DNA from: Marsupella aquatica | Lineage: Eukaryota > Plantae > Marchantiophyta | DNA: 64,000 bases | Reading direction: 5' to 3' | Assembly (NCBI GenBank): GCA_973895155.1 | Contig: OZ316891.1 | Coordinates: 5,799,708-5,863,707, forward strand | Shown: one piece after another, positions 1-64,000 of the stretch | Layout: every line of letters starts with the position of its first letter | Position numbering within the stretch: the first letter of the stretch is position 1 | Position numbers and translations under genes: made by a program | The notes under the pieces: generated by a model | What the model was told of the DNA's origin: nothing | Database searches by the model: none | What the model saw: the letters and a program-made list of their open reading frames with translations, nothing else

Positions 1-2
1 TT

Positions 3-1107
3 GGAGATGATGTGCATGGTAGTTTTGTTAAAAACTATGAGAGACTTAGCAAGAAATATCGAATAGGCATGGATCGTTACATACCAAGCATAGCACTTCA
101 GGCCCGCTGTGATTAACTATGACTTCGATGTATTTGAAATGCTCAAGATGTTGATTCATCGCCTTCCAATAGGTGCCATATTTCTTTTTTACCAATGCAT
201 CAATCATGCAAGAATGCATGCTTGGTATTCAACTTTGAGACTTAGTGAGAAAACATTGGGTTCATATCTTGAGGTTTTGCACCAAGAGGCAGGACTAGGC
301 ACAACCGGTGTATCCAACAAGACAGGGTGCACAACTTGCATCTTGCGGATGGGTGCTGAGTGTGTCCTTCCGATACTCGGGATGAAGATTTCTGGTCACA
401 ATATGATCGTAGATGTGCCACTGATGGCACTCCTTACTCTTCGAGAGTGATTATGGAGACAGCAAAGGGGAAGTGGGTGCTCATTGATGGAGGTACAGGT
501 GAGGAAGAGACTGTCCCTATTGTTTTTGTTGAGGTGATACAGGCCAGGTCAAGACTGTCCCTGCTGTTCCTATGGATGAACCACAACTGAAGAAAGCAAA
601 GGATAGAGCATCAGTATAAGGAACTGAACTTTCATTCTTTGTGGAAGTTCTTGGGTTAGATTGTGGATCCATCTATGAGGATGATAAATTTATTTTTGTG
701 TTTTGTGCAGTGTCCTAATGTGTAGAATCAAGTTTGCAGACTGGGCTGAACTCAGAAGTCCTAGTTGAGGCTGCTCAGTGTGAAGCAGCTGTTACAGCTG
801 TGAGCTCGAGCCGGAGGCTGTGGTGCCTTTTCCCTGATTGCACCAAGCTGTGATGAGCCAATCCACTTCAGTCGACAACCACAATTTAATGCTTTTTGAC
901 TGTTTTCTTGAGTCCATGGGCTGGGACAGGTTGAGTGTTGAGCCAAGGTGGCGAGGGATTGCTCCCCGTAAGGTGACTGTTGTTAACCCTGTGGTGAATA
1001 CTTTTTTTGATAAAATTAAAGCACTAACCAATTGCACCATGAAAGGTTGCACGTTCAACCTTAATTTTGACCCACATGGAGGAGGAGCAACATTATTCTA
1101 CGCTTAG
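3..1107 (+). pseudogene. 3' part of a decayed multi-exon coding sequence of unknown family, probably TE-derived
   Basis: Protein-like frames (GDDVHGSFVKNYERLSKKYRIGMDRY..., ...EDFWSQYDRRCATDG..., ...LFDCFLESMGWDRL...ALTNCTMKGCTFNLNF) are broken mostly by TGA/TAA codons that revert to CGA/CAA. Candidate acceptor ttttgtgcag ends at 710. Confidence 0.35.
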
Positions 1108-1256
1108 CTATCTAGTAGATTATAGCAGACTGCTCAGATTATAGCAACTAGTGGAAACTAGTATGGGTGTCCAGAATTGCCTGGAGGTGTTCCATCTTCT
1201 TTAGCTTTCTGAGCCATTGAACTCTAATTTTTGTTTACACATCACTAAAGTTCTAT

Positions 1257-1388
1257 CCCCCACCATGGGATTTCATTATCAAAGTTCTTGAATTTTTGAA
1301 CCCCCACCATGGGATTTCATTATCAAAGTTCTTGCATTTTTGAACCCCCACCATGGGATTTCATTATCAAAGTTCTTGAGTTTTTGAA
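1257..1388. repeat. 44-bp tandem repeat x3
   Basis: cccccaccatgggatttcattatcaaagttcttgaatttttgaa occurs three times with 1-2 substitutions. Confidence 0.9.
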
Positions 1389-1625
1389 TTTGCCAGCTGT
1401 ATCCACAAATTAACTGGTGTCCAAATACCCTTAGCTAGTCATGAAAGTAGTCCCTGGGATTGCACTTAGACAGGGACGACTCTGTGTTTCTTCCGCAGAG
1501 AACAGCAGAGTGTGTGCGGACAATTTTGGCCATCCTTGGCTCAGGGAGAGCCACTTCGCGTTCAATGGCGACGAATGTGTCCGCAACGTGACACAGCAAT
1601 TGGCAACTGCATTGTGGGTCGATTG

Positions 1626-2105
1626 ATTTGTGCACGACCTTGGTTGAGCTCTAAGATCCGCTTGCCTCTTCAGGTCTGGGTGTAACAAAGTTCTTGAGCA
1701 ATAGAGATTGGCTTCGTTCTCTTCGGGTTGATCGTAGTGCTGCTCTTGAACGTTTTGAGTCGCGTCACAGTGCTCTTGCATTCTCTTCGCTTTTTGGTAT
1801 CCGTGACTTTCTGGTAAACTTACCTCATCTTTTGACTACTTCTGTGGCACAGGCAGATGGCAAACATTGACGACATTCATGATTCGTGCACGACCTTGAT
1901 TGAGCTCTAAGATCCGTTCTGGGTACGACAAATTTCTTGAGCTGTAGACATTTGCTTCATTCTCTTGTGAATGATTGTAGTGCCGCAACGTTTTGAGTCA
2001 CGTCAGAGTCCTCCTCTTGGTTTCCATAACCTCTGGTAAAACTACCACATCTTCGGGTTTCTTCGGTGGCAAAGGCAGATGGCAAACATTGAAGACGTTG
2101 ATCGA
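1626..2105. repeat. Imperfect ~255-bp tandem duplication
   Basis: gtgcacgaccttg(g/a)ttgagctctaagatccg at ~1630 and ~1886; ggcagatggcaaacattga at ~1852 and ~2074. Confidence 0.75.
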
Positions 2106-2589
2106 TAAGGTACAGTGTGACTCCAGGATTGAACTGCTGTGGTGCCTTGCATTGTACAACTCTAGAAGACTCTCTCTCGTGGCAGACACGATCTTTGCGG
2201 TTCTGAGGCATCCCGCGCCGCATCTCAGAGCTCATTTTATTTGGAGGAGACGGAGTCACTTGAGTTACGCTGATTGCAGGACCCATCTTTACAGTTCTAG
2301 ACCCCCGAAAAACGAAGCAGGCCCCTTCGCAGAGCTCAATTGGCAGAACGGATGGAGTAATTATTGGAGCCACAAAGCACATTTTACTTTTGATAGGTGC
2401 ATCATTGCAGTCTGGACATCTTGTACCTCAGCAGCTCCGATTCCCATTCTGTTTTTCTACTTGAACAGCAGATTTATAAAACTATAGAAGCACTCGATTC
2501 ACATTCTATTCTTTGCTTCAGCAGTTTGTTTATACAAAAGATAGCAATACTCGATTCCCTTTCTCTCGACTCGATTGTCTAGAGAGCAG

Positions 2590-3138
2590 ATGGAAGTCGA
2601 TGGCGGGGCGAGCCATCTGGTCCCCGGACTGGCAATGCCGGACATCGATTTGCCGAGTACTCAGGCCGGCAAATCCGTTTCGCTGGCGCGGGCGCCCGGA
2701 CTCAATGTATGCTTCTTCTATCCGTGGACGGGACGGCCTGGGGTGCCGAATCCGCCCAACTGGGACGACATCCCCGGCGCTCACGGCTCCACGCCGGAGG
2801 CGGAAGGGTTTCGTGCTCTCCATGCAAATTTTCAGAGCGTGGGAGCCAACGTCTTTGGTATCAGTACGCTAGAGACGTCCTTTCAGCGAGAGTTTGTGGA
2901 GCGGATGGGGCTGACGTTCGCGCTGCTGAGTGATGAAAACCGCGAACTCGAGCGAGCTTTGAACTTACCGACCTTCGAAACCGGCGGCGTGACGTACCTG
3001 AAGCGCTTGACGTTGCTGGTACGAGACGGTGTCTTGATCTCTGCAATTTATCCCGTCATGGACCCGGCTGGTCACGCAGGAGACATTCTCAGGGCGGTGG
3101 GGCATGTACACGAAGGGTGTATCACTTTGCCATCCTGA
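2590..3138 (+). CDS. Bacterial-type peroxiredoxin-like protein (AhpC/TSA-redoxin, BCP-related), peroxidatic Cys replaced by Ser
   Basis: Intact, intronless, GC-rich 182-aa ORF with DGGASHL, FFYPWTGRPG..P.NWDDIPGAHGSTPEAEGFR, VFGIST, FQREFVERM.L.F.LLSD and LPTFETGGVTYLKRLTL..DG...YPV. These match my recollection of bacterial redoxin proteins with WDxIPGARGCTPQ. Confidence 0.85.
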   Translation: MEVDGGASHLVPGLAMPDIDLPSTQAGKSVSLARAPGLNVCFFYPWTGRPGVPNPPNWDDIPGAHGSTPEAEGFRALHANFQSVGANVFGISTLETSFQREFVERMGLTFALLSDENRELERALNLPTFETGGVTYLKRLTLLVRDGVLISAIYPVMDPAGHAGDILRAVGHVHEGCITLPS

Positions 3139-4956
3139 TAAAAGGTCCGAACAACCTAAGCGCACGGGGAATCTCGCTTGGCCAGTCTTGCTTTGATTAT
3201 AAAAATCCTCTGCATTTGACAACTCCTGTTTCAGCCCTGAATTCGAGAATTGAGTCGCTTGTGCGATGACGTGCCTCAGCTCCTATACTCTCTGGACCGG
3301 ACCGTGACGGTCTCCTTTGACAGATTTTGAGACGTTTTATATCTCTTACACCAATCGACGAGATTTTTCCATAGTTCTTTTGCGCATTGGTGTATGTTCT
3401 ACTTCAGCTGGAAAGCTAGAATTTCATTTTGCTTGTCACATCCCCAAGGTGACTAAAGGTAATGTGCCTCCCTCCTTTGCGAGGAGATGGAGGTGCGACG
3501 AGGATGTCATGATTAACAACTGTTGATCATCTTGGCATTCTCCGTGCGTCCCTGTCGTTATGAGAGTGATGCATCGTGTTCCTGCACCCACTGTATTCGT
3601 GCACTGGGTAAGTCGAAAGACTCAATGCCCTAGCTCGCGCGTCTGCCGGACAGGAAAGAAACCTTTAAGCCGTGCATCACGGAGAGAAGGGAAACCTCGA
3701 AGCTCGTCAGGGATGTCAGACGGAGCTTCGATGCTGGACACTCTTACCATTGCTGTAAGGTAATGAATTCTAGAGCCCAATCGGAAAACAACATGCACGA
3801 TCAAATGCAGAGCGCAAAGCACAATCGATTGGGCTTAAATTTTGAACCGACCTTAATATGAGCTTTCAGAGTCTACAGGAAAGCAATCTATTTGGGAGAG
3901 CAGCCCCCAGAGCAGCAGACCACAAGTAAGGAGCCTACCAAGGTGGTGGGCATGGGTGATCAAACCACCTCGCCAATGCTTTCACAAACCGAAGTGTGAA
4001 GAGTAACCAAGCTATGGGGAACCACTAAGAGTAAAGAGCAGCCTGGCAGAAAGGTAGGGGGTACCGAGGTGGTGGATAAGGGTGATGGAATCGTCTAGGC
4101 TCCGTATATCAATTGGCTGATCGAAGACATTGATGTAGAGCCCGAACGGAAGATGTAGTAGCAGCACGTAATGTTTTTTCTTGGAGGAAGTCATCATGTT
4201 TTCATCCTATTCGAGTTATCTAGTTGCCTACATAGAGTACTCAATTGATTAACTTTCATTCAGTAGGTCCTGCTAGTCGTTTTTTTTTAGTTTACTCATG
4301 AGAGATGGCTTGTGCCGTTAGCTTTTGTGTTTTCGTAACTTGTGAAATATAATCTACAAGTCTATTGCAACTCCAGACATTTATTTAGTCAGTCTTTCAG
4401 AATGCCCCTTAAGCCTACATCTAGTTTGGAACTATCCACACAAAGTGGGCAGTTATTGTGAGTCCAAAATAAATATGTTCTGGCTTCTTGAGGACTAGTC
4501 TAACGTACTCTAATGGAGAAACATCGAAATGAGACGTGAATTTTGACCTAGCCCAGTGGTCAACCTCTTGTAAACGTGGGTGACAGAATGCCCCGCGAAA
4601 GCAATGAAATCACACCAGCAACAAAAACCATCCGTGAGAGGGAAAGTACGAAACATTTTGACTGAGGATCTTTCGAAGAGTGACTTGTCAGTTCTGTTCC
4701 GGTCTCTCTCATACTATGTGGCGAATAATTTGCTTGAGCCTTTCCAGCCCATTGATCACTTACCAGTCATGCCAATCCTGATGCAGATGCTCTAGTTGAG
4801 CAATACACTGAGACTTCCGTAAACACTATCGTGGTCCCAAGTAGGAGGTAAAGTCGGTGCTAAATCCCCACTTCATTCTCGATTCCGTCTCTATTCATAA
4901 AACTCTGGCATTGTAGTGTTGTAAGTCAAACCAATTTTATGGGGTTACCCGGTTGA

Positions 4957-5963
4957 TCAAAGCAAAACAGCACACATGATGGGAAAGGGGTAAGTAAAAG
5001 CCGAGCAGACAAGTCCCAAAAAAGCTCCTGGCTCTCGGAACGGAACCCTTTCGTGTGAAGGAGACACCATAAGTTCATGTTTTCCTGACTGACTGACTGA
5101 CTGAACGCCGAAGTAATTGCCAGCTCCACGGATATCCCACTCTCTGAAATAACGATGAATGCCTCGCGCCTGCTCCGCTTGCAGCAGCTTTCCATACCGA
5201 CCGGTAAGAAACCCCTCCCACGCGTCCTTCTCTAATGCTGTCCACTGATCCTTAGAAGGGTCATAAATCTCTAGAGCCGAGAAGCTTTTAATGTAATCTG
5301 CATCGTGCCTGCAATGGCATGCACCTTCGGTACACTCAAGACGCCATCGAGAATGATCCACTGAGTCAGGTGACTTCAACCACTTTCAGAAAAATGCTTC
5401 CCACCATACACCAAAAGCTTGTCTCCCACTACTGCTACTCGATGATGAAATAGTAATGAAGGCATGGTCTTTATCGGCGACCATGCATTAACCTTCGGGT
5501 CATACACCTCAGATCCTAAATCTGGCAGGGCATGTGAAGTACCACCAAGGGCTCTATCTCTGCAGCACCAAAACTCATCCTTGGTTCCAGCATATGAGGG
5601 CACCGTTGCCCCTGCTTTGAGTTTTCAGCGAGAATACTCTCTTACTTACAACATGAAGCTTTTGCCGTGAGGCTCCTCCCATGACATACAGACTACCATC
5701 CAATGATACACACTCGCATTCCCTCGGGATACCTCTTCCAAAACGATAAATTGGAGGAACATCGTAATAAATTCTGTCTCTATTGGAGTAGATGCAAATC
5801 ATATCGTGTTTCCTTTTACCACACCTAGAGCATCCCAATGGAGTATTCTTCTTGCATCTCGACTATAAAACCCATCGATGACAACAAATCTATTTCTGAG
5901 TGAGATCGAACTAGTAATTAGCCGGACCACGACGTCATTCGGGATGTCAAGACTTCCTCCCAT
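4957..5963 (-). pseudogene. F-box/Kelch-repeat protein pseudogene
   Basis: N-terminus MGGSLDIPNDVVVRLI is F-box-like. Kelch motifs CVSLDGSLYVMGG, EVYDPKVNAWSPIKTMP, VAVVGDKLLVYGG and EIYDPSKDQW are spread over several frames with stops and frameshifts. Confidence 0.75.
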
Positions 5964-6689
5964 AGTTCCTCTGATCTTGCCAATGTCGTCACGGTCTTCG
6001 TGTCTGCAAGCACATTCAATCTATTTATCTGCATGGTTTTCGATCCTGTGGTTGCCTGCCTAAATCACAAAACTGGTAAACCCTCTGAAAAAAATCACGA
6101 GGTCCTGGCAGGCTGCAATGCAAAACTGGAGATTCAAAAAACCATTTACGGAACATCTCCTAATCGTCACTGCTAAGAAAGAATGGACGTGCTGTTGATG
6201 AGAGGCAACCAACAGGACATCTCCTAACATCTTGATGAGTAACTTCCGAGGGAAAGCTTGGTGAATGAGTCGAGTGTTTGGTGACGGTTAACATATGTAG
6301 GTGAAGAAAAACCAGGTTTCAGGCACATGTACTGGAAGTAAAGTCTACGAAACCCAAGAACAAGAGGCACATCAGATGGCATCATTCGCTTCGAGAGCAA
6401 ACGAATGAAGGCCACTTGGAAGTCGAGAGAAAACCTTCCAGGTTCAGGGTACTTGTACTGTAAGTAAAGTCTACCATCAGATGGCAACACATTATACGGG
6501 AGCAAACGCATGAACGCCGCTTGGAAGTCCAGAGAAAACCAATCCAGGAAAAACCAATCAACTCACTGGACTCCCAATACAGTACTGACGGAGAAGTACT
6601 CCCTTCAGAACCGAGTGTGATTGAATTGAACAAGGCATTTCTGCACAGAGCCACAGTGTTTAACTACACTTGCTCAATACCCATGCGTT

Positions 6690-7790
6690 ACACAAAAAAA
6701 TGTCGTGAAAAAAAGCTGTTGTGTTCTCCAAGATGTGGTTGAATTTATTTTTTGTCATTTCACCCAAGATGCCGTCAAGAAAAATTTTCCCTGTTGCCCA
6801 AGCTATCCTTAAGGAAAAAGTTGTTGTGTTGTCCAAAATATTCTTAAGAAAAGGTGTCGTGTTGCCCAAGATGTCATTACGAAAAAAAAGGTTATGTCGT
6901 TAAGAAAAAAATTGTCATGGCACCAAGATGTCGTTAAGAAAGAAGATGTCCTTAGGAAAAAAAAGTGTTGTGGCACCCAAGATGTAGTTAAGAGCAAATA
7001 TATTTAGTTGCCCAAGATGTTGTTATATGAAAGATGTCATGAAATGAAAAAATGTCATTAAGAAAAAAGAAGTCATTTCACCAAAGATGTTGTATTGCCC
7101 AAGATGTCGTCAAGTAAAAATTGGCGTCTGGTGAATAGATGTCATGGCACCAATGATGCTGTTATGCCAAAGGTGCCATTAAATATAAACATGTTGTTAA
7201 GTACAAAATGGTCAATAAATAAAGTATGTCATTAGTCAAAGATGTTGTGAAGTAAAAGTTTTTGTTGTACATCTTGGGTCCAATATCTGTGCGATGCACA
7301 AAAGATGTTGAGGGGAGAAAATATGTCAAGGTGAGGAAAAGATGTCGAGTTTAAAGTAGATGTCGATGAGAGAAAAAACTTTTGAGATGAGGAAATGAAG
7401 TGAAGTTGAGAAAATATGCCAAGGAGAGAAAAGAGGGAAAGGTGAAAAAAAGATGTCAAGATGAGGAAAAACAATTGAGGAGAGAAAAGATGTCAAGAGT
7501 GAGGTAAGGATGTTGTGGTGGGATAAAGATGTCAAGGTGAGAAAAAGATAAGATGTCGAGGTGAGAAAAACTCTCAAATTGAGGAATATATGTCAAGGTG
7601 AGAAATGATCTCAAAGAGAGAAAAGATGTTGAGGGTGAGAAAACAATGCCATGGTGGGACAAAGATGTCAATGTGAGAAACGATGGCGAGATGAGAAAAA
7701 GATGGCAAGGCAAGGAAAGATGTCGATGACATATAAACATGTAAATATAGAAAATTGTCAAGGCAAGAAAAGAGATCAAGTTGAGGCAAA
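6690..7790. repeat. Degenerate minisatellite built on AAGATGTC/CCAAGATGT and AAGATGTCAAGGTGAGAAAA units
   Basis: Dozens of diverged aagatgtc cores separated by A-rich spacers. The overlapping ORFs are low-complexity artefacts. Confidence 0.75.
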
Positions 7791-8849
7791 AATTATAAGC
7801 TTTGCAATTAGTTATTGAGACATGTTATTTGTGATCCCGACCATACACTTTTGTGGTCGTGTTCAATAACTCGTGCATTGCACATAGAAATTGGAAATGC
7901 AAGATAACTACCACTGCATCATAGAGACAAGATTTTTTTGAAATTTGAAATCTTTAGAGAGAATAAGATTTTATATTTTATTTATATTCAAACTTTTCAA
8001 ATTTTCTTCCAAATTTTCCAATTTGATTATTTGTTAATTAAGTTTTTTTTTATCTTGGGTTGTTGTGGGCAAACTAAAGGGCAGCTTGGGCAGACATTCA
8101 TTTTAGATGGTGTGTATGGATAGATCCTATGGTGGTAAAAAACAATGTTTTCATGCCTTTTTATTAATTTGTAAAGGGACAATCCACGATAGGTATTATA
8201 GTGGTAAAGAACGGTAGAGGGAGTAACAATTGATATGCATGGATGAGGTCTTGATTCTTGTGCAACATTTGCCAGCTCCCTTTTCTTGCTTAGGTGTCAC
8301 TCTTTACGGGTCCAGTTAGAGACTTCTGTAAATCTGAAATTTTTTTTCTTCACGTTAAATGTAATTATTTTTTGGTTTATTTCTTCTCTTTGCCAGTTCT
8401 TTATTTTGTGGGCCTGCAAATTCAAAATGACACCAGGACCAAAAAAGGTGTAACATGTTAAATGTGTTTGTCCTTTTATATATGTATCCCTGAACCCTCT
8501 CATGCCAGCCAAAAAGTTTGGCCGTCAACCCTTGTTATCTCATCCAAATAGACATTGAATTTTTATAAGTATATTTATTTTCAAAAAATGATTTCATATG
8601 AGTGCCAACGGAAATGGGTGTGAGTCTACACTCTCCATGTATTTTATGCACATGAGTAGTACATTGGTGCAGGGTTCAATACAACAAAGACAATGGCCAG
8701 GGAGAGATAGGATAAAGAGTGTACTTGAAAGTACAATGAGTACATCAAAAGCAAGTATTGTACTTGCTAAAGTGATGAGTAATATCAAGAATTATTCTTC
8801 TCTGGCTCTTCATTTTTGTGGTGCCATTATTTTTACTAGCTAGATTACC

Positions 8850-9600
8850 CTTTCCTTGGACATAAATAGATATGAAGAAAAATAGTCTTGCTTAATATTT
8901 TTTATGTTGTTTCAGTTAATCTTTGCCCATCTTGGTTATTTGTCTACCCTCGTTTCAGTTTTGTTTTTATTTGGAATCAATATCATTCATTTTTGTCCAT
9001 CCTCAAAAAGTAAATATACACACTTTTTATATACAAAGGGACCAAACAGAGTACAAATGAACAAACAAAAGAGGGCCCAAGTGGACAAAACCAATCGAAA
9101 AAGAAGTGAGCAAAAGGGAACCACTAAACACCAAGAAAGTGGAACTAAAAGTAAGAAATGAACAATAGGGAACCCCTAAAAACCAAGAAAGAGAGAGAAA
9201 CTAAAACTAACCCAAGCGGACCGAGGTCCTCATCATTCCTACCGATTGTGGCAAAAAGTTTTTTATTGAGACTCATGATCACTTTTGTTTGAGTGCATTA
9301 AGGGTTAGGGTCTAGAGGTTTCACTCTAGACCCTACCCTAGGCCCCTAAGAGTAGACTTCATTCATGTTTTTATAATAAAATGTTATTTCAGTTAATCTT
9401 TGCCCCATCCTTGTTTTTTTATCTACCCTTGTTTTAGCTTTGTTCTTATTTGGAATCAATATCATTTTTGTCTATCCTCATTTAAAGTTTTTTATTGAGA
9501 TTGATTACCACTTTTGTCTGTATTAAGTATTATGTCTAGATGCTTCACTCTAGACCCTAGGCCCTTAAGAGTACTAGACTTATTTCATGCGTTTATAATA
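8850..9600. repeat. Dispersed repeat family copy with internal duplication
   Basis: ttcagttaatctttgccc...ttggaatcaatatcatt at ~8911 and ~9387; tctaga.g.ttcactctagaccct...aggccc.taagagta at ~9312 and ~9535. Inverted copies lie at ~45010 and ~46510-46760. Confidence 0.65.
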
Positions 9601-12084
9601 AGATTTATCCTCTTAGCTTTGCTTTGCATATTTGAGTTAATTCACTTGGCACGAAAAAGGTAAAATTTGAATGGTGATCACTTCAGAAAATGGTGCAACC
9701 CTTAATTATAGGAGTTAATACTTCGTAGGAGATCAAAGCCTTTTGTTTGCTCATCAAATTCTTACTTCATGTTGACTTTCTTCCTCCCTTCTAAGCAGTT
9801 TGCCCATTTGCCCAGCTTTAGTCAGTCCGGAGTGGAATATTTTCTACAAGGGAAATATTTGGATTGGATTGGATTTGGACCCGACTGGACTGGGCTGATG
9901 AGGACTTGTTCACAAGCTTGAATATAATCTGGGAATGGCATGGACTGAGCCGTTTCCTGCCCATCCCAAGTTATTTTATGATGCAAGCAAACAGAAATTT
10001 TGATAAGTTATTTTATGATGTGAGCAAACAAGAATTTTGATAGTGAGGAGAGTGTTGTCCTGCCCATTGATCCCAAGGTATTCAATGATGCAATCAAACT
10101 GGAACTTTTATTGCGAGGAGAGTGTTGTTAGTGAGTCAATAGTGGTTTTTATTAGTGGCCTTTTCATTTTTGCTGCCTTTTATATTTTAGTGTATTTGAA
10201 GGACTCCAGATGGCTAACAAGTTAGCTAGCCAAAAGAGTAGTCCCCAAAATGGATGTTACCAACCAAGTTTTGGCTAACTAGAGACTAATTTTGCTAGTG
10301 AAGTGGGTTTTTTACTTACTCAGAACAATAAAATGTTACTTTTTGCTCAAATGCTACAATTACCTGCCTGACCCCTGGACTTCATGAAGTCATCGTATAG
10401 TTTTATAGAATTACATGGGCAAGAAAAAGTGATAGCTGATTTTGGATTGAGGTCTAGAGTAATTTGTCAGGCACCCTGACTATTGCTGGGTTTTGGAAAG
10501 CTTGTGTTTTATTTGAACACCAATTGGATCTAAGTTTAATTTCAGATTTGTTAATATGCGCTCTTATGTCCAATCTATACCTGAAAAAGTGTAAGAGTTT
10601 TCTGAGGTCATTTGATTCATTTCCAACACATGCATGAATAGTCAAATATTATAAACCAACTGCCAAAAGACACTTAGTTGACTTTTGTGAAGGATGCTCT
10701 AATTAGTTTGGGTATGAGTGGTGACTTACCACCAGATAAACTGACTGAAACCAGCTGCGAATGGTCTGGAGCAGGTCACATTTCAGTTGAAATTGTAAAA
10801 GGTGTTACTAGAGTAGTTTTAGACATTTTGTGCCAGTCCATCCAAGCTTTGGAAATACATCTGGGCTTCACAACACCGGTGTCCATCCAGGCTTCATATT
10901 CCTCATAACTGATGCGTAACATTTTTTTTAATATTTAGGTTAAGCTTGTGAATAAGACATATTCCATAAAGTGAAGAGATAGTTGGCAATTTCTCTGGTT
11001 AGAAAATTTGAAGATTTAGATTATGCTTGTCAATGCAAGGGGAATCTGGGTACCTGGAGACAGCCTTGTGTGTATGTACAGATTTTCAGGTTAGTTCTTT
11101 GAAATCTACCCTTCATGACTTACTCCGTAGGGTGAAGCCAAATGCCCTAATTTCCCCACTATTAGTCCATTCTATACTTCACAATTGATGTATCTTGATA
11201 TTTAGACTATACTAGTGAGTAGGATCTATTGCACATAGTGAAGCCATAGGCCACAGTTTCATTGGTAACCCAAAACTTTGAGATTTAGACTATGCTTGTG
11301 AATAGTGATAGGTATGGGGAGTCTGGACACAAGGAGCCCTTCCTGTGCATACACAGGGGTACTGGGGCTAGATTCTAAATCAACCATTTTTTCCAGTTAT
11401 TTTGGAGAGTAGGGAGGGCTTAAATACACTTTTTGTCCATCCATGTCCAAATTGGTTTAAGTGAAGAGTCATGACTTGACTATCTGTTCCCTTCACTACT
11501 TTTCGACTTCCACATTTCATTGTTTTGCTGCCACAATATGGAGTAATGTACTTTTTGGATGTTAACGAGCAATTCATTAGAGTGGAGTTCTCTGTAGCGC
11601 GGAACCTCCAATGCTTTGGAAAATGCTGTCAATTTTTCACCATTATCCATCCCCATCATTATCATTCATCCAACCATAACATTCACATAACAACCATCCA
11701 CACCCATCCACACCCATCCACACCCATCCACAACCAAGGCCGTTGTTTCACAGCCACTACTAAAATACAATTTGATCTATAACTTAAAAGAATGTTAAGG
11801 ATAAGACTGTGTCTAGCTAGATTCTAGAAAAATGCTCATTCATACTAGAAGATGAGGTCATGTACACGTGGTTCCGCTTAAGCCCTAAAAAGTTTATTCA
11901 TCTCACTTTATCATAAGCTATGCTTTATCTTAGGGTAAAATTCTTAGCATTCACTTATCGTGGAACATCTGCAATGGAGTGACCTGCTTGTTCACGGTAA
12001 GGACAACACAATAATTTTCTCCCTTGTTGTCGAGACTCCATTGGGCAGCTGCCAAGGTGGTTATGTCTACTGTTCATGAGGGCC

Positions 12085-13110
12085 ACAATCGCAATTTCAC
12101 GGACATGCACTCAATCGCTAATTAATACGGAGAAGAATGTTACAGTACATCGTTGTGTCTCGAGACAAGGTCATCAAGAAGAGAAGCTACATGGTCTAAC
12201 AAATTCCTATCTCGTGCAAATAGTGACGAAAACCACGATAATCTCATTATTAGAGTGCAGAATACGGAATCTGGAAGAGTCGAAAGTAGTGAAACAGATT
12301 TTGCTAGACTGAAGACGAATTGAAAATGAGTTGAGACTTTGTGAAAGCGCTTCCCCAACAGCCCACAGACGCACAGATCCTAGCAGCTGCTGCAACACTC
12401 ATACACAAATTGCACTGTCAAACAGACATTCATTCACTCCCTAACTAATCCGGAGGAGCATGTTCTTACAGTGCATCGTTTTGTGTTTCGAGAGGTTCAA
12501 CAAGAAGAGCAGGTAGTTGGTCTAACAAATTCCGATCTAAAGTGAATAGTGACGAAAACCACAAAGTTCTCATGATTAGAGAGCGGATAGGGAATCTGGA
12601 AGAGTCAAAAGTAGTGAAACAGAATTTTGTAATAGAAGACCAATTGAAAATTGAGTTGAGACTTTGTCAAAGACCCAGAGCCTAGCCGAGGCTGCAACAC
12701 TCAGACACATCGCAATTTCACAGACATGCACTCAATCGCTAACTAATATGCAGTACATCGTTCTGTGTTTGGAGAGAAGAGGAGCTAAGATGGTCTCACA
12801 AATTCCGATCTCGTGTGAAAAGTGACGAAAACCACCAAGTTCTCATGGTTAGAGAATACGGAATCTGTATGAGTCAAAAGTAGTGAAGCAGAATTTCCTA
12901 ATTGACGACCAATTGAAAATGGGTGAAGACTTTGTCAAAGCCGTCAAAGCCGTCAAAGCCCCAAAGCTTCCACATCAGCCCACAGTGAAAAGTAGTGAAA
13001 CGTAATTCGCTAGATTGAATTGAATATGAGTTGAGACTTTGTCAAATCCCCGCTTCCACATCAGCCCACAGAGCCACAGAGCCTAGCGGGTGCTGCAACA
13101 CTCGTACTCA
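12085..13110. repeat. Diverged ~300-320-bp tandem repeat, about 3 copies plus a partial unit
   Basis: Shared blocks ggtctaacaaattcc, agtgacgaaaaccac, aaagtagtgaaacag, gttgagactttgt and gctgcaacactc recur at ~300-bp spacing (units start at ~12088, ~12410, ~12709). Confidence 0.85.
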
Positions 13111-13978
13111 AATGTCACTGCTAATCACGATACACAACATTAGGGCCCACTGCAGTATTGGCACAACCGACTTCCATTGTACTCCATATTGACACTTTCC
13201 AGCAGATGCAGATGTACACCAGTACCGCCAATGGCATCAGATTCAATTGCTGCAAAAGGAAATTCCCCGGCCCATCTTTATCAGCCAGTGTGTAGCAACA
13301 TAGCTTTGAAGCAAGTACGTACTATACACCGACAAGCTGGGTGCTCAGATCATCCTCTGTGTCGGTCACGTGATTGTTAGTTGCGGACGAAGAGATTACA
13401 ACTCAGCCTCCGCGGCCGAAGCCTCAACGCGGAGCTGGGTGGCCTTGGTCGACCCACCTTTCTGCTTTAGCTTGGGATTGACTTAGGTTTACCGTCCCAA
13501 CCAGCTCTTGGCCGCAGAAGGAGGCTACCTTAGAGCGTCTCCAACCGTTTGGAGATTTTGCACAACTATCCCCATAGTATAGCGATAGTATAGCGGTTCA
13601 TTTGGCACCTGCCAAAATGGAGAGTTGCCCCCTTCCATGCAATCCCCACAGGTGACACTCCATTCTGACCCCCATCCCATGAAGCGTGTGTACGAGCTGG
13701 GGATCACCTGGTCTAAAATATGTGAAGTGGGTTGTGGCACTACCCGTGGTTTTGCGTGTGTTTTTGTCCCTCTCGTTCTTGCAAACCTCGACTCCCGCCA
13801 GGCAAAATTTGAAGTTGCAGGAAGCATGTCAATCCTACGGATTGAATTTGTTGGGGTTAATTTGTGCTCTGTGCTTCCCTTCAGGCGTTTGCTTTCACTT
13901 TAAGGCCAGCTTTACCTGGTTTTGATTGGGAGAAATGAATCAGTCTTCACAAACCAGGTTGTGCTTCATCTATCGAGA

Positions 13979-15309
13979 ATGGATCTCGAAGGGTGGCTGG
14001 CAGATCTCGAGGAAGAATTGAATGAGGAGGAGGCTAATTGGGGCGAGGAACAAAGATTTTGGGAGTTGATGATGTTCACGGGACCCCTTTCTATTCCGAA
14101 TTTGGGCCAGCTGCCAAGGAAAAGAAAGCACAGAGGGTCTAGACTAGGTAGGAATGGGAATGTGGAGAGACGCAGAGAAAAAGCAGAAGACCTATGGAAT
14201 GATTACTTTTCTGATACACCAAGCTATGATGCATTGAAATTCAGGAGGAGATTTAGAATGAGCAGCAGTTTGTTTAACAAAATACTTCTTGTGTGTGCTC
14301 ATAACACATATTTTGTCTAAAGGTTGATGTTGCAAGAAAGGTAGGCTTGTCTCCACATCAAAAGTTGACAGCAACATTGAGGCAGTTGGCTTATGGAATT
14401 GGGGAAGATTCTTTGGATGAGTATTGTAGAATTGCTGAAAGCACAACATTGGAGTCTCTTTATAGATTTGTGAAAGTCATCAGGGAGTTGTATGAGGGTG
14501 AATACTTGAGGAAGCCAACAATTGTAGATTTTAGAAATCAGCTTCAAATCAATGCAAACCGAGGTTTCCCAGGTATGTTTGATTCATTGGATTACATGCA
14601 TTGGGCATGGAACAATTGCCCTGTTGCTTGGCAAAGCCAATACACTAACAAGGACAAGAATAAGTTCATCATACTAGAAGCAATTGTTGATCAAGAATTG
14701 TGGATATGACATGCCTTTTTGGGGCTGGCTGGGGGAAATAATGACCTGAATGTGCTTGACCGATCACCACTTCTAAATGAATGGTTGCGCAATGATTCAG
14801 CCAATGTCAATTTCCATGTCAATGGTACAGAGTACAAACCAGCTTATTTGCTGGTGAATGGAATTTATCCTGAGTGGTCCATGTTCATATCCACTGTGCA
14901 CATGCCACAATCTGATAAGTTGAAGATGTCAAGAGGCAACCAGAAAAGATGTGGAGAGGGCTTTTGGGATCCTCCAAGCTAGATTTGATATAGTCAAAAG
15001 GCCTGCTAGGTCTTGGTACGAAAATAACATTGTAAATATTTTGCTTGCATGTGTCATCCTCCACATATGAGTTTTGAGGATGAAAGAGATGAGAATTTTC
15101 CTCAGTATTTAAAGGTTCCTGTAACTAGAGTGAAAGATGACAGCAACCTGATAAGTTGAAGATGTCAGGAGGCAGCCAGAAATCTGCCGTGGTTGGAGTT
15201 CCTTGCTGAACCAGCTGAAATTAACAATAAGGCTAACCATTTTCATTTGAAAAATGACATTGTTGACCACCTTTGGAGTATAAAGGGGTCTGGTGTTTCT
15301 GATAACTGA
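13979..15309 (+). pseudogene. Pong/Harbinger DDE transposase (HARBI1/ALP1-like nuclease), disrupted
   Basis: LWNDYFSDTPSY...FRRRFRMS..LF, LSPHQKLTATLRQLAYG, EYLRKPT, RGFPGMFDSLDYMHWAWNNCP, IILEAIVDQELWI, G.NNDLNVLDRSP, YLLVNGIYPEW; several stops and frameshifts. Confidence 0.88.
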
Positions 15310-15372
15310 AATCCAGGTGAGACTTTCAAGTCAGTCAGATTTTGCTACCCATCCCTGCATTTCTTTTACTGA

Positions 15373-16038
15373 ATGAAAGCTCCAAGCACGAGTTTTTAAG
15401 CTTGGGACTTGAGGGAACCAAGTCACAGGTGTGAAATGATTTTCTGTTGGTACATAGAGTACATTAGACTTGCTTCCACATTGACTCACACTTCAGTCCA
15501 CCTGTTTGGAAGGTACATCGAGCTCGGGAGATACCGTTGAGGCACTTTGGAATGTACAGACCTGCCTTGCCAATGTGCGAACCTACTGAATACAATTCAA
15601 AGCCTCCCAAAGTGTTTTTGTGGTAAATTTTGTGCTCTTGGACCTGCCCACAGTGCCTTCTAGTATTTCAGAAATGACCTCGCTTTCACGTGGAAGTTCT
15701 GCTTCAAGTCTTACATCCATAGCTGCAAGGAAATGGAATCCCATTCCTTTGCCAAAGCAGGAGCAACCAAAGGAGCAACAGAAGGATTATGGGAAATCCA
15801 AGGCAGCTCCAACAAAAGTGAGAAACAGAGAAGCTCGAAAGCACCATTGGAGATGACGTTGATGGAGTTCGAGCCTGAGAATTCACAGGAGGCACAACTA
15901 ATGGCAAAGATGGAGGATTCTGAAGATGAAGCATTTTTGGATTGTCTCAGCACCAACAGATCTACCTCCAGTGATGGTTGCTATGTGGTTTTCACAAAGC
16001 ATTCACCTAGCCCAAAGCGTAAATCTAGGGCTAATTGA
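15373..16038 (+). pseudogene. Possible third, Cys-rich ORF inside the Harbinger element
   Basis: One frame runs from ATG 15373 to TGA 16038 with three internal stops (TAA, TGA, TAG), each revertible by T>C. It includes CTDLPCQC...PKCFCGKFC...KFCFKSYIHSC and an acidic/basic tail. Confidence 0.4.
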
Positions 16039-16429
16039 AAGCTTCAATTCTTGCACCTAGGAAAGGTTTAGGTAGGCCATTTTGTGAAGCACCAGGCTAG
16101 GCCGAATATAGGTAGAATTTAGACATGGTGGCTGGCGGATCATGTGGCCGTCTAGAATAGGGAGGCCTGGCCTCCAATTTTGTAACCTCTTCATTTATGA
16201 CATGGAATTCCGTGAATTTGCAATGTACAATGTTTGCCAAAATATTTGAGCCAATTTTATTACAAAATGAGCATACAATGAATTGCATCAACTCCATTGA
16301 CTACAACTGGCTAGCTAGCAAAACCTGGAACAAAAATCCAAGTTCACATGCCCAAAATTTGGCTTCCAAATCTACATGGTTCTCTGCTACCCTTGTGTTT
16401 TCATTCAGTTCAACTATGTTGTCATAAAA

Positions 16430-17330
16430 AAACAGGACTCTCAACCCTGGTCTCACTAAAAACAGGTAGTGGATTCTGTGGAGGTTCTTGTAGCTTGCAT
16501 CCGAGCTTTCAATTTCCTGGCCTCTTCCAACTTCCATTGTCGGACATAATCAAGGAGCTTTGGTTCCATGTTGTCTGTAGGCAATGTAAGCAACTTCATC
16601 AACGAATTATTTTGCAACTATGTCTTCACCCGATCTCAATTCACAACTGCCATCTCCCGTTGGGCATTTGTACTAACCTTCATTGCTTCTTGTTCAACCT
16701 TCATTCGCTTGTGATCTTCCTTGGCTCTCTTCTTTCCTTGAGGCCTCTTCCTTGTGTCACAATCTTCGACAGGTTCTTGGTGCTGCCTATCAACACTTTC
16801 ATTGTCACCATTCTCAATGACAATTGGACTCAAGCTAGAATGTTCATTCTTGATGGTGTCGGACCTAGACGATGTTGATTTCCTGCCCTTCCCTTTAGAC
16901 ATATCGTCTATTGGATTCCCCCACCGCGGACAATCTTTCAAAATCCAGAAGTAGGAATCAAAAGAAAATGTTTTCCCTTTGGGATGGTTCTGTTTGTATA
17001 ATTCCTTTGCCTTCAATGTTGTCGATGTTGGTCCCCAAAATTTGAAGGTCTCCTACCTGTTGAAAACATCCGATGAATTTTGACACATCATGTTTAATAT
17101 CAGACCACTCCCCTTCCAGTGATTTTTGGGCCCTCAACTAAACTCCTTCAATTTGTGCTTCTCGTACTGCTCGGTCACCCGGTCCCAAAATCTCTTAGCC
17201 CTCTACCTTGCACCAATGCAAGGATCTTGGGACACATGGAGAACACTGTAGCACAATTGTTTAAACTCTTCTGCACCATACTTTTTTCCCACGACTTGCT
17301 GTCATCTTCTCACATCTTTCAGCTTTGTAA
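16430..17330 (-). pseudogene. Pong/Harbinger Myb/SANT DNA-binding protein (ORF1), disrupted
   Basis: YGAEEFKQLCYSVLHVSQDPCIGAR*RAKRFWDRV, FSFDSYFWILKDCPRW and KRPQGKKRAKE are typical Pong ORF1 / NAM-associated motifs. End points are approximate. Confidence 0.8.
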
Positions 17331-18889
17331 GCGCAATTTCACTGACAGAAATTCTTGTGTGCAATGTCAGGTTTGCACGACAACTCCCAATGGCCCACGA
17401 CAATCACTGTTGATGGAAAGTCAAAGCGGGAAATCTAGACACAATTTTGGTGCGAGTACTCCTTCACATTGCGAGTGCCGCATGGATACGTAACTGCCAT
17501 GGATTCATTTGGGGGTGGGCGGAGGGGCTTGGAATGGCGATCGCCTTCCTACGCAAAAGTAGCGGCACGCAAGCAAAAAATGTTAGCGGCTTTCTGCAAA
17601 TGTTTTACAGAAGCAGCCACTGTTGGACATGTTTTTCTCCAAAAAACAGCCGCTAATCTGGGGTTTGCCAGTTACGGAGCTCTTTGCAGGCACCGTTGGA
17701 GCAGGCGTTGGAGATGCTCTAAGTCCGGAGTTTATTAGCCCATGCACTTTACTCCACGGGTTACTCTCCAACTTTTCCCAATCGATCGGTCATGATCCAG
17801 GAGAACTCATGGCCTGTTATACCAGGCCGTGGTTGCAAGGGCCTTGACACGGCCCATCATCCGTCTGGTCAAGGTCGGCTGCAGGCAGATCTGAGGGAGG
17901 GGTGGGGTCAATGAGCTCCTCGATGGGTGGTGGTAAGGCCACCAGGGAGGATTGGCCCCTCAGGTTCTCTGTGGGGGAAGGTGGGGCGGTGGGGCGGTGG
18001 ACGGTGGGCCTTCCTCAATAGCAAGGGCAACGGGTTTGGGGTTGACCATGCCAGGGCTTTCCAGGGTGGTTGCCATGACTTGGTTCTATGTCAGTAGTGT
18101 CATGACCATATGTATGTGTATCATTGTAGTACGTAGTGACTGTGCTAGTAGAGGCCATACCCTATGTAGGGCCGTAGTGCCTAGATAGAGATTGGTTCCA
18201 TGCATAGGGTTGGAGGGGGTGCCTTGTTGAGGGTGACCCCTCTGGTAGGACCCGCCCTTGGGTTGGAGGGTATAGTGTGGATAGGGCTCAAAGAACATTA
18301 GTTCTTTGAGTTGAGCCTTTGGCAGCGTTGGGAGAGCCTTGGTAGTGAGTGGAGCTCTTTGGCTATGGTGTCCCGTTAGCTTCGACCTGAATTCTCCATC
18401 GTGGAATGGGTTTGGCTTGACTGTTTGTGTTCTATAAGTGTTTTATGACAATATGTCTTTCACAGATTTCAGTTGTGATACACTTGTATTTGTGTATGCT
18501 CTTGTTCCTATGATGTATATATGTGGGTATGGAATGTCAGCGATGTATGTTTTATGACAATGTGTATTCGCACAACAAAAATGCCGCGATTACAGCGGTG
18601 TCATGCAACGAGGAAGAGGCCCCATTGGTCGGCTCAGGCTCAGGGTGGAGGCTGCGGGTACCAGGCTCTTGGATTTGGGCTGGGGTCTCTTCTCTGCCGG
18701 GAAGACCCACCTGGACTGGATAATCTTTGGCTCATTACATGTGTTCCAGAAACAGGCAGCAGAACTGGACATAATCGTGAAAAACATATGATGTGTCTCT
18801 TATGGCTAGCTGAATTATGCAGTGTGGTGCGTACGCGAAACGACAGAGTAAGGAGCTTGTGAAGTCTGGAGGAATGAGCTTAAGGCTTG

Positions 18890-19215
18890 CGCATTCTCAC
18901 ATTAACATCTTTATCTGACCATGACATGTTTTTCTCACCCTCTATATCTTTTCTTTGCTCCCCGCTTTGCTCCACAGATCTACTCCTCGAGATCTTTTCT
19001 CACCTGGCTTGACATGTTTTCTTCACCTCCATATCTTACTTTTTCCTTCTTGTCATCTTCATCTCACCTTGACATCTTTATCTCACAACCACATCTTCTC
19101 CTCGCCCTCAACATCTTTTTTCACTTTGATATTTTTTTCATTTATACATTTTTTCCCACCTTTTCATTTCTCTGCTCAACATATTTTTTTCACTTTGATT
19201 TCTTTTCCTCAACTA
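18890..19215. repeat. Inverted copy of the AAGATGTCAAGGTGAGAA degenerate minisatellite
   Basis: Repeated tctcacc(t)ttgacatcttt units are the reverse complement of those at 7300-7790. Confidence 0.6.
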
Positions 19216-20744
19216 AATTATTTTTGTGGGCATGGGTTATTGTGAGATGGCCACGTACCCCCACCCTCTAAAGAAAGAATTTGATTAATTAACAAAGAAA
19301 GGTGGATATGTCTCACTTCTCCAGTAATAAAAGTTCTTCTCCAAAAGGCCTATTACCCGATATCACTATGCACAGACTAGAGTTTCCACAAGATGCACAT
19401 TACAGGGTGACAACAGGGGGTCAGATGCTCTTATTGCCAATACACGTTGTGAGCTCACTTTTACTCTGACGCTAAGAATCTTCTTGATCATATTTTACTA
19501 TGTTATTTTACAGCCATTAGATCTCCCCTAGATTTGGCTCATGTGGTTTTGAGGGCTAGGTGTGAAACTCGCATTCAAAGACCATAAGCTGAGCAAAAGT
19601 TCAGCTAAAAGTGTCCAGTACTTTTTAGTCAGATGGAATTGTCACTTTTGCCACCAAAGGAAGAGGGGAATACTTTTTCCTGATGTGGAATTTCGCTAAC
19701 TTTCGCCACCAAAAACAAGGGAGGAATAGTTTTTACCGAGGTGTAATTTAGCGAACTTTCGCCACTAGCTTGGGATTCTGTACTGTTTTGACATTTTTAG
19801 TTTTTTGGCGATGGACATGATTAATACGCACGAGGAGCAGTAGAAAGTAGCAATTATGACAAAGCGAAGCCTTCAGGAATTCGGTACTTGGGATTGGAAG
19901 GTATTTATTTTAGAGTTGAATGGAAACCGTACTCTTGTACTGAAATATAGTGTACTAACTACAATGGCGAAATCTGCACAAGGGTACTGAGGTACTGAAC
20001 CCGTAGTGTCCTTGGAGGTACAGAACCAGTCCCGGGAGGGGAGGTCGGTACCGGCCCGTTCCTCTGGCACGGCCCTCCAATCCGTCAGCGACGGCAGAGC
20101 CAGTCTTTCCGCCGACGCTCCACGCCCACTGACTGTGCAGTCTCGTCGCAATTAAAAATGCAAAAGGAATCCACGGCCAGATCTTCCCGGAAAAGGGGTC
20201 ACACGACCTCCGCCGTGAGATACTGTGTCGATGGAGCCCTCCCCAGATGCACCGTCGATCACGACGGTGGCAACGCTACTGTAGGACGGGTCTCTCACTT
20301 TTGTCGGTCCACCTTTCAAGACTGCGAATTTATATTTAGCGCAAAAGTTAATTTAATGTTACAACAGATATCACAATATCACATCTAGCACTCCAGTAGT
20401 TTTAAAAAAACTTTAAATCGTCTCATTCACTCAAGGAATAGTCAAGGTGATATTTGCCAAATTAGGAAATAAAAGGACAAACCGTCGATATTACATTGAA
20501 TGCTCCCGTAAGACGTACTCTCACGCTTGTCCGTCCACCTTTGAGATTGCAGCTTAATAATGAGGGGTATTTTGGTAGCAAAAATTCACCAACTTCCACC
20601 TTGTTCAAAAGGAATGTGCAGTTTTGGCAAAACATTCATTTTTTTCCCTTTTATTAGCCAGTTTCTCACCTAACAACACACCCATTGACCAGAAGAGAAT
20701 CTCAAGGAGTCAAGGTAATCATCAAATCTGGGGAGATCTAACTA

Positions 20745-21049
20745 ATTCACTGCGATCGCCAGTATCGATGCACATTAATGCATCGGTCTTGAGGGCTTAC
20801 AGTAAAGCAAGGCGTTTACAGGGTCGCAGTCGTTTGTGACCGTCTGCCGATTGATTCGGGCAGCATGACCTTTGCGTTGGGTGGGTTGGGGGAGGCAGCC
20901 CCATCCTGGCTGTCCCTATTCTTCTTCCCTGCCACCGGACCCGGGCCCACTATCGCCTCACCGGCCAAGCCTTTGTGTGCTGGCCCGTCAAACCCCGTCC
21001 CCCCGTCCCCCCGCCGACTTTGTATACACATAGGACGCTATGTGCTACG
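20745..21049 (+). repeat. Left TIR of the MULE
   Basis: Reverse complement of 37055-37374, with about 7 substitutions and one 15-bp indel by eye. Confidence 0.95.
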
Positions 21050-21306
21050 CATAGAGACATGACTTTGCTGTGTATATACGGATTCAAATGTAAATACCTT
21101 TTTGAGCCGGATGGGATTGGCAGAATGAGATAAACGTGTGTTCTGCACAAATTCATTGAGGGAATGGGAATGTTCGTGTTCATTCCCTGCCACACCGTGC
21201 GATTCAGGAATGGAATGGAATGTTCTCATTTAGGAGTTCGTGATTCATGTGTGCCACAATTCGTGTGCTGTAAGGCAGTTCTCATCTTTGGTGTAATCTC
21301 GGTGTC

Positions 21307-24300
21307 ATGTCTACGGCATGTGTGGCTGAACTTGCACACTTGGATTCGACATGCAATGCTGCAAATTCTCCCCACATGTCCAACATTAGCACGTTCAAGG
21401 ATGGGCCGATGTTTCCGCAAAAGCACACTCTAGATGAAGCAGTACCTCAACCACCTGAAGTGCTGGCGACTATAGCGATAGGGGATGTAGCACAGGCCTT
21501 GGATGGCATTGAACAGCATGTGCTTCACCTGACATTCGATGATGATCGAGTGCTTCAGTTAGAGGACAGGCCACAGCAAACTCCATTGATACGTAGAAGC
21601 CACAGTGACTATTCCAGATGCGACATAGTTCAGACACCTCCTCCCGGAGAATTTGAATACACTAGTTTGGAGAGGTTTGGATCGAAGAAGGATTATGCTT
21701 GGATTCCAGAGGGTAGGCTGCTGGATTTTATATAGGGATAGAATATGCGCGAGAATTTCCATACTGAGTTCACCACTCGACACATGGTACAAAACAGAAT
21801 CCACAAGACCGGCCCTTTGGTAAAGACCACAACATTGTTTTGTTGCTGCTTTGGTCCGGAAGATTACAAAGGGTGGAAATCCAGCAAAGTGCCTGAGATA
21901 TCTGAAATCTAAAGACACAGGTGTCTTTTTGAAGAGAAAAACCATAACAGGTGATCCAGTGATTTTACTGTTCTGCAATTACTTCATTGTACTCCTGTTT
22001 TGCGTCAATTTTTATACTTGAATGCCTCGGTTAATGCTTGGCTTCTTGCGCATGTTCTCCACTCTGAATTGTGTGTGCACCATGTCTTCTCTGTAGGAAT
22101 GTTTGTACGTCGCGGTTGCAAATGTTCTTTTACTTCCACAAAATACGAGGATCGGCCAGGGGTTGTACTGATAAAATGGATCCGCAAAGATCATTTGGAT
22201 ACGCAAAATCTGGTTTTTCATGGCCTGCACGATTCGACTGCCTTCGAAGCAAATGCACACATTGCCCCTAGAATTTCCCTAAAGCTACGCACCAAAATCG
22301 AGCGATATCTTAGGGCAGGGTTGACAGCAAGAGCAATTGGTGATGCCCACTTTGAAGAGATTTTTACGAGATGGCGTAAAGACCACCCGGATGAGGATGC
22401 CGATGTAATCATGTCCAGGGACATGCAGCTTACTCCACGAGATGTGCAAACTGTGAGGGATTCAATGCGAAGGCGACAACCAGACTATTGTTGTGACGAA
22501 GCGCAAGCTACAAAATTGTGGGTCCTTCAAAATGCAGACCACGTGATCTTATATCAACCGCAGATAACATCTAAAAACCAGCCTTTCATTTTATTCTGGG
22601 CATCTCCTTGGCAGCAAAAGAAGCTATCGCTTCTTGGTCATGATGGACTTGTAGCATTTGATGCAACGTTCGGTACCAACCACTTTGGAGTAAGCTATGC
22701 ATTCACTATACCTTGTTTGCCAATCCATTTACATGTGTGTTGCCATTAATTTAGAATTCACGGTCACTGTTCCACATTTTTTTACTGAGTTTTGTACTGT
22801 ATATATATACCACTGACAGCACTTTTAATTCTTGTTTTCTTTATCATTGGCAGTTCCCTTTCTACACAGTTGTTGTGTATGACAAACTCCAAAACGCCAT
22901 TCCCGTAGCATAATTTGCTCTCCTGCAAATGTACAAAGCCCTACAAGTTAGCCAAGTCCTCACAGCTTTGAAAGACTGCGTGAATGCCAAGAGGACAGAA
23001 TTGAATTTGCAAGTTCCGTGGACACCTACCTCTTGGATTATTGATGTAGCGGACGAGGAACAAGCAGCAATCAGGTTTACTACATATCATGTCATTTTCA
23101 TACCACTGCAGTCTTTCATATTAAATGCATGCCCTGAATAAATTATTTATATTCATTCACTCCTGTCATGCAATTTAATGTGTTTTCTGTACCTGTAGAC
23201 AGGTTTTCCCAAAAGTGCCTATCACATTTTGCACTTGGCACGTTCGTAGAGCCTGGACCAAAAACATTATCTCCAAGGTTTTCTGCCCCTTTGCCAAAGC
23301 CCAGATCAATGCGGATCTGGGAGCTCTCATGTATTCTCATGCAAGCCTGGATGGAAGTGGTGAGAACTCTGCGTGTGCTTGTAATGTGTTGGCTGTCTGC
23401 TTGTATTATGTTCGACCTGTGCTTGTAATGTGTTGGTTTCAGCACAATAGTTTGACATGGATTTATTTAGATTTCCAAATGCTAATATTGTATACATTAC
23501 TTTGCAGACATGATTGAACAGTCCCAAGCTTTTATAGATCAATGGCTACTTACCCAACCAGTATTTGCTGCATATTACAAACGGGAGTGGCATAATAAGG
23601 TTTGCAATTGGGCAATACAGTTCAGAGGGTACAATCATGCAAACCAGAATACAAATGGGGGCATCGAACGCTGGCACCACACCCTAAAAATGGAGTTGAA
23701 GGCGGGTAGGTATAGCATTATGGGATGGTCCATTCCTTGGCTACTTGGTCGACTGAGAGTTTTGGAGAATCACTACTGGTGTATTGCTGCTGACAAATTT
23801 CAGGGGCGAATCAAAAACAAGACGATAGAAGGGCTTGTGCATAAGTCCCTGAATAGAGCAAAGTCAATCCCAGATGATTACGTCCAAACATTTCAGTGGG
23901 GTCTGGCCAATTGTGCATGTGTTAAAAGCACTTCTTCAAACAACCCAAGCAGCAAGGAACATCTTGTCACTAATTGGGACAAAGATAGTTGTCAATGCAC
24001 ATGTGGGTATTCACTTCAAGGGAATGCATGCAAACATCAGGTAATTTTGAATTCACTTCCTGCTTCAAAACTGCTTTGCAAATCATCCGATTAGACTAAA
24101 CAGCTTCCTCATTCAAATTTGCGACACCTCTCAACCGGTTTCCATTCACGTGCAGATAAAAGTTCTTTTGCTTACAAAGAAGATGACAGAGTTGGAAGTC
24201 CTTCATCAACTCGGAACAAAAATGGGATTATATTCTGGTGGTCTTGACCAGCATTTCAAATGGATGCATGGGGATTGCCCAGAATTACCGACTTATGTAG

Positions 24301-25160
24301 GGAATATCAATCTCACGTACCCGGATGAGGATATGTGGGAACAGCCAACAGATGACACGAGCCAGTTTATGGTGCCTTCTCCACCCGTGGAGGAGTTTCA
24401 AGCTATAGTCACCACATGTTACAATCAAATTGCACATCACCCAACTCTTGCCAAACAAGGTCTCGTTGAGCTGAAGCATTGGATGGAGTCTCTCTTCACC
24501 AGAGAGGCCCAACAAAATGTCGCAAGGCTGGACATACAGTCTGGTCATGAAGCACTCACTCCCGCTGAAGGGAGTGATAGGACTACAGTTGGCAAACGCG
24601 GCTGGGTAGACAAACTCATGGGTGTGAAGGGTAGACGCAAGCGCAAGGGGAAAGTTGCCATAGACTCCAACAAAGAGAACGTGGATCCGTATCCTCCGGG
24701 TGACCCATAGAATTTGGTGAGCGGAGCAGATGCACCTGAGAGATTGCGCGTGACAAAAAAGGATAAGGCATTATCATTCCAAGCCAAATTTGACAAGGAA
24801 TCTGTAGACGCCCTTGCGGACATGTGTCGTGCCATCACAGACCACACTGGTACCAGGGCACAGGGAGAATGTATAAAGCCCTTTGCGTCAAAGCCAACAC
24901 GGAGGACCAAGAACCGAGCAGCTCCACCATTTCCGCTTAGCAACGTCATCAATCAGGCATCGAAATCACGTGTACTCAAAGCGCCTCTGACCCAGGCAAG
25001 TATGGACGTCATTGGAAATGTTCAAATTGGCTCCAGCCAAACGTGGGCTATGTCGCCCAACTTTCCAGACATTTTACGTGCCTTCTCCACAGGATGCGCA
25101 AGTGACATCAATGCAACGACTACTGTAGAAGAGAATATAGTGTCCATTGCAGATGAATAG
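21307..25160 (+). pseudogene. MULE transposase with C-terminal SWIM zinc finger, multi-exon, with nonsense mutations
   Basis: CCFGPEDY, RRGCKCSF, first Asp in GLVAFDATFGTN (~22660), second Asp in WIIDVADEE (~23043), CTWH (~23230), Glu in TNGGIERWH (~23665), SWIM CQCTCG..GNACKH (~23990-24035). GT-AG introns; in-frame stops at 21733, 21739, 21910, 22911 and 24708. Confidence 0.88.
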
Positions 25161-25838
25161 TTGTAGTACATTGAATATATGAACAAAGTGGCCGACGTTG
25201 GCCCCAGTATATATTATCATTCGAGTATTTGGACTTGAATCTCCGTTCATGGAGAAGATTAAAAGGGTTTGTGTATGGAAAAGAAGGTGTAACGAATGGC
25301 AAAGACACGGGTGTAACGAATGCCAGTCAGATACATGCATGGTAGTAGTTCAACAATGTTACACAAGTTCCACCGAATGAATGTAGTGTCGAAGAGTACT
25401 TGTACTGAGATGACATTATGAAGAGAGCCATGGAAGATACATTTCCCCAAAAAGGGCAAGGAATCATACCACACATTCCATTCGGGCTTCCATGGAAGCT
25501 GAACTGCATACACATGTTTAGAGGGCTGAAGACAAAACTTTTATATATTTATCCAAGGTGGGTAGGCTCACAAAAGTGAAATAATTGGAGGACTATGCCT
25601 ACGTCCTTACAATCCTTTCAGCGCCTTGTACAAAAATGCGTGAGGATTGGCCTCCCAACTCAAAATGCTAGTCTTCAAAATGCCAAGCACTACACGACAT
25701 AAAGGTCCTTATATATATGTAGTCTTTGTAACTGTGAATATGAAAATAGGGCTGGCCTACCACGAAAATCGGACGCTGAAGTCATGTTATTTCATGTATC
25801 CCCTAACATTGTGTAACCACTGTTCATATCCTAGCAGC

Positions 25839-28624
25839 CTACACAATATCATCATCATCGGAACCAGATCCAGAAGGAGCATCACTGACAGACGCACTTG
25901 GGGTATTCAAATTTGCCACAACTTTCTGTAGCTCTGCGGTTTGAGAGGACAAGAAAGTAATTTTGTCCATGATCTCCGTCAATGGTGTGGACCTCCTATA
26001 CGTCTGTGAGAATTGTTGGGAGGCAAGGATTGCTTCCGTTTGACTGGGGGAAAAAGTGCCTTCACTTGGAACATCGTTTGAATCGTCCACATGAACTGCA
26101 ATGACTGGATCTGTTTCGGGCTCCATTGGCGGATGTAGTGTATTACCTTTGGGTTCCGCCATGGCAAGTGGAACATGTATACTAGCATGGCGTGATGGAC
26201 TTCCTGCATTGGATGAGGAGGCCTTCAACAACGGATCCACATTATTTGTTGCAGGGGGGGCCTCTGGGAATGCATCATGTGATGCAAAGTTGTTGGTGAC
26301 CCAGGTAACATTAATCTGGTGCTCCTTGGCAAGCATCTCGCGTGCCAAATCTGGAAACAACTCAGCGGCATCTGAATCCAGACAACGAGCTTCATCCTTC
26401 CGTTCAGCGTCTGACTCCTCAATGGGCTCCTCATTTGAGGTGTCAGTCCACTCCGCCTCCTCTTCAACCTAGAGGACAATCGCCAATATCACACATGAAA
26501 GACATTGAAATTGAAGAGGGTTGTGTTTCATCAAATTACAATACAACGAACGTCGTGGTAATGCATGACCGAATGATGTTAACTGTAGTGGCACTGCAGG
26601 ATGGAATTACCTTCTTCATTGCAACATCATGAGTACTTGAGTTGAGCTTCTTATACATGGCCACGATGTTGGGTATGTAAGTCTGAACCGCCTTGGGCTT
26701 ATGATGTGCCTTCCAAACCGCATACTCCTTCTCGCCCATAGTCTGATAACGTGGCCAACCATGCTCCTCTTCCCATAGTAGACTCTGATGCTTTGTACGC
26801 ATCCAGTTGAGGGCATTGTGACACAACTCTGTCCGATGCAGTGCCATGGCATCATGGATTTCAACAGACTCAATTGATGCATCAACTGGTTCAAAGAAAT
26901 TCCTCACAACTGTTGCACTTCGGATGAGTCTTCCACTTTGAAACTCATCTAATTCTGCAAATGCACTGTCTTGAATATCAGACAAAGCTCTGCTGGTCCA
27001 CCCAAATACATACGACAAATTTGGGCATTGCAAAACCAAGGCCTGCAACCGAGCCCAGTCACGGTCATTGGTGAGACTGTCCCACACGTGGAAGTGAAGT
27101 TTGGGCATCATAAACTGAAAGAAAATTAAGAACATGTTTTGAGATGGAACTGTTGGTGGCGGGTTCTGTAAACGGTTTTGTTCAAACCGGGTTACAAACT
27201 TGCTCTGAGTCGTTGCTCTGAAAAATAGACATACCCACAGACATGCATATATAGTAAGCCATAGTGCATGGTGAGATCGATGTTGCATTCGGAAACATTA
27301 ATTGCTTTTCAATAACACAGTCACCCTGGTGACTAAAGCCTTCAACATAGACACATACTTCACCCTTCTTTTGGCCATGCTCCAATGTTGTCTCAATGTC
27401 CCTCTTACGTTGTAGTAATTGGGCGAGCATTCAGCCCCTGGCTGCTTCCGGCGTGCAACATTCCTTGCCTCACGTTGTTGCTGTGCAACAACGTTTATGG
27501 TATACAATGATCGAGGGGTCCCTTCACTAATGAGACCATGCTTCTTGAAAACATGGCAACCGTATGTGCGAAGGTTCCTGAAAGGCACCATCTTACAAGG
27601 CAACGTCTTGCACACAGCGCCACTAAAGTATCGAGAGAAATGAACCCCCTCTTTAGCCTTGCATATGACTGTTGATTCCTGTTCACAAGGGTAAGACATA
27701 AATCGTGAATGCCACTACACAGTTGCAATTGTAGAAAGGCATGTAAATAATTGATAATTGGCGTACAACAAAAGAAATGTGGATCCTTCTTACAAATTTG
27801 CATTTGGCACATGCTTCGGCCCTTCCTACACATTCACAAACATCTGAAGGGCTATGGTCCAAACTCCCCGTTGGAGACAACGTGTTTGTCGATACACGGC
27901 AGCCACTACGGGTCCCTCTCTTGGGGGCTGGATCAGAGTCCTCCACGTCAATGTTGATTGCGTCTGTGTCTATATTCACCTGTGCTTTGCCTTTTGTTCC
28001 GAGAAACCGGCCTGGGTGTTCATTATACTAAACCCCAACCTTAGCTTGTCGTGGAGTGAACCTGATGGATGGAACAAGGTTCTCCAACCGAACATTACAT
28101 TTCCTTTTCTTTCCAGTTGTGCTTGGCACAGGTTTTGATGGGGCAGTTACTATGACTGCAGTGACCTCGTTGCAGGCAGGTGGCGGTGAGTGAGGCAACA
28201 ACGGGGAAGGTGGTGCCGGTAGAGCTAGCACCGGAGTGAGCAAAGGATGCCCTTGCGAGTGAACGGAGGGCAATTGAGTTTGGCCATTCGGGGCAGGTGC
28301 TGGTGTCAGCGTTGGGGGCAGCACTGGCACGTTTGCCTCCGAGAATGGCACGTTTGCCTCCAACAATGGAATGGCTACCTCCGACAATGGACCACCGGGC
28401 AGACTTGGTTCCACATGTAGTACAGTGGGCGAATGATGGAGATTGTCCCACATAGCAAGCCTCTTCTTGGAGGCCTGAAATGAAAACCCAATGAGTGAGT
28501 GACATGGTGTACATGTCAAAAGTAACTTAAATTAAATTAAGGAGTTGGAAGGCAATCAGTTTAAGTAAATTAACCTAATCAGGTTTCAGTGATTCGTAAG
28601 TACCTTACTCTTGGTTCGCGCCAT
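25839..28624 (-). pseudogene. MULE accessory gene, ~764 aa, H3-like N-terminus MARTKSKASKKR, one nonsense codon
   Basis: Exons 28624-28604, 28474-27794, 27714-27359, 27217-26611 and 26468-25839 join at GT-AG sites in consistent phase (2295 nt). One internal TAG at 28028-28030. Confidence 0.7.
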
Positions 28625-29163
28625 ACTGTCTCTTCACACCTGCAATATAAATGAATACTGAACATCAATCATAGGCTGCAATTTAGCTATGGCTATATTC
28701 GAATACTCAGTAATGAATTACTAATCACATAAGAGGATCATTTGTTTCATTCATTCACTTGTAGCGTACGTACCATTTTATTCGTTTGATATCCATTCAG
28801 TGAAACAATCATTGCAATACATATTACACATGGCGCCTGAATGAACGACACCGCAAAAGCAAAGGATCGACAATGCCAATCATTGGGACTTCAAAATTTC
28901 CAGAATGCACGACGAGTGCAGTCAGATGTATCCCTGTACTTCATTATATATTGCAAGTAAGAGTGCAAAGTACACGGCAGAACACTTTGAAAAGTAAGAA
29001 TGCAGAGTAAGCACAATACAACACTTTGAATACAAAAAGTTTCCTTGCTTCGTCATACATAGTGAATGTAGCGTTTTCCTGTATTGCAACAAGGTGCAAC
29101 ACAGAACAATAGTTACACAAAGTACTTGCAAAGCTAAATTGGCTACGGTCAACTGTCCACTGT

Positions 29164-30066
29164 CTATTTGTTACGCCCAGAGTAGACATCCAATGAGGCG
29201 CTGAAAACTTCTGCTAGACGTCGAACAATGGAAGACATGGAAGTGCCCTCCTGGATGTCTTCGTCGGCATGGACATGTTCTTCACCCTGGAGCACATCCA
29301 ATATTGGAACTCCACTTGATGTACCTGTTGTGCAAGAGCCCTGCGATTGAATTATTGGTGACTGGGCTGGATTTGCGGATGGTGTATTGCACATAGGGGC
29401 GGGGGACGATAGTACAACAGCAGACGGGGCTGGACTGACATTCGATTGGGTTGAAATATATGGGCTACCACCCTCACCGGAAGCGCGTAGCCATGGCGAC
29501 AGCTGAGGATGTTGGGATCCTTGTCGCCGCTGGGTTCGCGTCTGTGTTCATAAACGTGGCTGCGGTAACTGAGTGTTTGTTGAAACAACCTCCAACTCGA
29601 CAATAGATAGAATTCTGCGATTAATCCGGAATCTCACATTGCAGAGTGGCGCATGCTTCAGAGAATCATGTATCACTTGGAACTGATCGATTGCCTCCAT
29701 ACAAGCTAATGCACTTGCAGAGAGTCCTACTAAATCCCTCGTGGCATCCCAAATGGCAGCTCTCAAAGAGGACTGATGGGCAGTACATTGCACCGTAGCA
29801 TCGGTCATCAACACCTCAAAACGATAGAATTCACTATAAAGTCCATTCTGCAAGGCATCATGCTCGCAATGAGTGCCTCTAGGGCCTTCGATTGAAACCT
29901 TGCACATGCCTCGATGGATACCCTGTGTATAGCCTCGATACAGAAATTTCTTTGGGAAAGGATTACTAGCAATGAAATTGAATACCACAACAGTACATGG
30001 TCCAATAAACCCCGTCTCCTCTCTCATGACGGCATTCTGCACATAGACCAGAGTTGGTATCGACAT
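29164..30066 (-). pseudogene. MULE accessory gene: RPA70 C-terminal-like OB-fold followed by an S/P-rich tail, ~300 aa, one nonsense codon
   Basis: FLYRGY...CKVSIEG...CEH...YRFEVLMTDAT...LRAAIWDATRDLVGLSASAL matches the Rep_fac-A_C pattern (Y.l.v.i.D.T...f...ae.l.G.sa). ORFs 29548-30066 and 29164-29394 share a frame, separated only by TGA at 29548-29550. Confidence 0.65.
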
Positions 30067-30356
30067 TGATATTGCCTTACCAAAATGGAGTTACTCTGCT
30101 TCTTGTTGAACGTATGGGATTGAGAACAGACTTTGCTTAACTTAAGCTCTCTACAAAAAATGCAGAGCAATGCGTAAGCCTATGCGCAAAAGCATCTAAG
30201 AAAAAGGAATTCATCGAAGGTCAACCTAAATGTTCCATTCAAACAATGCAACATTTACCGAAAATGGTGCTGAATCCACGCTCTGCACATGCGCCTCGCA
30301 TCGGAATGTCGACTGCCAATGTGTAGAATGGCAGGGTATGCAATAGGTCAGGAAAG

Positions 30357-30830
30357 TGTTGAGCATAGACGATGATCGCAACGGCAAGCCCATGAACCAT
30401 CCAACGCACAATAGTCGACACAAGAGATACGTGGTTCACCTCCTTGAGGCTACGTCCACGGGAACACACAAGAGAGCTTTACTGAACTCTAAGCCCGTCG
30501 ACTATACCGAGTCTCCACAGTGTAAGCTCTCCCTATCTCTCAAGTGGCTCCATAACAATGAGCCTTGGTTCTACCTCTCCAAGCACACATGCCTCTTATG
30601 ATATAGTGTGCAACTTAGTTGTACCTAACCACATAGTTGTACCTAATCACGTAGTTGTACCTAACCACATAGTTGTACCTAATCACGTAGTTGTACCTAA
30701 TCACGTAGTTGTACCTAACCACATAGTTGTACCTAATCACGTAGTTGTATCTAACCACGTAGTTGTACCAACCACGTTGTTGTACCAACCACGTCATACC
30801 TAACCTAGACGTAAGAGTAAATACCCAACA
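30357..30830 (-). repeat. 3' LTR of the copia element
   Basis: Matches 36483-36956 except A30669 vs G36795. Confidence 0.97.
30616..30793. repeat. 18-bp tandem array inside the LTR (also at 36742-36919)
   Basis: tagttgtacctaa(c/t)cac(a/g) x8 followed by two 17-bp variants. Confidence 0.95.
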
Positions 30831-30845
30831 ATCTTCCCCTTGACT
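30831..30845 (-). promoter_or_regulatory. Polypurine tract
   Basis: Minus strand AGTCAAGGGGAAGAT lies immediately before the 3' LTR. Confidence 0.85.
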
Positions 30846-31020
30846 CTGGTCTAGGGGAGAGTAATACTGCCAATGTATATGATCCCTCAGCGGGAAGTTC
30901 TGGACAGAACCAAACCGGTTTCCCTCTCTAACTAGAGCAAACCAGAACTAAGCCGTAGCCTAATACATAGGAATGAGGAAGAGCATATATCAGTAATTAC
31001 AATGAATGTTTAAGAAAACT

Positions 31021-34000
31021 CTACTTGTGATGCAATTGCAAAACCTGCAATACGTCACGGTGTCTAGAGAAACTCTCCAAAGGAATCACTTTGGTAAATG
31101 CGTCAGCCGGGTTGAGTTTACCATCAATCTTGACTAGCTCAAACAAATTATCAGACACAGCCTGCCTGATAAAATGGTACCTGACGTCAATGTGCTTCAC
31201 TCTGCTGTCCATCACCTGGTTCACAGCAAGGTGGAGCGCACTTTGACTATCACAATGGAGCTTCACATTCCCCTGTGGCAATCCCATTTCAGTGATAAGT
31301 CTATCCAACCAAATCGCTTCCTTTGTTGCTTCCGCAGCTGCAACATACTCCGCTTCTGTAGTAGACTGAGCAATACACTTCTGCAAAGTAGACCTCCAAC
31401 TTATGCATCCACCGCCAAGTGTGAACACGTATCCTGTTGTTGATCTCCTTCGGTCCAAATCTTGTCCATAGTCAGAATCTACATAGCCAATCAATGATCT
31501 AGCATTCTTTGCATTCGCATCAAATAAAAGACCATGATCCACGGTACCCTTCAAGTACCTGATAATCCACTTCACTGCTTCCCAGTGTACCTTCCCTGGA
31601 TTCGACATGTACCTGCTCACCTTGCCCATAGCCATGGCAAGATCAGGTCTAGTGCAAGTCATCAAATACATGAGACTCCCCACTGCCTTGTCATATGGAA
31701 CCTTTGACATCAACCCCTTCTCTGTGTCATCCGTAGGACAGAACGCTGATGATAACTTGAAGTGTGGAGCCAACGGGGTACTTACTGGCTTGCTATTCTC
31801 CATGTTGAACCTTGCAATTACCTTCCTCGCATAACTGCTCTGCGTCAACCATAGCTTGCCAGCCTCCAAGTCCCTAGTGATCTTCATACCCAAAATCCTC
31901 TTAGCTGGCCCTAAGTCCTTCATCTTAAACTCTGCACTAAGCAGTGCCTTGAGCTTAACAATCTCAGACCTATCCTTGGCTGCAATTAGCATGTCATCCA
32001 CATAAAGTACTAAAACAATGAACCCAAAGACAACATTCTTCACCGGTTTCAAATACACACAAGGGTCAAATACACTTCTGTGAAAACCTTGTGACCGAAT
32101 CCAATCGTCAAACCGCTTGTTCCACTGTCTTGGTGACTGCTTCAACCCATACAAGGATTTCAGCAATCTGCAAACCAATTCCTCCTGTCCTCTCTTCACA
32201 AAACCTAGCGGTTGTCTCATGAAGATCACCTCTTCCAATGTGCCATAGAGGAAAGCTGTGACAACATCCATCTGATCTAGGAGCAGACCAAACATTACAA
32301 CAAGTACACACAATAGTCGTATTGTAGAGTACTTAGCAACTGGTGAGAAGACCTCATTGTAATCCACACCTTTCTCTTGTGTGAATCCCTTTGCTACCAA
32401 TCTAGCCTTGTAGACCTTCGATCCACCTCCTATGGAATTATCCTTCAGCTTGTAAATCCACTTGTTGTCCACCACTTGCTGATCCTTAGGCAGCTTAACA
32501 AGCTCCCAAGTTTTGTTGTCCTTTAGTGACTGCATCTCCGTTTGCATTGCTGCAGTCCACTTCTGCTTCTCCTTTGAAGCACTTGCCTCATGAAATGAAG
32601 AAGGTTCTCCTTCTTCCAAAATTAACGCATCACCCTCATCATCAGCTGTAAAATCATCCTCTTGCAGTTGAGATGAATCAACCCACTGTCCATACCTTGA
32701 TGGAGCGCGTACAGTGCGACCAGATGTTCTTCTAGCCGATGACTCCGGTTGATCTGCGTGTGCTGGTACAATTTGAAGCTCAACAGCATCCACTTGCTGC
32801 TCACCAGCATCAACAAACTCCTCTGGTTCCTCTGGCACAGGAACCAGCTCCATAATTGGAGCAACTCCTTCTCTCCGGTCATGCACCTCATAACCAATCT
32901 CCCCCTCAACGAGATCCGGGATAGGAGATTTTCCTTTGTCAGTACGGGAGACCTGAGTATTCTCCCCCTCCTTCAATAATCTGGATTCATTGAAGGAAAC
33001 ATCCCTACTGACAACGAGCTTACAGGCAATAGGATCCCATAGCCTATAGGCTTTCACACCACTCTGGTACCCAAGAAAAACACATTTCCTGGAGGTAGGA
33101 TCCAACTTGGTCCTATTCTGCTTTGGTGTGAGAGCATATGCATCACTTCCAAAAATTACCAAGCCATGATAGTCTGCTTGCCGCTTATAGCGCATCTCAA
33201 ACGGCGTTTTGAAATTGATAGCACTAGAAGGAGAAAGATTTACCAAATAAGCTGCGGTATTGACAGCTTCTGCCCAAAATTCTTGTGGTAAACCTGATTG
33301 GCTCAACATACTCCGTGACCGCTCCAACAGTGTCCGATTGAGCCTCTCAGCGACACCATTCTGCTGCGGAGTATAAACTGTGGTGAGATGGCGAGTTATC
33401 CCCTGTTCTGAACAGTACTCTTCAAATTCCATTGAAGTGTACTCCCCGCCGTTGTCTGACCTCAGACTCTTCACCCTTGTATCCAAACACTTGATCGTGT
33501 TTCCAGTCTGATTCTCCACCTGGGCCTTCCACTTCTTAAAAATGGACAAGACATCAGACTTATGCGTCATGAAATAAATCCACACAAATCTTGAGTAATC
33601 ATCAATAAATGATACATAGTACAACTTTCCAGAGTGTGAGGGAGTCGGGGATGGACCCCACACGTCACTATGTATGTACTCAAGAACCGCTTTGGAACGA
33701 TGAGTTCCAACACCAAAAGCACGACGATGCTGCTTTCCAAGAATGCAATGCTCACAAAACTCTAATTTACAAGATTGCAAATCAGAAATGAGTCCATTCT
33801 TCCGTAAGATAGCCAAACCCTTCTCACTCATGTGGCCTAGCCGTGAATGCCACAGTTGAGTCATCTCCTCGTGAGACTTGGTTACATTGGCCTCTCCACA
33901 TACAGTATTGCCCTATAACACATACAAATTCTTTTGTCTACTCCCCTTCAAAATCACTGTCTCTCCCGACCTGACTTGAAGTTCACCATCAATAACGCTC

Positions 34001-34293
34001 CATTGATGACCATTTGAATCCAACACACCGAGTGAAATCAGATTCTTATGCATGCCAGGTACATACCTGACTCCGGACACTGTGCGCACAGCGCCATCAA
34101 ACATTTGAATCTTCACAGACCCAATTCCCTCAATTTGACAGGAGTGATCATTTCCCATCAGAACTGAACCGTTTGAAATAGAGTAAGAACTGAAAAACTC
34201 ACGAATGTAACAAATATGAGAAGAGCAAGCACAATCAAGAATCCACACATCATCTGCTCTCCTAGATGACGTGCACAGGGCATACCCCCGGCT
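31021..34293 (-). CDS. Copia pol (protease, GAG-pre-integrase, integrase, RT, RNase H), one internal TAG at 33913-33915
   Basis: WILDCACSSH (protease), LWHSRLGH and CEHC, IHSDVWG / LRSDNGGEY / QNGVAER (integrase), KARLVAKG, QMDVVTAFL, LYVDDML (RT), YVDSDY, TEAEY, KHIDVRYHF (RNase H). ORFs 33913-34248 and 31021-33864 are in the same frame. Confidence 0.93.
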
Positions 34294-35328
34294 TCATAAA
34301 ACATACTCATCATTGAGTAAATCAGCTTCTCCATCAGCCCTAGCCACATTTGCCGATGAAGTTTCCGCTGCCTTTCCCTTACAGTCTCGCTTGAAGTGTC
34401 CAACTTGGTTGCACTTCCAACATGTCACCTGCCTCCTCTGAGGGGATTTACCCTTGGACTTAGATCTGGATTTAGATCTAAACTGGGTTCTACGGTCCCC
34501 AGTTGGTCGCTGCATACTCCTCCCACGGTTAACATTGAGGGCAGCACCAGATGATGAAGGCTGTGACGTGATGTGCATCTTCTGCTGAAGATCATCACTA
34601 AGCAGAGAACTTACCACGTCATTGTATGAAATGGTATCCCTATCACGATGCAACAACACTCGTGATAGGGACTGGTAAGATGGAGGCAATGAACTAAGAA
34701 GCTGCAGAGCCTTCGTCTCATCATTCAAAGTCTCCCCAAGGTTTTCCAAGTCAACGACCATGTCGTTGAAAGCATCCACATGGTCTTGCAACTTCGTACC
34801 AGATTCCTTCATCCTGAAACTCATCAGTTTGTAGGAAGTGTAGAGCCGGTTCGACAACTCCTTGCGGTGATACTTGCTCTGCAATTCCGCAAATAAGGAC
34901 ATGCAATCCTTATGTGCACCCAACTGCTTGATGATGGGAGGCATGAGATAGAGTGTAACACACCACACTCCCTGCTCCTGCATGCGGTCCCATTGTTTCT
35001 CATCAACATCGTCTTCACGAGGGCTCAGCAGTTGGCCCATCCCTGACGCATAAAGCACTCCCTTCACCTGCTTCTCCCATAGCAAGTAGTCAGAGCGCCC
35101 ATCATACTTTGTCACTTCATACTTGGGTCCCCCAAGCTTGAAAGTCCCCATCTTCTTCTTTACCGTGAGCTCCGGTAGTAGTACTGCTTCCTCCACCACA
35201 CGCCGCACCGGTGATGGTATCGGTGTCACGTGCTCTTCCTCCTGCTCCTCTCTCTGCCCCTGAAACCTCCGCGGTGACCCTCGTGCTTCAAGTTCCACGT
35301 CTTCGAAAAACTCCTCCGAATCACTCAT
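34294..35328 (-). CDS. Copia gag
   Basis: KYDGRSDYLLWEKQV, LLSSLPPSY and the CCHC knuckle CWKCNQVGHFKRDC; ends in a TGA in frame with pol. Confidence 0.93.
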   Translation of the reverse strand: MSDSEEFFEDVELEARGSPRRFQGQREEQEEEHVTPIPSPVRRVVEEAVLLPELTVKKKMGTFKLGGPKYEVTKYDGRSDYLLWEKQVKGVLYASGMGQLLSPREDDVDEKQWDRMQEQGVWCVTLYLMPPIIKQLGAHKDCMSLFAELQSKYHRKELSNRLYTSYKLMSFRMKESGTKLQDHVDAFNDMVVDLENLGETLNDETKALQLLSSLPPSYQSLSRVLLHRDRDTISYNDVVSSLLSDDLQQKMHITSQPSSSGAALNVNRGRSMQRPTGDRRTQFRSKSRSKSKGKSPQRRQVTCWKCNQVGHFKRDCKGKAAETSSANVARADGEADLLNDEYVL

Positions 35329-36468
35329 ATGAGAAAGTCACAAAAAATGTTGTTTTTCACAACTTCTCAAAAAACTCGAAACTCAACACCGCCGCGTAGC
35401 CCACAAAGCTAGGAGTCCAATACTGAAAACCGAAATCAAAATCAAAATTTGACGGAAAAGTTATTCAAATTTCGGTCGAGGTGGGTAAAACCTTGGGAAA
35501 CTCCCCCGTTTTGACCACCTCAGGGAATAACCGAAATACCAAGTACAACCCGTTGTCGGAATTGCGATGTGATTGGTGCGCTGCATTGCCAACTTCAATG
35601 GCTACGACCTCGCCGAAAAATAACCAAAAAAGTTACCGTTCGGCGGATGAAATCTTTGTCGGACGGTCAAAAAATAGCTCTCTGGTTTTTTGGAATATTC
35701 TATGACCCTTGTACAGGCCCTGTGGGAATTTTGGAAGAACAATCGAGGGGCTGACATGTGTCCTCGAACCCCCAAAACCCCCTACCACCCTTCGTCGTCG
35801 AAATCTGGTCGCGCGCGCAGAAAATACACACGGCAGAATGTACCCCTCGACACCAAACGCAAGATATCTCACTCGGGTTTTGACTAAATCAAGATCCGAT
35901 TTCAGATTTGGAAACTAGACTCCGAGGCGATGAAGATCGATATAAGAAGCACCCAAAACAAGGAAAGAACGAGGGAGAAAAAAATTGGTAAAGATGACAG
36001 ATTTCTCTCAATTGCCATAGCCAATTTCGAATCAGTTTTTCAAAGAGAAAAAAATGGTACCTTGTCAACAACGAATGTTGATCAATTGCACTTGGTGCCG
36101 TCACCAAGTCCAACAAGGTAATTGATTTTGCTTAGCCTTCCTCTTTGCATCAAAGAGCCAATCCCGGACTCAAAAACAATCGTCTTGCCTCAATCTCTCC
36201 GTTGAGTCAAAACACTTGACGCTTCTCCCTCCGAGTCGATTGCCAACTTTCTTCACAAAATCCAGAACGACGAAAACTTAGATCTCTCTGCACCACGAGC
36301 TCCGTTCAACGATTTCTTCACACCGTTAGAAAGCTCTTGCCCTGATCTATCCGTTGAGCCCATAAACTCCAAGTTCCATGCGATGGAACTCTGGAAAATC
36401 CACCAACACTCAACGCTGGAAAAACCGTCATGAAATCCCGTCACGAACACACGTCACCTCCCAAGCAT

Positions 36469-36480
36469 GCTCTGATACCA
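36469..36480 (-). promoter_or_regulatory. Primer binding site, initiator tRNA-Met
   Basis: Minus strand TGGTATCAGAGC lies 2 nt inside the 5' LTR. Confidence 0.95.
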
Positions 36481-36482
36481 AT

Positions 36483-36956
36483 TGTTGAGCATAGACGATG
36501 ATCGCAACGGCAAGCCCATGAACCATCCAACGCACAATAGTCGACACAAGAGATACGTGGTTCACCTCCTTGAGGCTACGTCCACGGGAACACACAAGAG
36601 AGCTTTACTGAACTCTAAGCCCGTCGACTATACCGAGTCTCCACAGTGTAAGCTCTCCCTATCTCTCAAGTGGCTCCATAACAATGAGCCTTGGTTCTAC
36701 CTCTCCAAGCACACATGCCTCTTATGATATAGTGTGCAACTTAGTTGTACCTAACCACATAGTTGTACCTAATCACGTAGTTGTACCTAACCACGTAGTT
36801 GTACCTAATCACGTAGTTGTACCTAATCACGTAGTTGTACCTAACCACATAGTTGTACCTAATCACGTAGTTGTATCTAACCACGTAGTTGTACCAACCA
36901 CGTTGTTGTACCAACCACGTCATACCTAACCTAGACGTAAGAGTAAATACCCAACA
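36483..36956 (-). repeat. 5' LTR of the copia element
   Basis: 474-bp direct repeat of 30357-30830. Confidence 0.97.
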
Positions 36957-37054
36957 GAAAGTGCGCCTAGCGGGAATGAGTACATTCAGCCAATGGGACT
37001 GAATGGGCTACCCTACACGCAAAGACCCACAAAATTGTTTGCATACAGCATACA

Positions 37055-37374
37055 CGTAGCACATAGCGTCCTATGTGTATACAAAGTCGACGGGGGGACG
37101 GGGGGACGGGGTTTAGGGGGACGGGGTTTGACGGGCCGGCACACAAAGGCTTGGCCGGTGAGGCGATAGTGGGCCCGGGTCCGGTGGCAGGGAAGAAGAA
37201 TAGGGACAGCCCGGATGGGGCTGCCTCCCCCAACCCACCCAACGCAAAGGTCATGCTGCCCGAATCAATCAGCAGACGGTCACAAACGACTGCAACCCTG
37301 TAAACGCCTTGCCTTACTGTAAGCCCTCAAGACCGATGCATTAATGTGCATCGATACTGGCGATCGCCGTGAAT
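37055..37374 (-). repeat. Right TIR of the MULE
   Basis: Inverted copy of 20745-21049 with an extra 15-bp local duplication in the G-rich part. Confidence 0.95.
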
Positions 37375-39649
37375 TCTAACTACCGTAGTCATTAATTAAT
37401 CTATGAACATTAGGTACAGAAGATTTAGCATCATTCTTTTAATCTTTTCCTTCTCAAGATGACATTCTCCACCCTGGTTGCTTGCTAGGTTGAAGATGCT
37501 CTCACCCACCAGGCAACTAAGCAAAGTTAACTGGAGCCAGTTCTTTTGCTAGGTTTGATGAGTGCTTCAGTCCATTTGTGTTAGTTTTGGTTCTTCTTTC
37601 CCTGTTTTTAGAGGTTCCTCATTGGTCACTCCTTTTGCATTTTTGTTCACTTTGGAATTCTTTTGTTTATTCTTTTGTACTCAGTCTGGCCCTTTCTGTA
37701 AAAAGTTTGTAACATCTATTTTCTGTTCCAAACTAGTTTATGCATACACACAACATGTGCAAAAGCCATGGAGCCAATTGAAACCAGTTTCACTGGTTAC
37801 AGGGTCCATATTTTATCTAAGTTTGAACAAAACCAAGGCTGGCCAGGTTTTAGGGCAAGGACCTCTCATGAAACTAAAAAGAACAAAAAGGAAAAGGGTG
37901 TTAGAACTCTACCCTATGGCTGCCCTAGTGCTACTTATTTAGAACCTCCAAAGATCTTTTATTATTAGCCCATGCTGGAACGAATTGCAAGCACTGTCCG
38001 TAAATGTCATTGGGGGGTCCCAAAGCTTCACTGTGGTCTCAACGCTTCACCCTATAAAAGTTAATTAAGGTCAAATTGTTCGTGACCATCTAACTTTTGG
38101 TATGAGCTCAGACCTTTTTGTAAACTCAAAGTGATGATTGTGCCCTTTTTCATTGTAGGGACAGAAAGTTGTACTACTTATGTGTAGCTAAGGTGCTTTG
38201 CGGATGGCATCATTTTCGTCAGATATTTCAGAAAACTGGCACGAAAAGGCTCACAACGACCTTGCGTATAGGTCTATTGAAAAAGTATTTAAATATATTT
38301 TTTCCTAAAGTGTGTAGCTTGCTTATAGCCATAGCTCACGGTAATTGTTTATGCCTAAAAGTTAATGATCATAAATTTGAGATTTCATAACTAACCCATA
38401 ATTTGTAGTTAAGTAGAAGAATTGAGTCTTTGAGATGCCCTAATTGAGTTCCCAACAGGTCAATCCTTTATGTTAACTAACTTAAATTTTAGAGCTAAAA
38501 AATTAAAAATTAAAAAAAAACTTAAATTTTAGAGCTATAAGCCAATCCTCATGGCAAATGTATTGCTCAGATGGGATTTCCAAGCTCATATTGATCTTGA
38601 AAAACATGTTTTTTTAACTAGGGTGCCATGGATGGACTTGCATAAAAAGAGAATCTTGAAAACAGTCATCTGAGTTAAAAGGGTTGGGAGATCCCATGTA
38701 TTACTGATCCAGGTGTATGACATTTGCAATCAAATTAGAAGGCCTAGTTTACTTCCTCAGTGCTAAAGAGAGAACAAACGTTCCCAATAGATTTCTGCTC
38801 AAACTGACCAATGAGACAGACCTTCCTTGAGACTGTCCATTCCAAGCTCACAATGGACAGTCTCCTTCCTTGAGGTCATTACATTAGTGTAGATGTGGAC
38901 CATTGGTCCATCACACAATGGCAGTGGTCAATATTTTCCCATTTTTATCTTTTTCCTTTTTCTCGTTTTTTGGGGTTTACCTTTGCCCTCTTGTTTTGAG
39001 TTTGGTGCTTGTCAGTTTTCTTTTTCTAAAATTTGTGAAACCCCATGGACACGGAGGCAATAGAAGCCAGCTTTGAACCCAAGATCTATGAGTCCCTACT
39101 CAAGTGAGCTAACAGACAGCCATGCCTGCTTTGGCATGGTGTTTGTCAGCTTTGCACCTCTTAAATTTTTTCTTCATTGTACTTTGTTTGGCCCTTTTGT
39201 AAATAAACTTAGAATGTAACTTTCATGCTCTTTTGACAATTATGCAATGTTGGGTTTCTTATTGTTATTATTTACGGACCCCCACTAGGGGTCTCTTGCA
39301 AATTCTCTGCCATGAGGTTGTGCCACATCACCACAACTAGCCACAAACAGGAATGATCATACTTTTAACAATAACAAACATGCACATTCCTGTTTGTGGC
39401 AAAAGCAAAGTAATTTTTGGGACGCCATGCCGTAAATATTAAACGTAAAAAAACCAAAATACAAATGAAAAGATGTCATTTAGTAAAACAAAGTTACCAT
39501 TTTGATGTTTGTCAAAGATATATCAGTGTTTTATATCAAAATGCTCATATTTTTTAATTGTTTGCAAATTTGAAAAAAACAATCGATAGAAATGTACATA
39601 GTTAAGACCCCTTTGGCTTCACATTGTAAAACTAAATAATAAATCTCCT

Positions 39650-40135
39650 TTGTACTTGATAAAAACGATCTGCCAATGTTTGATTCATTGGAAAATTCAA
39701 GATCACGATTTAGAAACTTGTGATCTCTTTAGTAATGTTTGACTTGATAAAATCTCTCAATGTCACACTCATTGGAAAGCTAGAGTAAAATTAAAAACTC
39801 ATCATCTCCTTAGTACTTGACAAAATCTATCAATGTTAGGTTCATTGGAAAGCTAGAGAAATTTAGATACTCATAATCTCTCTATTTCTTGACAAATAAT
39901 CTCAATGTCACACATTAGAAAGCTAAAGAGATTGAAAACCTCCTGATCTCTTGAGTACCGTGACAAAATTTGACATGAAATTTGTCAATGTCGGACTCAA
40001 TGTTAGAAAGCTAGAAGAATTCATGAACTCATGATCAAAATTTTTTATACTCACACTCATTGGAAAGGCAAAGAAATTCAAAAACTCATATGGAACTTGA
40101 CAAAATTTGTCAATTTGAGGCTCATTGGAAACCCT
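39650..40135. repeat. Diverged ~70-80-bp tandem repeat, ~6-7 units
   Basis: Recurring ttgacaaaatct.tcaatgt...tcattggaaagctagag...aaactc.tgatctc. Confidence 0.75.
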
Positions 40136-41934
40136 TTCTCGATTAAGAGATATCACAATCTCGTCACCGTCACAAGCTTAGCCGCTACAAATTGATTTCT
40201 TTGATTACGTCGCCATCGCTTAACCACAATGCTTGCTTCCCGGCTTGAATTGTTCACATCTCTTAGATAGTCTTCAACTAAAGTTCACTCGAAACACAGG
40301 TTGACGCCAAATGCAGCCTCTATGTCAAAGAAGTTAGAATTGTTGGTCTTCCCCTCACACCATAGATTTCCTAAATAAAAATAACTATAAATCCTTTTTC
40401 TAAGTGATGGCTCGTTTGTTTTGTGTGTTATTCCCACCGAATCGACAAGCGCTCTTTTGCCAACAGCTAGGTGTTGTGCTCCAGTCTGTCTTGTGGCGGT
40501 AATGCTCAATGTAACTCACAAACAATCAATCAAGAATGGTTGAAAGATGATTTCTCCAATGTGTAAACAAAACCTATAAGAAAACTCAATTCCTCCACAT
40601 TCAACCTTCCGTTTGATAAATCTCTATCTTTTGAGCATTTGTTTTTGTACGAGCACACACTAACACCATCGGGAGACTCAAAACCATTGGTTAACGCCTT
40701 GATGAAAATTGATTTCACTTAATCACATGCACATTCCTTGGATGAACATGGGGGTCCACGGATTAATTAAGACCTTATCATCCTTGAGAGGGGTGTGAAT
40801 TTTTACTTTGTATGTTATTGTGCATTATGCTCTATAATCTTATACAAAGTTTTAGGGGTGAGTTCTCACTCTTTGTCCCAACTTTTTGCCTTGTTGAACA
40901 TGGTTGAACAGAATATGAGCTTTGGAATAGCAACTTCAAGGCGGGTCATGTAAATTTTGAGTGAATAAAAGCTTGGGGTTGCCTCATATTGGTCAAAAAG
41001 AGTTGACCAATAATGACAGGAAAAAGGGTTGATAAAGAAAAGACAGTCTAAACAAATCAAATAGGACTATTTTATTCTACTGGGTTTAGTTTTATATCTC
41101 CAGTAAGAGACTTTCATAAATCTGCAAATTCAATCAAAATTTGACGTCACCCTCTAAATGTCCAGCCATTAGATTGTTTGAATCAAAACATCCATGTCAA
41201 TTTTGTGTGAAGACTTGTGTACATGAAGGCTTTTGCGGCCTCTCAACTGGAAATGAACTTCATATGGTTAGATGTTTTGAATCCAACCATCCAGATTCCT
41301 TTTGTGTGTGAATAGTTGTGTGATCTCGTAACTCAAAATTAACTTTCATATCGTTGGATATTTTGAATCCGACCATCTATATTGCTTAGAGTGTGTATGA
41401 TTGAAGACTCATGTGAAGAGTGATGTCACTTTTTGACACAAACAACTAAACTTATCCATGCTCGGATGTTGACACAAGTGAGTATGCCCTTTCATGGTGT
41501 CTAATCAATAAGAATAACTTGGACAATAGTTGGGCTTTGAAAAAGATCAATATTGAAAAATCCATAAAGTCCTTTGTCTCCAGTTGGGTATAAAGTGAAT
41601 TTCAAAAGGCAATTTTATTACAATAAAGTAAACAAGCTTGGAAAGCAAAATATAAAGCGTTCTCTCAACCGTCTTGAAGGACACATAACAAGAAAGAATG
41701 CTAAAAATATAACTCAGGGTGAAAGATCATGTGGAAAGTAGGGTGAATGGAAGGGTTTGGTCATGAGAAGCTTACATTGAAGTTTAATGCAAGGTTACTA
41801 AGATGTTAACATGTGGAAGGGTCTAGTTATGGAAATATTGTTTGAAGTGTTATTTAATGTTAGAATATTGTAATGTGAACTCTAGAGTATTATAACCTTG
41901 TTTTAAGTTAAAACCTGTCACTCGAACAATTATA

Positions 41935-42420
41935 CTCCAACCCTTGCATATGTGCATACTATTGCCTTACCTTACGTCGACCTTATTGATTTTGGGTTAC
42001 AATTGGGGTCAAACAATACACGGACCCTTGAAGATGCGTGTACCAAAATGCTTTAACTTGGAACCTTATATTGATTTAGAAGTTACAACTAGGGTCAAAC
42101 TGTACAACTCTTGCAGATGAGTGTACCAAAATGTCTTGACCTATAACCTTATATTGATTTTGAAGTTACATCTATGATCAAACAATATACATAGTCTTGC
42201 TAATTTGTAACCTTATATTTATTTTTAGGTTCAAATTAGGGTCAAACAATAAATACACTTACCTTTGTAGATGTGTGTACCTGGGTATGTACCAAAACGC
42301 CTTAACTTTGTAATTTCATTGATTTTGAAGTTATAGCTGGTATCAAACAGTACATCAACCCTTGCATATATTGTACTATAGTTAATTGCCGTAACTTGTA
42401 TACAATATGGACCTTGTAAT
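41935..42420. repeat. Diverged ~85-bp tandem repeat, ~5-6 units
   Basis: Recurring ccttatattgatttt.aagttaca...ggtcaaacaatac...ccttgcagatg.gtgtaccaaaatg. Confidence 0.75.
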
Positions 42421-45400
42421 CATAATACCTGATTGATAATCAACTTAAGTGAATAACTTTTGGTAGAAAGAACTAACTTCTTCATTTTTGGAATCCAACA
42501 AAGGGAAAACTTCACTTTCTTAATATGTATTATGCTAAGATAACCCCAACAATCTGAAAGGGAACTATAGGAGACTCATCTACCTACCAAGAACATTGCT
42601 TTCATCAAATAGAATGCAAATTACTAATACTTACATTTTGATTAAGATTGGAGAAATATTTGATTATTCAAATAATAAAATTAGTGTTGTGTTAAAATAC
42701 TAATATATAAACATTTTCACATCCAGATATGATAATGTTGCAAATTTTAACTTTTCCGATCAATTATTTAAAAAAAAAATACTATCACAAATAGTATATA
42801 TGTGAAAAGTAAATTTGAAAGTATAGATTGAGTCCATGGTTGATTTAGCTTTATAAGAGATCATGTTTAGCAATTACATTTATTGAATAGGGGAAAAAGA
42901 GAGACAAAACAAACCTCCATTCTAAGCCTTGTGAAAAGCTTGAAGTTGTTTCTTAGTGATGTTTGATTTTCCAAAATCTGTCTAGAAATTCACACAAAGT
43001 TGCTCATGTCAAGAATTGCATGGACAGAACATCGGGTCACTTCACAAGTAACAAATCAACACAAATTCTAGTCATAAAAACATGCAATGATACAAACACT
43101 TACCTTGATCATAGTCACCATGAAAAATCTTTAAGAAAGATCTTGTCTGCCACTTGAGTCTATCTCCCAATGGGCCCTAGTCAGAAATATTCTTTAAATG
43201 CACACCAAAAAGTCATAAGCATAATGGCAAACACTTACACATTCAACTATAACCAACTATTCTCAAAACATTCAATTCTTGGGGGTCTCATTATATGGAT
43301 GTCTCCCATCCCCTACAACGTTTTTAGGCCTCGGACACCCTAAAATTTAAGAATTTTTTTCAATCCCTATAAAGTTAGAATATTTTTGGAATATTTTGAA
43401 AAATTAGTTAGAAAGACCCTAATGTTTTTATAAGTCTCAAAATTGAATTTAAAAGACCCTATTGTTCTTTTGCAAAATTCTTAAGTCTTTCATTCAAACC
43501 AATAAAACGATCCTATCCTTCGTCGCACATGATGTGCCATTTTTGTGGAAGTGAAACCCGAGATTCAATTATTCTATTATTATGAAATCTCTACAAAAAC
43601 AAGTCTATGACTTTTTAGTGAGTAGTAAAATATACTTTTGAAAAATTGGAATTGAAGAGAGTGTTTCTCCTCTCATGAAGGTGGCTCTATATAACCTTAG
43701 TCTCTTTTCAGCATGATAGTTATGATTCTACACTTATGGGTTTTTTCTTTGTTTCAATTTGTCATTAATGAGATTGATGAGAACTCAATCTCATTCTTTA
43801 TTACTAGATAAATCATGATAAATAAAATACACTTTCCCAAACAAAAAGATACTTGTTCCCCACAAAACAGTTAAAAACCAATTTTTTTAGTGATGCCAAC
43901 TTTTACTTATGCAAACTACATGTACTCATAAAAACACCTCATATTTTTATGAACAAGTCCAATTCATATCCAATGCACAAAAATGTTGAAAGACCTTGAA
44001 ATGCAGGTGATTGCCTAGCTCTTTACCTTCAAAACACTTCCTTGATCACCCTTGTGATGGACAATTTGTCACAAAAATGAGCGAGGTGAAAAGAGCATGA
44101 GAGAGGTGGAGACAAACAAGGGATGACTTTATTATGTACCCACTAGAAGCTCCTTCCAAATGTTTGGCACCACATTTGGGCACATCACTAGTTTCCATCA
44201 CATAGAGAAACTTGTATCATTGTGGCAACAAACATTCATGTTTGTTCTTCTCTCTTTTAACCTTCCCTCTCTGTCTCCCTCCCTTTTCTTTCTGCCCAAC
44301 CCCATGCAAGGGAGGGCACACTCAGAGTACAAGGAAGATCCTTGTGCTAGGCAAGGAAGGTGCCCAGGGTTAAGAGGAAGGTTTGGCAGACTTGACAACC
44401 AGGACAAAGAGGCAATAAGACAAACAAATTTAATAGTACCAATGCGTTAAAAAAATGACCTGGACCCACATACTAGTTATTATTATTATTTTGTAAAGGG
44501 TGGGGAGGGGCGGGAAGGGGAGCAAAAGACACTGGAAACAAGGAACCTATTTGTGCAAGCAAAAGTACAATTTACAACTAGTGTCAAACAAACTACATTC
44601 AAATAAATGGAGTACCAGAAATAGTGGTCTAAAGAGGAGACACGTACACTAAACGTAAATGGAGAGGTCATGCAAACTTCCCTTAAAGCCATAAAATGAC
44701 CAATATACAAAAACACATTTTACTATCTTACATTTTATCCATCAAACTGGATAAATTATTCTTTTCAAAACCTACTGGACAGTCCAAAATTTTCATTGTA
44801 AGTTGCCCCCATTTTGTACTTGAGCAAGTACTTGAGTGGGTTTAACTCTGTTGAGTAAATATTGCACAAGCTTACAACACCATAGAGAACCACTTTACCA
44901 CCTGGTAATTAACAATGAGACTCAAATATGTGTTTCATCTCACTTGGGCTACTTCCATGGCAAACTAAAGAATCACTATCATGCATCTTACTATAAAAGC
45001 GTCAACTGAGGTCTACTTTTAAGAGCCTAGATCTAGAGTGAAGCCTCTAGACCCTAACTCTATGGCCATCATGTGCATGGGAAAAACATGATTATGATGT
45101 ATGTCAACTGGTACATGCAATTTTTTTGGTGATAATTTTTAAGTATTAACATTCAAAAAATATGGCACTATGGCCCCACCACAACATAGTGCATAGAATA
45201 TGGATGAGCATACAAAAAGACTGATGTGCACATAAAGGAGAATGGTATATTATATATGACTATTAAAATGATAAGTTTTTTTATCATTTCATTAACTTTA
45301 AAGAATATTCACAATAGAGAATATATTTTGATAATACTTTTATTGTCCTATCCGCTATTCACATTTAAAGAACGGGTAGTCGGGGCTAGTGATCTCAAAA

Positions 45401-46509
45401 CATCCACCAAGCCAGACAAGCTCACAAGTGCTCTATGACAACTTTTGTTGTCTCACTCTCATTCTCTAACTCCCAACACTTATATCTAAATATGAGCACA
45501 AGTGCTCTCACAAGAGTCCTCTCCACTAGTCTAACCAGGAGCAATCTAGTTAGCTTAACCAGGTGCTATGGTCACATACTAACAAACTTGACCAGTATTC
45601 TAAGTACTTACCTGAAATGTGACTACAAGCGATTGGTTTGTAGACACATGCTTTGTGATTTCCCCATGCTAGCCCCCCAGCCGTACCTTCACCTTGGACC
45701 AGCTTTCCCCATTCGACACTCGCTAGAAAACCTCGCAGAAAACATGTGTAAACTATTGTCTATGGGAAAAAATATCATATTTTGGTCCCCTCGATCATTG
45801 CCCCTACTCTTGTGATGGAGAGGTTTTATCTATGACAACCGTTGTTTTAGTCTTTCTAAAATTTGTTTTTTCTAGATAGTCTTTAAATTTCATGACTAAT
45901 CATGTGGAAGGTCAATTCAAATGCAGACTGCCCAAAGCCTTTGTATAACCACCCTGTAGTTGCATTGGAAACTGTCCATTGAAATAAAGGCTGGGGTGTG
46001 TTTCTTATATAAACTACAGTAGGGAGACTGAACCCAACCGAAAGGCAGAACCATCTTGATTCGCCATAGAAAAGCCCTGAGGGCAAGCAAAAGTCATCAC
46101 AAGAAGGCACATGGTGCAATTAGAGAGCTATCCCAACAAAAGGAAAACCCAGGAGCTGTGAGGCTGGTAGGGAATTAAGAAAACCCAGATCAAAGGGAAA
46201 CCTAATGCTACTGAGACACCAAATTCTGTACGTTGCATGTAGAGAAGAATTAAATTCAGTGTTGAGCAAGGGCTACAGAGCCCATAAAGAAAAGGTTCAA
46301 TCAAATTTTGAATATATAATGTCTATTGGCAAAGATTGTGACTGGTTTTGTGCAATATTTGCAGATTGAATACTCTCAGAAAAACTTTCTTAACCAGGCA
46401 CAGGTGGCTCTTATTTGACAATCGACTTGACCAAATGAACAAAGCATCAGAAAATAATAGATTTGTGGAAGAAACTTAGCAACCAAATCTTATTATAAAG
46501 GCGCCCACT

Positions 46510-46815
46510 GAAGCCTACTCTTGAGGGCCTAGGTCTAGAGTGAAGACTCTAGACCATAACTCCCAAAACAGACAAAACTGATAATGAGATTCAATAAGGT
46601 CAAAATTTTAAATGAGAATGGACAATAGTGACATTAACTCTATAAAATACAACACTAAAATGAGGATGGACAAAACCAACGATAGGGCAAAGACTAAACA
46701 AAATAGCATTTAAATTTTATTGTGCAAAATTTTTCTTCATATCTGTTTAAGTTCAAGGAACTGGTCATGGGAATTTTTCTTCATATCTGTTTAAGTTCAA
46801 GGAACTGGTCATGGT
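46510..46815 (-). repeat. Inverted copy of the 8850-9600 dispersed repeat, plus a local ~42-bp direct duplication
   Basis: ggcctaggtctagagtgaagactctagacc is the reverse complement of the motif at ~9312; tttttcttcatatctgtttaagttcaaggaactggtcatgg occurs twice. Confidence 0.6.
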
Positions 46816-49800
46816 CATACAAAGCTATAAGTTTAAGAATGGGACGGGCACATAGGCCTGTATAAAAAAAGTGTACGCAAGAACTTGAAATGAAAAGCAA
46901 CACAAGGTGACCATTGTGTTTCAAGAATTTTAGTTAGTAATAATTATCAAAGAAAACTCCTGGGGTTTCAATGCAGTCCTTTGGGGACTAAAGAATCCAC
47001 TACTACTATTGTTGCTTTGAACTGACACCTATTGCTAAAGAGGTGATCTGGACTTCCCAATTAAGGAACCCCTTCAAGGCTTGAACAAGAGAGAAAGTAT
47101 GTAGCATTTTCCTGAGAAGAAATTGTGTGCAGCACATAAGTCATCTTAGTTTAGTCTTACCATGATAGAAAATAATTTGTCAAGTGTTCATGGACCGCTA
47201 ATTACCATGTAATCTAGATCAACTACTGTAGTTCGGAATGTTCTTTGGACATTCTGAGTACAAAACCCATGATACAATGTGGTCCATCCTGGTTGCACAA
47301 ATCCATGGGAGCAGTTTGGCAAACCGAGGAAGACACTTGCATGAGAATATGACCCTCAACCCTTCATTCATAGCTATCCTGGACTAGATTCTTGTGACTG
47401 GTCGCCATTGTCATGGAGTGGGGTAAGAAGAACGTACAAAGACAAAACTTGCATAGAATCTAGTTCTTAGCAATTCCGAACTATTCACATGGACTTGATT
47501 TCTTAACATATCCACTGTTTAATGGGATGAATCAACTCCATGATATTTTTCTCAGGTCTTCAAATTAGTCTATTCCTGATATTGTCCTTATCCAAAAAGC
47601 CTCGCTCGTTGTGAGTAGACACTTCATAGAATAGTAGCATTATATCAATCGATAGTGCATGGGCTCAGAATGGCATGTAATGCTAGTAGACATGATATTG
47701 AAGACATGCAATTAACCAGTTGAATTATTTCTCGTTGGACTGGAGTAAATTAACCCTAGAATCATTGGTAGTCTTTTGGGCTTAAAAGTGTTCCCCAGAA
47801 CATGAGTACGTGAGGATATGCTGGATATTATCATTCTAAGGGGAATGCGTCTTTAGCAAGCCATGCTGCACATTTGATTTGCAAGCCTGAAAACCACTGG
47901 TTCATATTCTTAAGTAGTTCAAAATATATGTGCAGGATATTTCTTTCGTTCACTTTAATTATTGTTGAAAGATTGGCTTTGGCTAAGCTTTGATCTGCAG
48001 GGTGTTGTTCCATTGTTTGAAGTCACGTCTGTTTTGTTTGCTACAAGGTCAGAAGTTGAGATTGCAAAGACAAAGGATCACAACAAGAAACCAAGATCTA
48101 GCTGGCACTAGCAAAACAAAAGATCTGTTACTGATAGCAAAGTGAGTGGCTTAATTTTTATCTATCTTAGTTGGCGTTTTGGCTTCTGTTGTTAGTGTGA
48201 GGTTTTCATAGTGCTTAGTTTATGGTGCTTTCTTATTGGCATTTTTGTCCAACCAAGCCCTAGTGGCAGGGCCGTGCACCCGGACGTGTCACTTGGGCAA
48301 ACAAAAACCTAGATTTAATAAAGTAAACACTGGGGGCCAAAACAATCTTACAAGGTTCCAAAAAAACCAATGAGGGTAGGAATGTGGGCCTCCCAAGAAC
48401 GAGCACCAAAACCAATTACGTGCAAGAACAAGCCAGGGGTTGACTCGGCAAAGCCACACCCAACCAAGAATGTACAGAACTGGCCTGAGGGAACCCAACA
48501 CCACCCAAATCTGCTCATTGTCTAACCACCACTTTTCCCTGCCTGGTGAACATGGCCTGTGAAGACACAATTAACCTTCCAACTGAAATGCTGAGCCCAA
48601 AACACAACGACAAGAGGTATATGCTTGATGGTACCCTTGCCAAAACAAAATTACATGACAAGTGCACCTTTTCTAAACCTTTGTCACAAACTAGGCCCCC
48701 CACAAAATGTTGTTACCAACTAGGCCCCCTACATAGGTTCGGTACACATGGTTCCTATGTGGTGCCTAAATGCATGGTACATCAACTGTATAGTTCCCAG
48801 TGCAGTCCATCACACGTTGTGTCGCAGTCCACTGCACATACATCTATGCTTGAAGACAAAATACAGTATGTCTTCTTATGATTATAGAGTATGTCTATGC
48901 TTGGATTATGTCTTCACATGATTATAGAGTTTTAAGGGATCCATTGTTACAGGATAGTGGATTTGGACAACATTTAGTCCAGTTCTTGTAGGCAGCTAGT
49001 AAATGTTTCCCAATATGATTGACTCCATGGTGTCTATGTTTCACACTCAGACAATTTTTGAAAGTTGCAACAAGGGAAAAAAGCCAAGAGTAAAGGATCT
49101 TTAATTCCTTCCATAGACAAATTTGGGGTCTAGATATGAGAAGACAATCCATGTTGTCTTTGTTGCACACTTGGACAATATTTAAACATTGCAGTAGGGA
49201 CCAATGGCTAAAACTAGAAGATTCATTGCATACTTGGACAAAAGAACAAAAAGAAAAGTCAAAACATCATGCACACAACCCTGTGCATAGGTTTCGTGAA
49301 GCAACCAAAAGACAAGATTCAAACCTGAAGATATGAACATATTGTCCTCACTTAGGAACTCACAATTAGTGCGATGGCCGCCAGTACTCCACGGTTCCCC
49401 CAACGGTGTAGTTTGTCATTCAACATTGTTTGACTTTAAACCTTACAATAGCTCTTATTGGTGATAATATTAAGCTAAACCTCCTTATAGGAACTTTACA
49501 AGAACATCTGATACAAAAGTGTCAGAGGGGGCCTAGTTTACAACAAAAGTTTCATAAGGGCCTATCACCTAAGTAAATTTCTTTTGGCAGGGGTCCCATC
49601 AAGCATATACCTCGAACAACAGCATTTCTGGCTTTTGTGCTTGGATCTATGACATTTTCTTGTTGTGCACTTCAATTAGGGTTGCTTTTTTGGTTTTGCT
49701 ACAATTAAGGCCTCCAAAGCTGTTTACTACAAGGCTTTGACTTGATTGTATCAGATAGCTCACATAATTGGAAGATTCAGGCAAATCCTTCTAGTAAAGC

Positions 49801-49998
49801 TCACATTATTTAGCTCACATATCTGGACGATTGATCTGCTTTGCAGATGGAGGGGAGAGCTAAATAACCAGTGTTAAAGGAAAGAAACAAGATGCCAACA
49901 AATCTGTCTCTTAGGCATCAAAAGCGGCCCTCCCCCCCTCCCCTCTTAGACCTGGCGTTGCCAAGACTAACATATTCACTATGATCATAAAACCAAGG

Positions 49999-50070
49999 TA
50001 TACTATACTATACTATACTATACTATACTATACTATACTATACTATACTATACTATAATATAATATAATA
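49999..50070. repeat. (TACTA)n microsatellite grading into (TAATA)n
   Basis: About 11 perfect TACTA units followed by TAATA units. Confidence 0.95.
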
Positions 50071-52284
50071 AAGGGAGATTCAAATAGAAACACACCAACT
50101 ATACCAAGATGTGAAAGCAACACAAACACCGGTGTAGATCATAATATGTAGCTTTTACTTTGGCGAGTGAGTGCTGTCTCATGACTACACTACATGCAAA
50201 CTTGCTGGACAAATGTTCGATAGATACAGGCTTTACTGACGCTCCTATATCGAAACGTTCAATAGATATAGACTTTGCTGAGTACCATATCAAGTTCATA
50301 AAAAACAGTGGTCAAGTCTACTGCTTTTTATAATTATAGCAAAAACTAGTCTACTGCCTTTGTGGAATACTTAGGGTAGAGATAATAATATATAGAACCC
50401 TGAACCCTTGCCACATGCACAGATTTGGATGGTGAGCACATGATATTTGGGTCTAGTACGCAAGGAATCCAAAAGCTGAGCAACAAACCAAGATGGAGGA
50501 GATAACAAGACAGTCTGCAAACTTTCCTCAACATGGAATCCCCAAGGGTAACACTTGTGGACCAAATCCAATATTAGAGGAGATAGTTGGTGAACTACCT
50601 TCCAAAAGTTGTCTTATTTAGGTTTCTTGTAATTTTATTTACCAATTTATTTTATGTCCTTTGCAAGGGTCCATCCCTTATATCTTTTGGATGTTTTGTT
50701 TTGCATCCTTTTAGTTTTGAAGTGCGTTGAACGGGATGACTATTTTCAGAGGGAATTCTCCTCACGTATGTCCCAGAAGTCACCCTCAGTTGACATTTGA
50801 AACTGGGACCTCAACTGTGCCATTCTGGGTTGCCACCAATAAACTACATGGATATTTGTCATGCTAAGCAGATATAGTGTGTAAACAGGTTATATGAGAA
50901 CGGAGCCCACCAGCCCTATTGGATTAAATTAGATTATTATTAATTTGTATTGTTGTTTAAGACTGTGTATGATGTATTTGAAATAGGCTAAGGTCGTGAA
51001 ATTGGAAGATGAGAAAGACAGTTAGTCTCAGCAGCTTTCCTCAACAATCCATAAAAATACACAAAAAATGAATCATATGGGTAACAACTGTGCAACACTC
51101 CACAGAAGCAAATAATTCAGAAGTCTTGCCGCCTTTTAGAGAAAAACATGGAATCCATATGGGAAACAACTGTGCAACACTCCTAAGAAACAAATAATTC
51201 AGAAGTCTTGCACAACTAAATCAGGAAGTCAACGAGGAATGTATCCCCAAACTCAGCTTCTAATTTGTGAGGAATCAGGAAGCCATGGGACGGATCTAGA
51301 AAGCTGCCATTTCAATTGAATCAGGAATCCTCTCAAGGCATTATATATCATAGCCAACAAACAAAAAGCTACCAAATGGGGAGACAGGATCCTCCCAACC
51401 AATAAAGGGGAGAAAACACGGGAAAACACAAGAACACCAAAAATTCAAAAAGCCCAAGAGTCACCATGAAAGGCAATAGAACTAAAGCGCAACTGAGCAA
51501 CAAATTGAAAACGAGATTGAAAAGCCTAATAATGCTCCAAAGTAAACTGCATAAGAAGATCACTAAGAGTAATTTGTCTAGAGGTGGTAAAGGACATCAA
51601 CCAAAAGTACAAATATGGTCATGAAGAGATTTGTCTAGAGGCCCTAAGAGAAAAGCTTGCATCTAGTTGGCACTTTAAAATCCAGCCCTGAAAATCCCTC
51701 AATTTCAGGGACTAAGCATTGAAGGCAAGCTCACAAGATCATCTTGTCTTCATTTTTCAAAAGTCTGGACTGCACGGGCTGGAAATTTGGCAAGCCTTGG
51801 CTTCAATTTTCCACTTTTAAACCGCCATTAGCCAGACCTACCAGGTTTCATCATGAAAAGTATTTTTTTTTGGATATTGTGAGTGAGTGGAGAAGGGGGG
51901 AAGTCATGGACACTTCTCCCTTATGTGTGGCCAGTGGGAGTAAGTCATCGAGCGTGGTAAATGAGGGGTTTAAGGCACCATTTTCTCCACAAGTAATATG
52001 AGCATAGGTTTAGGGCCACAAACTGAAGTGCCCATGCATGCGAGACAGCTCTAAAGAACAGCAAGCAAAAGTGCAAAAATAAAGGAGCAAAGCAAAGCAT
52101 AGAAAAAGAGAACGAAGGTAACTCTTTCTTGGGAGAATCTTGTCCAAGCAACGTACTAATCAACCAAGAAAGAAAGAAAAGAGAAATTTAATGAAGAATC
52201 TTGTCTCTGGGCTTTGAGCTCCGTCAGCTCCCGTCATATTCCAATCAACTCCCTTTTATCTCGGGATTCCCTGAGATGATACCT

Positions 52285-53100
52285 ACCTGCGATGTACCTC
52301 GTCCGGAATCAAGCAGAAATGAATCAAATGATGTCCTGCACCACTACAGAAGTACTCCTGTAGCAGTCTACCACCCACATTGGAGTGGAGAAGCTCTCCA
52401 AATGTCGCAGACTCAGAGGAATACTGCACATTTTTTGATGGCAGAGCAGCGGCAGCTGTCCAACAGAGACGAGAAGAGCTGATGAGACGAGACGGTGGAA
52501 AGAAAGATCGAAAGACCCTCCTTGTCCATGATGTTCACCGCTCCCACAATTTCCGCAAGGAGCGAGCATTTCCCATCACAGAGCCATCCAGACTTCTTTG
52601 ATTGGTGCTTCTGACTCCAATCTCCTCCGTCCTGCCCTGTCCCTTTGATCGCCGTGTTGCCCGTTTGCTCCTGTAGCCACTGTAGATGGTCCACCGACGA
52701 CGAGCAATCTGCATTGAGAGAAAGACGGAAAAGAACAAATGTTGACGACCGTGATTGGTTGATCTGCGAATCTGAATCCTTCTGTGTCTCCATACTCGTG
52801 TTGGTCAAGAATATACAAAGATGGAGAGTGAGAGAGGATTCCAAAGAAAAAGAGAGCGGTGGGGGCCCCAGATGGGGCGGTGGTGGGGCAGGAGAGTGAA
52901 CCAACACAAGAGCATATGACAAAGCTGGGGAAGCTGGGGGCTGCTTTCGAAATTCTACGGGAGTTGTTCCCCGTCTATAATTTTTGTTCTTCCCTTTTTG
53001 GGCTGGGTCTGGTGCCGGTGTTGTTGTTGTTGTCGAAGAAAGAACGGAAGTGGTGGGTGGGTATGTGACGCATCTAGTCCCTTCTTTGGGCGTAGTCACA
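52285..53100 (-). other. Possible first exon or 5' leader of a transcript divergent from the beta-propeller gene
   Basis: CpG-retaining segment with a CT-rich leader on -, ATG at ~52793 (METQKDSD...), and a donor-like CAG|GTAGGT at ~52285. No recognisable domain. Confidence 0.25.
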
Positions 53101-54560
53101 ATTCCCTCATCAACAACAACAACGGGCGGGCAAGGCGAGGACTCTTTATTATGTCATTTGACGCTGGAGATTTGAGAGACGGAAGGACAGAGCTCTAGCG
53201 ATCCTCCTCTCCCTCCCTTTTTTCCTCTCGTACTCGTTTGATATGACACAGTGCCCCTGCATAGTCACCAGACTGTATTCCAACCTGAGAAATCTCGCTT
53301 GACAAATTCTTCCCCTGCCGTACTCCCTCGCGAGTTTACCATCCGTTCGTCAGCATCGTGCTTTATGTGGGAACAAAAATCTGGCCAAGTTTTGCTACCC
53401 CACCCATTCTTTAGTGTCGCTTTCGTCCTTTCTTTCTTTCGTTCTTTCTTCTACTTCTTCTTCTCCTTCAATTCTTCCCTTCATGAAATAGAGCTATCTG
53501 AATTTTGCTCCAATGTTTGAAGCAGTTGCACATCGCTTAATTGGAGCTGGGTAGAACGTAAAATTGGGCAAGTTGACGGTCAATCAGGCAGTGGTTTCGT
53601 AGCAGGAATTGGTGGCGTCCTCCTGTTCCTTCTGTTCACTTCAATTTCTTCCCTCGTTTCCCAGCTGCGTCCAATCAGTTCGGTTGTACTGTGATACTTG
53701 GTGACGTGTGTGGCAGTGGCTGCAGTCGGCCGTGCCCCTCTTGCCACCTACGTACAGCATTCAGTTCTCTGAGATCGTTGAAAATCAGGGGCAATTGCTC
53801 CGCGAATTGGGACGCCAACTCCTACCTTCTTGTTTTTCTTCATCTGCCGGACAGCAACAGCCATCTGGACATACTTGGATTAAGACCTTACTTGTGTACC
53901 GCATGCTGGAGAGGTATCTGGGACGGAAATGAGTCTCTTGATGTCAGTTACAGAGTATTGAAGCCGAACTGAGCTTCATTGATTTCTTGGATTTCAGCTG
54001 CCTGTGTGTTGAGGGGACTGCGCTCCATGTTCAAGAAGACAATTGCCGGTTCGGCAATCAGTCGAGCGCGCTATCCATCCAGATCAGCTCGTTGTGACCT
54101 TTCAATTGCAGTGAGAAAGCAGCAACCAGAGAGCGAAGCGGTGGTCTGAAAGCACTCTTAGTAGTCAAGAGCGAAGCTTGGGAATTAGGAGACAGGGAGG
54201 AAGTCGATTTTACACCAGGTGTAGCTTGGAACTGGTTTGGGTTCTGGGACTGTGGTCTACAAGTCTCTCACTACTTGGTCAGTAAGTACCCTGCTATGTG
54301 GTTATGGAACGCGGAGCCAGGGCAAGAAGCTCCCTTCCTGTGAGAGGAAATATCGTCCATTGATTATTGGGACTTTTCTCTCTCTGGATTGAGTTTCCTG
54401 CAAGGATTCGCCGATCTCCGAATGTGCAACTGGACCATCACCTTGAGAGAGGAGAGGGGTAGGTGGCAAAAGTCTGTGGATTCTTACCACTACAACAAGA
54501 AACTCAAGAGGCGTGATGTAATCACTCTCAGACAATTGCAGGGTAGGAAGGCTAGAAAGG

Positions 54561-57500
54561 ATGAAGTACACTGGCGGAAGAAGGCGAGAAGTTGCGGGTC
54601 TGAAAATCGTCGGTGTTATCTGGGCCCTCGCTATAGCTCACCACGCGTTAGCGTTCTCCGTGTTCTCGTCCAATTTCGTGCAAGCGGAGCTGAACTATCC
54701 CCCGCCACCGATCTTTCAAGGGCCTCGCCTCTCCTCATTCGTCCAACATTCCAGCAAGTTCTGGTCCTTTGATCGTGCCTCGAATTCTTGGAGACTCACG
54801 GATCTCTCCTGCCTGTTCTCGAATGGGAGCTGGTGGCATTCTTGCAGTGGTACGAAGGCAGACACCCGTAGAAGAGGCGGCGAGCAGCAGCTTCCAAAGT
54901 TGGAGCCGAATTCTGCAAAATTTAAGGACCCAACCCAGTACGAAAATGGTCGTTCTGTCGAGAACGCCGAAGCTCATCACAGCTCATTTACGAAAAGCGG
55001 TGAAACTACACAACCAAGGGATGCTCCTCGTAATCTGAAGTCCGGGTCCATCAATCCTCCCAGGAGCCATGACCCCGAGGCAGACATCACGTCCCCCCAA
55101 TCTCCATTCCCTGGAAGAGTGTCCATGGTGCGATTTTCGGATGTATCTCTTTGGATAACAGGGCAAAGTGGAGCCATTTATGAGAGATTTTGGAACGGCG
55201 TACAGTGGGTAGTCATTCCTCACGACTTGCCAGCTTTCTCAGGCCGAGCAACCACAGTCTTGAGCGTGAATCGGACCATGGTGGCCATGTCTGAAAGTGG
55301 GATTCTCCACCAGGTTTTTCACGTCACCCTACGATGCTCTCTGTCATGTACCCAGCAAGCATGATTAACTCAGTGAAAGCCGACCCCTGTCTTTGCGCCC
55401 AATTGGGGTAAAGGATACGTCTTCAAATCGATCGCGCACTGTAATTCCCTGAGTTATTTTCAGATGCCAAATCTTGCTTTGCTGGAAGAGAATTTGGATT
55501 AAAGAACACAAATTGAAATACATCTAGTGGTTACTTCAAGAGTGAATCGCATTGATTTAAAAGTCCATAGGTTCTCGAGCGGGGATCGGGCTTGAATAGA
55601 AATGATCTGTTAACTTCATTAGCAGTGGCTGACCAGATGCCATCACACCTAAATCTTTCTTCCTGCCTTCGTTGGATAGATATGTTCACAGAAAACGTAA
55701 TTCAAAGTTATCTCTTCAAGAAGGTCAATCCTAGGATTTTGCTCAGGAATTCTGAGTTGCTATGTAACGTTATATCACGATATTACAACTCTGGTGACTT
55801 ACTCACAGTTTCTGCTGAAAATGTGGCGAAATTGATCCATGTAAGGCTCCGTTGCAGCTCAACTCAAGGCAGTCATTTTCTGAAAATCTTGCTTTGCTTT
55901 TGGTCAGCTTCAGATAGATGCGAATGGGCAGCTTATCTGGGTCAATTGTGGTCCCTGGCTACCTACGAATATCAATGATTCGGGTGTGAGTTCCAGCAAC
56001 ATCAGCTTGCGCAGAGTTGGTCTTGTATCAGCTGATGCCAGGTAGGAGCATCCTTCCCCGTCCTATTGTCAACAGTATAAAAACCTTAGTTATCAGTGAA
56101 GGTTTCACAGTTCTTTCACACATTATACGATGAGCGCATTTCAGTAGCCAAGTCTGGTCTGACTTGAGGTTTTTTTCTGCGTTTGTTTGCGACCAGTGCA
56201 CTGTACTTTGCCACCACTGATGGGTCGCTGACAGAGCTTTCAACATTGCAACCCATGAAGTGAGTATTTTCTGGTGGGCTGGATTTGTCTGCACGGATCT
56301 GACTGAAAAAGTAGCACTGAAATGTTTTCTCAATGACACTCTAAAATGCACAAACCGTTGTCGGTGTAGTTCCAGTCGAAGAATCTAGGTGTTGAAAACA
56401 AGGTGCTAGTTTCCAACACTTCTGTAGTTAAAAGCTGATTATATAAAGTTTGACGATTGAAGTCGCTGACCTTGTTCTTGACTCATGGGCTTCACATATA
56501 TCTTACCGAGTGATTGTTGTATTTTGTAAAGGTGGGTCAATCATCACCATCCTCGTGGTGGTGACATTGCTGCCGTTGCTGATGCGGGCACGTTGAGATC
56601 TGGAGTCATCTTTACTATTAGGTACGCGTTGAGATGACGTTGAGATCTGGAGTTTTTCTCTATCGTTAAATTTGATATGTAACGTCCATCGTCTCTAATG
56701 TTCTTCCCTATTTTTTTCATGAGACAGCGATCCTTGCATTTAGTCCATCGAGGTCATTATATCTCTTCATGAAAGCTGTTCGTGTAGTAAGGAGTAGGAT
56801 ATCAAATTCCGGTGAGTTTCGAGAAATGGGATGGTGAATCAATCTAATCCATTTCTCGTGGGGAACTGTTCATCTAAACTTGCAGCACAACTGGCGATCT
56901 ATATGAATATGATTCAAAAGCAAAGCCAGCATGGAAAAAGCATGTCAGAGAAGGGTCTGCCGTGGAAGACTTGACATTAGCTCCAGCTGGTGGAGTCGCC
57001 GTGCATGGACTTGGAGGAGCTGCAAGCGTCTCTCTGTTCCTTTTGACGAAGGTAATTGGGACATGAACATTTCTCTAGTATTTCAAAGTTTTTCAGGGCA
57101 CCCAAGAGAACACAAAATTGTTAATCTCTTTTCAGGTTATCCAGGGTTTTTGCTGACGCTCTCTGACCACTGGCTTCATGGTCGATACAGATCTTTCGTC
57201 CCAAATTTGGAAACCAGTGGGTTTCAAAATCAATTCATTCAGTCCTGAAGTTTTGTGGTGGAAATTCCTACTGTTGCTGCTTCAAAATATGAACAGGAAA
57301 ACTGATTCTTTGAAATCTTGAAAGTGCTGGGAAAATTCCGTGGATGTCCCCTCCAACCTGTCTAATCGTATACATTTATTGTGCGTTGGTGAGAAATAAG
57401 TAGTTGAAACAGGTGGTTGTTGAGTTGTGCAGGACGGTTCCCTAGTTGAGCGGAGGTTTCACCAAAGTAAGTGGCGATGGATAGTGCATCCAGTTCCCGA

Positions 57501-60500
57501 TGAGGACGATACTTTGAGTCTCTCTCTTGGGCCTTACTTGTTGGATCCTGAACCAAATCCGGGCAGAGCACTATTTTCCCTATTCCTCACATCGAAGCAC
57601 GGTGTGTTATGGGAGTACAAGCTAGCAAAACCTCAAGGTAGAGCACTCTCTTCAACTCGAACACAAATGCTAATTGCTCACAATTGGTTGGTGAGAGCTG
57701 TTTTGCAATCGACGTTCAGTTAGATTCTAGAAGCATCCTCATCAATCAATCACAATTGGTAATCAACAATCATACATATGATTTAATAGTCTAGTGGAAA
57801 ATATGGTTCTCTACAGATCCGCATTTGAAAGCGGTTGAGAGTTTTGTTTACAACTAGGAATTCAAAGACTGATGGATTGCTGCATTGGAATTTTCAATCA
57901 GGTCTTGGTCGAACTGTTTCAGAAAATGGGACTTGGGTGGATCATGGACATCCTTTTCAAACGCCGGTCGTCAACTCTGTCCCAGGAGTATCACTGAGCT
58001 CCGGACGCCTTTTCTTCTCGTTGGTTGATGGTCGAATAGGGGAGCTCCATGCGCCAGGCCTTGGTGGTGGCAATGTAGGCCCCGTAAGCTCGAATACTTC
58101 ACCGAGGGACAAAAGACAGGGACCTGTCTACACGTGGTCTATCTTAGAAGCTCCAGAAACAGAAGGAGGAAACGCTGAATATTGCACATCATTCAGGGGT
58201 CCAGCGAATTGTTTAGAGGGAATCAAGGATAGTCAGTCAGGGTGGCAACCACCGGTGTCAAGCACAGAATTTTCTCAAAAAAAGAAGACACCAAACAAGG
58301 GACGGTTGGGGAGGAGAGGAGTGGCACGTTCAGATCATGTAAAGGAAGTTGATACATCTACCGGAAGCCAGACTGTACTCTCACGAGCGTCTCCTTGGAA
58401 TCAAAGCGTGGAGTCCTTATTCCAGTTGCGTACAATGCAGACAGATAAGTCCATCTTCTTTATTGGAAGAGATGGAGCAGCATTTGAAAGGTTTTTCAGT
58501 GGAGAGGCATGGCTGTGGCTCAAGCACGAGCACAAACTGCGTCTTTCGGGAATTCTGGGCATGTATAGTGGGGGTGTCTTTGTGGTCGATGTAGAACGGA
58601 ATCTTTTTCTGAGGGAAAGGGTTGGAAATGTTTTGCATTGGCTGAATTGCACAGAAATTAATGGAGGTAGAAAGGTAGTATCTGGACCTCCGTGGGACCA
58701 TGGCTTACTAGGGGAGACTCATGCAGCAACTGTGGAAGATGCCCTGTTCGTCGTTGATCAGGACGGCAATTTAATGGAGTTTCTTGTAAGTGTTCATTCC
58801 CGCGAGATTTCAATAGATGCCTTTGCTGTCCTTGGCAGATGTGTTCGAGAGAAGCCAGTTTTCACATGTGTCTAGTAGAGTAGAGTACTTCAAACCATTT
58901 GTTTTATGAATGCAGTTTCCGACCTGGTTCAGAAGAGCAACGACATTCCAAATGGAACTTGTCAAATACCGAGCTTTATTCATACACACAATTCATGAAA
59001 TTGCTCTATTTCATGCAGGTAGCCATGAGGCAATTCCTTTGGCGAGATTGTGGCCACCCTCCAAACACTCGGGTAGCTGTAATTCTAGATCAAGAGAGCC
59101 TCCGGTACAGGGTAGTATTTGTGGTGGGCTTGAACGGGAGACTCTACCATTTTAACCGAGTCACTAGACAATGGATCTCCCATCACCAACCCAGCAATGT
59201 GGTGCTTTCACCCGTCACTGGGACTGTAATTCGGCCCAACATTCACAGTACCAGAGGATCCGTGTTCCTGAGGACAGAAGATGGTGGATTGATCGAGTTC
59301 CATTGGGATACATACGAGGGATGGAAATGGACAGACCATGGCTTTCCCGAGCCTGGAGTGGCGTTGTCCACAGCGCCTGGGCCCAACATTGGTAACAAGA
59401 GGTTGTTCGTGGTTGGGTCGGATGGGAGGCTGTTCAGTAGGTTCTGGGATGAGACAAGATGGGCTTGGTTTGATCACGGACATCCAAAGCCCGAGACAGT
59501 GCTACAGGCTGAAAGAAATATTCGGAGTCTATACAATCCAGACAATACCAAAAGTGACAAAGTGGAGTACAGTGAAGGCAATCCTGTATTGAGCAATCTC
59601 AGATTTGGGGTCATGGATGTGTATGTCTCCTTCAATGGGGAGTGCTCCTTGACGGTAAAGCTCTCTCTCATTTGTCATGCATATGTTTCTGAAAACTGTG
59701 TTTGTTAAGATCATTGAATTGAACTACCTTTCAGTCAATCGAGTATGCGGTCATACACTTTTTCTGAAAATGTGCTTGGTGAGGTCACTGAATTGATCTA
59801 CCGTTTTATCAATCGAGATGAGGGACTGAAAATGAATGATCATTGAAAATAAAATCCTGGCGAACAAAAGCCCACCTCAGCCTGCGAGCAGTATAATTCC
59901 TAGGGTAACTGTGTAGTATTTGTTCTAGTCTGGGTGTTACTACTCGAGAAACAGTCGTTTTAACACCACTAGATTGATGTCCAGTTTGATTTCCAGGTTG
60001 AGGGTTCTGTTTCTTTTAACTGGCACTGGGATAGACAAAATGAAAATCTCAGAGCTCACACACCCAAGGAGTAGTTGAGTGGAACCTTCATGTTTTCCAT
60101 TTCAAAATTGATAGCAAAAGCTACGTTTAGAAATGGTGCAAACGAAGTTTACATGAGAATGACTGGAGAAGAGCACAGTAATTGTGTGGGGACTTGATCG
60201 TTCAACTACAGTACTGAGGACGAATTTTTAGCTCTACCTTTCGGTTCTATGATTCCCAAACTCCTGTCTTTGACATATTCTGACAGTTTCCTGTATTGCT
60301 GCAGGTAGCACCCGTTCGACCCATAGCACTCTCTCCATCCATTGTCATGATTGTGATTCATGATGGCCGGGTAAGAGCTGGACCTGGCAACAGCACCCTT
60401 TGAAGCTCACATTCACATATTTATATGAAGTTTCTCTCATGTGATGAAGCGTCCATTAGTTGGTAGTAGAAATCTCTGTTGCCTTCAGATGTGACCCTTT

Positions 60501-60763
60501 TTCTCATACGGCAGGGCAGATATGTTTGGCTGGAGTTGCGCTTCATGGCCTCTTTCATGTCTCAGACAGTTCAGGGAATTGATTCACGTGATAAAAATGT
60601 ATAGTTGTGCTAAAAGCGTAGAACTAACGGAGGGAATGTCTGCTGGACGCAGGTGGCTAGCATAAAGTCAGAGGAAGGGACATGGAAATGGGTTTCCGTC
60701 CATGACACTCCCACGAGTTCATGCCAATCCAGTTACTGGGCTGCAACCAGCCCACAGGCTTAA
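54561..60763 (+). CDS. Plant protein of unknown function with repeated W-x-x-H(G)-x-P beta-propeller blades and an N-terminal hydrophobic segment, ~1035 aa, 10 exons
   Basis: Exons 54561-55313, 55908-56041, 56197-56259, 56532-56621, 56886-57051, 57433-57637, 57902-58785, 59019-59654, 60305-60370 and 60653-60763 all use GT-AG, total 3108 nt and stay in frame. Motifs ERFWNGVQWVVIPHDLP, WVDHGHP, WRDCGHP, WTDHGFP, WFDHGHP. Confidence 0.88.
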
Positions 60764-61794
60764 GAGACAATCATTTCACGTAATGCCAATTCTAAAGATG
60801 GAGTGGCACCTATCTCAACAGATCCTACAGAAGGTCAAACCCCACCCACACTTTGTAAATTCCAGACCACATATCAGACTCGAGATATAAAGACAACCAG
60901 AAATGAGGATAGCAAAGTGACTGAATGTCCATAGGCTGTGATGATCTGGTCTGTTTTATACATCTAGCCAATCCAAGATTTTCTTGGGGCTCGGGGAGTT
61001 TTTACTCCCTTTGTACAATACTTAGAGTTAATGTACGGTAATCATTTAGAAGATCTCTCAATAAACTATGGTAAATTATTCGTGTGAGAACTGACTTGGC
61101 TCACACCTTACGACACTGAATTTAAACTGGCCTGATTATGCTAGACACCTCTTACCAACTTGATATGACACATTTCTTACCTCTATGTAAGTGGAGTCAA
61201 GGTGAGCTTATCTCTTCCATGTTACAGAAAAAGCTTAGGCTTCCATCAAATCTCTCTTTAGGATCTGTTTAAAATTGTTCTCTTTGAAATCTATTGCAAC
61301 ACTTGAAGATATATGAAAGTTTCTGTCCTCTATGTTAAGCAAGTGGAGTTGGGGAAGGTGAACTTGTCTTCCCTATGTTTCAGGAAAAAATCTTAGGCTT
61401 CCACTGAACCGTTCTTTTGAATCTGGTTTAATCTCTTTAAAACTTCTCTCGGGAATCTCTTGCAACACTCTAGGACTATGAAAGAATGGGGTGGCTGAAT
61501 TTGTGAATGCTATATTTATTGACACTTGATACATGGGAGAGAGTGATCTCAGAGATACATGCCCTTCACCAATATGGAATGCATAACTTCTGACTATTGT
61601 GCTCACCTAAGGATGAACTTATTAATGCTATGTAAACAGAACTAAGCAACTTGATAATTTAAGAATGGCACACCCTCCAATACAAGGGAACCTATAACTT
61701 CCCATGATGCATGTGCTCACCTAGTAAGTATTTGGTAGGTCTCTCAGTGCGTCTGATTGTCCCTCAAAGAAAGTGAGGTGTTGGCAAAATTGTT

Positions 61795-62005
61795 GCTGCT
61801 CCTTAAGAGTGAAGGGGCTTGACCTGGAGATGGGCACAATGGTATTCATCATCTATATATGAGCAAAACTCTGACATTCAGGCCAGCGGGAACTCTTATG
61901 GACTCCTTGAGTGAAGGGGTTTGAACTGGAGATTGGTGGGATGATACTTACCATTTATTTATGAGCAAAGCTCAGGCATTCAGGCTAGTGGGAATTCTTA
62001 TGGAA
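61795..62005. repeat. ~100-bp imperfect tandem duplication
   Basis: ctcctt..gagtgaagggg.ttga.ctggagat...tatgagcaaa.ctc.g.cattcaggc.ag.gggaa.tcttatgga occurs twice. Confidence 0.7.
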
Positions 62006-63774
62006 GGTGAGGGGTCGGAAAATTGTTGCTCCTCCTTGGGATTTAGTTTTGGCAGTTTATTTAGTTTTGTGGTCCATTTGCTAAACCTTCTTGAGTAAAC
62101 ATTTTGCTGCATGCTAGATTTTCAGGGAGAGTGCAATGGAACAAGAGAGAAAGATGTTGGCTATCATGGTCCTTTTATGCCAAAAATAAAATAAAATTGT
62201 GAAAGATGTTTATTACCATTTACAGTTAGAGCATGGTCACTATGGTGCATCACCTTTTTAGAATTCAACTTGCAATGAGCCCCCACTTGTGCTGGTGTCA
62301 AGGCCTATGTTTATTGTATTTACATACTTTGCACACTGCAGCCGTCTTTAGCCTCTCAAGACCCTTTCAAAAAATATGTAGAACTACTATATAATTATGT
62401 CTACAATGAAGCCCATTTTTTCAAGACTGAGGTAAAATGTACATGCTAATGCTTGTGACATGGGCCTTGACAAACAATGCCTCCACCAGGATCAGCCTGC
62501 CAACCTGGGTTACCCGTAGTTACCATTACAAGTAATTTTTCCCTGAAATTGTGGAGTGCACCGGCATGGTAGAGGAGAAGAGCAAGTGGAATGTGAAACA
62601 AGGGGGAGGTCTTGGACAGTCCCCCCCTTATATATGCCAGTTGTGGTTTAAATAGATTAGAGACATCACCAAGGATACAATTATATAGCTCATGTCAAAC
62701 AAAAACAGGCATGATTGTAAAAATAAGAGTTTATCGCCAAGAAGAGGGAGGGCAACAGGGCTTGAATGTCAAAAGAGGCCCTAAGTGAGGTATGGATTGG
62801 CCAAGAACATAAAATGGTTTTATAGCTAGCAAAGAATCTTAGAGTCTATTTCTACACATTCTCTGTGAGAATGAAACATCCAGAATGTAAGAGCCATAAT
62901 CAAGATCTTCCTTATGGGTGTGCTTTGACTGGCCCTAATGCATGCAATCCCTCCAGATCACCAGTGAGCCACAAAAACAGAAATCCTCCTTCATTCTCAT
63001 GATCTCATCAGTATCCCAATCAGCCATTTTTTTGTGGGCAAATATTCGCCAAAATATTACCTAGAGAAGGGGCTGGCAAATGATACTCAGGCTAAATTCT
63101 GCAAAAAATTCCAGCCATTTGCCACATCAGGATCAAGGGCTGGCATCATTTGCCAGCAAGTCTTAGGCAAGATAAGTGCTGTTCGCCTACTGCTCATTAC
63201 AATGCAGTGTACGTAGTTGCCGGTCACTGACAATGAGCTAGCAGAGTTTTCCCAAGAATGAGCTAGCAGAGCTTAGAAGTTTTCCCAATAAATGAATTTC
63301 TCAGTTTCTATTAGAGAGAGAAGCTGTTCAACTTACCATTTGCCACCTGAGTGCATTGCTAAACTTTGGGATCCCGTCTTTTTTTTGTCCTTCGTCCCAA
63401 TGTAAAAAAGCTCCTGGGTGGGAAAGATCTACAGTCGTTGGATTCAATTAGCTGTTTTCCTTGACCATTGATGGAGGAAATGTGCACCCTAGCACATATG
63501 TGCTGCCCCATAAATACCCTGGCCCGACTCCCTATGGGCCGGCCCTCCTTGCACCGTAACCCACGGGCATAGGGCTCATCCCACGGGCATAGGGCTCATA
63601 AATATAGAGTAGCCAACTTTCTTTATTCCATAGGCCAGTTGGGAGCAACCTTGGCTACTTTTTCAAATACAGAAAAAAAGAGTCTGATCCCAATTCTTCA
63701 AAATGACCATCCGTCCTTTCCTTGCAGTGCCTCAATCTGTTGGCCCCTCCATCAAAGTGGTGACAAAGGTATCG

Positions 63775-64000
63775 AGAGCGAGAGAGAAAAAGACAGAAGA
63801 GCCTCCTTCAAAGTATCGAGAGCCAGAGAAAGAAGAAGACAGAAGAGCCCTCCTTCAAAGTTTGGAGAGACAGAGAGAAAGAAGAAGACAGAAGAGCCCT
63901 CCTTCAAAGTTTGGAGACACAGAGAAAGAAGGAGACAGAAGAGCCCTCCTTCAAAGTTTCGAGAGACAGAGAAAGAAGAAGACAGAAGAGGCGTCCTCCA
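63775..64000. repeat. 47-49-bp purine-rich tandem repeat running to the window end
   Basis: gagccctccttcaaagtttggagagacagagagaaagaagaagacagaa, about 5 units. Confidence 0.9.

What the first reader, a model, noticed from the sequence alone, without database searches (positions are those of the whole stretch)
20737..37382. Three-gene MULE: SWIM transposase plus two opposite-strand accessory genes within long TIRs
Seen: an intact-ended element (305-bp TIRs, TCTAACTA duplication) with the transposase reading inward from the left TIR and two genes (OB-fold, then MARTK protein) reading inward from the right TIR, converging at ~25160-25839. Established: MuDR has mudrA/mudrB transcribed convergently from its TIRs; VANDAL has three genes; other MULEs carry ULP proteases. 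Inference: the pairing of an ssDNA-binding-type OB-fold with an H3-tail-like protein is not one I recognise. Both accessory genes look complete (one nonsense codon each, introns intact) rather than Pack-MULE fragments, which suggests a dedicated accessory module of an undescribed family.
Basis: partly seen in the sequence, partly recalled or inferred. Interest (0 to 1): 0.8.

Follow-up and report, generated by a model that had tools for sequence, protein, structure and literature searches.

The report
Mutator transposon with RPA-like passenger gene
A broken copy of a multi-copy Mutator-type jumping gene, likely from a liverwort, carries two extra genes of its own: one predicted to fold like the single-stranded-DNA-binding protein RPA, which may help the element copy itself, and one unknown protein whose first residues resemble the tip of histone H3.

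Summary
The anatomy is real: a 16,630-bp element (20745-37374) with 305/320-bp TIRs, an 8-bp TSD and three genes. The OB gene is confirmed: its model (pLDDT 93.5) matches RPA70 DBD-C (Z 13, 10-17% identity). It belongs to an unnamed family with a CCCH zinc site. All 10 species-named clusters among 30 looked up are from the liverwort Calypogeia fissa, with paralogs 24-59% identical, so it is not a recent RPA1 capture. In 4 of 4 runs laid, diverged copies cover all three genes; some join the two accessory genes or lack the copia. Gene 3 (701 aa, modelled) found no relative. Its H3 likeness is only 6 of 9 tip residues, and listed substitutions show no selection. Best reading: an old MULE family with a dedicated accessory module, the OB protein likely aiding gap repair and gene 3 possibly countering silencing. 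RPA cargo is described for Helitrons; my searches found none for MULEs. New variant of a known kind.

The parts
20737..20744 (.). Left target-site duplication, TCTAACTA
20745..21049 (+). Left TIR, 305 bp
21307..25160 (+). Gene 1: MULE-type DDE transposase with SWIM finger, about 1,050 aa, 6 modelled exons (21307-21950, 22097-22689, 22854-23074, 23199-23359, 23508-24040, 24156-25160). Broken: stops at 21733, 21739, 22911, 24708 and a frameshift near 21870
   Evidence: Motifs DATFGTN, IIDVADEE, CTWH, GIERWH and SWIM located; Pfam SWIM E 0.0075, below its curated cut-off; Atlas neighbours FAR1, ALS2CR8, ZSWIM RNaseH-like, MULE. Exons are my model; no RNA data
25161..25838 (.). 678-bp gap between the convergent stop codons
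25839..28624 (-). Gene 3: unknown protein, 701 aa as modelled (exons 28624-28604, 28474-27794, 27678-27409, 27114-26611, 26468-25839). Basic MARTKSK-ASKKR tip, Pro-rich linker, Cys-rich stretch, Trp/His-rich core, acidic tail. One stop at 28028-28030. The third intron (294 bp) may hide a further small exon
   Evidence: no relative
28604..28624 (-). 21-bp first coding exon, MARTKSK, after an in-frame stop and a predicted 5' UTR intron (28773-28640)
   Evidence: aligned islands in diverged copies at about 28592 onward and 28636-28657 (joints with sides of 30 and 22 letters)
29164..30066 (-). Gene 2: single-exon, 300 aa. RPA70 DBD-C-like zinc-OB domain (residues 1-165), Ser/Thr/Pro-rich linker, conserved C-terminal helix-like motif. 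One stop at 29548-29550; first zinc Cys lost
30352..36961 (-). Nested Ty1/copia LTR retrotransposon (30357-36956; 474-bp LTRs with 1 mismatch; TSD GAAAG at 30352-30356 and 36957-36961), inserted upstream of gene 2's start codon. Not part of the MULE family
   Evidence: empty site in other copies (X4 loose end at 30342)
37055..37374 (-). Right TIR, 320 bp
37375..37382 (.). Right target-site duplication, TCTAACTA

Best explanation
This is a decayed copy of a multi-copy Mutator-type transposon, likely from a liverwort, that carries a transposase and two likely dedicated accessory genes: a predicted RPA70-like protein that likely binds single-stranded DNA and would help repair the gap left by excision, and an unknown protein that possibly acts on chromatin. 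Shown: TIRs, TSD, three reading frames, other diverged copies of all three genes, and an old, conserved protein family for the OB gene. Predicted: the RPA70 DBD-C fold. Inferred: the transposase cuts at the TIRs; the OB protein coats the single strands at the donor gap or at forks, so the gap is refilled from the sister chromatid and copy number rises. That route matters in a haploid-dominant plant, which has no homologue to copy from. I put about 0.4 on that particular role. Gene 3 is inferred to be a nuclear factor in the part played by VANC or MURB; I put about 0.2 on its H3-like tip being a working histone mimic.
For: Fold: model from 45 sequences, pLDDT 93.5; Foldseek best hit human RPA trimer core, E 8e-6; VIA Z 13.1, 13.0, 13.0 to RPA70 DBD-C and 12.7 to Teb1 OB-C, rmsd 3.0-3.6 over 138-142 residues, 10-17% identity; profile hit to yeast RPA1, E 0.0026. 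Family: 44 relatives at E up to 0.001; three Cys, His, Phe and Asp kept in 90% or more of 33 rows at 22-58% identity to the first; 15 C. fissa proteins on 12 contigs, ten of them 24-59% identical to each other and spread over several branches, as expected for mobile cargo. The C-terminal motif beyond the stop is conserved and in frame (17 of 33 identical). Other copies: in 4 of 4 runs, contigs 80-99% alike cover all three genes; up to 12 contigs differ at one gene 3 site, 7 at one OB site and 15 at one transposase site; the stops at 21733 and 21739 are sense codons in them. Gene 2-gene 3 joins in other contigs: 28061 to 29636 (X1, X3; side 38), 28411 to 29268 (X3, X4; side 27-31), and 28500-28636-28657-29160 (X1, X2; side 22). 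Empty copia site leading on towards the right TIR. Five of 6 countable length changes in gene 3 exon 2 keep the frame. MuDR precedent: convergent mudrA/mudrB, gap repair from the sister chromatid, deletion derivatives (10.1101/2020.01.09.900282, passages).
Against: No function was tested and a shared fold shows none. Gene 3 has no detected relative and 9 of 35 listed substitutions are synonymous against 27% expected if neutral; 0 of 4 in the OB gene. These rows are the tool's best-supported 40 of 3,071 and 40 of 377, and 28 of the 35 lie in or next to the Pro-rich linker. Some other copies have frameshifts in the OB gene (net -5 and +4). No listed contig of another copy joins the transposase to gene 3, and the bin 25409-26009 has the lowest cover inside the element. 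Whether the C. fissa OB genes sit in MULEs is unknown; they might ride other transposons. Whether other copies lack the stops at 28030 and 29550 is not among the listed rows.
Confidence: 0.68

Rival explanations
1. The OB protein is a decoy or adaptor, not a DNA-coating protein: as a lone copy of RPA's trimerisation domain it engages host RPA32/RPA14 or telomere-type partners and brings the transposase to replication forks or dampens the damage response.
For: The best matches are exactly the trimer-core and OB-C domains; it has a single OB fold where RPA70 has several (recalled); most full-length relatives end in a helix-like segment after a low-complexity linker (read by eye).
Against: The C-terminal segment lies about 110 residues after the OB domain, whereas RPA70's trimer helix follows the domain directly (recalled); identity to RPA70 is only 10-17%.
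Confidence: 0.15
2. The two extra genes are hitch-hikers: picked up long ago from another transposon (for instance a Helitron, which carries RPA) or from the host, copied along in this family and of no use to it.
For: Helitrons of plants carry RPA (PMC6431247, passage); MULEs capture DNA (PMC6446971, passages); listed substitutions in both genes look neutral; some copies have frameshifts or internal deletions there; no link to MULEs in other species was shown.
Against: Both genes are whole, with one stop each against four stops and a frameshift in the transposase; they persist in copies 10-20% diverged; length changes in gene 3 mostly keep the frame; no Helitron gene or hairpin was noticed in the element.
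Confidence: 0.14
3. Recent Pack-MULE-type capture of ordinary host genes into this one copy.
For: Long TIRs around non-transposase genes are the Pack-MULE pattern.
Against: The element has its own transposase gene; both genes occur in many diverged contigs; the nearest relative of the OB gene is 45% identical and only 3 of 45 family members touch Pfam Rep_fac-A_C, weakly.
Confidence: 0.03

Closest known systems
Maize MuDR (mudrA/mudrB)
   Same: Long TIRs; transposase and helper gene face each other from opposite TIRs; deletion derivatives (10.1101/2020.01.09.900282, passages).
   Different: Two opposite-strand genes, not one; 8-bp TSD; one is an RPA70-like OB fold; the transposase exon tested lies nearer to oomycete, fungal and animal FAR1/ALS2CR8-type clusters than to seed-plant ones in the Atlas listing. 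MURB itself was not compared.
Arabidopsis VANDAL21/Hiun (VANA, VANB, VANC)
   Same: Three-gene MULE with SWIM transposase and accessory genes; VANC is an anti-silencing factor (PMC5735166, passages).
   Different: No PMD/MAIN-type or protease domain hit in Pfam; VANDAL has 9-bp TSDs and 46-174-bp TIRs (PMC6446971 Table 1, passage); VANC is dicot-specific (PMC13547354, section 10).
Helitron-borne RPA
   Same: A transposon carrying its own RPA-like ssDNA-binding protein (PMC6431247, passage).
   Different: Helitrons roll-circle with RepHel and have no TIRs or TSD (recalled); here it is a DDE cut-and-paste element with a single DBD-C-like domain.
RPA70 DBD-C / Teb1 OB-C / POT1 C-terminal OB
   Same: Predicted fold, Z 12.7-13.1 for RPA70 and Teb1, 9.3 for POT1C, with a zinc insertion.
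   Different: 10-17% identity; CCCH zinc site in place of four Cys (recalled); stands alone, with a low-complexity linker and a distal helix.
Histone-tail mimics (influenza NS1, SARS-CoV-2 ORF8)
   Same: A short H3-like motif on a non-histone protein (PMC13165374, passage).
   Different: Those were tested; here only 6 of 9 tip residues match, the match depends on a predicted splice, and the tip could be just a nuclear localisation signal.

Membership tests
MULE (Mutator) superfamily | DDE transposase with the C/D-x-x-H motif | tested here: met
   Motifs located in the spliced model (motif meaning recalled); Atlas neighbours FAR1, ZSWIM RNaseH-like, MULE at 0.86-0.95. Pfam MULE itself did not hit the separate exons.
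MULE (Mutator) superfamily | Long TIRs (hundreds of bp) | tested here: met
   305/320 bp, 7 mismatches
MULE (Mutator) superfamily | TSD of 8-11 bp (PMC6446971) | tested here: met
   8 bp, perfect
MULE (Mutator) superfamily | Zinc finger after the catalytic domain (often SWIM) | tested here: met
   PF04434 E 0.0075, 16.2 bits, under the 19.6 cut-off; CxC...CKH present
Maize MuDR clade | MURB homologue; place in the transposase tree | not tested
   No MURB or MURA sequence was at hand; no transposase relative was retrieved
Maize MuDR clade | Convergent transcription from the two TIRs | not testable with these tools
   Layout fits; no RNA holder listed
VANDAL | VANC/PMD-type accessory gene | tested here: not met
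   No Pfam hit at E up to 0.05 for any exon of genes 2 and 3 scanned; a very distant fold likeness of gene 3 is not excluded, as it was not folded
VANDAL | 9-bp TSD, TIR 46-174 bp | tested here: not met
   8 bp and 305 bp (PMC6446971 Table 1)
Pack-MULE | No transposase; fragments of host genes | tested here: not met
   Full-length transposase remnant and whole genes
Helitron | RepHel gene, no TIR or TSD | tested here: not met
   No Rep or helicase hit among the frames scanned; TIR and TSD present
RPA70 (RPA1) | DBD-C-type zinc-OB fold | tested here: met
RPA70 (RPA1) | Further OB domains (DBD-A, -B, -F) and four-Cys zinc site | tested here: not met
   300-aa protein with one OB; none of 55 relatives fetched exceeds 383 aa; CCCH pattern in 32 of 44, four-Cys pattern in 0 of 44
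RPA70 (RPA1) | Binds ssDNA; forms a trimer with RPA32 and RPA14 | not testable with these tools
   Needs biochemistry; host RPA subunits were not available
Histone H3 | Histone-fold domain | tested here: not met
   No Pfam or PDB sequence hit for gene 3 exons
H3-tail mimic | Tip conserved across the family and bound or modified by H3 readers or writers | tested here: inconclusive
   Diverged contigs align over the exon but their letters there are not listed; binding untested

The most novel reading that the evidence does not exclude
An old liverwort MULE lineage has built a two-part toolkit: a stand-alone RPA70-derived zinc-OB protein that steers the excision gap into sister-chromatid repair, turning cut-and-paste into copy gain in a haploid plant, and a chromatin protein whose free ARTK tip, with lysines in the K4 and K9 register, decoys histone readers or writers to keep the element unsilenced.
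Probability: 0.15. Interest if true: 0.8.

Novelty: new variant of a known kind. Interest (0 to 1): 0.52.

Why it matters
What MULE helper genes do is an old question: MURB's role is still described as unknown (PMC6446971, passage), and VANC is the one worked-out case, limited to dicots (PMC13547354). Here one helper has a readable fold. An RPA-like passenger gives a direct test of whether a cut-and-paste element promotes its own gap repair, and it sits in a plant group that the MULE survey never names (0 mentions of moss, liverwort, Marchantia, RPA). It also names an unannotated, expanded family of zinc-OB proteins now filed as 'unnamed protein product'. If the H3-like tip works as a mimic, it would be a plant transposon using histone mimicry.

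Tried and rejected
No whole genome is held, so no genome-wide TIR search, consensus or dN/dS. Word-index protein searches found nothing for gene 3 exon 4 (309 candidates), the OB domain (59) or the transposase (49); weak negatives, since full HMMER found 44 OB relatives. Both folding jobs went to the OB domain (single sequence pLDDT 45.7; alignment 93.5), so gene 3 was not folded. Atlas on gene 3 exon 4: best 0.90 to an unnamed cluster, recognition 1756, LRR hits 0.81-0.83 treated as chance. PDB sequence searches of gene 3 exons 3 and 4: 0 hits. Loci searches: 0 confirmed of 249 and of 18 pattern matches in metagenome contigs, none in viral contigs. No RNA holder listed. Self-pair prediction for a full-length OB relative: no answer, score 0.00. 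Substitution tally: uninformative because of the tool's row selection (transposase rows corrected give 5 synonymous of 14, the row at the frameshift left out). Tree: 41 of 45 rows, four under 95 residues dropped, no RPA70 outgroup, so no origin can be read. Earlier findings: nothing by sequence, place or MULE/RPA words. Paper searches with no paper holding all terms; listings only, none on this by title or abstract start. Considered from memory and dropped: Zisupton/KDZ (also SWIM and 8-bp TSD), because TIR length and motifs fit MULE; a ParB-like or SET-associated reading of gene 3, for lack of any hit.
Full report
Observation. The element runs from 20745 to 37374 between two perfect copies of TCTAACTA. 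Its TIRs are 305 and 320 bp with 7 mismatches and a 15-bp indel; the TIR end occurs exactly twice in the window, 0.01 expected. It sits upstream of gene 2's start codon, so the MULE proper is about 10.0 kb. No whole genome was available. All exon models below are mine, from splice signals and frames; no RNA holder was listed.

Gene 1. Six modelled exons give about 1,050 aa with the motifs DATFGTN, IIDVADEE, CTWH, GIERWH and a SWIM finger (their meaning as the MULE DDE and CxxH signature is recalled). Pfam gave only SWIM, E 0.0075, under its cut-off. The Atlas placed exon 2 among unnamed oomycete and fungal clusters (0.95) and FAR1, ALS2CR8, ZSWIM RNaseH-like and MULE clusters (0.86-0.94). With long TIRs and an 8-bp TSD, inside the 8-11 bp given for MULEs (PMC6446971, passages), it is a MULE. 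This copy is dead: four stops and one frameshift. Three searches for transposase relatives found none, so its clade is not fixed.

Gene 2. One exon, 300 aa, one stop after the folded domain. Full HMMER found 44 relatives at E up to 0.001, the best 45% identical. Of 30 looked up, 10 clusters carry a species name, all 'unnamed protein product' of the liverwort Calypogeia fissa (15 proteins on 12 contigs); one is a JGI 'hypothetical protein', 19 are unnamed. The host is therefore inferred to be a liverwort. The model from the 45-row alignment has pLDDT 93.5. Foldseek ranks the human RPA trimer core first (E 8e-6); VIA gives Z 13.0-13.1 to RPA70 DBD-C, 12.7 to Teb1 OB-C, rmsd 3.0-3.6 over 138-142 residues, 10-17% identity; the profile hits yeast RPA1 at E 0.0026. 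Only 3 of 45 members touch Pfam Rep_fac-A_C, best E 0.016. The family keeps a CCCH zinc site (pattern in 32 of 44, four-Cys pattern in 0 of 44; all four ligands at 90% or more in 33 rows). This copy has Tyr for the first Cys. Its C-terminal motif beyond the stop matches a C. fissa relative (17 of 33). Ten C. fissa paralogs are 24-59% identical and fall on several branches; the window's protein groups with four of them, support 89/89, unstarred (41 of 45 rows, no outgroup). An old, dispersed, diversified family under protein-level constraint is what mobile cargo looks like; it is not a fresh capture of RPA1. Where those paralogs sit in their genome I could not see.

Gene 3. Five modelled exons, four GT-AG phase-0 introns, 701 aa, one stop against about 34 in shuffles. 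It has a basic tip, a Pro-rich linker, a stretch with 9 Cys in 110 residues, a Trp/His-rich core and an acidic tail. Nothing matched in Pfam, the word-index search, the PDB or, convincingly, the Atlas; it was neither folded nor run through full HMMER. After Met, residues 1-4, 7 and 9 match the H3 tail as I recall it, so both lysines are in the K4 and K9 register, but 7 and 9 depend on the predicted first splice, and the tip could be only a nuclear localisation signal. Earlier AI notes report H3-like tips on passenger genes of other transposons or repeat-rich DNA; these are unchecked leads.

Other copies. Five runs were listed, four hold the stretch, from two studies; one may be the window's source. 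Laid at 80% likeness, contigs of diverged copies cover all three genes in 4 of 4 runs. In X3 the window's own contigs have depth 28-38 and the summed depth over 21202-30216 is 213-727, except 84 in bin 25409-26009; the tool warns that this is no copy number. Up to 13 and 15 contigs read sense codons at the stops 21733 and 21739; up to 12 differ at a gene 3 site and 7 at an OB site. On 27960-30352, contigs join gene 3 to gene 2 in three ways: 28061 to 29636 (X1, X3; side 38), 28411 to 29268 (X3, X4; side 27-31), and a diverged contig, matched by equal depth, through 28500, 28636-28657 and 29160 (X1, X2; side 22, under the tool's 30-letter caution). The first two look like internal deletions, which MuDR is known to make by interrupted gap repair (10.1101/2020.01.09.900282, passages). 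A loose end of 3 contigs in X4 at 30342 runs on into sequence matching 36973-36980, the empty copia site. Five of six countable length changes in gene 3 exon 2 keep the frame (-12, -21, -18, -3, +3; exception -38); two others were not countable.

Results against. Of listed substitutions, 9 of 35 in gene 3 and 0 of 4 in gene 2 are synonymous, against 27-28% expected if neutral; the rows are the best-supported 40 of 3,071 and 40 of 377, lean to this copy's own decay and to the linker, and are no dN/dS test. Other copies show frameshifts in gene 2 (net -5, +4). No listed contig of another copy joins gene 1 to gene 3. The two accessory stops are not among the listed rows.

Mechanism. Shown: a mobile family with three genes. 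Predicted: an RPA70 DBD-C fold. Inferred: the transposase excises the element; the OB protein binds the single strands at the gap or fork and favours refilling from the sister chromatid, the route proposed for MuDR replication, and the only template in a haploid gametophyte (established biology). Rivals: a decoy or adaptor for host RPA; idle hitch-hikers from another element; recent capture. Gene 3 most likely is a nuclear helper in the role of VANC or MURB, by position and make-up only.

Comparison and novelty. MuDR has one convergent helper; VANDAL has three genes, VANC derived from MAIN and limited to dicots (PMC13547354, section 10 and passages; PMC5735166, passages). RPA cargo is described for Helitrons (PMC6431247, passages). 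The MULE survey's table passages that I saw list SWIM, PMD, FAR1, SET and OTU, and its main text has 0 mentions of RPA, moss, liverwort or Marchantia; the Arabidopsis TE-protein atlas has 0 for OB-fold or RPA. Ten searches were run; none listed this gene content. For 10.64898/2026.08.24.746577 I saw only abstract and outline; for PMC13165374 passages. I opened no supplements; those of the two surveys, Repbase and Dfam may hold such an element. Verdict: a new variant of a known kind, interest 0.52.

Noticed in passing
window 30357-36956 (-): Young copia LTR retrotransposon: LTRs differ at 1 of 474 bases, tRNA-Met-type primer site, 18-bp tandem array of 10 units in each LTR, two in-frame stops splitting gag-pol; summed contig depth hundreds of times that of the MULE, so a very abundant family.
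   Followed up: partly
window 28061-29636 and 28411-29268: Contigs in two runs each skip these stretches: probable internal-deletion derivatives of the MULE family.
   Followed up: partly
window 27408-27115 (-): Gene 3's third intron is 294 bp, about twice the others, in frame with one stop, and has a second acceptor near 27218 that other copies read closer to consensus; an extra exon is possible.
   Followed up: partly
window 13904-17052: PIF/Harbinger-like remnant: Plant_tran nuclease pieces on + and a NAM-associated domain on -.
   Followed up: no
window 7301-7737 and 18894-19226: Degenerate inverted arrays of short repeats about 11.4 kb apart, enclosing the Harbinger-like remnant; may be the subterminal repeats of a larger old element.
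   Followed up: no
window 2545-3138 (+): AhpC/TSA redoxin-family reading frame without introns (Pfam E 7e-12).
   Followed up: no
window 54522-59708 (+): Long host-like frames with a hydrophobic start and repeated W-x-D-H-G motifs; no Pfam hit for the two pieces scanned.
   Followed up: no
window 12088-13127, 1257-1388, 46729-46812, 63772-64000: Tandem repeats with units of about 300, 44, 44 and 47-49 bp.
   Followed up: no
proteins P0001-P0055: The zinc-OB family itself is unannotated, with deep sub-branches and mostly a helix-like C-terminal segment after a Ser/Thr/Pro-rich linker; it may ride more than one kind of transposon.
   Followed up: partly

What the first reader, a model, noticed from the sequence alone, without database searches (positions are those of the whole stretch)
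25839..28624. Transposon-encoded protein with a histone H3-tail-like N-terminus (MARTKSKASKKR) on its own 21-nt micro-exon
Seen: on - the coding exon ATG GCG CGA ACC AAG AGT AAG|GTACTT (28624-28604) splices to ttttcatttcag|GCC TCC AAG AAG AGG. Four more phase-consistent exons give ~764 aa: MARTKSKASKKRL, a Pro-rich region, a KKRK basic patch, a Cys cluster (CECVGRAEACAKCKF), a globular-looking middle and an acidic tail. The ORF track misses this exon. Established: after Met removal H3 begins ARTK, the free-N-terminal epitope read by H3K4 PHD/ADD readers and modifiers; Arabidopsis VANDAL MULEs encode anti-silencing VANC proteins. Inference: this could be a TE-encoded histone mimic or anti-silencing factor. 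A 4-residue match could be chance, and the start codon is predicted, not proven. This copy has one TAG (28028).
Basis: partly seen in the sequence, partly recalled or inferred. Interest (0 to 1): 0.85.

Follow-up and report, generated by a model that had tools for sequence, protein, structure and literature searches.

The report
Transposon zinc-finger gene with H3-like tip
A broken copy of a many-copy plant jumping gene carries, besides its transposase, a second gene for a predicted zinc-finger protein of an undescribed family that likely helps the element recognise or regulate its own DNA; its predicted first four residues match histone H3, a match that is untested and may be chance.

Summary
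The five-exon, 764-aa model with one TAG is reproduced. The gene faces a broken transposase inside a Mutator-type element (20745-37374; ~305-bp TIRs, 8-bp TSD, nested Copia). The first coding exon is probably 36 nt (28639-28604, 15 nt untranslated). The MARTK start is likely (~75%): the rival ATGs fail in other copies or give a two-codon uORF. No RNA run was available. 19 relatives (12 from the liverwort Calypogeia fissa) support exons 3-5. None tests MARTK: 18 start downstream and one begins with a PLATZ domain. The MARTK codons are inferred unchanged in two close copies (6-26% by chance). The second H3-register lysine (K9) is Asn in another copy, and the most divergent copy could not be read. 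The VANC markers DUF1985 and DUF287 and target arrays are absent. Verdict: a real, new accessory-gene family of a known element type; H3 mimicry stays open (~20%). The scan earlier noted two-gene moss MULEs with zinc-finger partners (unchecked).

The parts
20737..20744 (.). left target-site duplication, 8 bp (TCTAACTA)
   Evidence: identical to 37375-37382
20745..21049 (+). left terminal inverted repeat, ~305 bp
   Evidence: 93% over 320 columns to the right TIR; 15 contigs of X3 and 14 of X4 run into unrelated flanks before 20745
21274..25160 (+). Mutator-type transposase gene, multi-exon, broken in this copy (stops at 21733-21741 and 24708-24710; a one-base difference in length from other copies at 21899)
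   Evidence: SWIM finger PF04434 E 0.0075, below the curated cut-off; FDATFGTN, CTWH and ERWH stretches read as DDE-transposase motifs from recall; other copies differ at 21734 and 21739, inside the two stops, and at 21899
25839..26468 (-). accessory gene exon 5: acidic, S/T-rich tail and stop
   Evidence: relatives align across the exon 4/5 joint (W-x-D-T-S-x-E-E); composition
26611..27217 (-). accessory gene exon 4: ~200-aa all-helical domain of an undescribed family
   Evidence: 19 relatives, E 9e-36 to 4e-4; AlphaFold2 pLDDT 92.7, eight helices; no Pfam family at E<=0.05; no clear fold match
27359..27678 (-). accessory gene exon 3 (acceptor at 27678 or 27714) with a predicted C2H2-type zinc finger at 27612-27538 and a basic helix
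   Evidence: C-x4-C-x13-H-x4-H in the window and in both relatives that cover it in frame, P0001 and P0012
27794..28474 (-). accessory gene exon 2: ASKKR, Pro-rich stretch (23% Pro), KKRK patch, Cys cluster; premature TAG at 28030-28028
   Evidence: no relative covers it
28604..28639 (-). accessory gene first coding exon, predicted 36 nt: 15 nt untranslated + ATG at 28624 + MARTKSK
   Evidence: acceptor TGCAG|GT, donor AAG|GTACTT, A at -3 and G at +4; exon GC 0.50 between intron-like stretches of GC 0.33; the 15-nt leader carries a 2-nt deletion in other copies
28640..28776 (-). upstream ATG|GT (28776-28774) and 134-nt intron-like stretch; spliced to 28639 it gives only M-V-stop, spliced straight to 28474 it would give MASKKR
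29164..30090 (-). third, unexplained reading frame(s) in the element: 180-aa beta-rich ORF, a TGA, then a 127-aa S/P-rich ORF
   Evidence: covered by diverged contigs in all four runs; no Pfam, PDB-sequence or Atlas hit; model pLDDT 37
30357..36956 (-). nested Copia-type LTR retrotransposon (LTRs 30357-30830 and 36483-36956, 5-bp TSD); a recent insertion, not part of the Mutator element proper
   Evidence: RVT_2, rve, gag_pre-integrs, Retrotran_gag_2; the LTRs differ at 1 of 473 compared positions once the off-by-one end is removed
37055..37374 (-). right terminal inverted repeat
37375..37382 (.). right target-site duplication

Best explanation
This is the accessory gene of a many-copy Mutator-type DNA transposon, broken in this copy, that encodes a predicted nuclear protein with one C2H2-type zinc finger and a novel helical domain, which likely binds the element's own DNA and helps it stay active or move, while its predicted MARTK start is most likely a basic, nuclear-targeting-like tip that resembles histone H3 without needing to. 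Shown: element boundaries, convergent gene, exons 3-5, conserved finger pattern, multi-copy family. Inferred: the start at 28624, zinc and DNA binding, nuclear location, any regulatory role. The layout (disordered Pro-rich arm, basic patches, finger, folded helical domain, acidic S/T tail) is that of a DNA-binding regulator, in the position of maize mudrB.
For: TIRs, 8-bp TSD and SWIM transposase. Diverged contigs cover both genes in all 4 runs, and 14-15 contigs leave the TIR end into unrelated flanks. 19 relatives at 22-39% identity, 12 named from Calypogeia fissa and 7 unnamed. The finger pattern is kept in P0001 and P0012. The helical domain is confidently folded. The conserved part of the family is finger plus helical domain; the one relative with a long N-terminal region has a PLATZ domain there, not ARTK. 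Residues 1-13 are 46% K/R. In one other copy exon 2 begins A-A-N-K-R, so K9 is not kept (loose end at 28481 in X3 and X4, translated by hand). A relaxed H3-like start (M-small-R-x-K) occurs in 48 of 20,996 human proteins (PMC8166343, passages).
Against: No DNA-binding or activity datum exists. Pfam does not call the finger in the window (P0001 only E 0.14 to a C2H2 model). No enriched target word or array was found in the element. The genomic context of the relatives could not be read, so their transposon location is inferred only from their number and fragmentary state. MARTK codons are inferred unchanged in two close copies whose flanks differ, and the ARTK match is exact, followed by A7 and K9 in H3 register in this copy.
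Confidence: 0.5

Rival explanations
1. Functional H3-tail mimic. After Met removal the free ARTK tip would be bound or methylated by host H3K4 readers and writers (PHD fingers, MSI1/RBBP4-type WD40 proteins, H3K4 methyltransferases). The zinc finger would tether that activity to the element, recruiting an activating complex or decoying a repressive one.
For: Exact A1-R2-T3-K4, plus A7 and K9 in register with the H3 peptide ARTKQTARKS printed in PMC8166343 (6 of 9 positions in this copy). The start is probably real. Bases 28608-28625 are inferred identical in two copies that differ in the intron and leader (0 of 1056 consistent placements put a difference there). Human N-terminal H3 mimics are enriched in chromatin proteins and include zinc-finger factors (BCL11, FOG1, SALL1) that bind NuRD through the tip (PMC8166343, passages). 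The same tip-plus-finger layout is present here.
Against: Eighteen identical bases have a 6-26% chance at the measured intron divergence, and silent positions are identical too, so this does not show protein-level selection. K9 is Asn in another copy, and R8 and S10 of the ARKS motif are missing. The most divergent copy seen fails to align over 28501-28635, which includes the exon (joint 28500-28636 in X1 and X2); that fits loss of the motif or silent drift. 0 of 21 related proteins contain ARTK, but 20 of them start downstream of the region. Chance rate 1 in ~2,000-70,000 genes.
Confidence: 0.2
2. The protein does not start with MARTK. Transcripts skip the 36-nt exon and start at the ATG at 28776 (MASKKR...), or translation starts downstream.
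For: ATG|GTACGT at 28776-28774 is a good donor and joins 28474 in frame. No transcript was seen.
Against: The 36-nt exon has consensus splice sites on both sides, exon-like composition and a good start context. Including it gives introns of 134 and 129 nt, like the other introns (115-142 nt); skipping gives 299 nt. The LAMWD Met is Leu in another copy, and the ATG at 28672 is lost or followed by a stop in the three other lineages whose loose ends reach it (by hand).
Confidence: 0.18
3. The gene is a captured host gene carried passively (Pack-MULE-like), with no role for the element.
For: MULEs often capture host sequence (PMC6446971, passages). One relative is joined to a PLATZ transcription-factor domain.
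Against: The gene is whole, with four or five introns, and present across diverged copies. Frame and acceptor are kept with silent changes at the start of exon 2. Twelve divergent, mostly fragmentary paralogues in one liverwort look like a transposon family, not a host gene.
Confidence: 0.1

Closest known systems
Maize MuDR (mudrA + mudrB) and other multi-ORF MULEs (PMC6446971, passages)
   Same: Long TIRs, 8-11-bp TSD, SWIM-bearing transposase, an extra gene of unknown biochemistry. The convergent layout of mudrB is recalled, not from a call.
   Different: No Pfam family was hit and no mudrB sequence was compared directly. This element has a C2H2-type finger, a novel helical domain and a third ORF.
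Arabidopsis VANDAL elements with VANB/VANC anti-silencing proteins (PMC5735166, PMC10398659, passages)
   Same: A MULE with two extra genes; an accessory protein with a conserved core and variable low-complexity arms.
   Different: No DUF1985 or DUF287. No enriched short-motif arrays. No activity data.
Human H3 N-terminal mimicry proteins, H3TMs (VRK1, BCL11B, TSHZ1, HIVEP1; PMC8166343)
   Same: Fits the defining pattern M-small-R-x-K at the predicted start; a zinc-finger protein, as several H3TMs are.
   Different: H3TMs are host proteins with in vitro binding data. This one is transposon-borne, its start is predicted, and neither binding nor conservation is shown.

Membership tests
Mutator-like element (MULE) | long TIRs (often hundreds of bp) | tested here: met
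   305/320-bp arms, 93%
Mutator-like element (MULE) | 8-11-bp target-site duplication | tested here: met
   8 bp, exact; range from PMC6446971
Mutator-like element (MULE) | DDE transposase of MULE type with SWIM finger | tested here: inconclusive
   SWIM E 0.0075, under the curated cut-off; the Pfam MULE domain was not hit by the separate exon pieces; D, CxxH and E motifs recognised from recall; one homologue search with a transposase piece found none
VANC anti-silencing protein | DUF1985 and DUF287 domains | tested here: not met
   no Pfam hit at E<=0.05 in 5 of 5 exon-bearing ORFs; neither family in 19 of 19 relatives
VANC anti-silencing protein | short target motif accumulated in tandem arrays in the element's non-coding DNA | tested here: not met
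   top 7- to 10-mers of 21070-30351 do not exceed the maxima of 30 shuffles; 6 short tandem repeats, none sharing a unit
VANC anti-silencing protein | sequence-specific loss of DNA methylation in trans | not testable with these tools
   needs expression in plants
H3 N-terminal mimic (H3TM) | M-small-R-x-K at the true N-terminus | tested here: inconclusive
   pattern met on the predicted start; the start is supported by splice signals and by other copies, not by RNA
H3 N-terminal mimic (H3TM) | R2/K4 conserved across divergent relatives | tested here: inconclusive
   inferred unchanged in two close copies, within chance; unreadable in the most divergent copy; relatives lack the region
H3 N-terminal mimic (H3TM) | binding to H3K4 readers or methylation at K4 | not testable with these tools
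   no eukaryotic reader could be supplied to the complex predictor; no job was sent
C2H2 zinc finger | C-x2-5-C-x12-13-H-x3-5-H conserved in relatives | tested here: inconclusive
   C-x4-C-x13-H-x4-H in the window, P0001 and P0012; no Pfam C2H2 call in the window, E 0.14 for P0001; not folded
Histone H3 / CENH3 | histone-fold domain after the tail | tested here: not met
   no histone family in the Pfam scans of the exon ORFs; the tip is followed by a Pro-rich arm

The most novel reading that the evidence does not exclude
A bryophyte Mutator element encodes a sequence-specific zinc-finger protein whose free N-terminal ARTK is a working histone H3K4 mimic, tethering or decoying host H3-tail readers at the element: a transposon-borne counterpart of viral histone mimicry and a mechanism for anti-silencing unrelated to VANC.
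Probability: 0.2. Interest if true: 0.8.

Novelty: new variant of a known kind. Interest (0 to 1): 0.42.

Why it matters
Accessory genes of Mutator elements (mudrB, VANB, VANC) are known, but how they act is mostly open. This one defines a further, unrelated accessory family, with a finger and a confidently predicted helical domain that has no match in Pfam or in the three fold libraries searched. If the H3-like tip is functional, it gives an anti-silencing mechanism testable by one point mutation. None of seven literature searches (listings and abstract starts only) showed a transposon-encoded N-terminal H3 mimic. If the tip is chance, the finding is a modest new example of a known element type.

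Tried and rejected
No whole genome is held, so copies could not be collected directly. No RNA holder was listed; this says nothing about expression. Three word-index protein searches found nothing (exon 4, longer; transposase piece, longer; alignment A1, 722-2060 aa): weak evidence. Two metagenome scans and one viral scan gave no confirmed relative. Atlas: no usable hit for exon 4 or the third ORF. Fold searches of the helical domain: Foldseek PDB best E 1.4, VIA-align best Z 5.2 at rmsd 4.9 over 64 residues, at background level for helical bundles, BFVD best E 1.4; absence of a match is no proof of a new fold. A PDB sequence search with A1 gave two proteasome chains at E 0.2 and 0.9, ignored. 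The third ORF's model was too poor to use. Rfam: 0 matches in 20700-37400. Rejected: the 716-aa splice model (worse against relatives); an intron hiding the TAG (the only in-phase candidate is 65 nt, GC 0.49, weak donor); the start at 28672. The empty rows's difference table over 28602-28627 are NOT evidence of conservation, because differences within 30 letters of a piece's end are not listed; only the overlap argument is used. A contig that fails to align over 28517-28591 but fits on both sides (X1, X4) was not counted as a divergent copy, since one indel would explain it. Whether the TAG at 28030-28028 is private to this copy was not shown (only 40 of 2706 difference rows were printed). No complex prediction was sent.

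Full report
Observation. On the minus strand, 28624-28604 reads ATG GCG CGA ACC AAG AGT AAG followed by GTACTT, and a TTTCAG acceptor opens exon 2 at 28474. Using the acceptor at 27678 gives 752 aa. Relatives fix the last two joints. P0001 aligns over 291 columns across the exon 3/4 joint at 36% identity with one gap, against 37 gaps for the alternative; P0004, P0005 and P0008 continue into exon 5.

The element. The gene lies in a DNA transposon at 20745-37374, with ~305-bp TIRs (93% alike) and an exact 8-bp TSD. A multi-exon transposase on the plus strand (about 21274-25160) has a SWIM hit at E 0.0075, below Pfam's cut-off; its catalytic motifs are recognised from recall. The accessory gene points towards it. 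A third frame (30090-29164) and a very recent nested Copia element (30357-36956; RVT_2, rve and gag hits; LTRs differing at 1 of 473 positions) complete it. These features fit MULEs as described in PMC6446971 (passages). Four runs of two studies hold the stretch, none on record as RNA. Their contigs cover all 30 bins of 20700-30400 (29 for X2) at 80-100% identity, and 15 (X3) and 14 (X4) contigs leave the TIR end at 20745 into unrelated flanks, so this is a multi-copy family. This copy is decayed: other copies differ at 21734 and 21739, inside two transposase stops, and by one base at 21899.

The protein family. An HMMER search of 1.84 billion representatives with exon 4 gave 19 hits (E 9e-36 to 4e-4, 22-39% identity). 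Twelve are unnamed proteins of the leafy liverwort Calypogeia fissa and seven are unnamed Logan proteins, so the host is probably a liverwort or other bryophyte (inference). Exon 4 folds as eight helices with pLDDT 92.7 and has no Pfam family at E<=0.05 and no clear fold match. Exon 3 holds C-x4-C-x13-H-x4-H, kept exactly in the two relatives that cover it in frame, P0001 and P0012; Pfam does not call it in the window. The layout is a basic tip (46% K/R), a Pro-rich arm (23% Pro), the finger, the helical domain and an acidic S/T tail.

Is MARTK the start? Probably (about 75%, my estimate). A TGCAG|GT acceptor at 28639 makes the exon 36 nt long, with GC 0.50 between two intron-like stretches of GC 0.33 and 134 and 129 nt; the other introns are 115-142 nt. 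The ATG has A at -3 and G at +4. The 15 nt ahead of it carry a 2-nt deletion in other copies in all four runs, so they are not held in frame. The ATG at 28776 gives M-V-stop through this exon, and MASKKR only if the exon is skipped. Loose ends, translated by hand, show a copy whose exon 2 begins A-A-N-K-R-L-A-L-W-D: same acceptor and frame, silent changes, and Leu for the LAMWD Met. The ATG at 28672 is lost or followed by a stop in the three other lineages whose loose ends reach it. Without RNA, skipping remains possible.

Is it a mimic? Against the H3 peptide printed in PMC8166343, this copy matches A1, R2, T3, K4, A7 and K9. Results for: from contig overlaps and difference counts in run X2 (records 13-16), no consistent placement (0 of 1056) puts a difference in 28608-28625, so two other lineages keep the MARTK codons (an inference from graph topology, not a direct reading). 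Results against: 18 identical bases have a 6-26% chance at the 7-14% substitution rate listed for the intron, and silent sites are identical too. K9 is Asn in another copy. R8 and S10 are missing. A7 is the first codon after an AG|G splice site. The most divergent copy seen does not align over 28501-28635. None of 21 related proteins contains ARTK; 20 begin downstream of the region and one, P0012, has a PLATZ domain there (E 5e-19; possibly a gene-model fusion). With assumed residue frequencies the exact start arises in 1 of ~2,000 to ~70,000 genes (no proteome was on hand), and the relaxed pattern in 48 of 20,996 human proteins (PMC8166343). The decisive conservation test could not be run.

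VANC comparison. VANC proteins carry DUF1985 and DUF287 and bind short motifs amplified in tandem (PMC5735166, PMC10398659; passages). Neither domain was hit in the exon ORFs or in 19 relatives, and no 7- to 10-mer exceeds shuffled maxima. It is not a VANC. It may still work like one, and the finger suggests sequence-specific binding (inferred).

Mechanism. Most likely (0.5): a nuclear DNA-binding helper of its own element, whose basic tip resembles H3 incidentally. Rivals: a working H3K4 mimic that brings or decoys readers at the element (0.2), a start other than MARTK (0.18), a passive captured gene (0.1). The mimic reading has a precedent in layout: human zinc-finger factors such as BCL11, FOG1 and SALL1 bind NuRD through an H3-like tip (PMC8166343). 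Transposons of Marchantia are associated with H3K27me3 (10.1101/827881, title and abstract start only), so the relevant silencing may differ from Arabidopsis.

What was read. PMC8166343: abstract, introduction, start of methods, passages. PMC5735166, PMC10398659, PMC6446971, PMC13547354: passages (the last has no occurrence of 'histone' in its main text). 10.64898/2026.08.24.746577: abstract and outline. PMC11738798: abstract start; a term search in it was empty. No supplements were opened; the H3TM list in the supplement of PMC8166343 could bear on how rare the exact ARTK start is. Seven searches listed no transposon-encoded N-terminal H3 mimic; subscription papers are mostly outside this library.

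Earlier notes of the scan (unchecked) describe two-gene moss MULEs with a single-zinc-finger partner, and a viral protein whose MARTK tip failed a conservation test. Sequence look-ups found no look-alike of this locus.

Verdict. A real accessory gene of a new family in a decayed Mutator-type element: a new variant of a known kind. The H3-like tip is probably the true N-terminus, but nothing here shows it is selected or functional. Interest 0.42; 0.8 if mimicry proves true (probability about 0.2).

Noticed in passing
window 30090-29164 (-): Third frame in the element: a 180-aa beta-rich ORF whose pattern (Y-x-x-Y..C..C, R-F-x-V-x-x-T-D-A-T, W-D-A-T-x-x-L-V-G-x-S-A) reminds me of the C-terminal OB fold of RPA1 (recalled, not from a call), then TGA and a 127-aa S/P-rich ORF. 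Pfam, PDB-sequence, Atlas and fold tests gave nothing. The Copia insertion lies just upstream of it.
   Followed up: partly
P0012 (CAM6103829.1, Calypogeia fissa): A relative in which the finger and helical domain follow an N-terminal PLATZ domain (E 5e-19); either a real domain fusion in a transposon or an annotation join.
   Followed up: partly
window 30357-36956: Very young Copia-type element with near-identical 474-bp LTRs that contain an 18-bp tandem array; the pol frame is interrupted by stops at 33913-33915 and 34294-34296. It has far higher depth than the Mutator element in all four runs.
   Followed up: partly
window 28776-28634 (-): If the upstream ATG|GT is spliced to the 36-nt exon it forms a two-codon uORF (M-V-stop) ending 9 nt before the MARTK ATG, a possible translational brake.
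   Followed up: partly
window 28325-28390: 21-bp tandem repeat (3.1 copies) inside exon 2; other copies lack 21 bases there or differ in length, like the variable peptide repeats reported for VANC.
   Followed up: no
window 6782-7737 and 18894-19226: Arrays of short repeats in inverted orientation about 11.3 kb apart, with ~325-bp internal repeats at 12088-13110; possibly the ends of another DNA transposon.
   Followed up: no
window 54522-59708 (+): Exons of an apparent host gene with a signal-peptide-like start and repeated W-x-W-x-D-H-G motifs (weak PQQ_2 hit, E 0.021), probably a beta-propeller protein.
   Followed up: no
window 2545-3138 (+): 197-aa ORF that looks like a peroxiredoxin/AhpC-type redoxin (recalled from the sequence, not scanned).
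   Followed up: no
window 48614-49613: About 1-kb element with nested inverted repeats (41, 39 and 26 nt), MITE-like.
   Followed up: no
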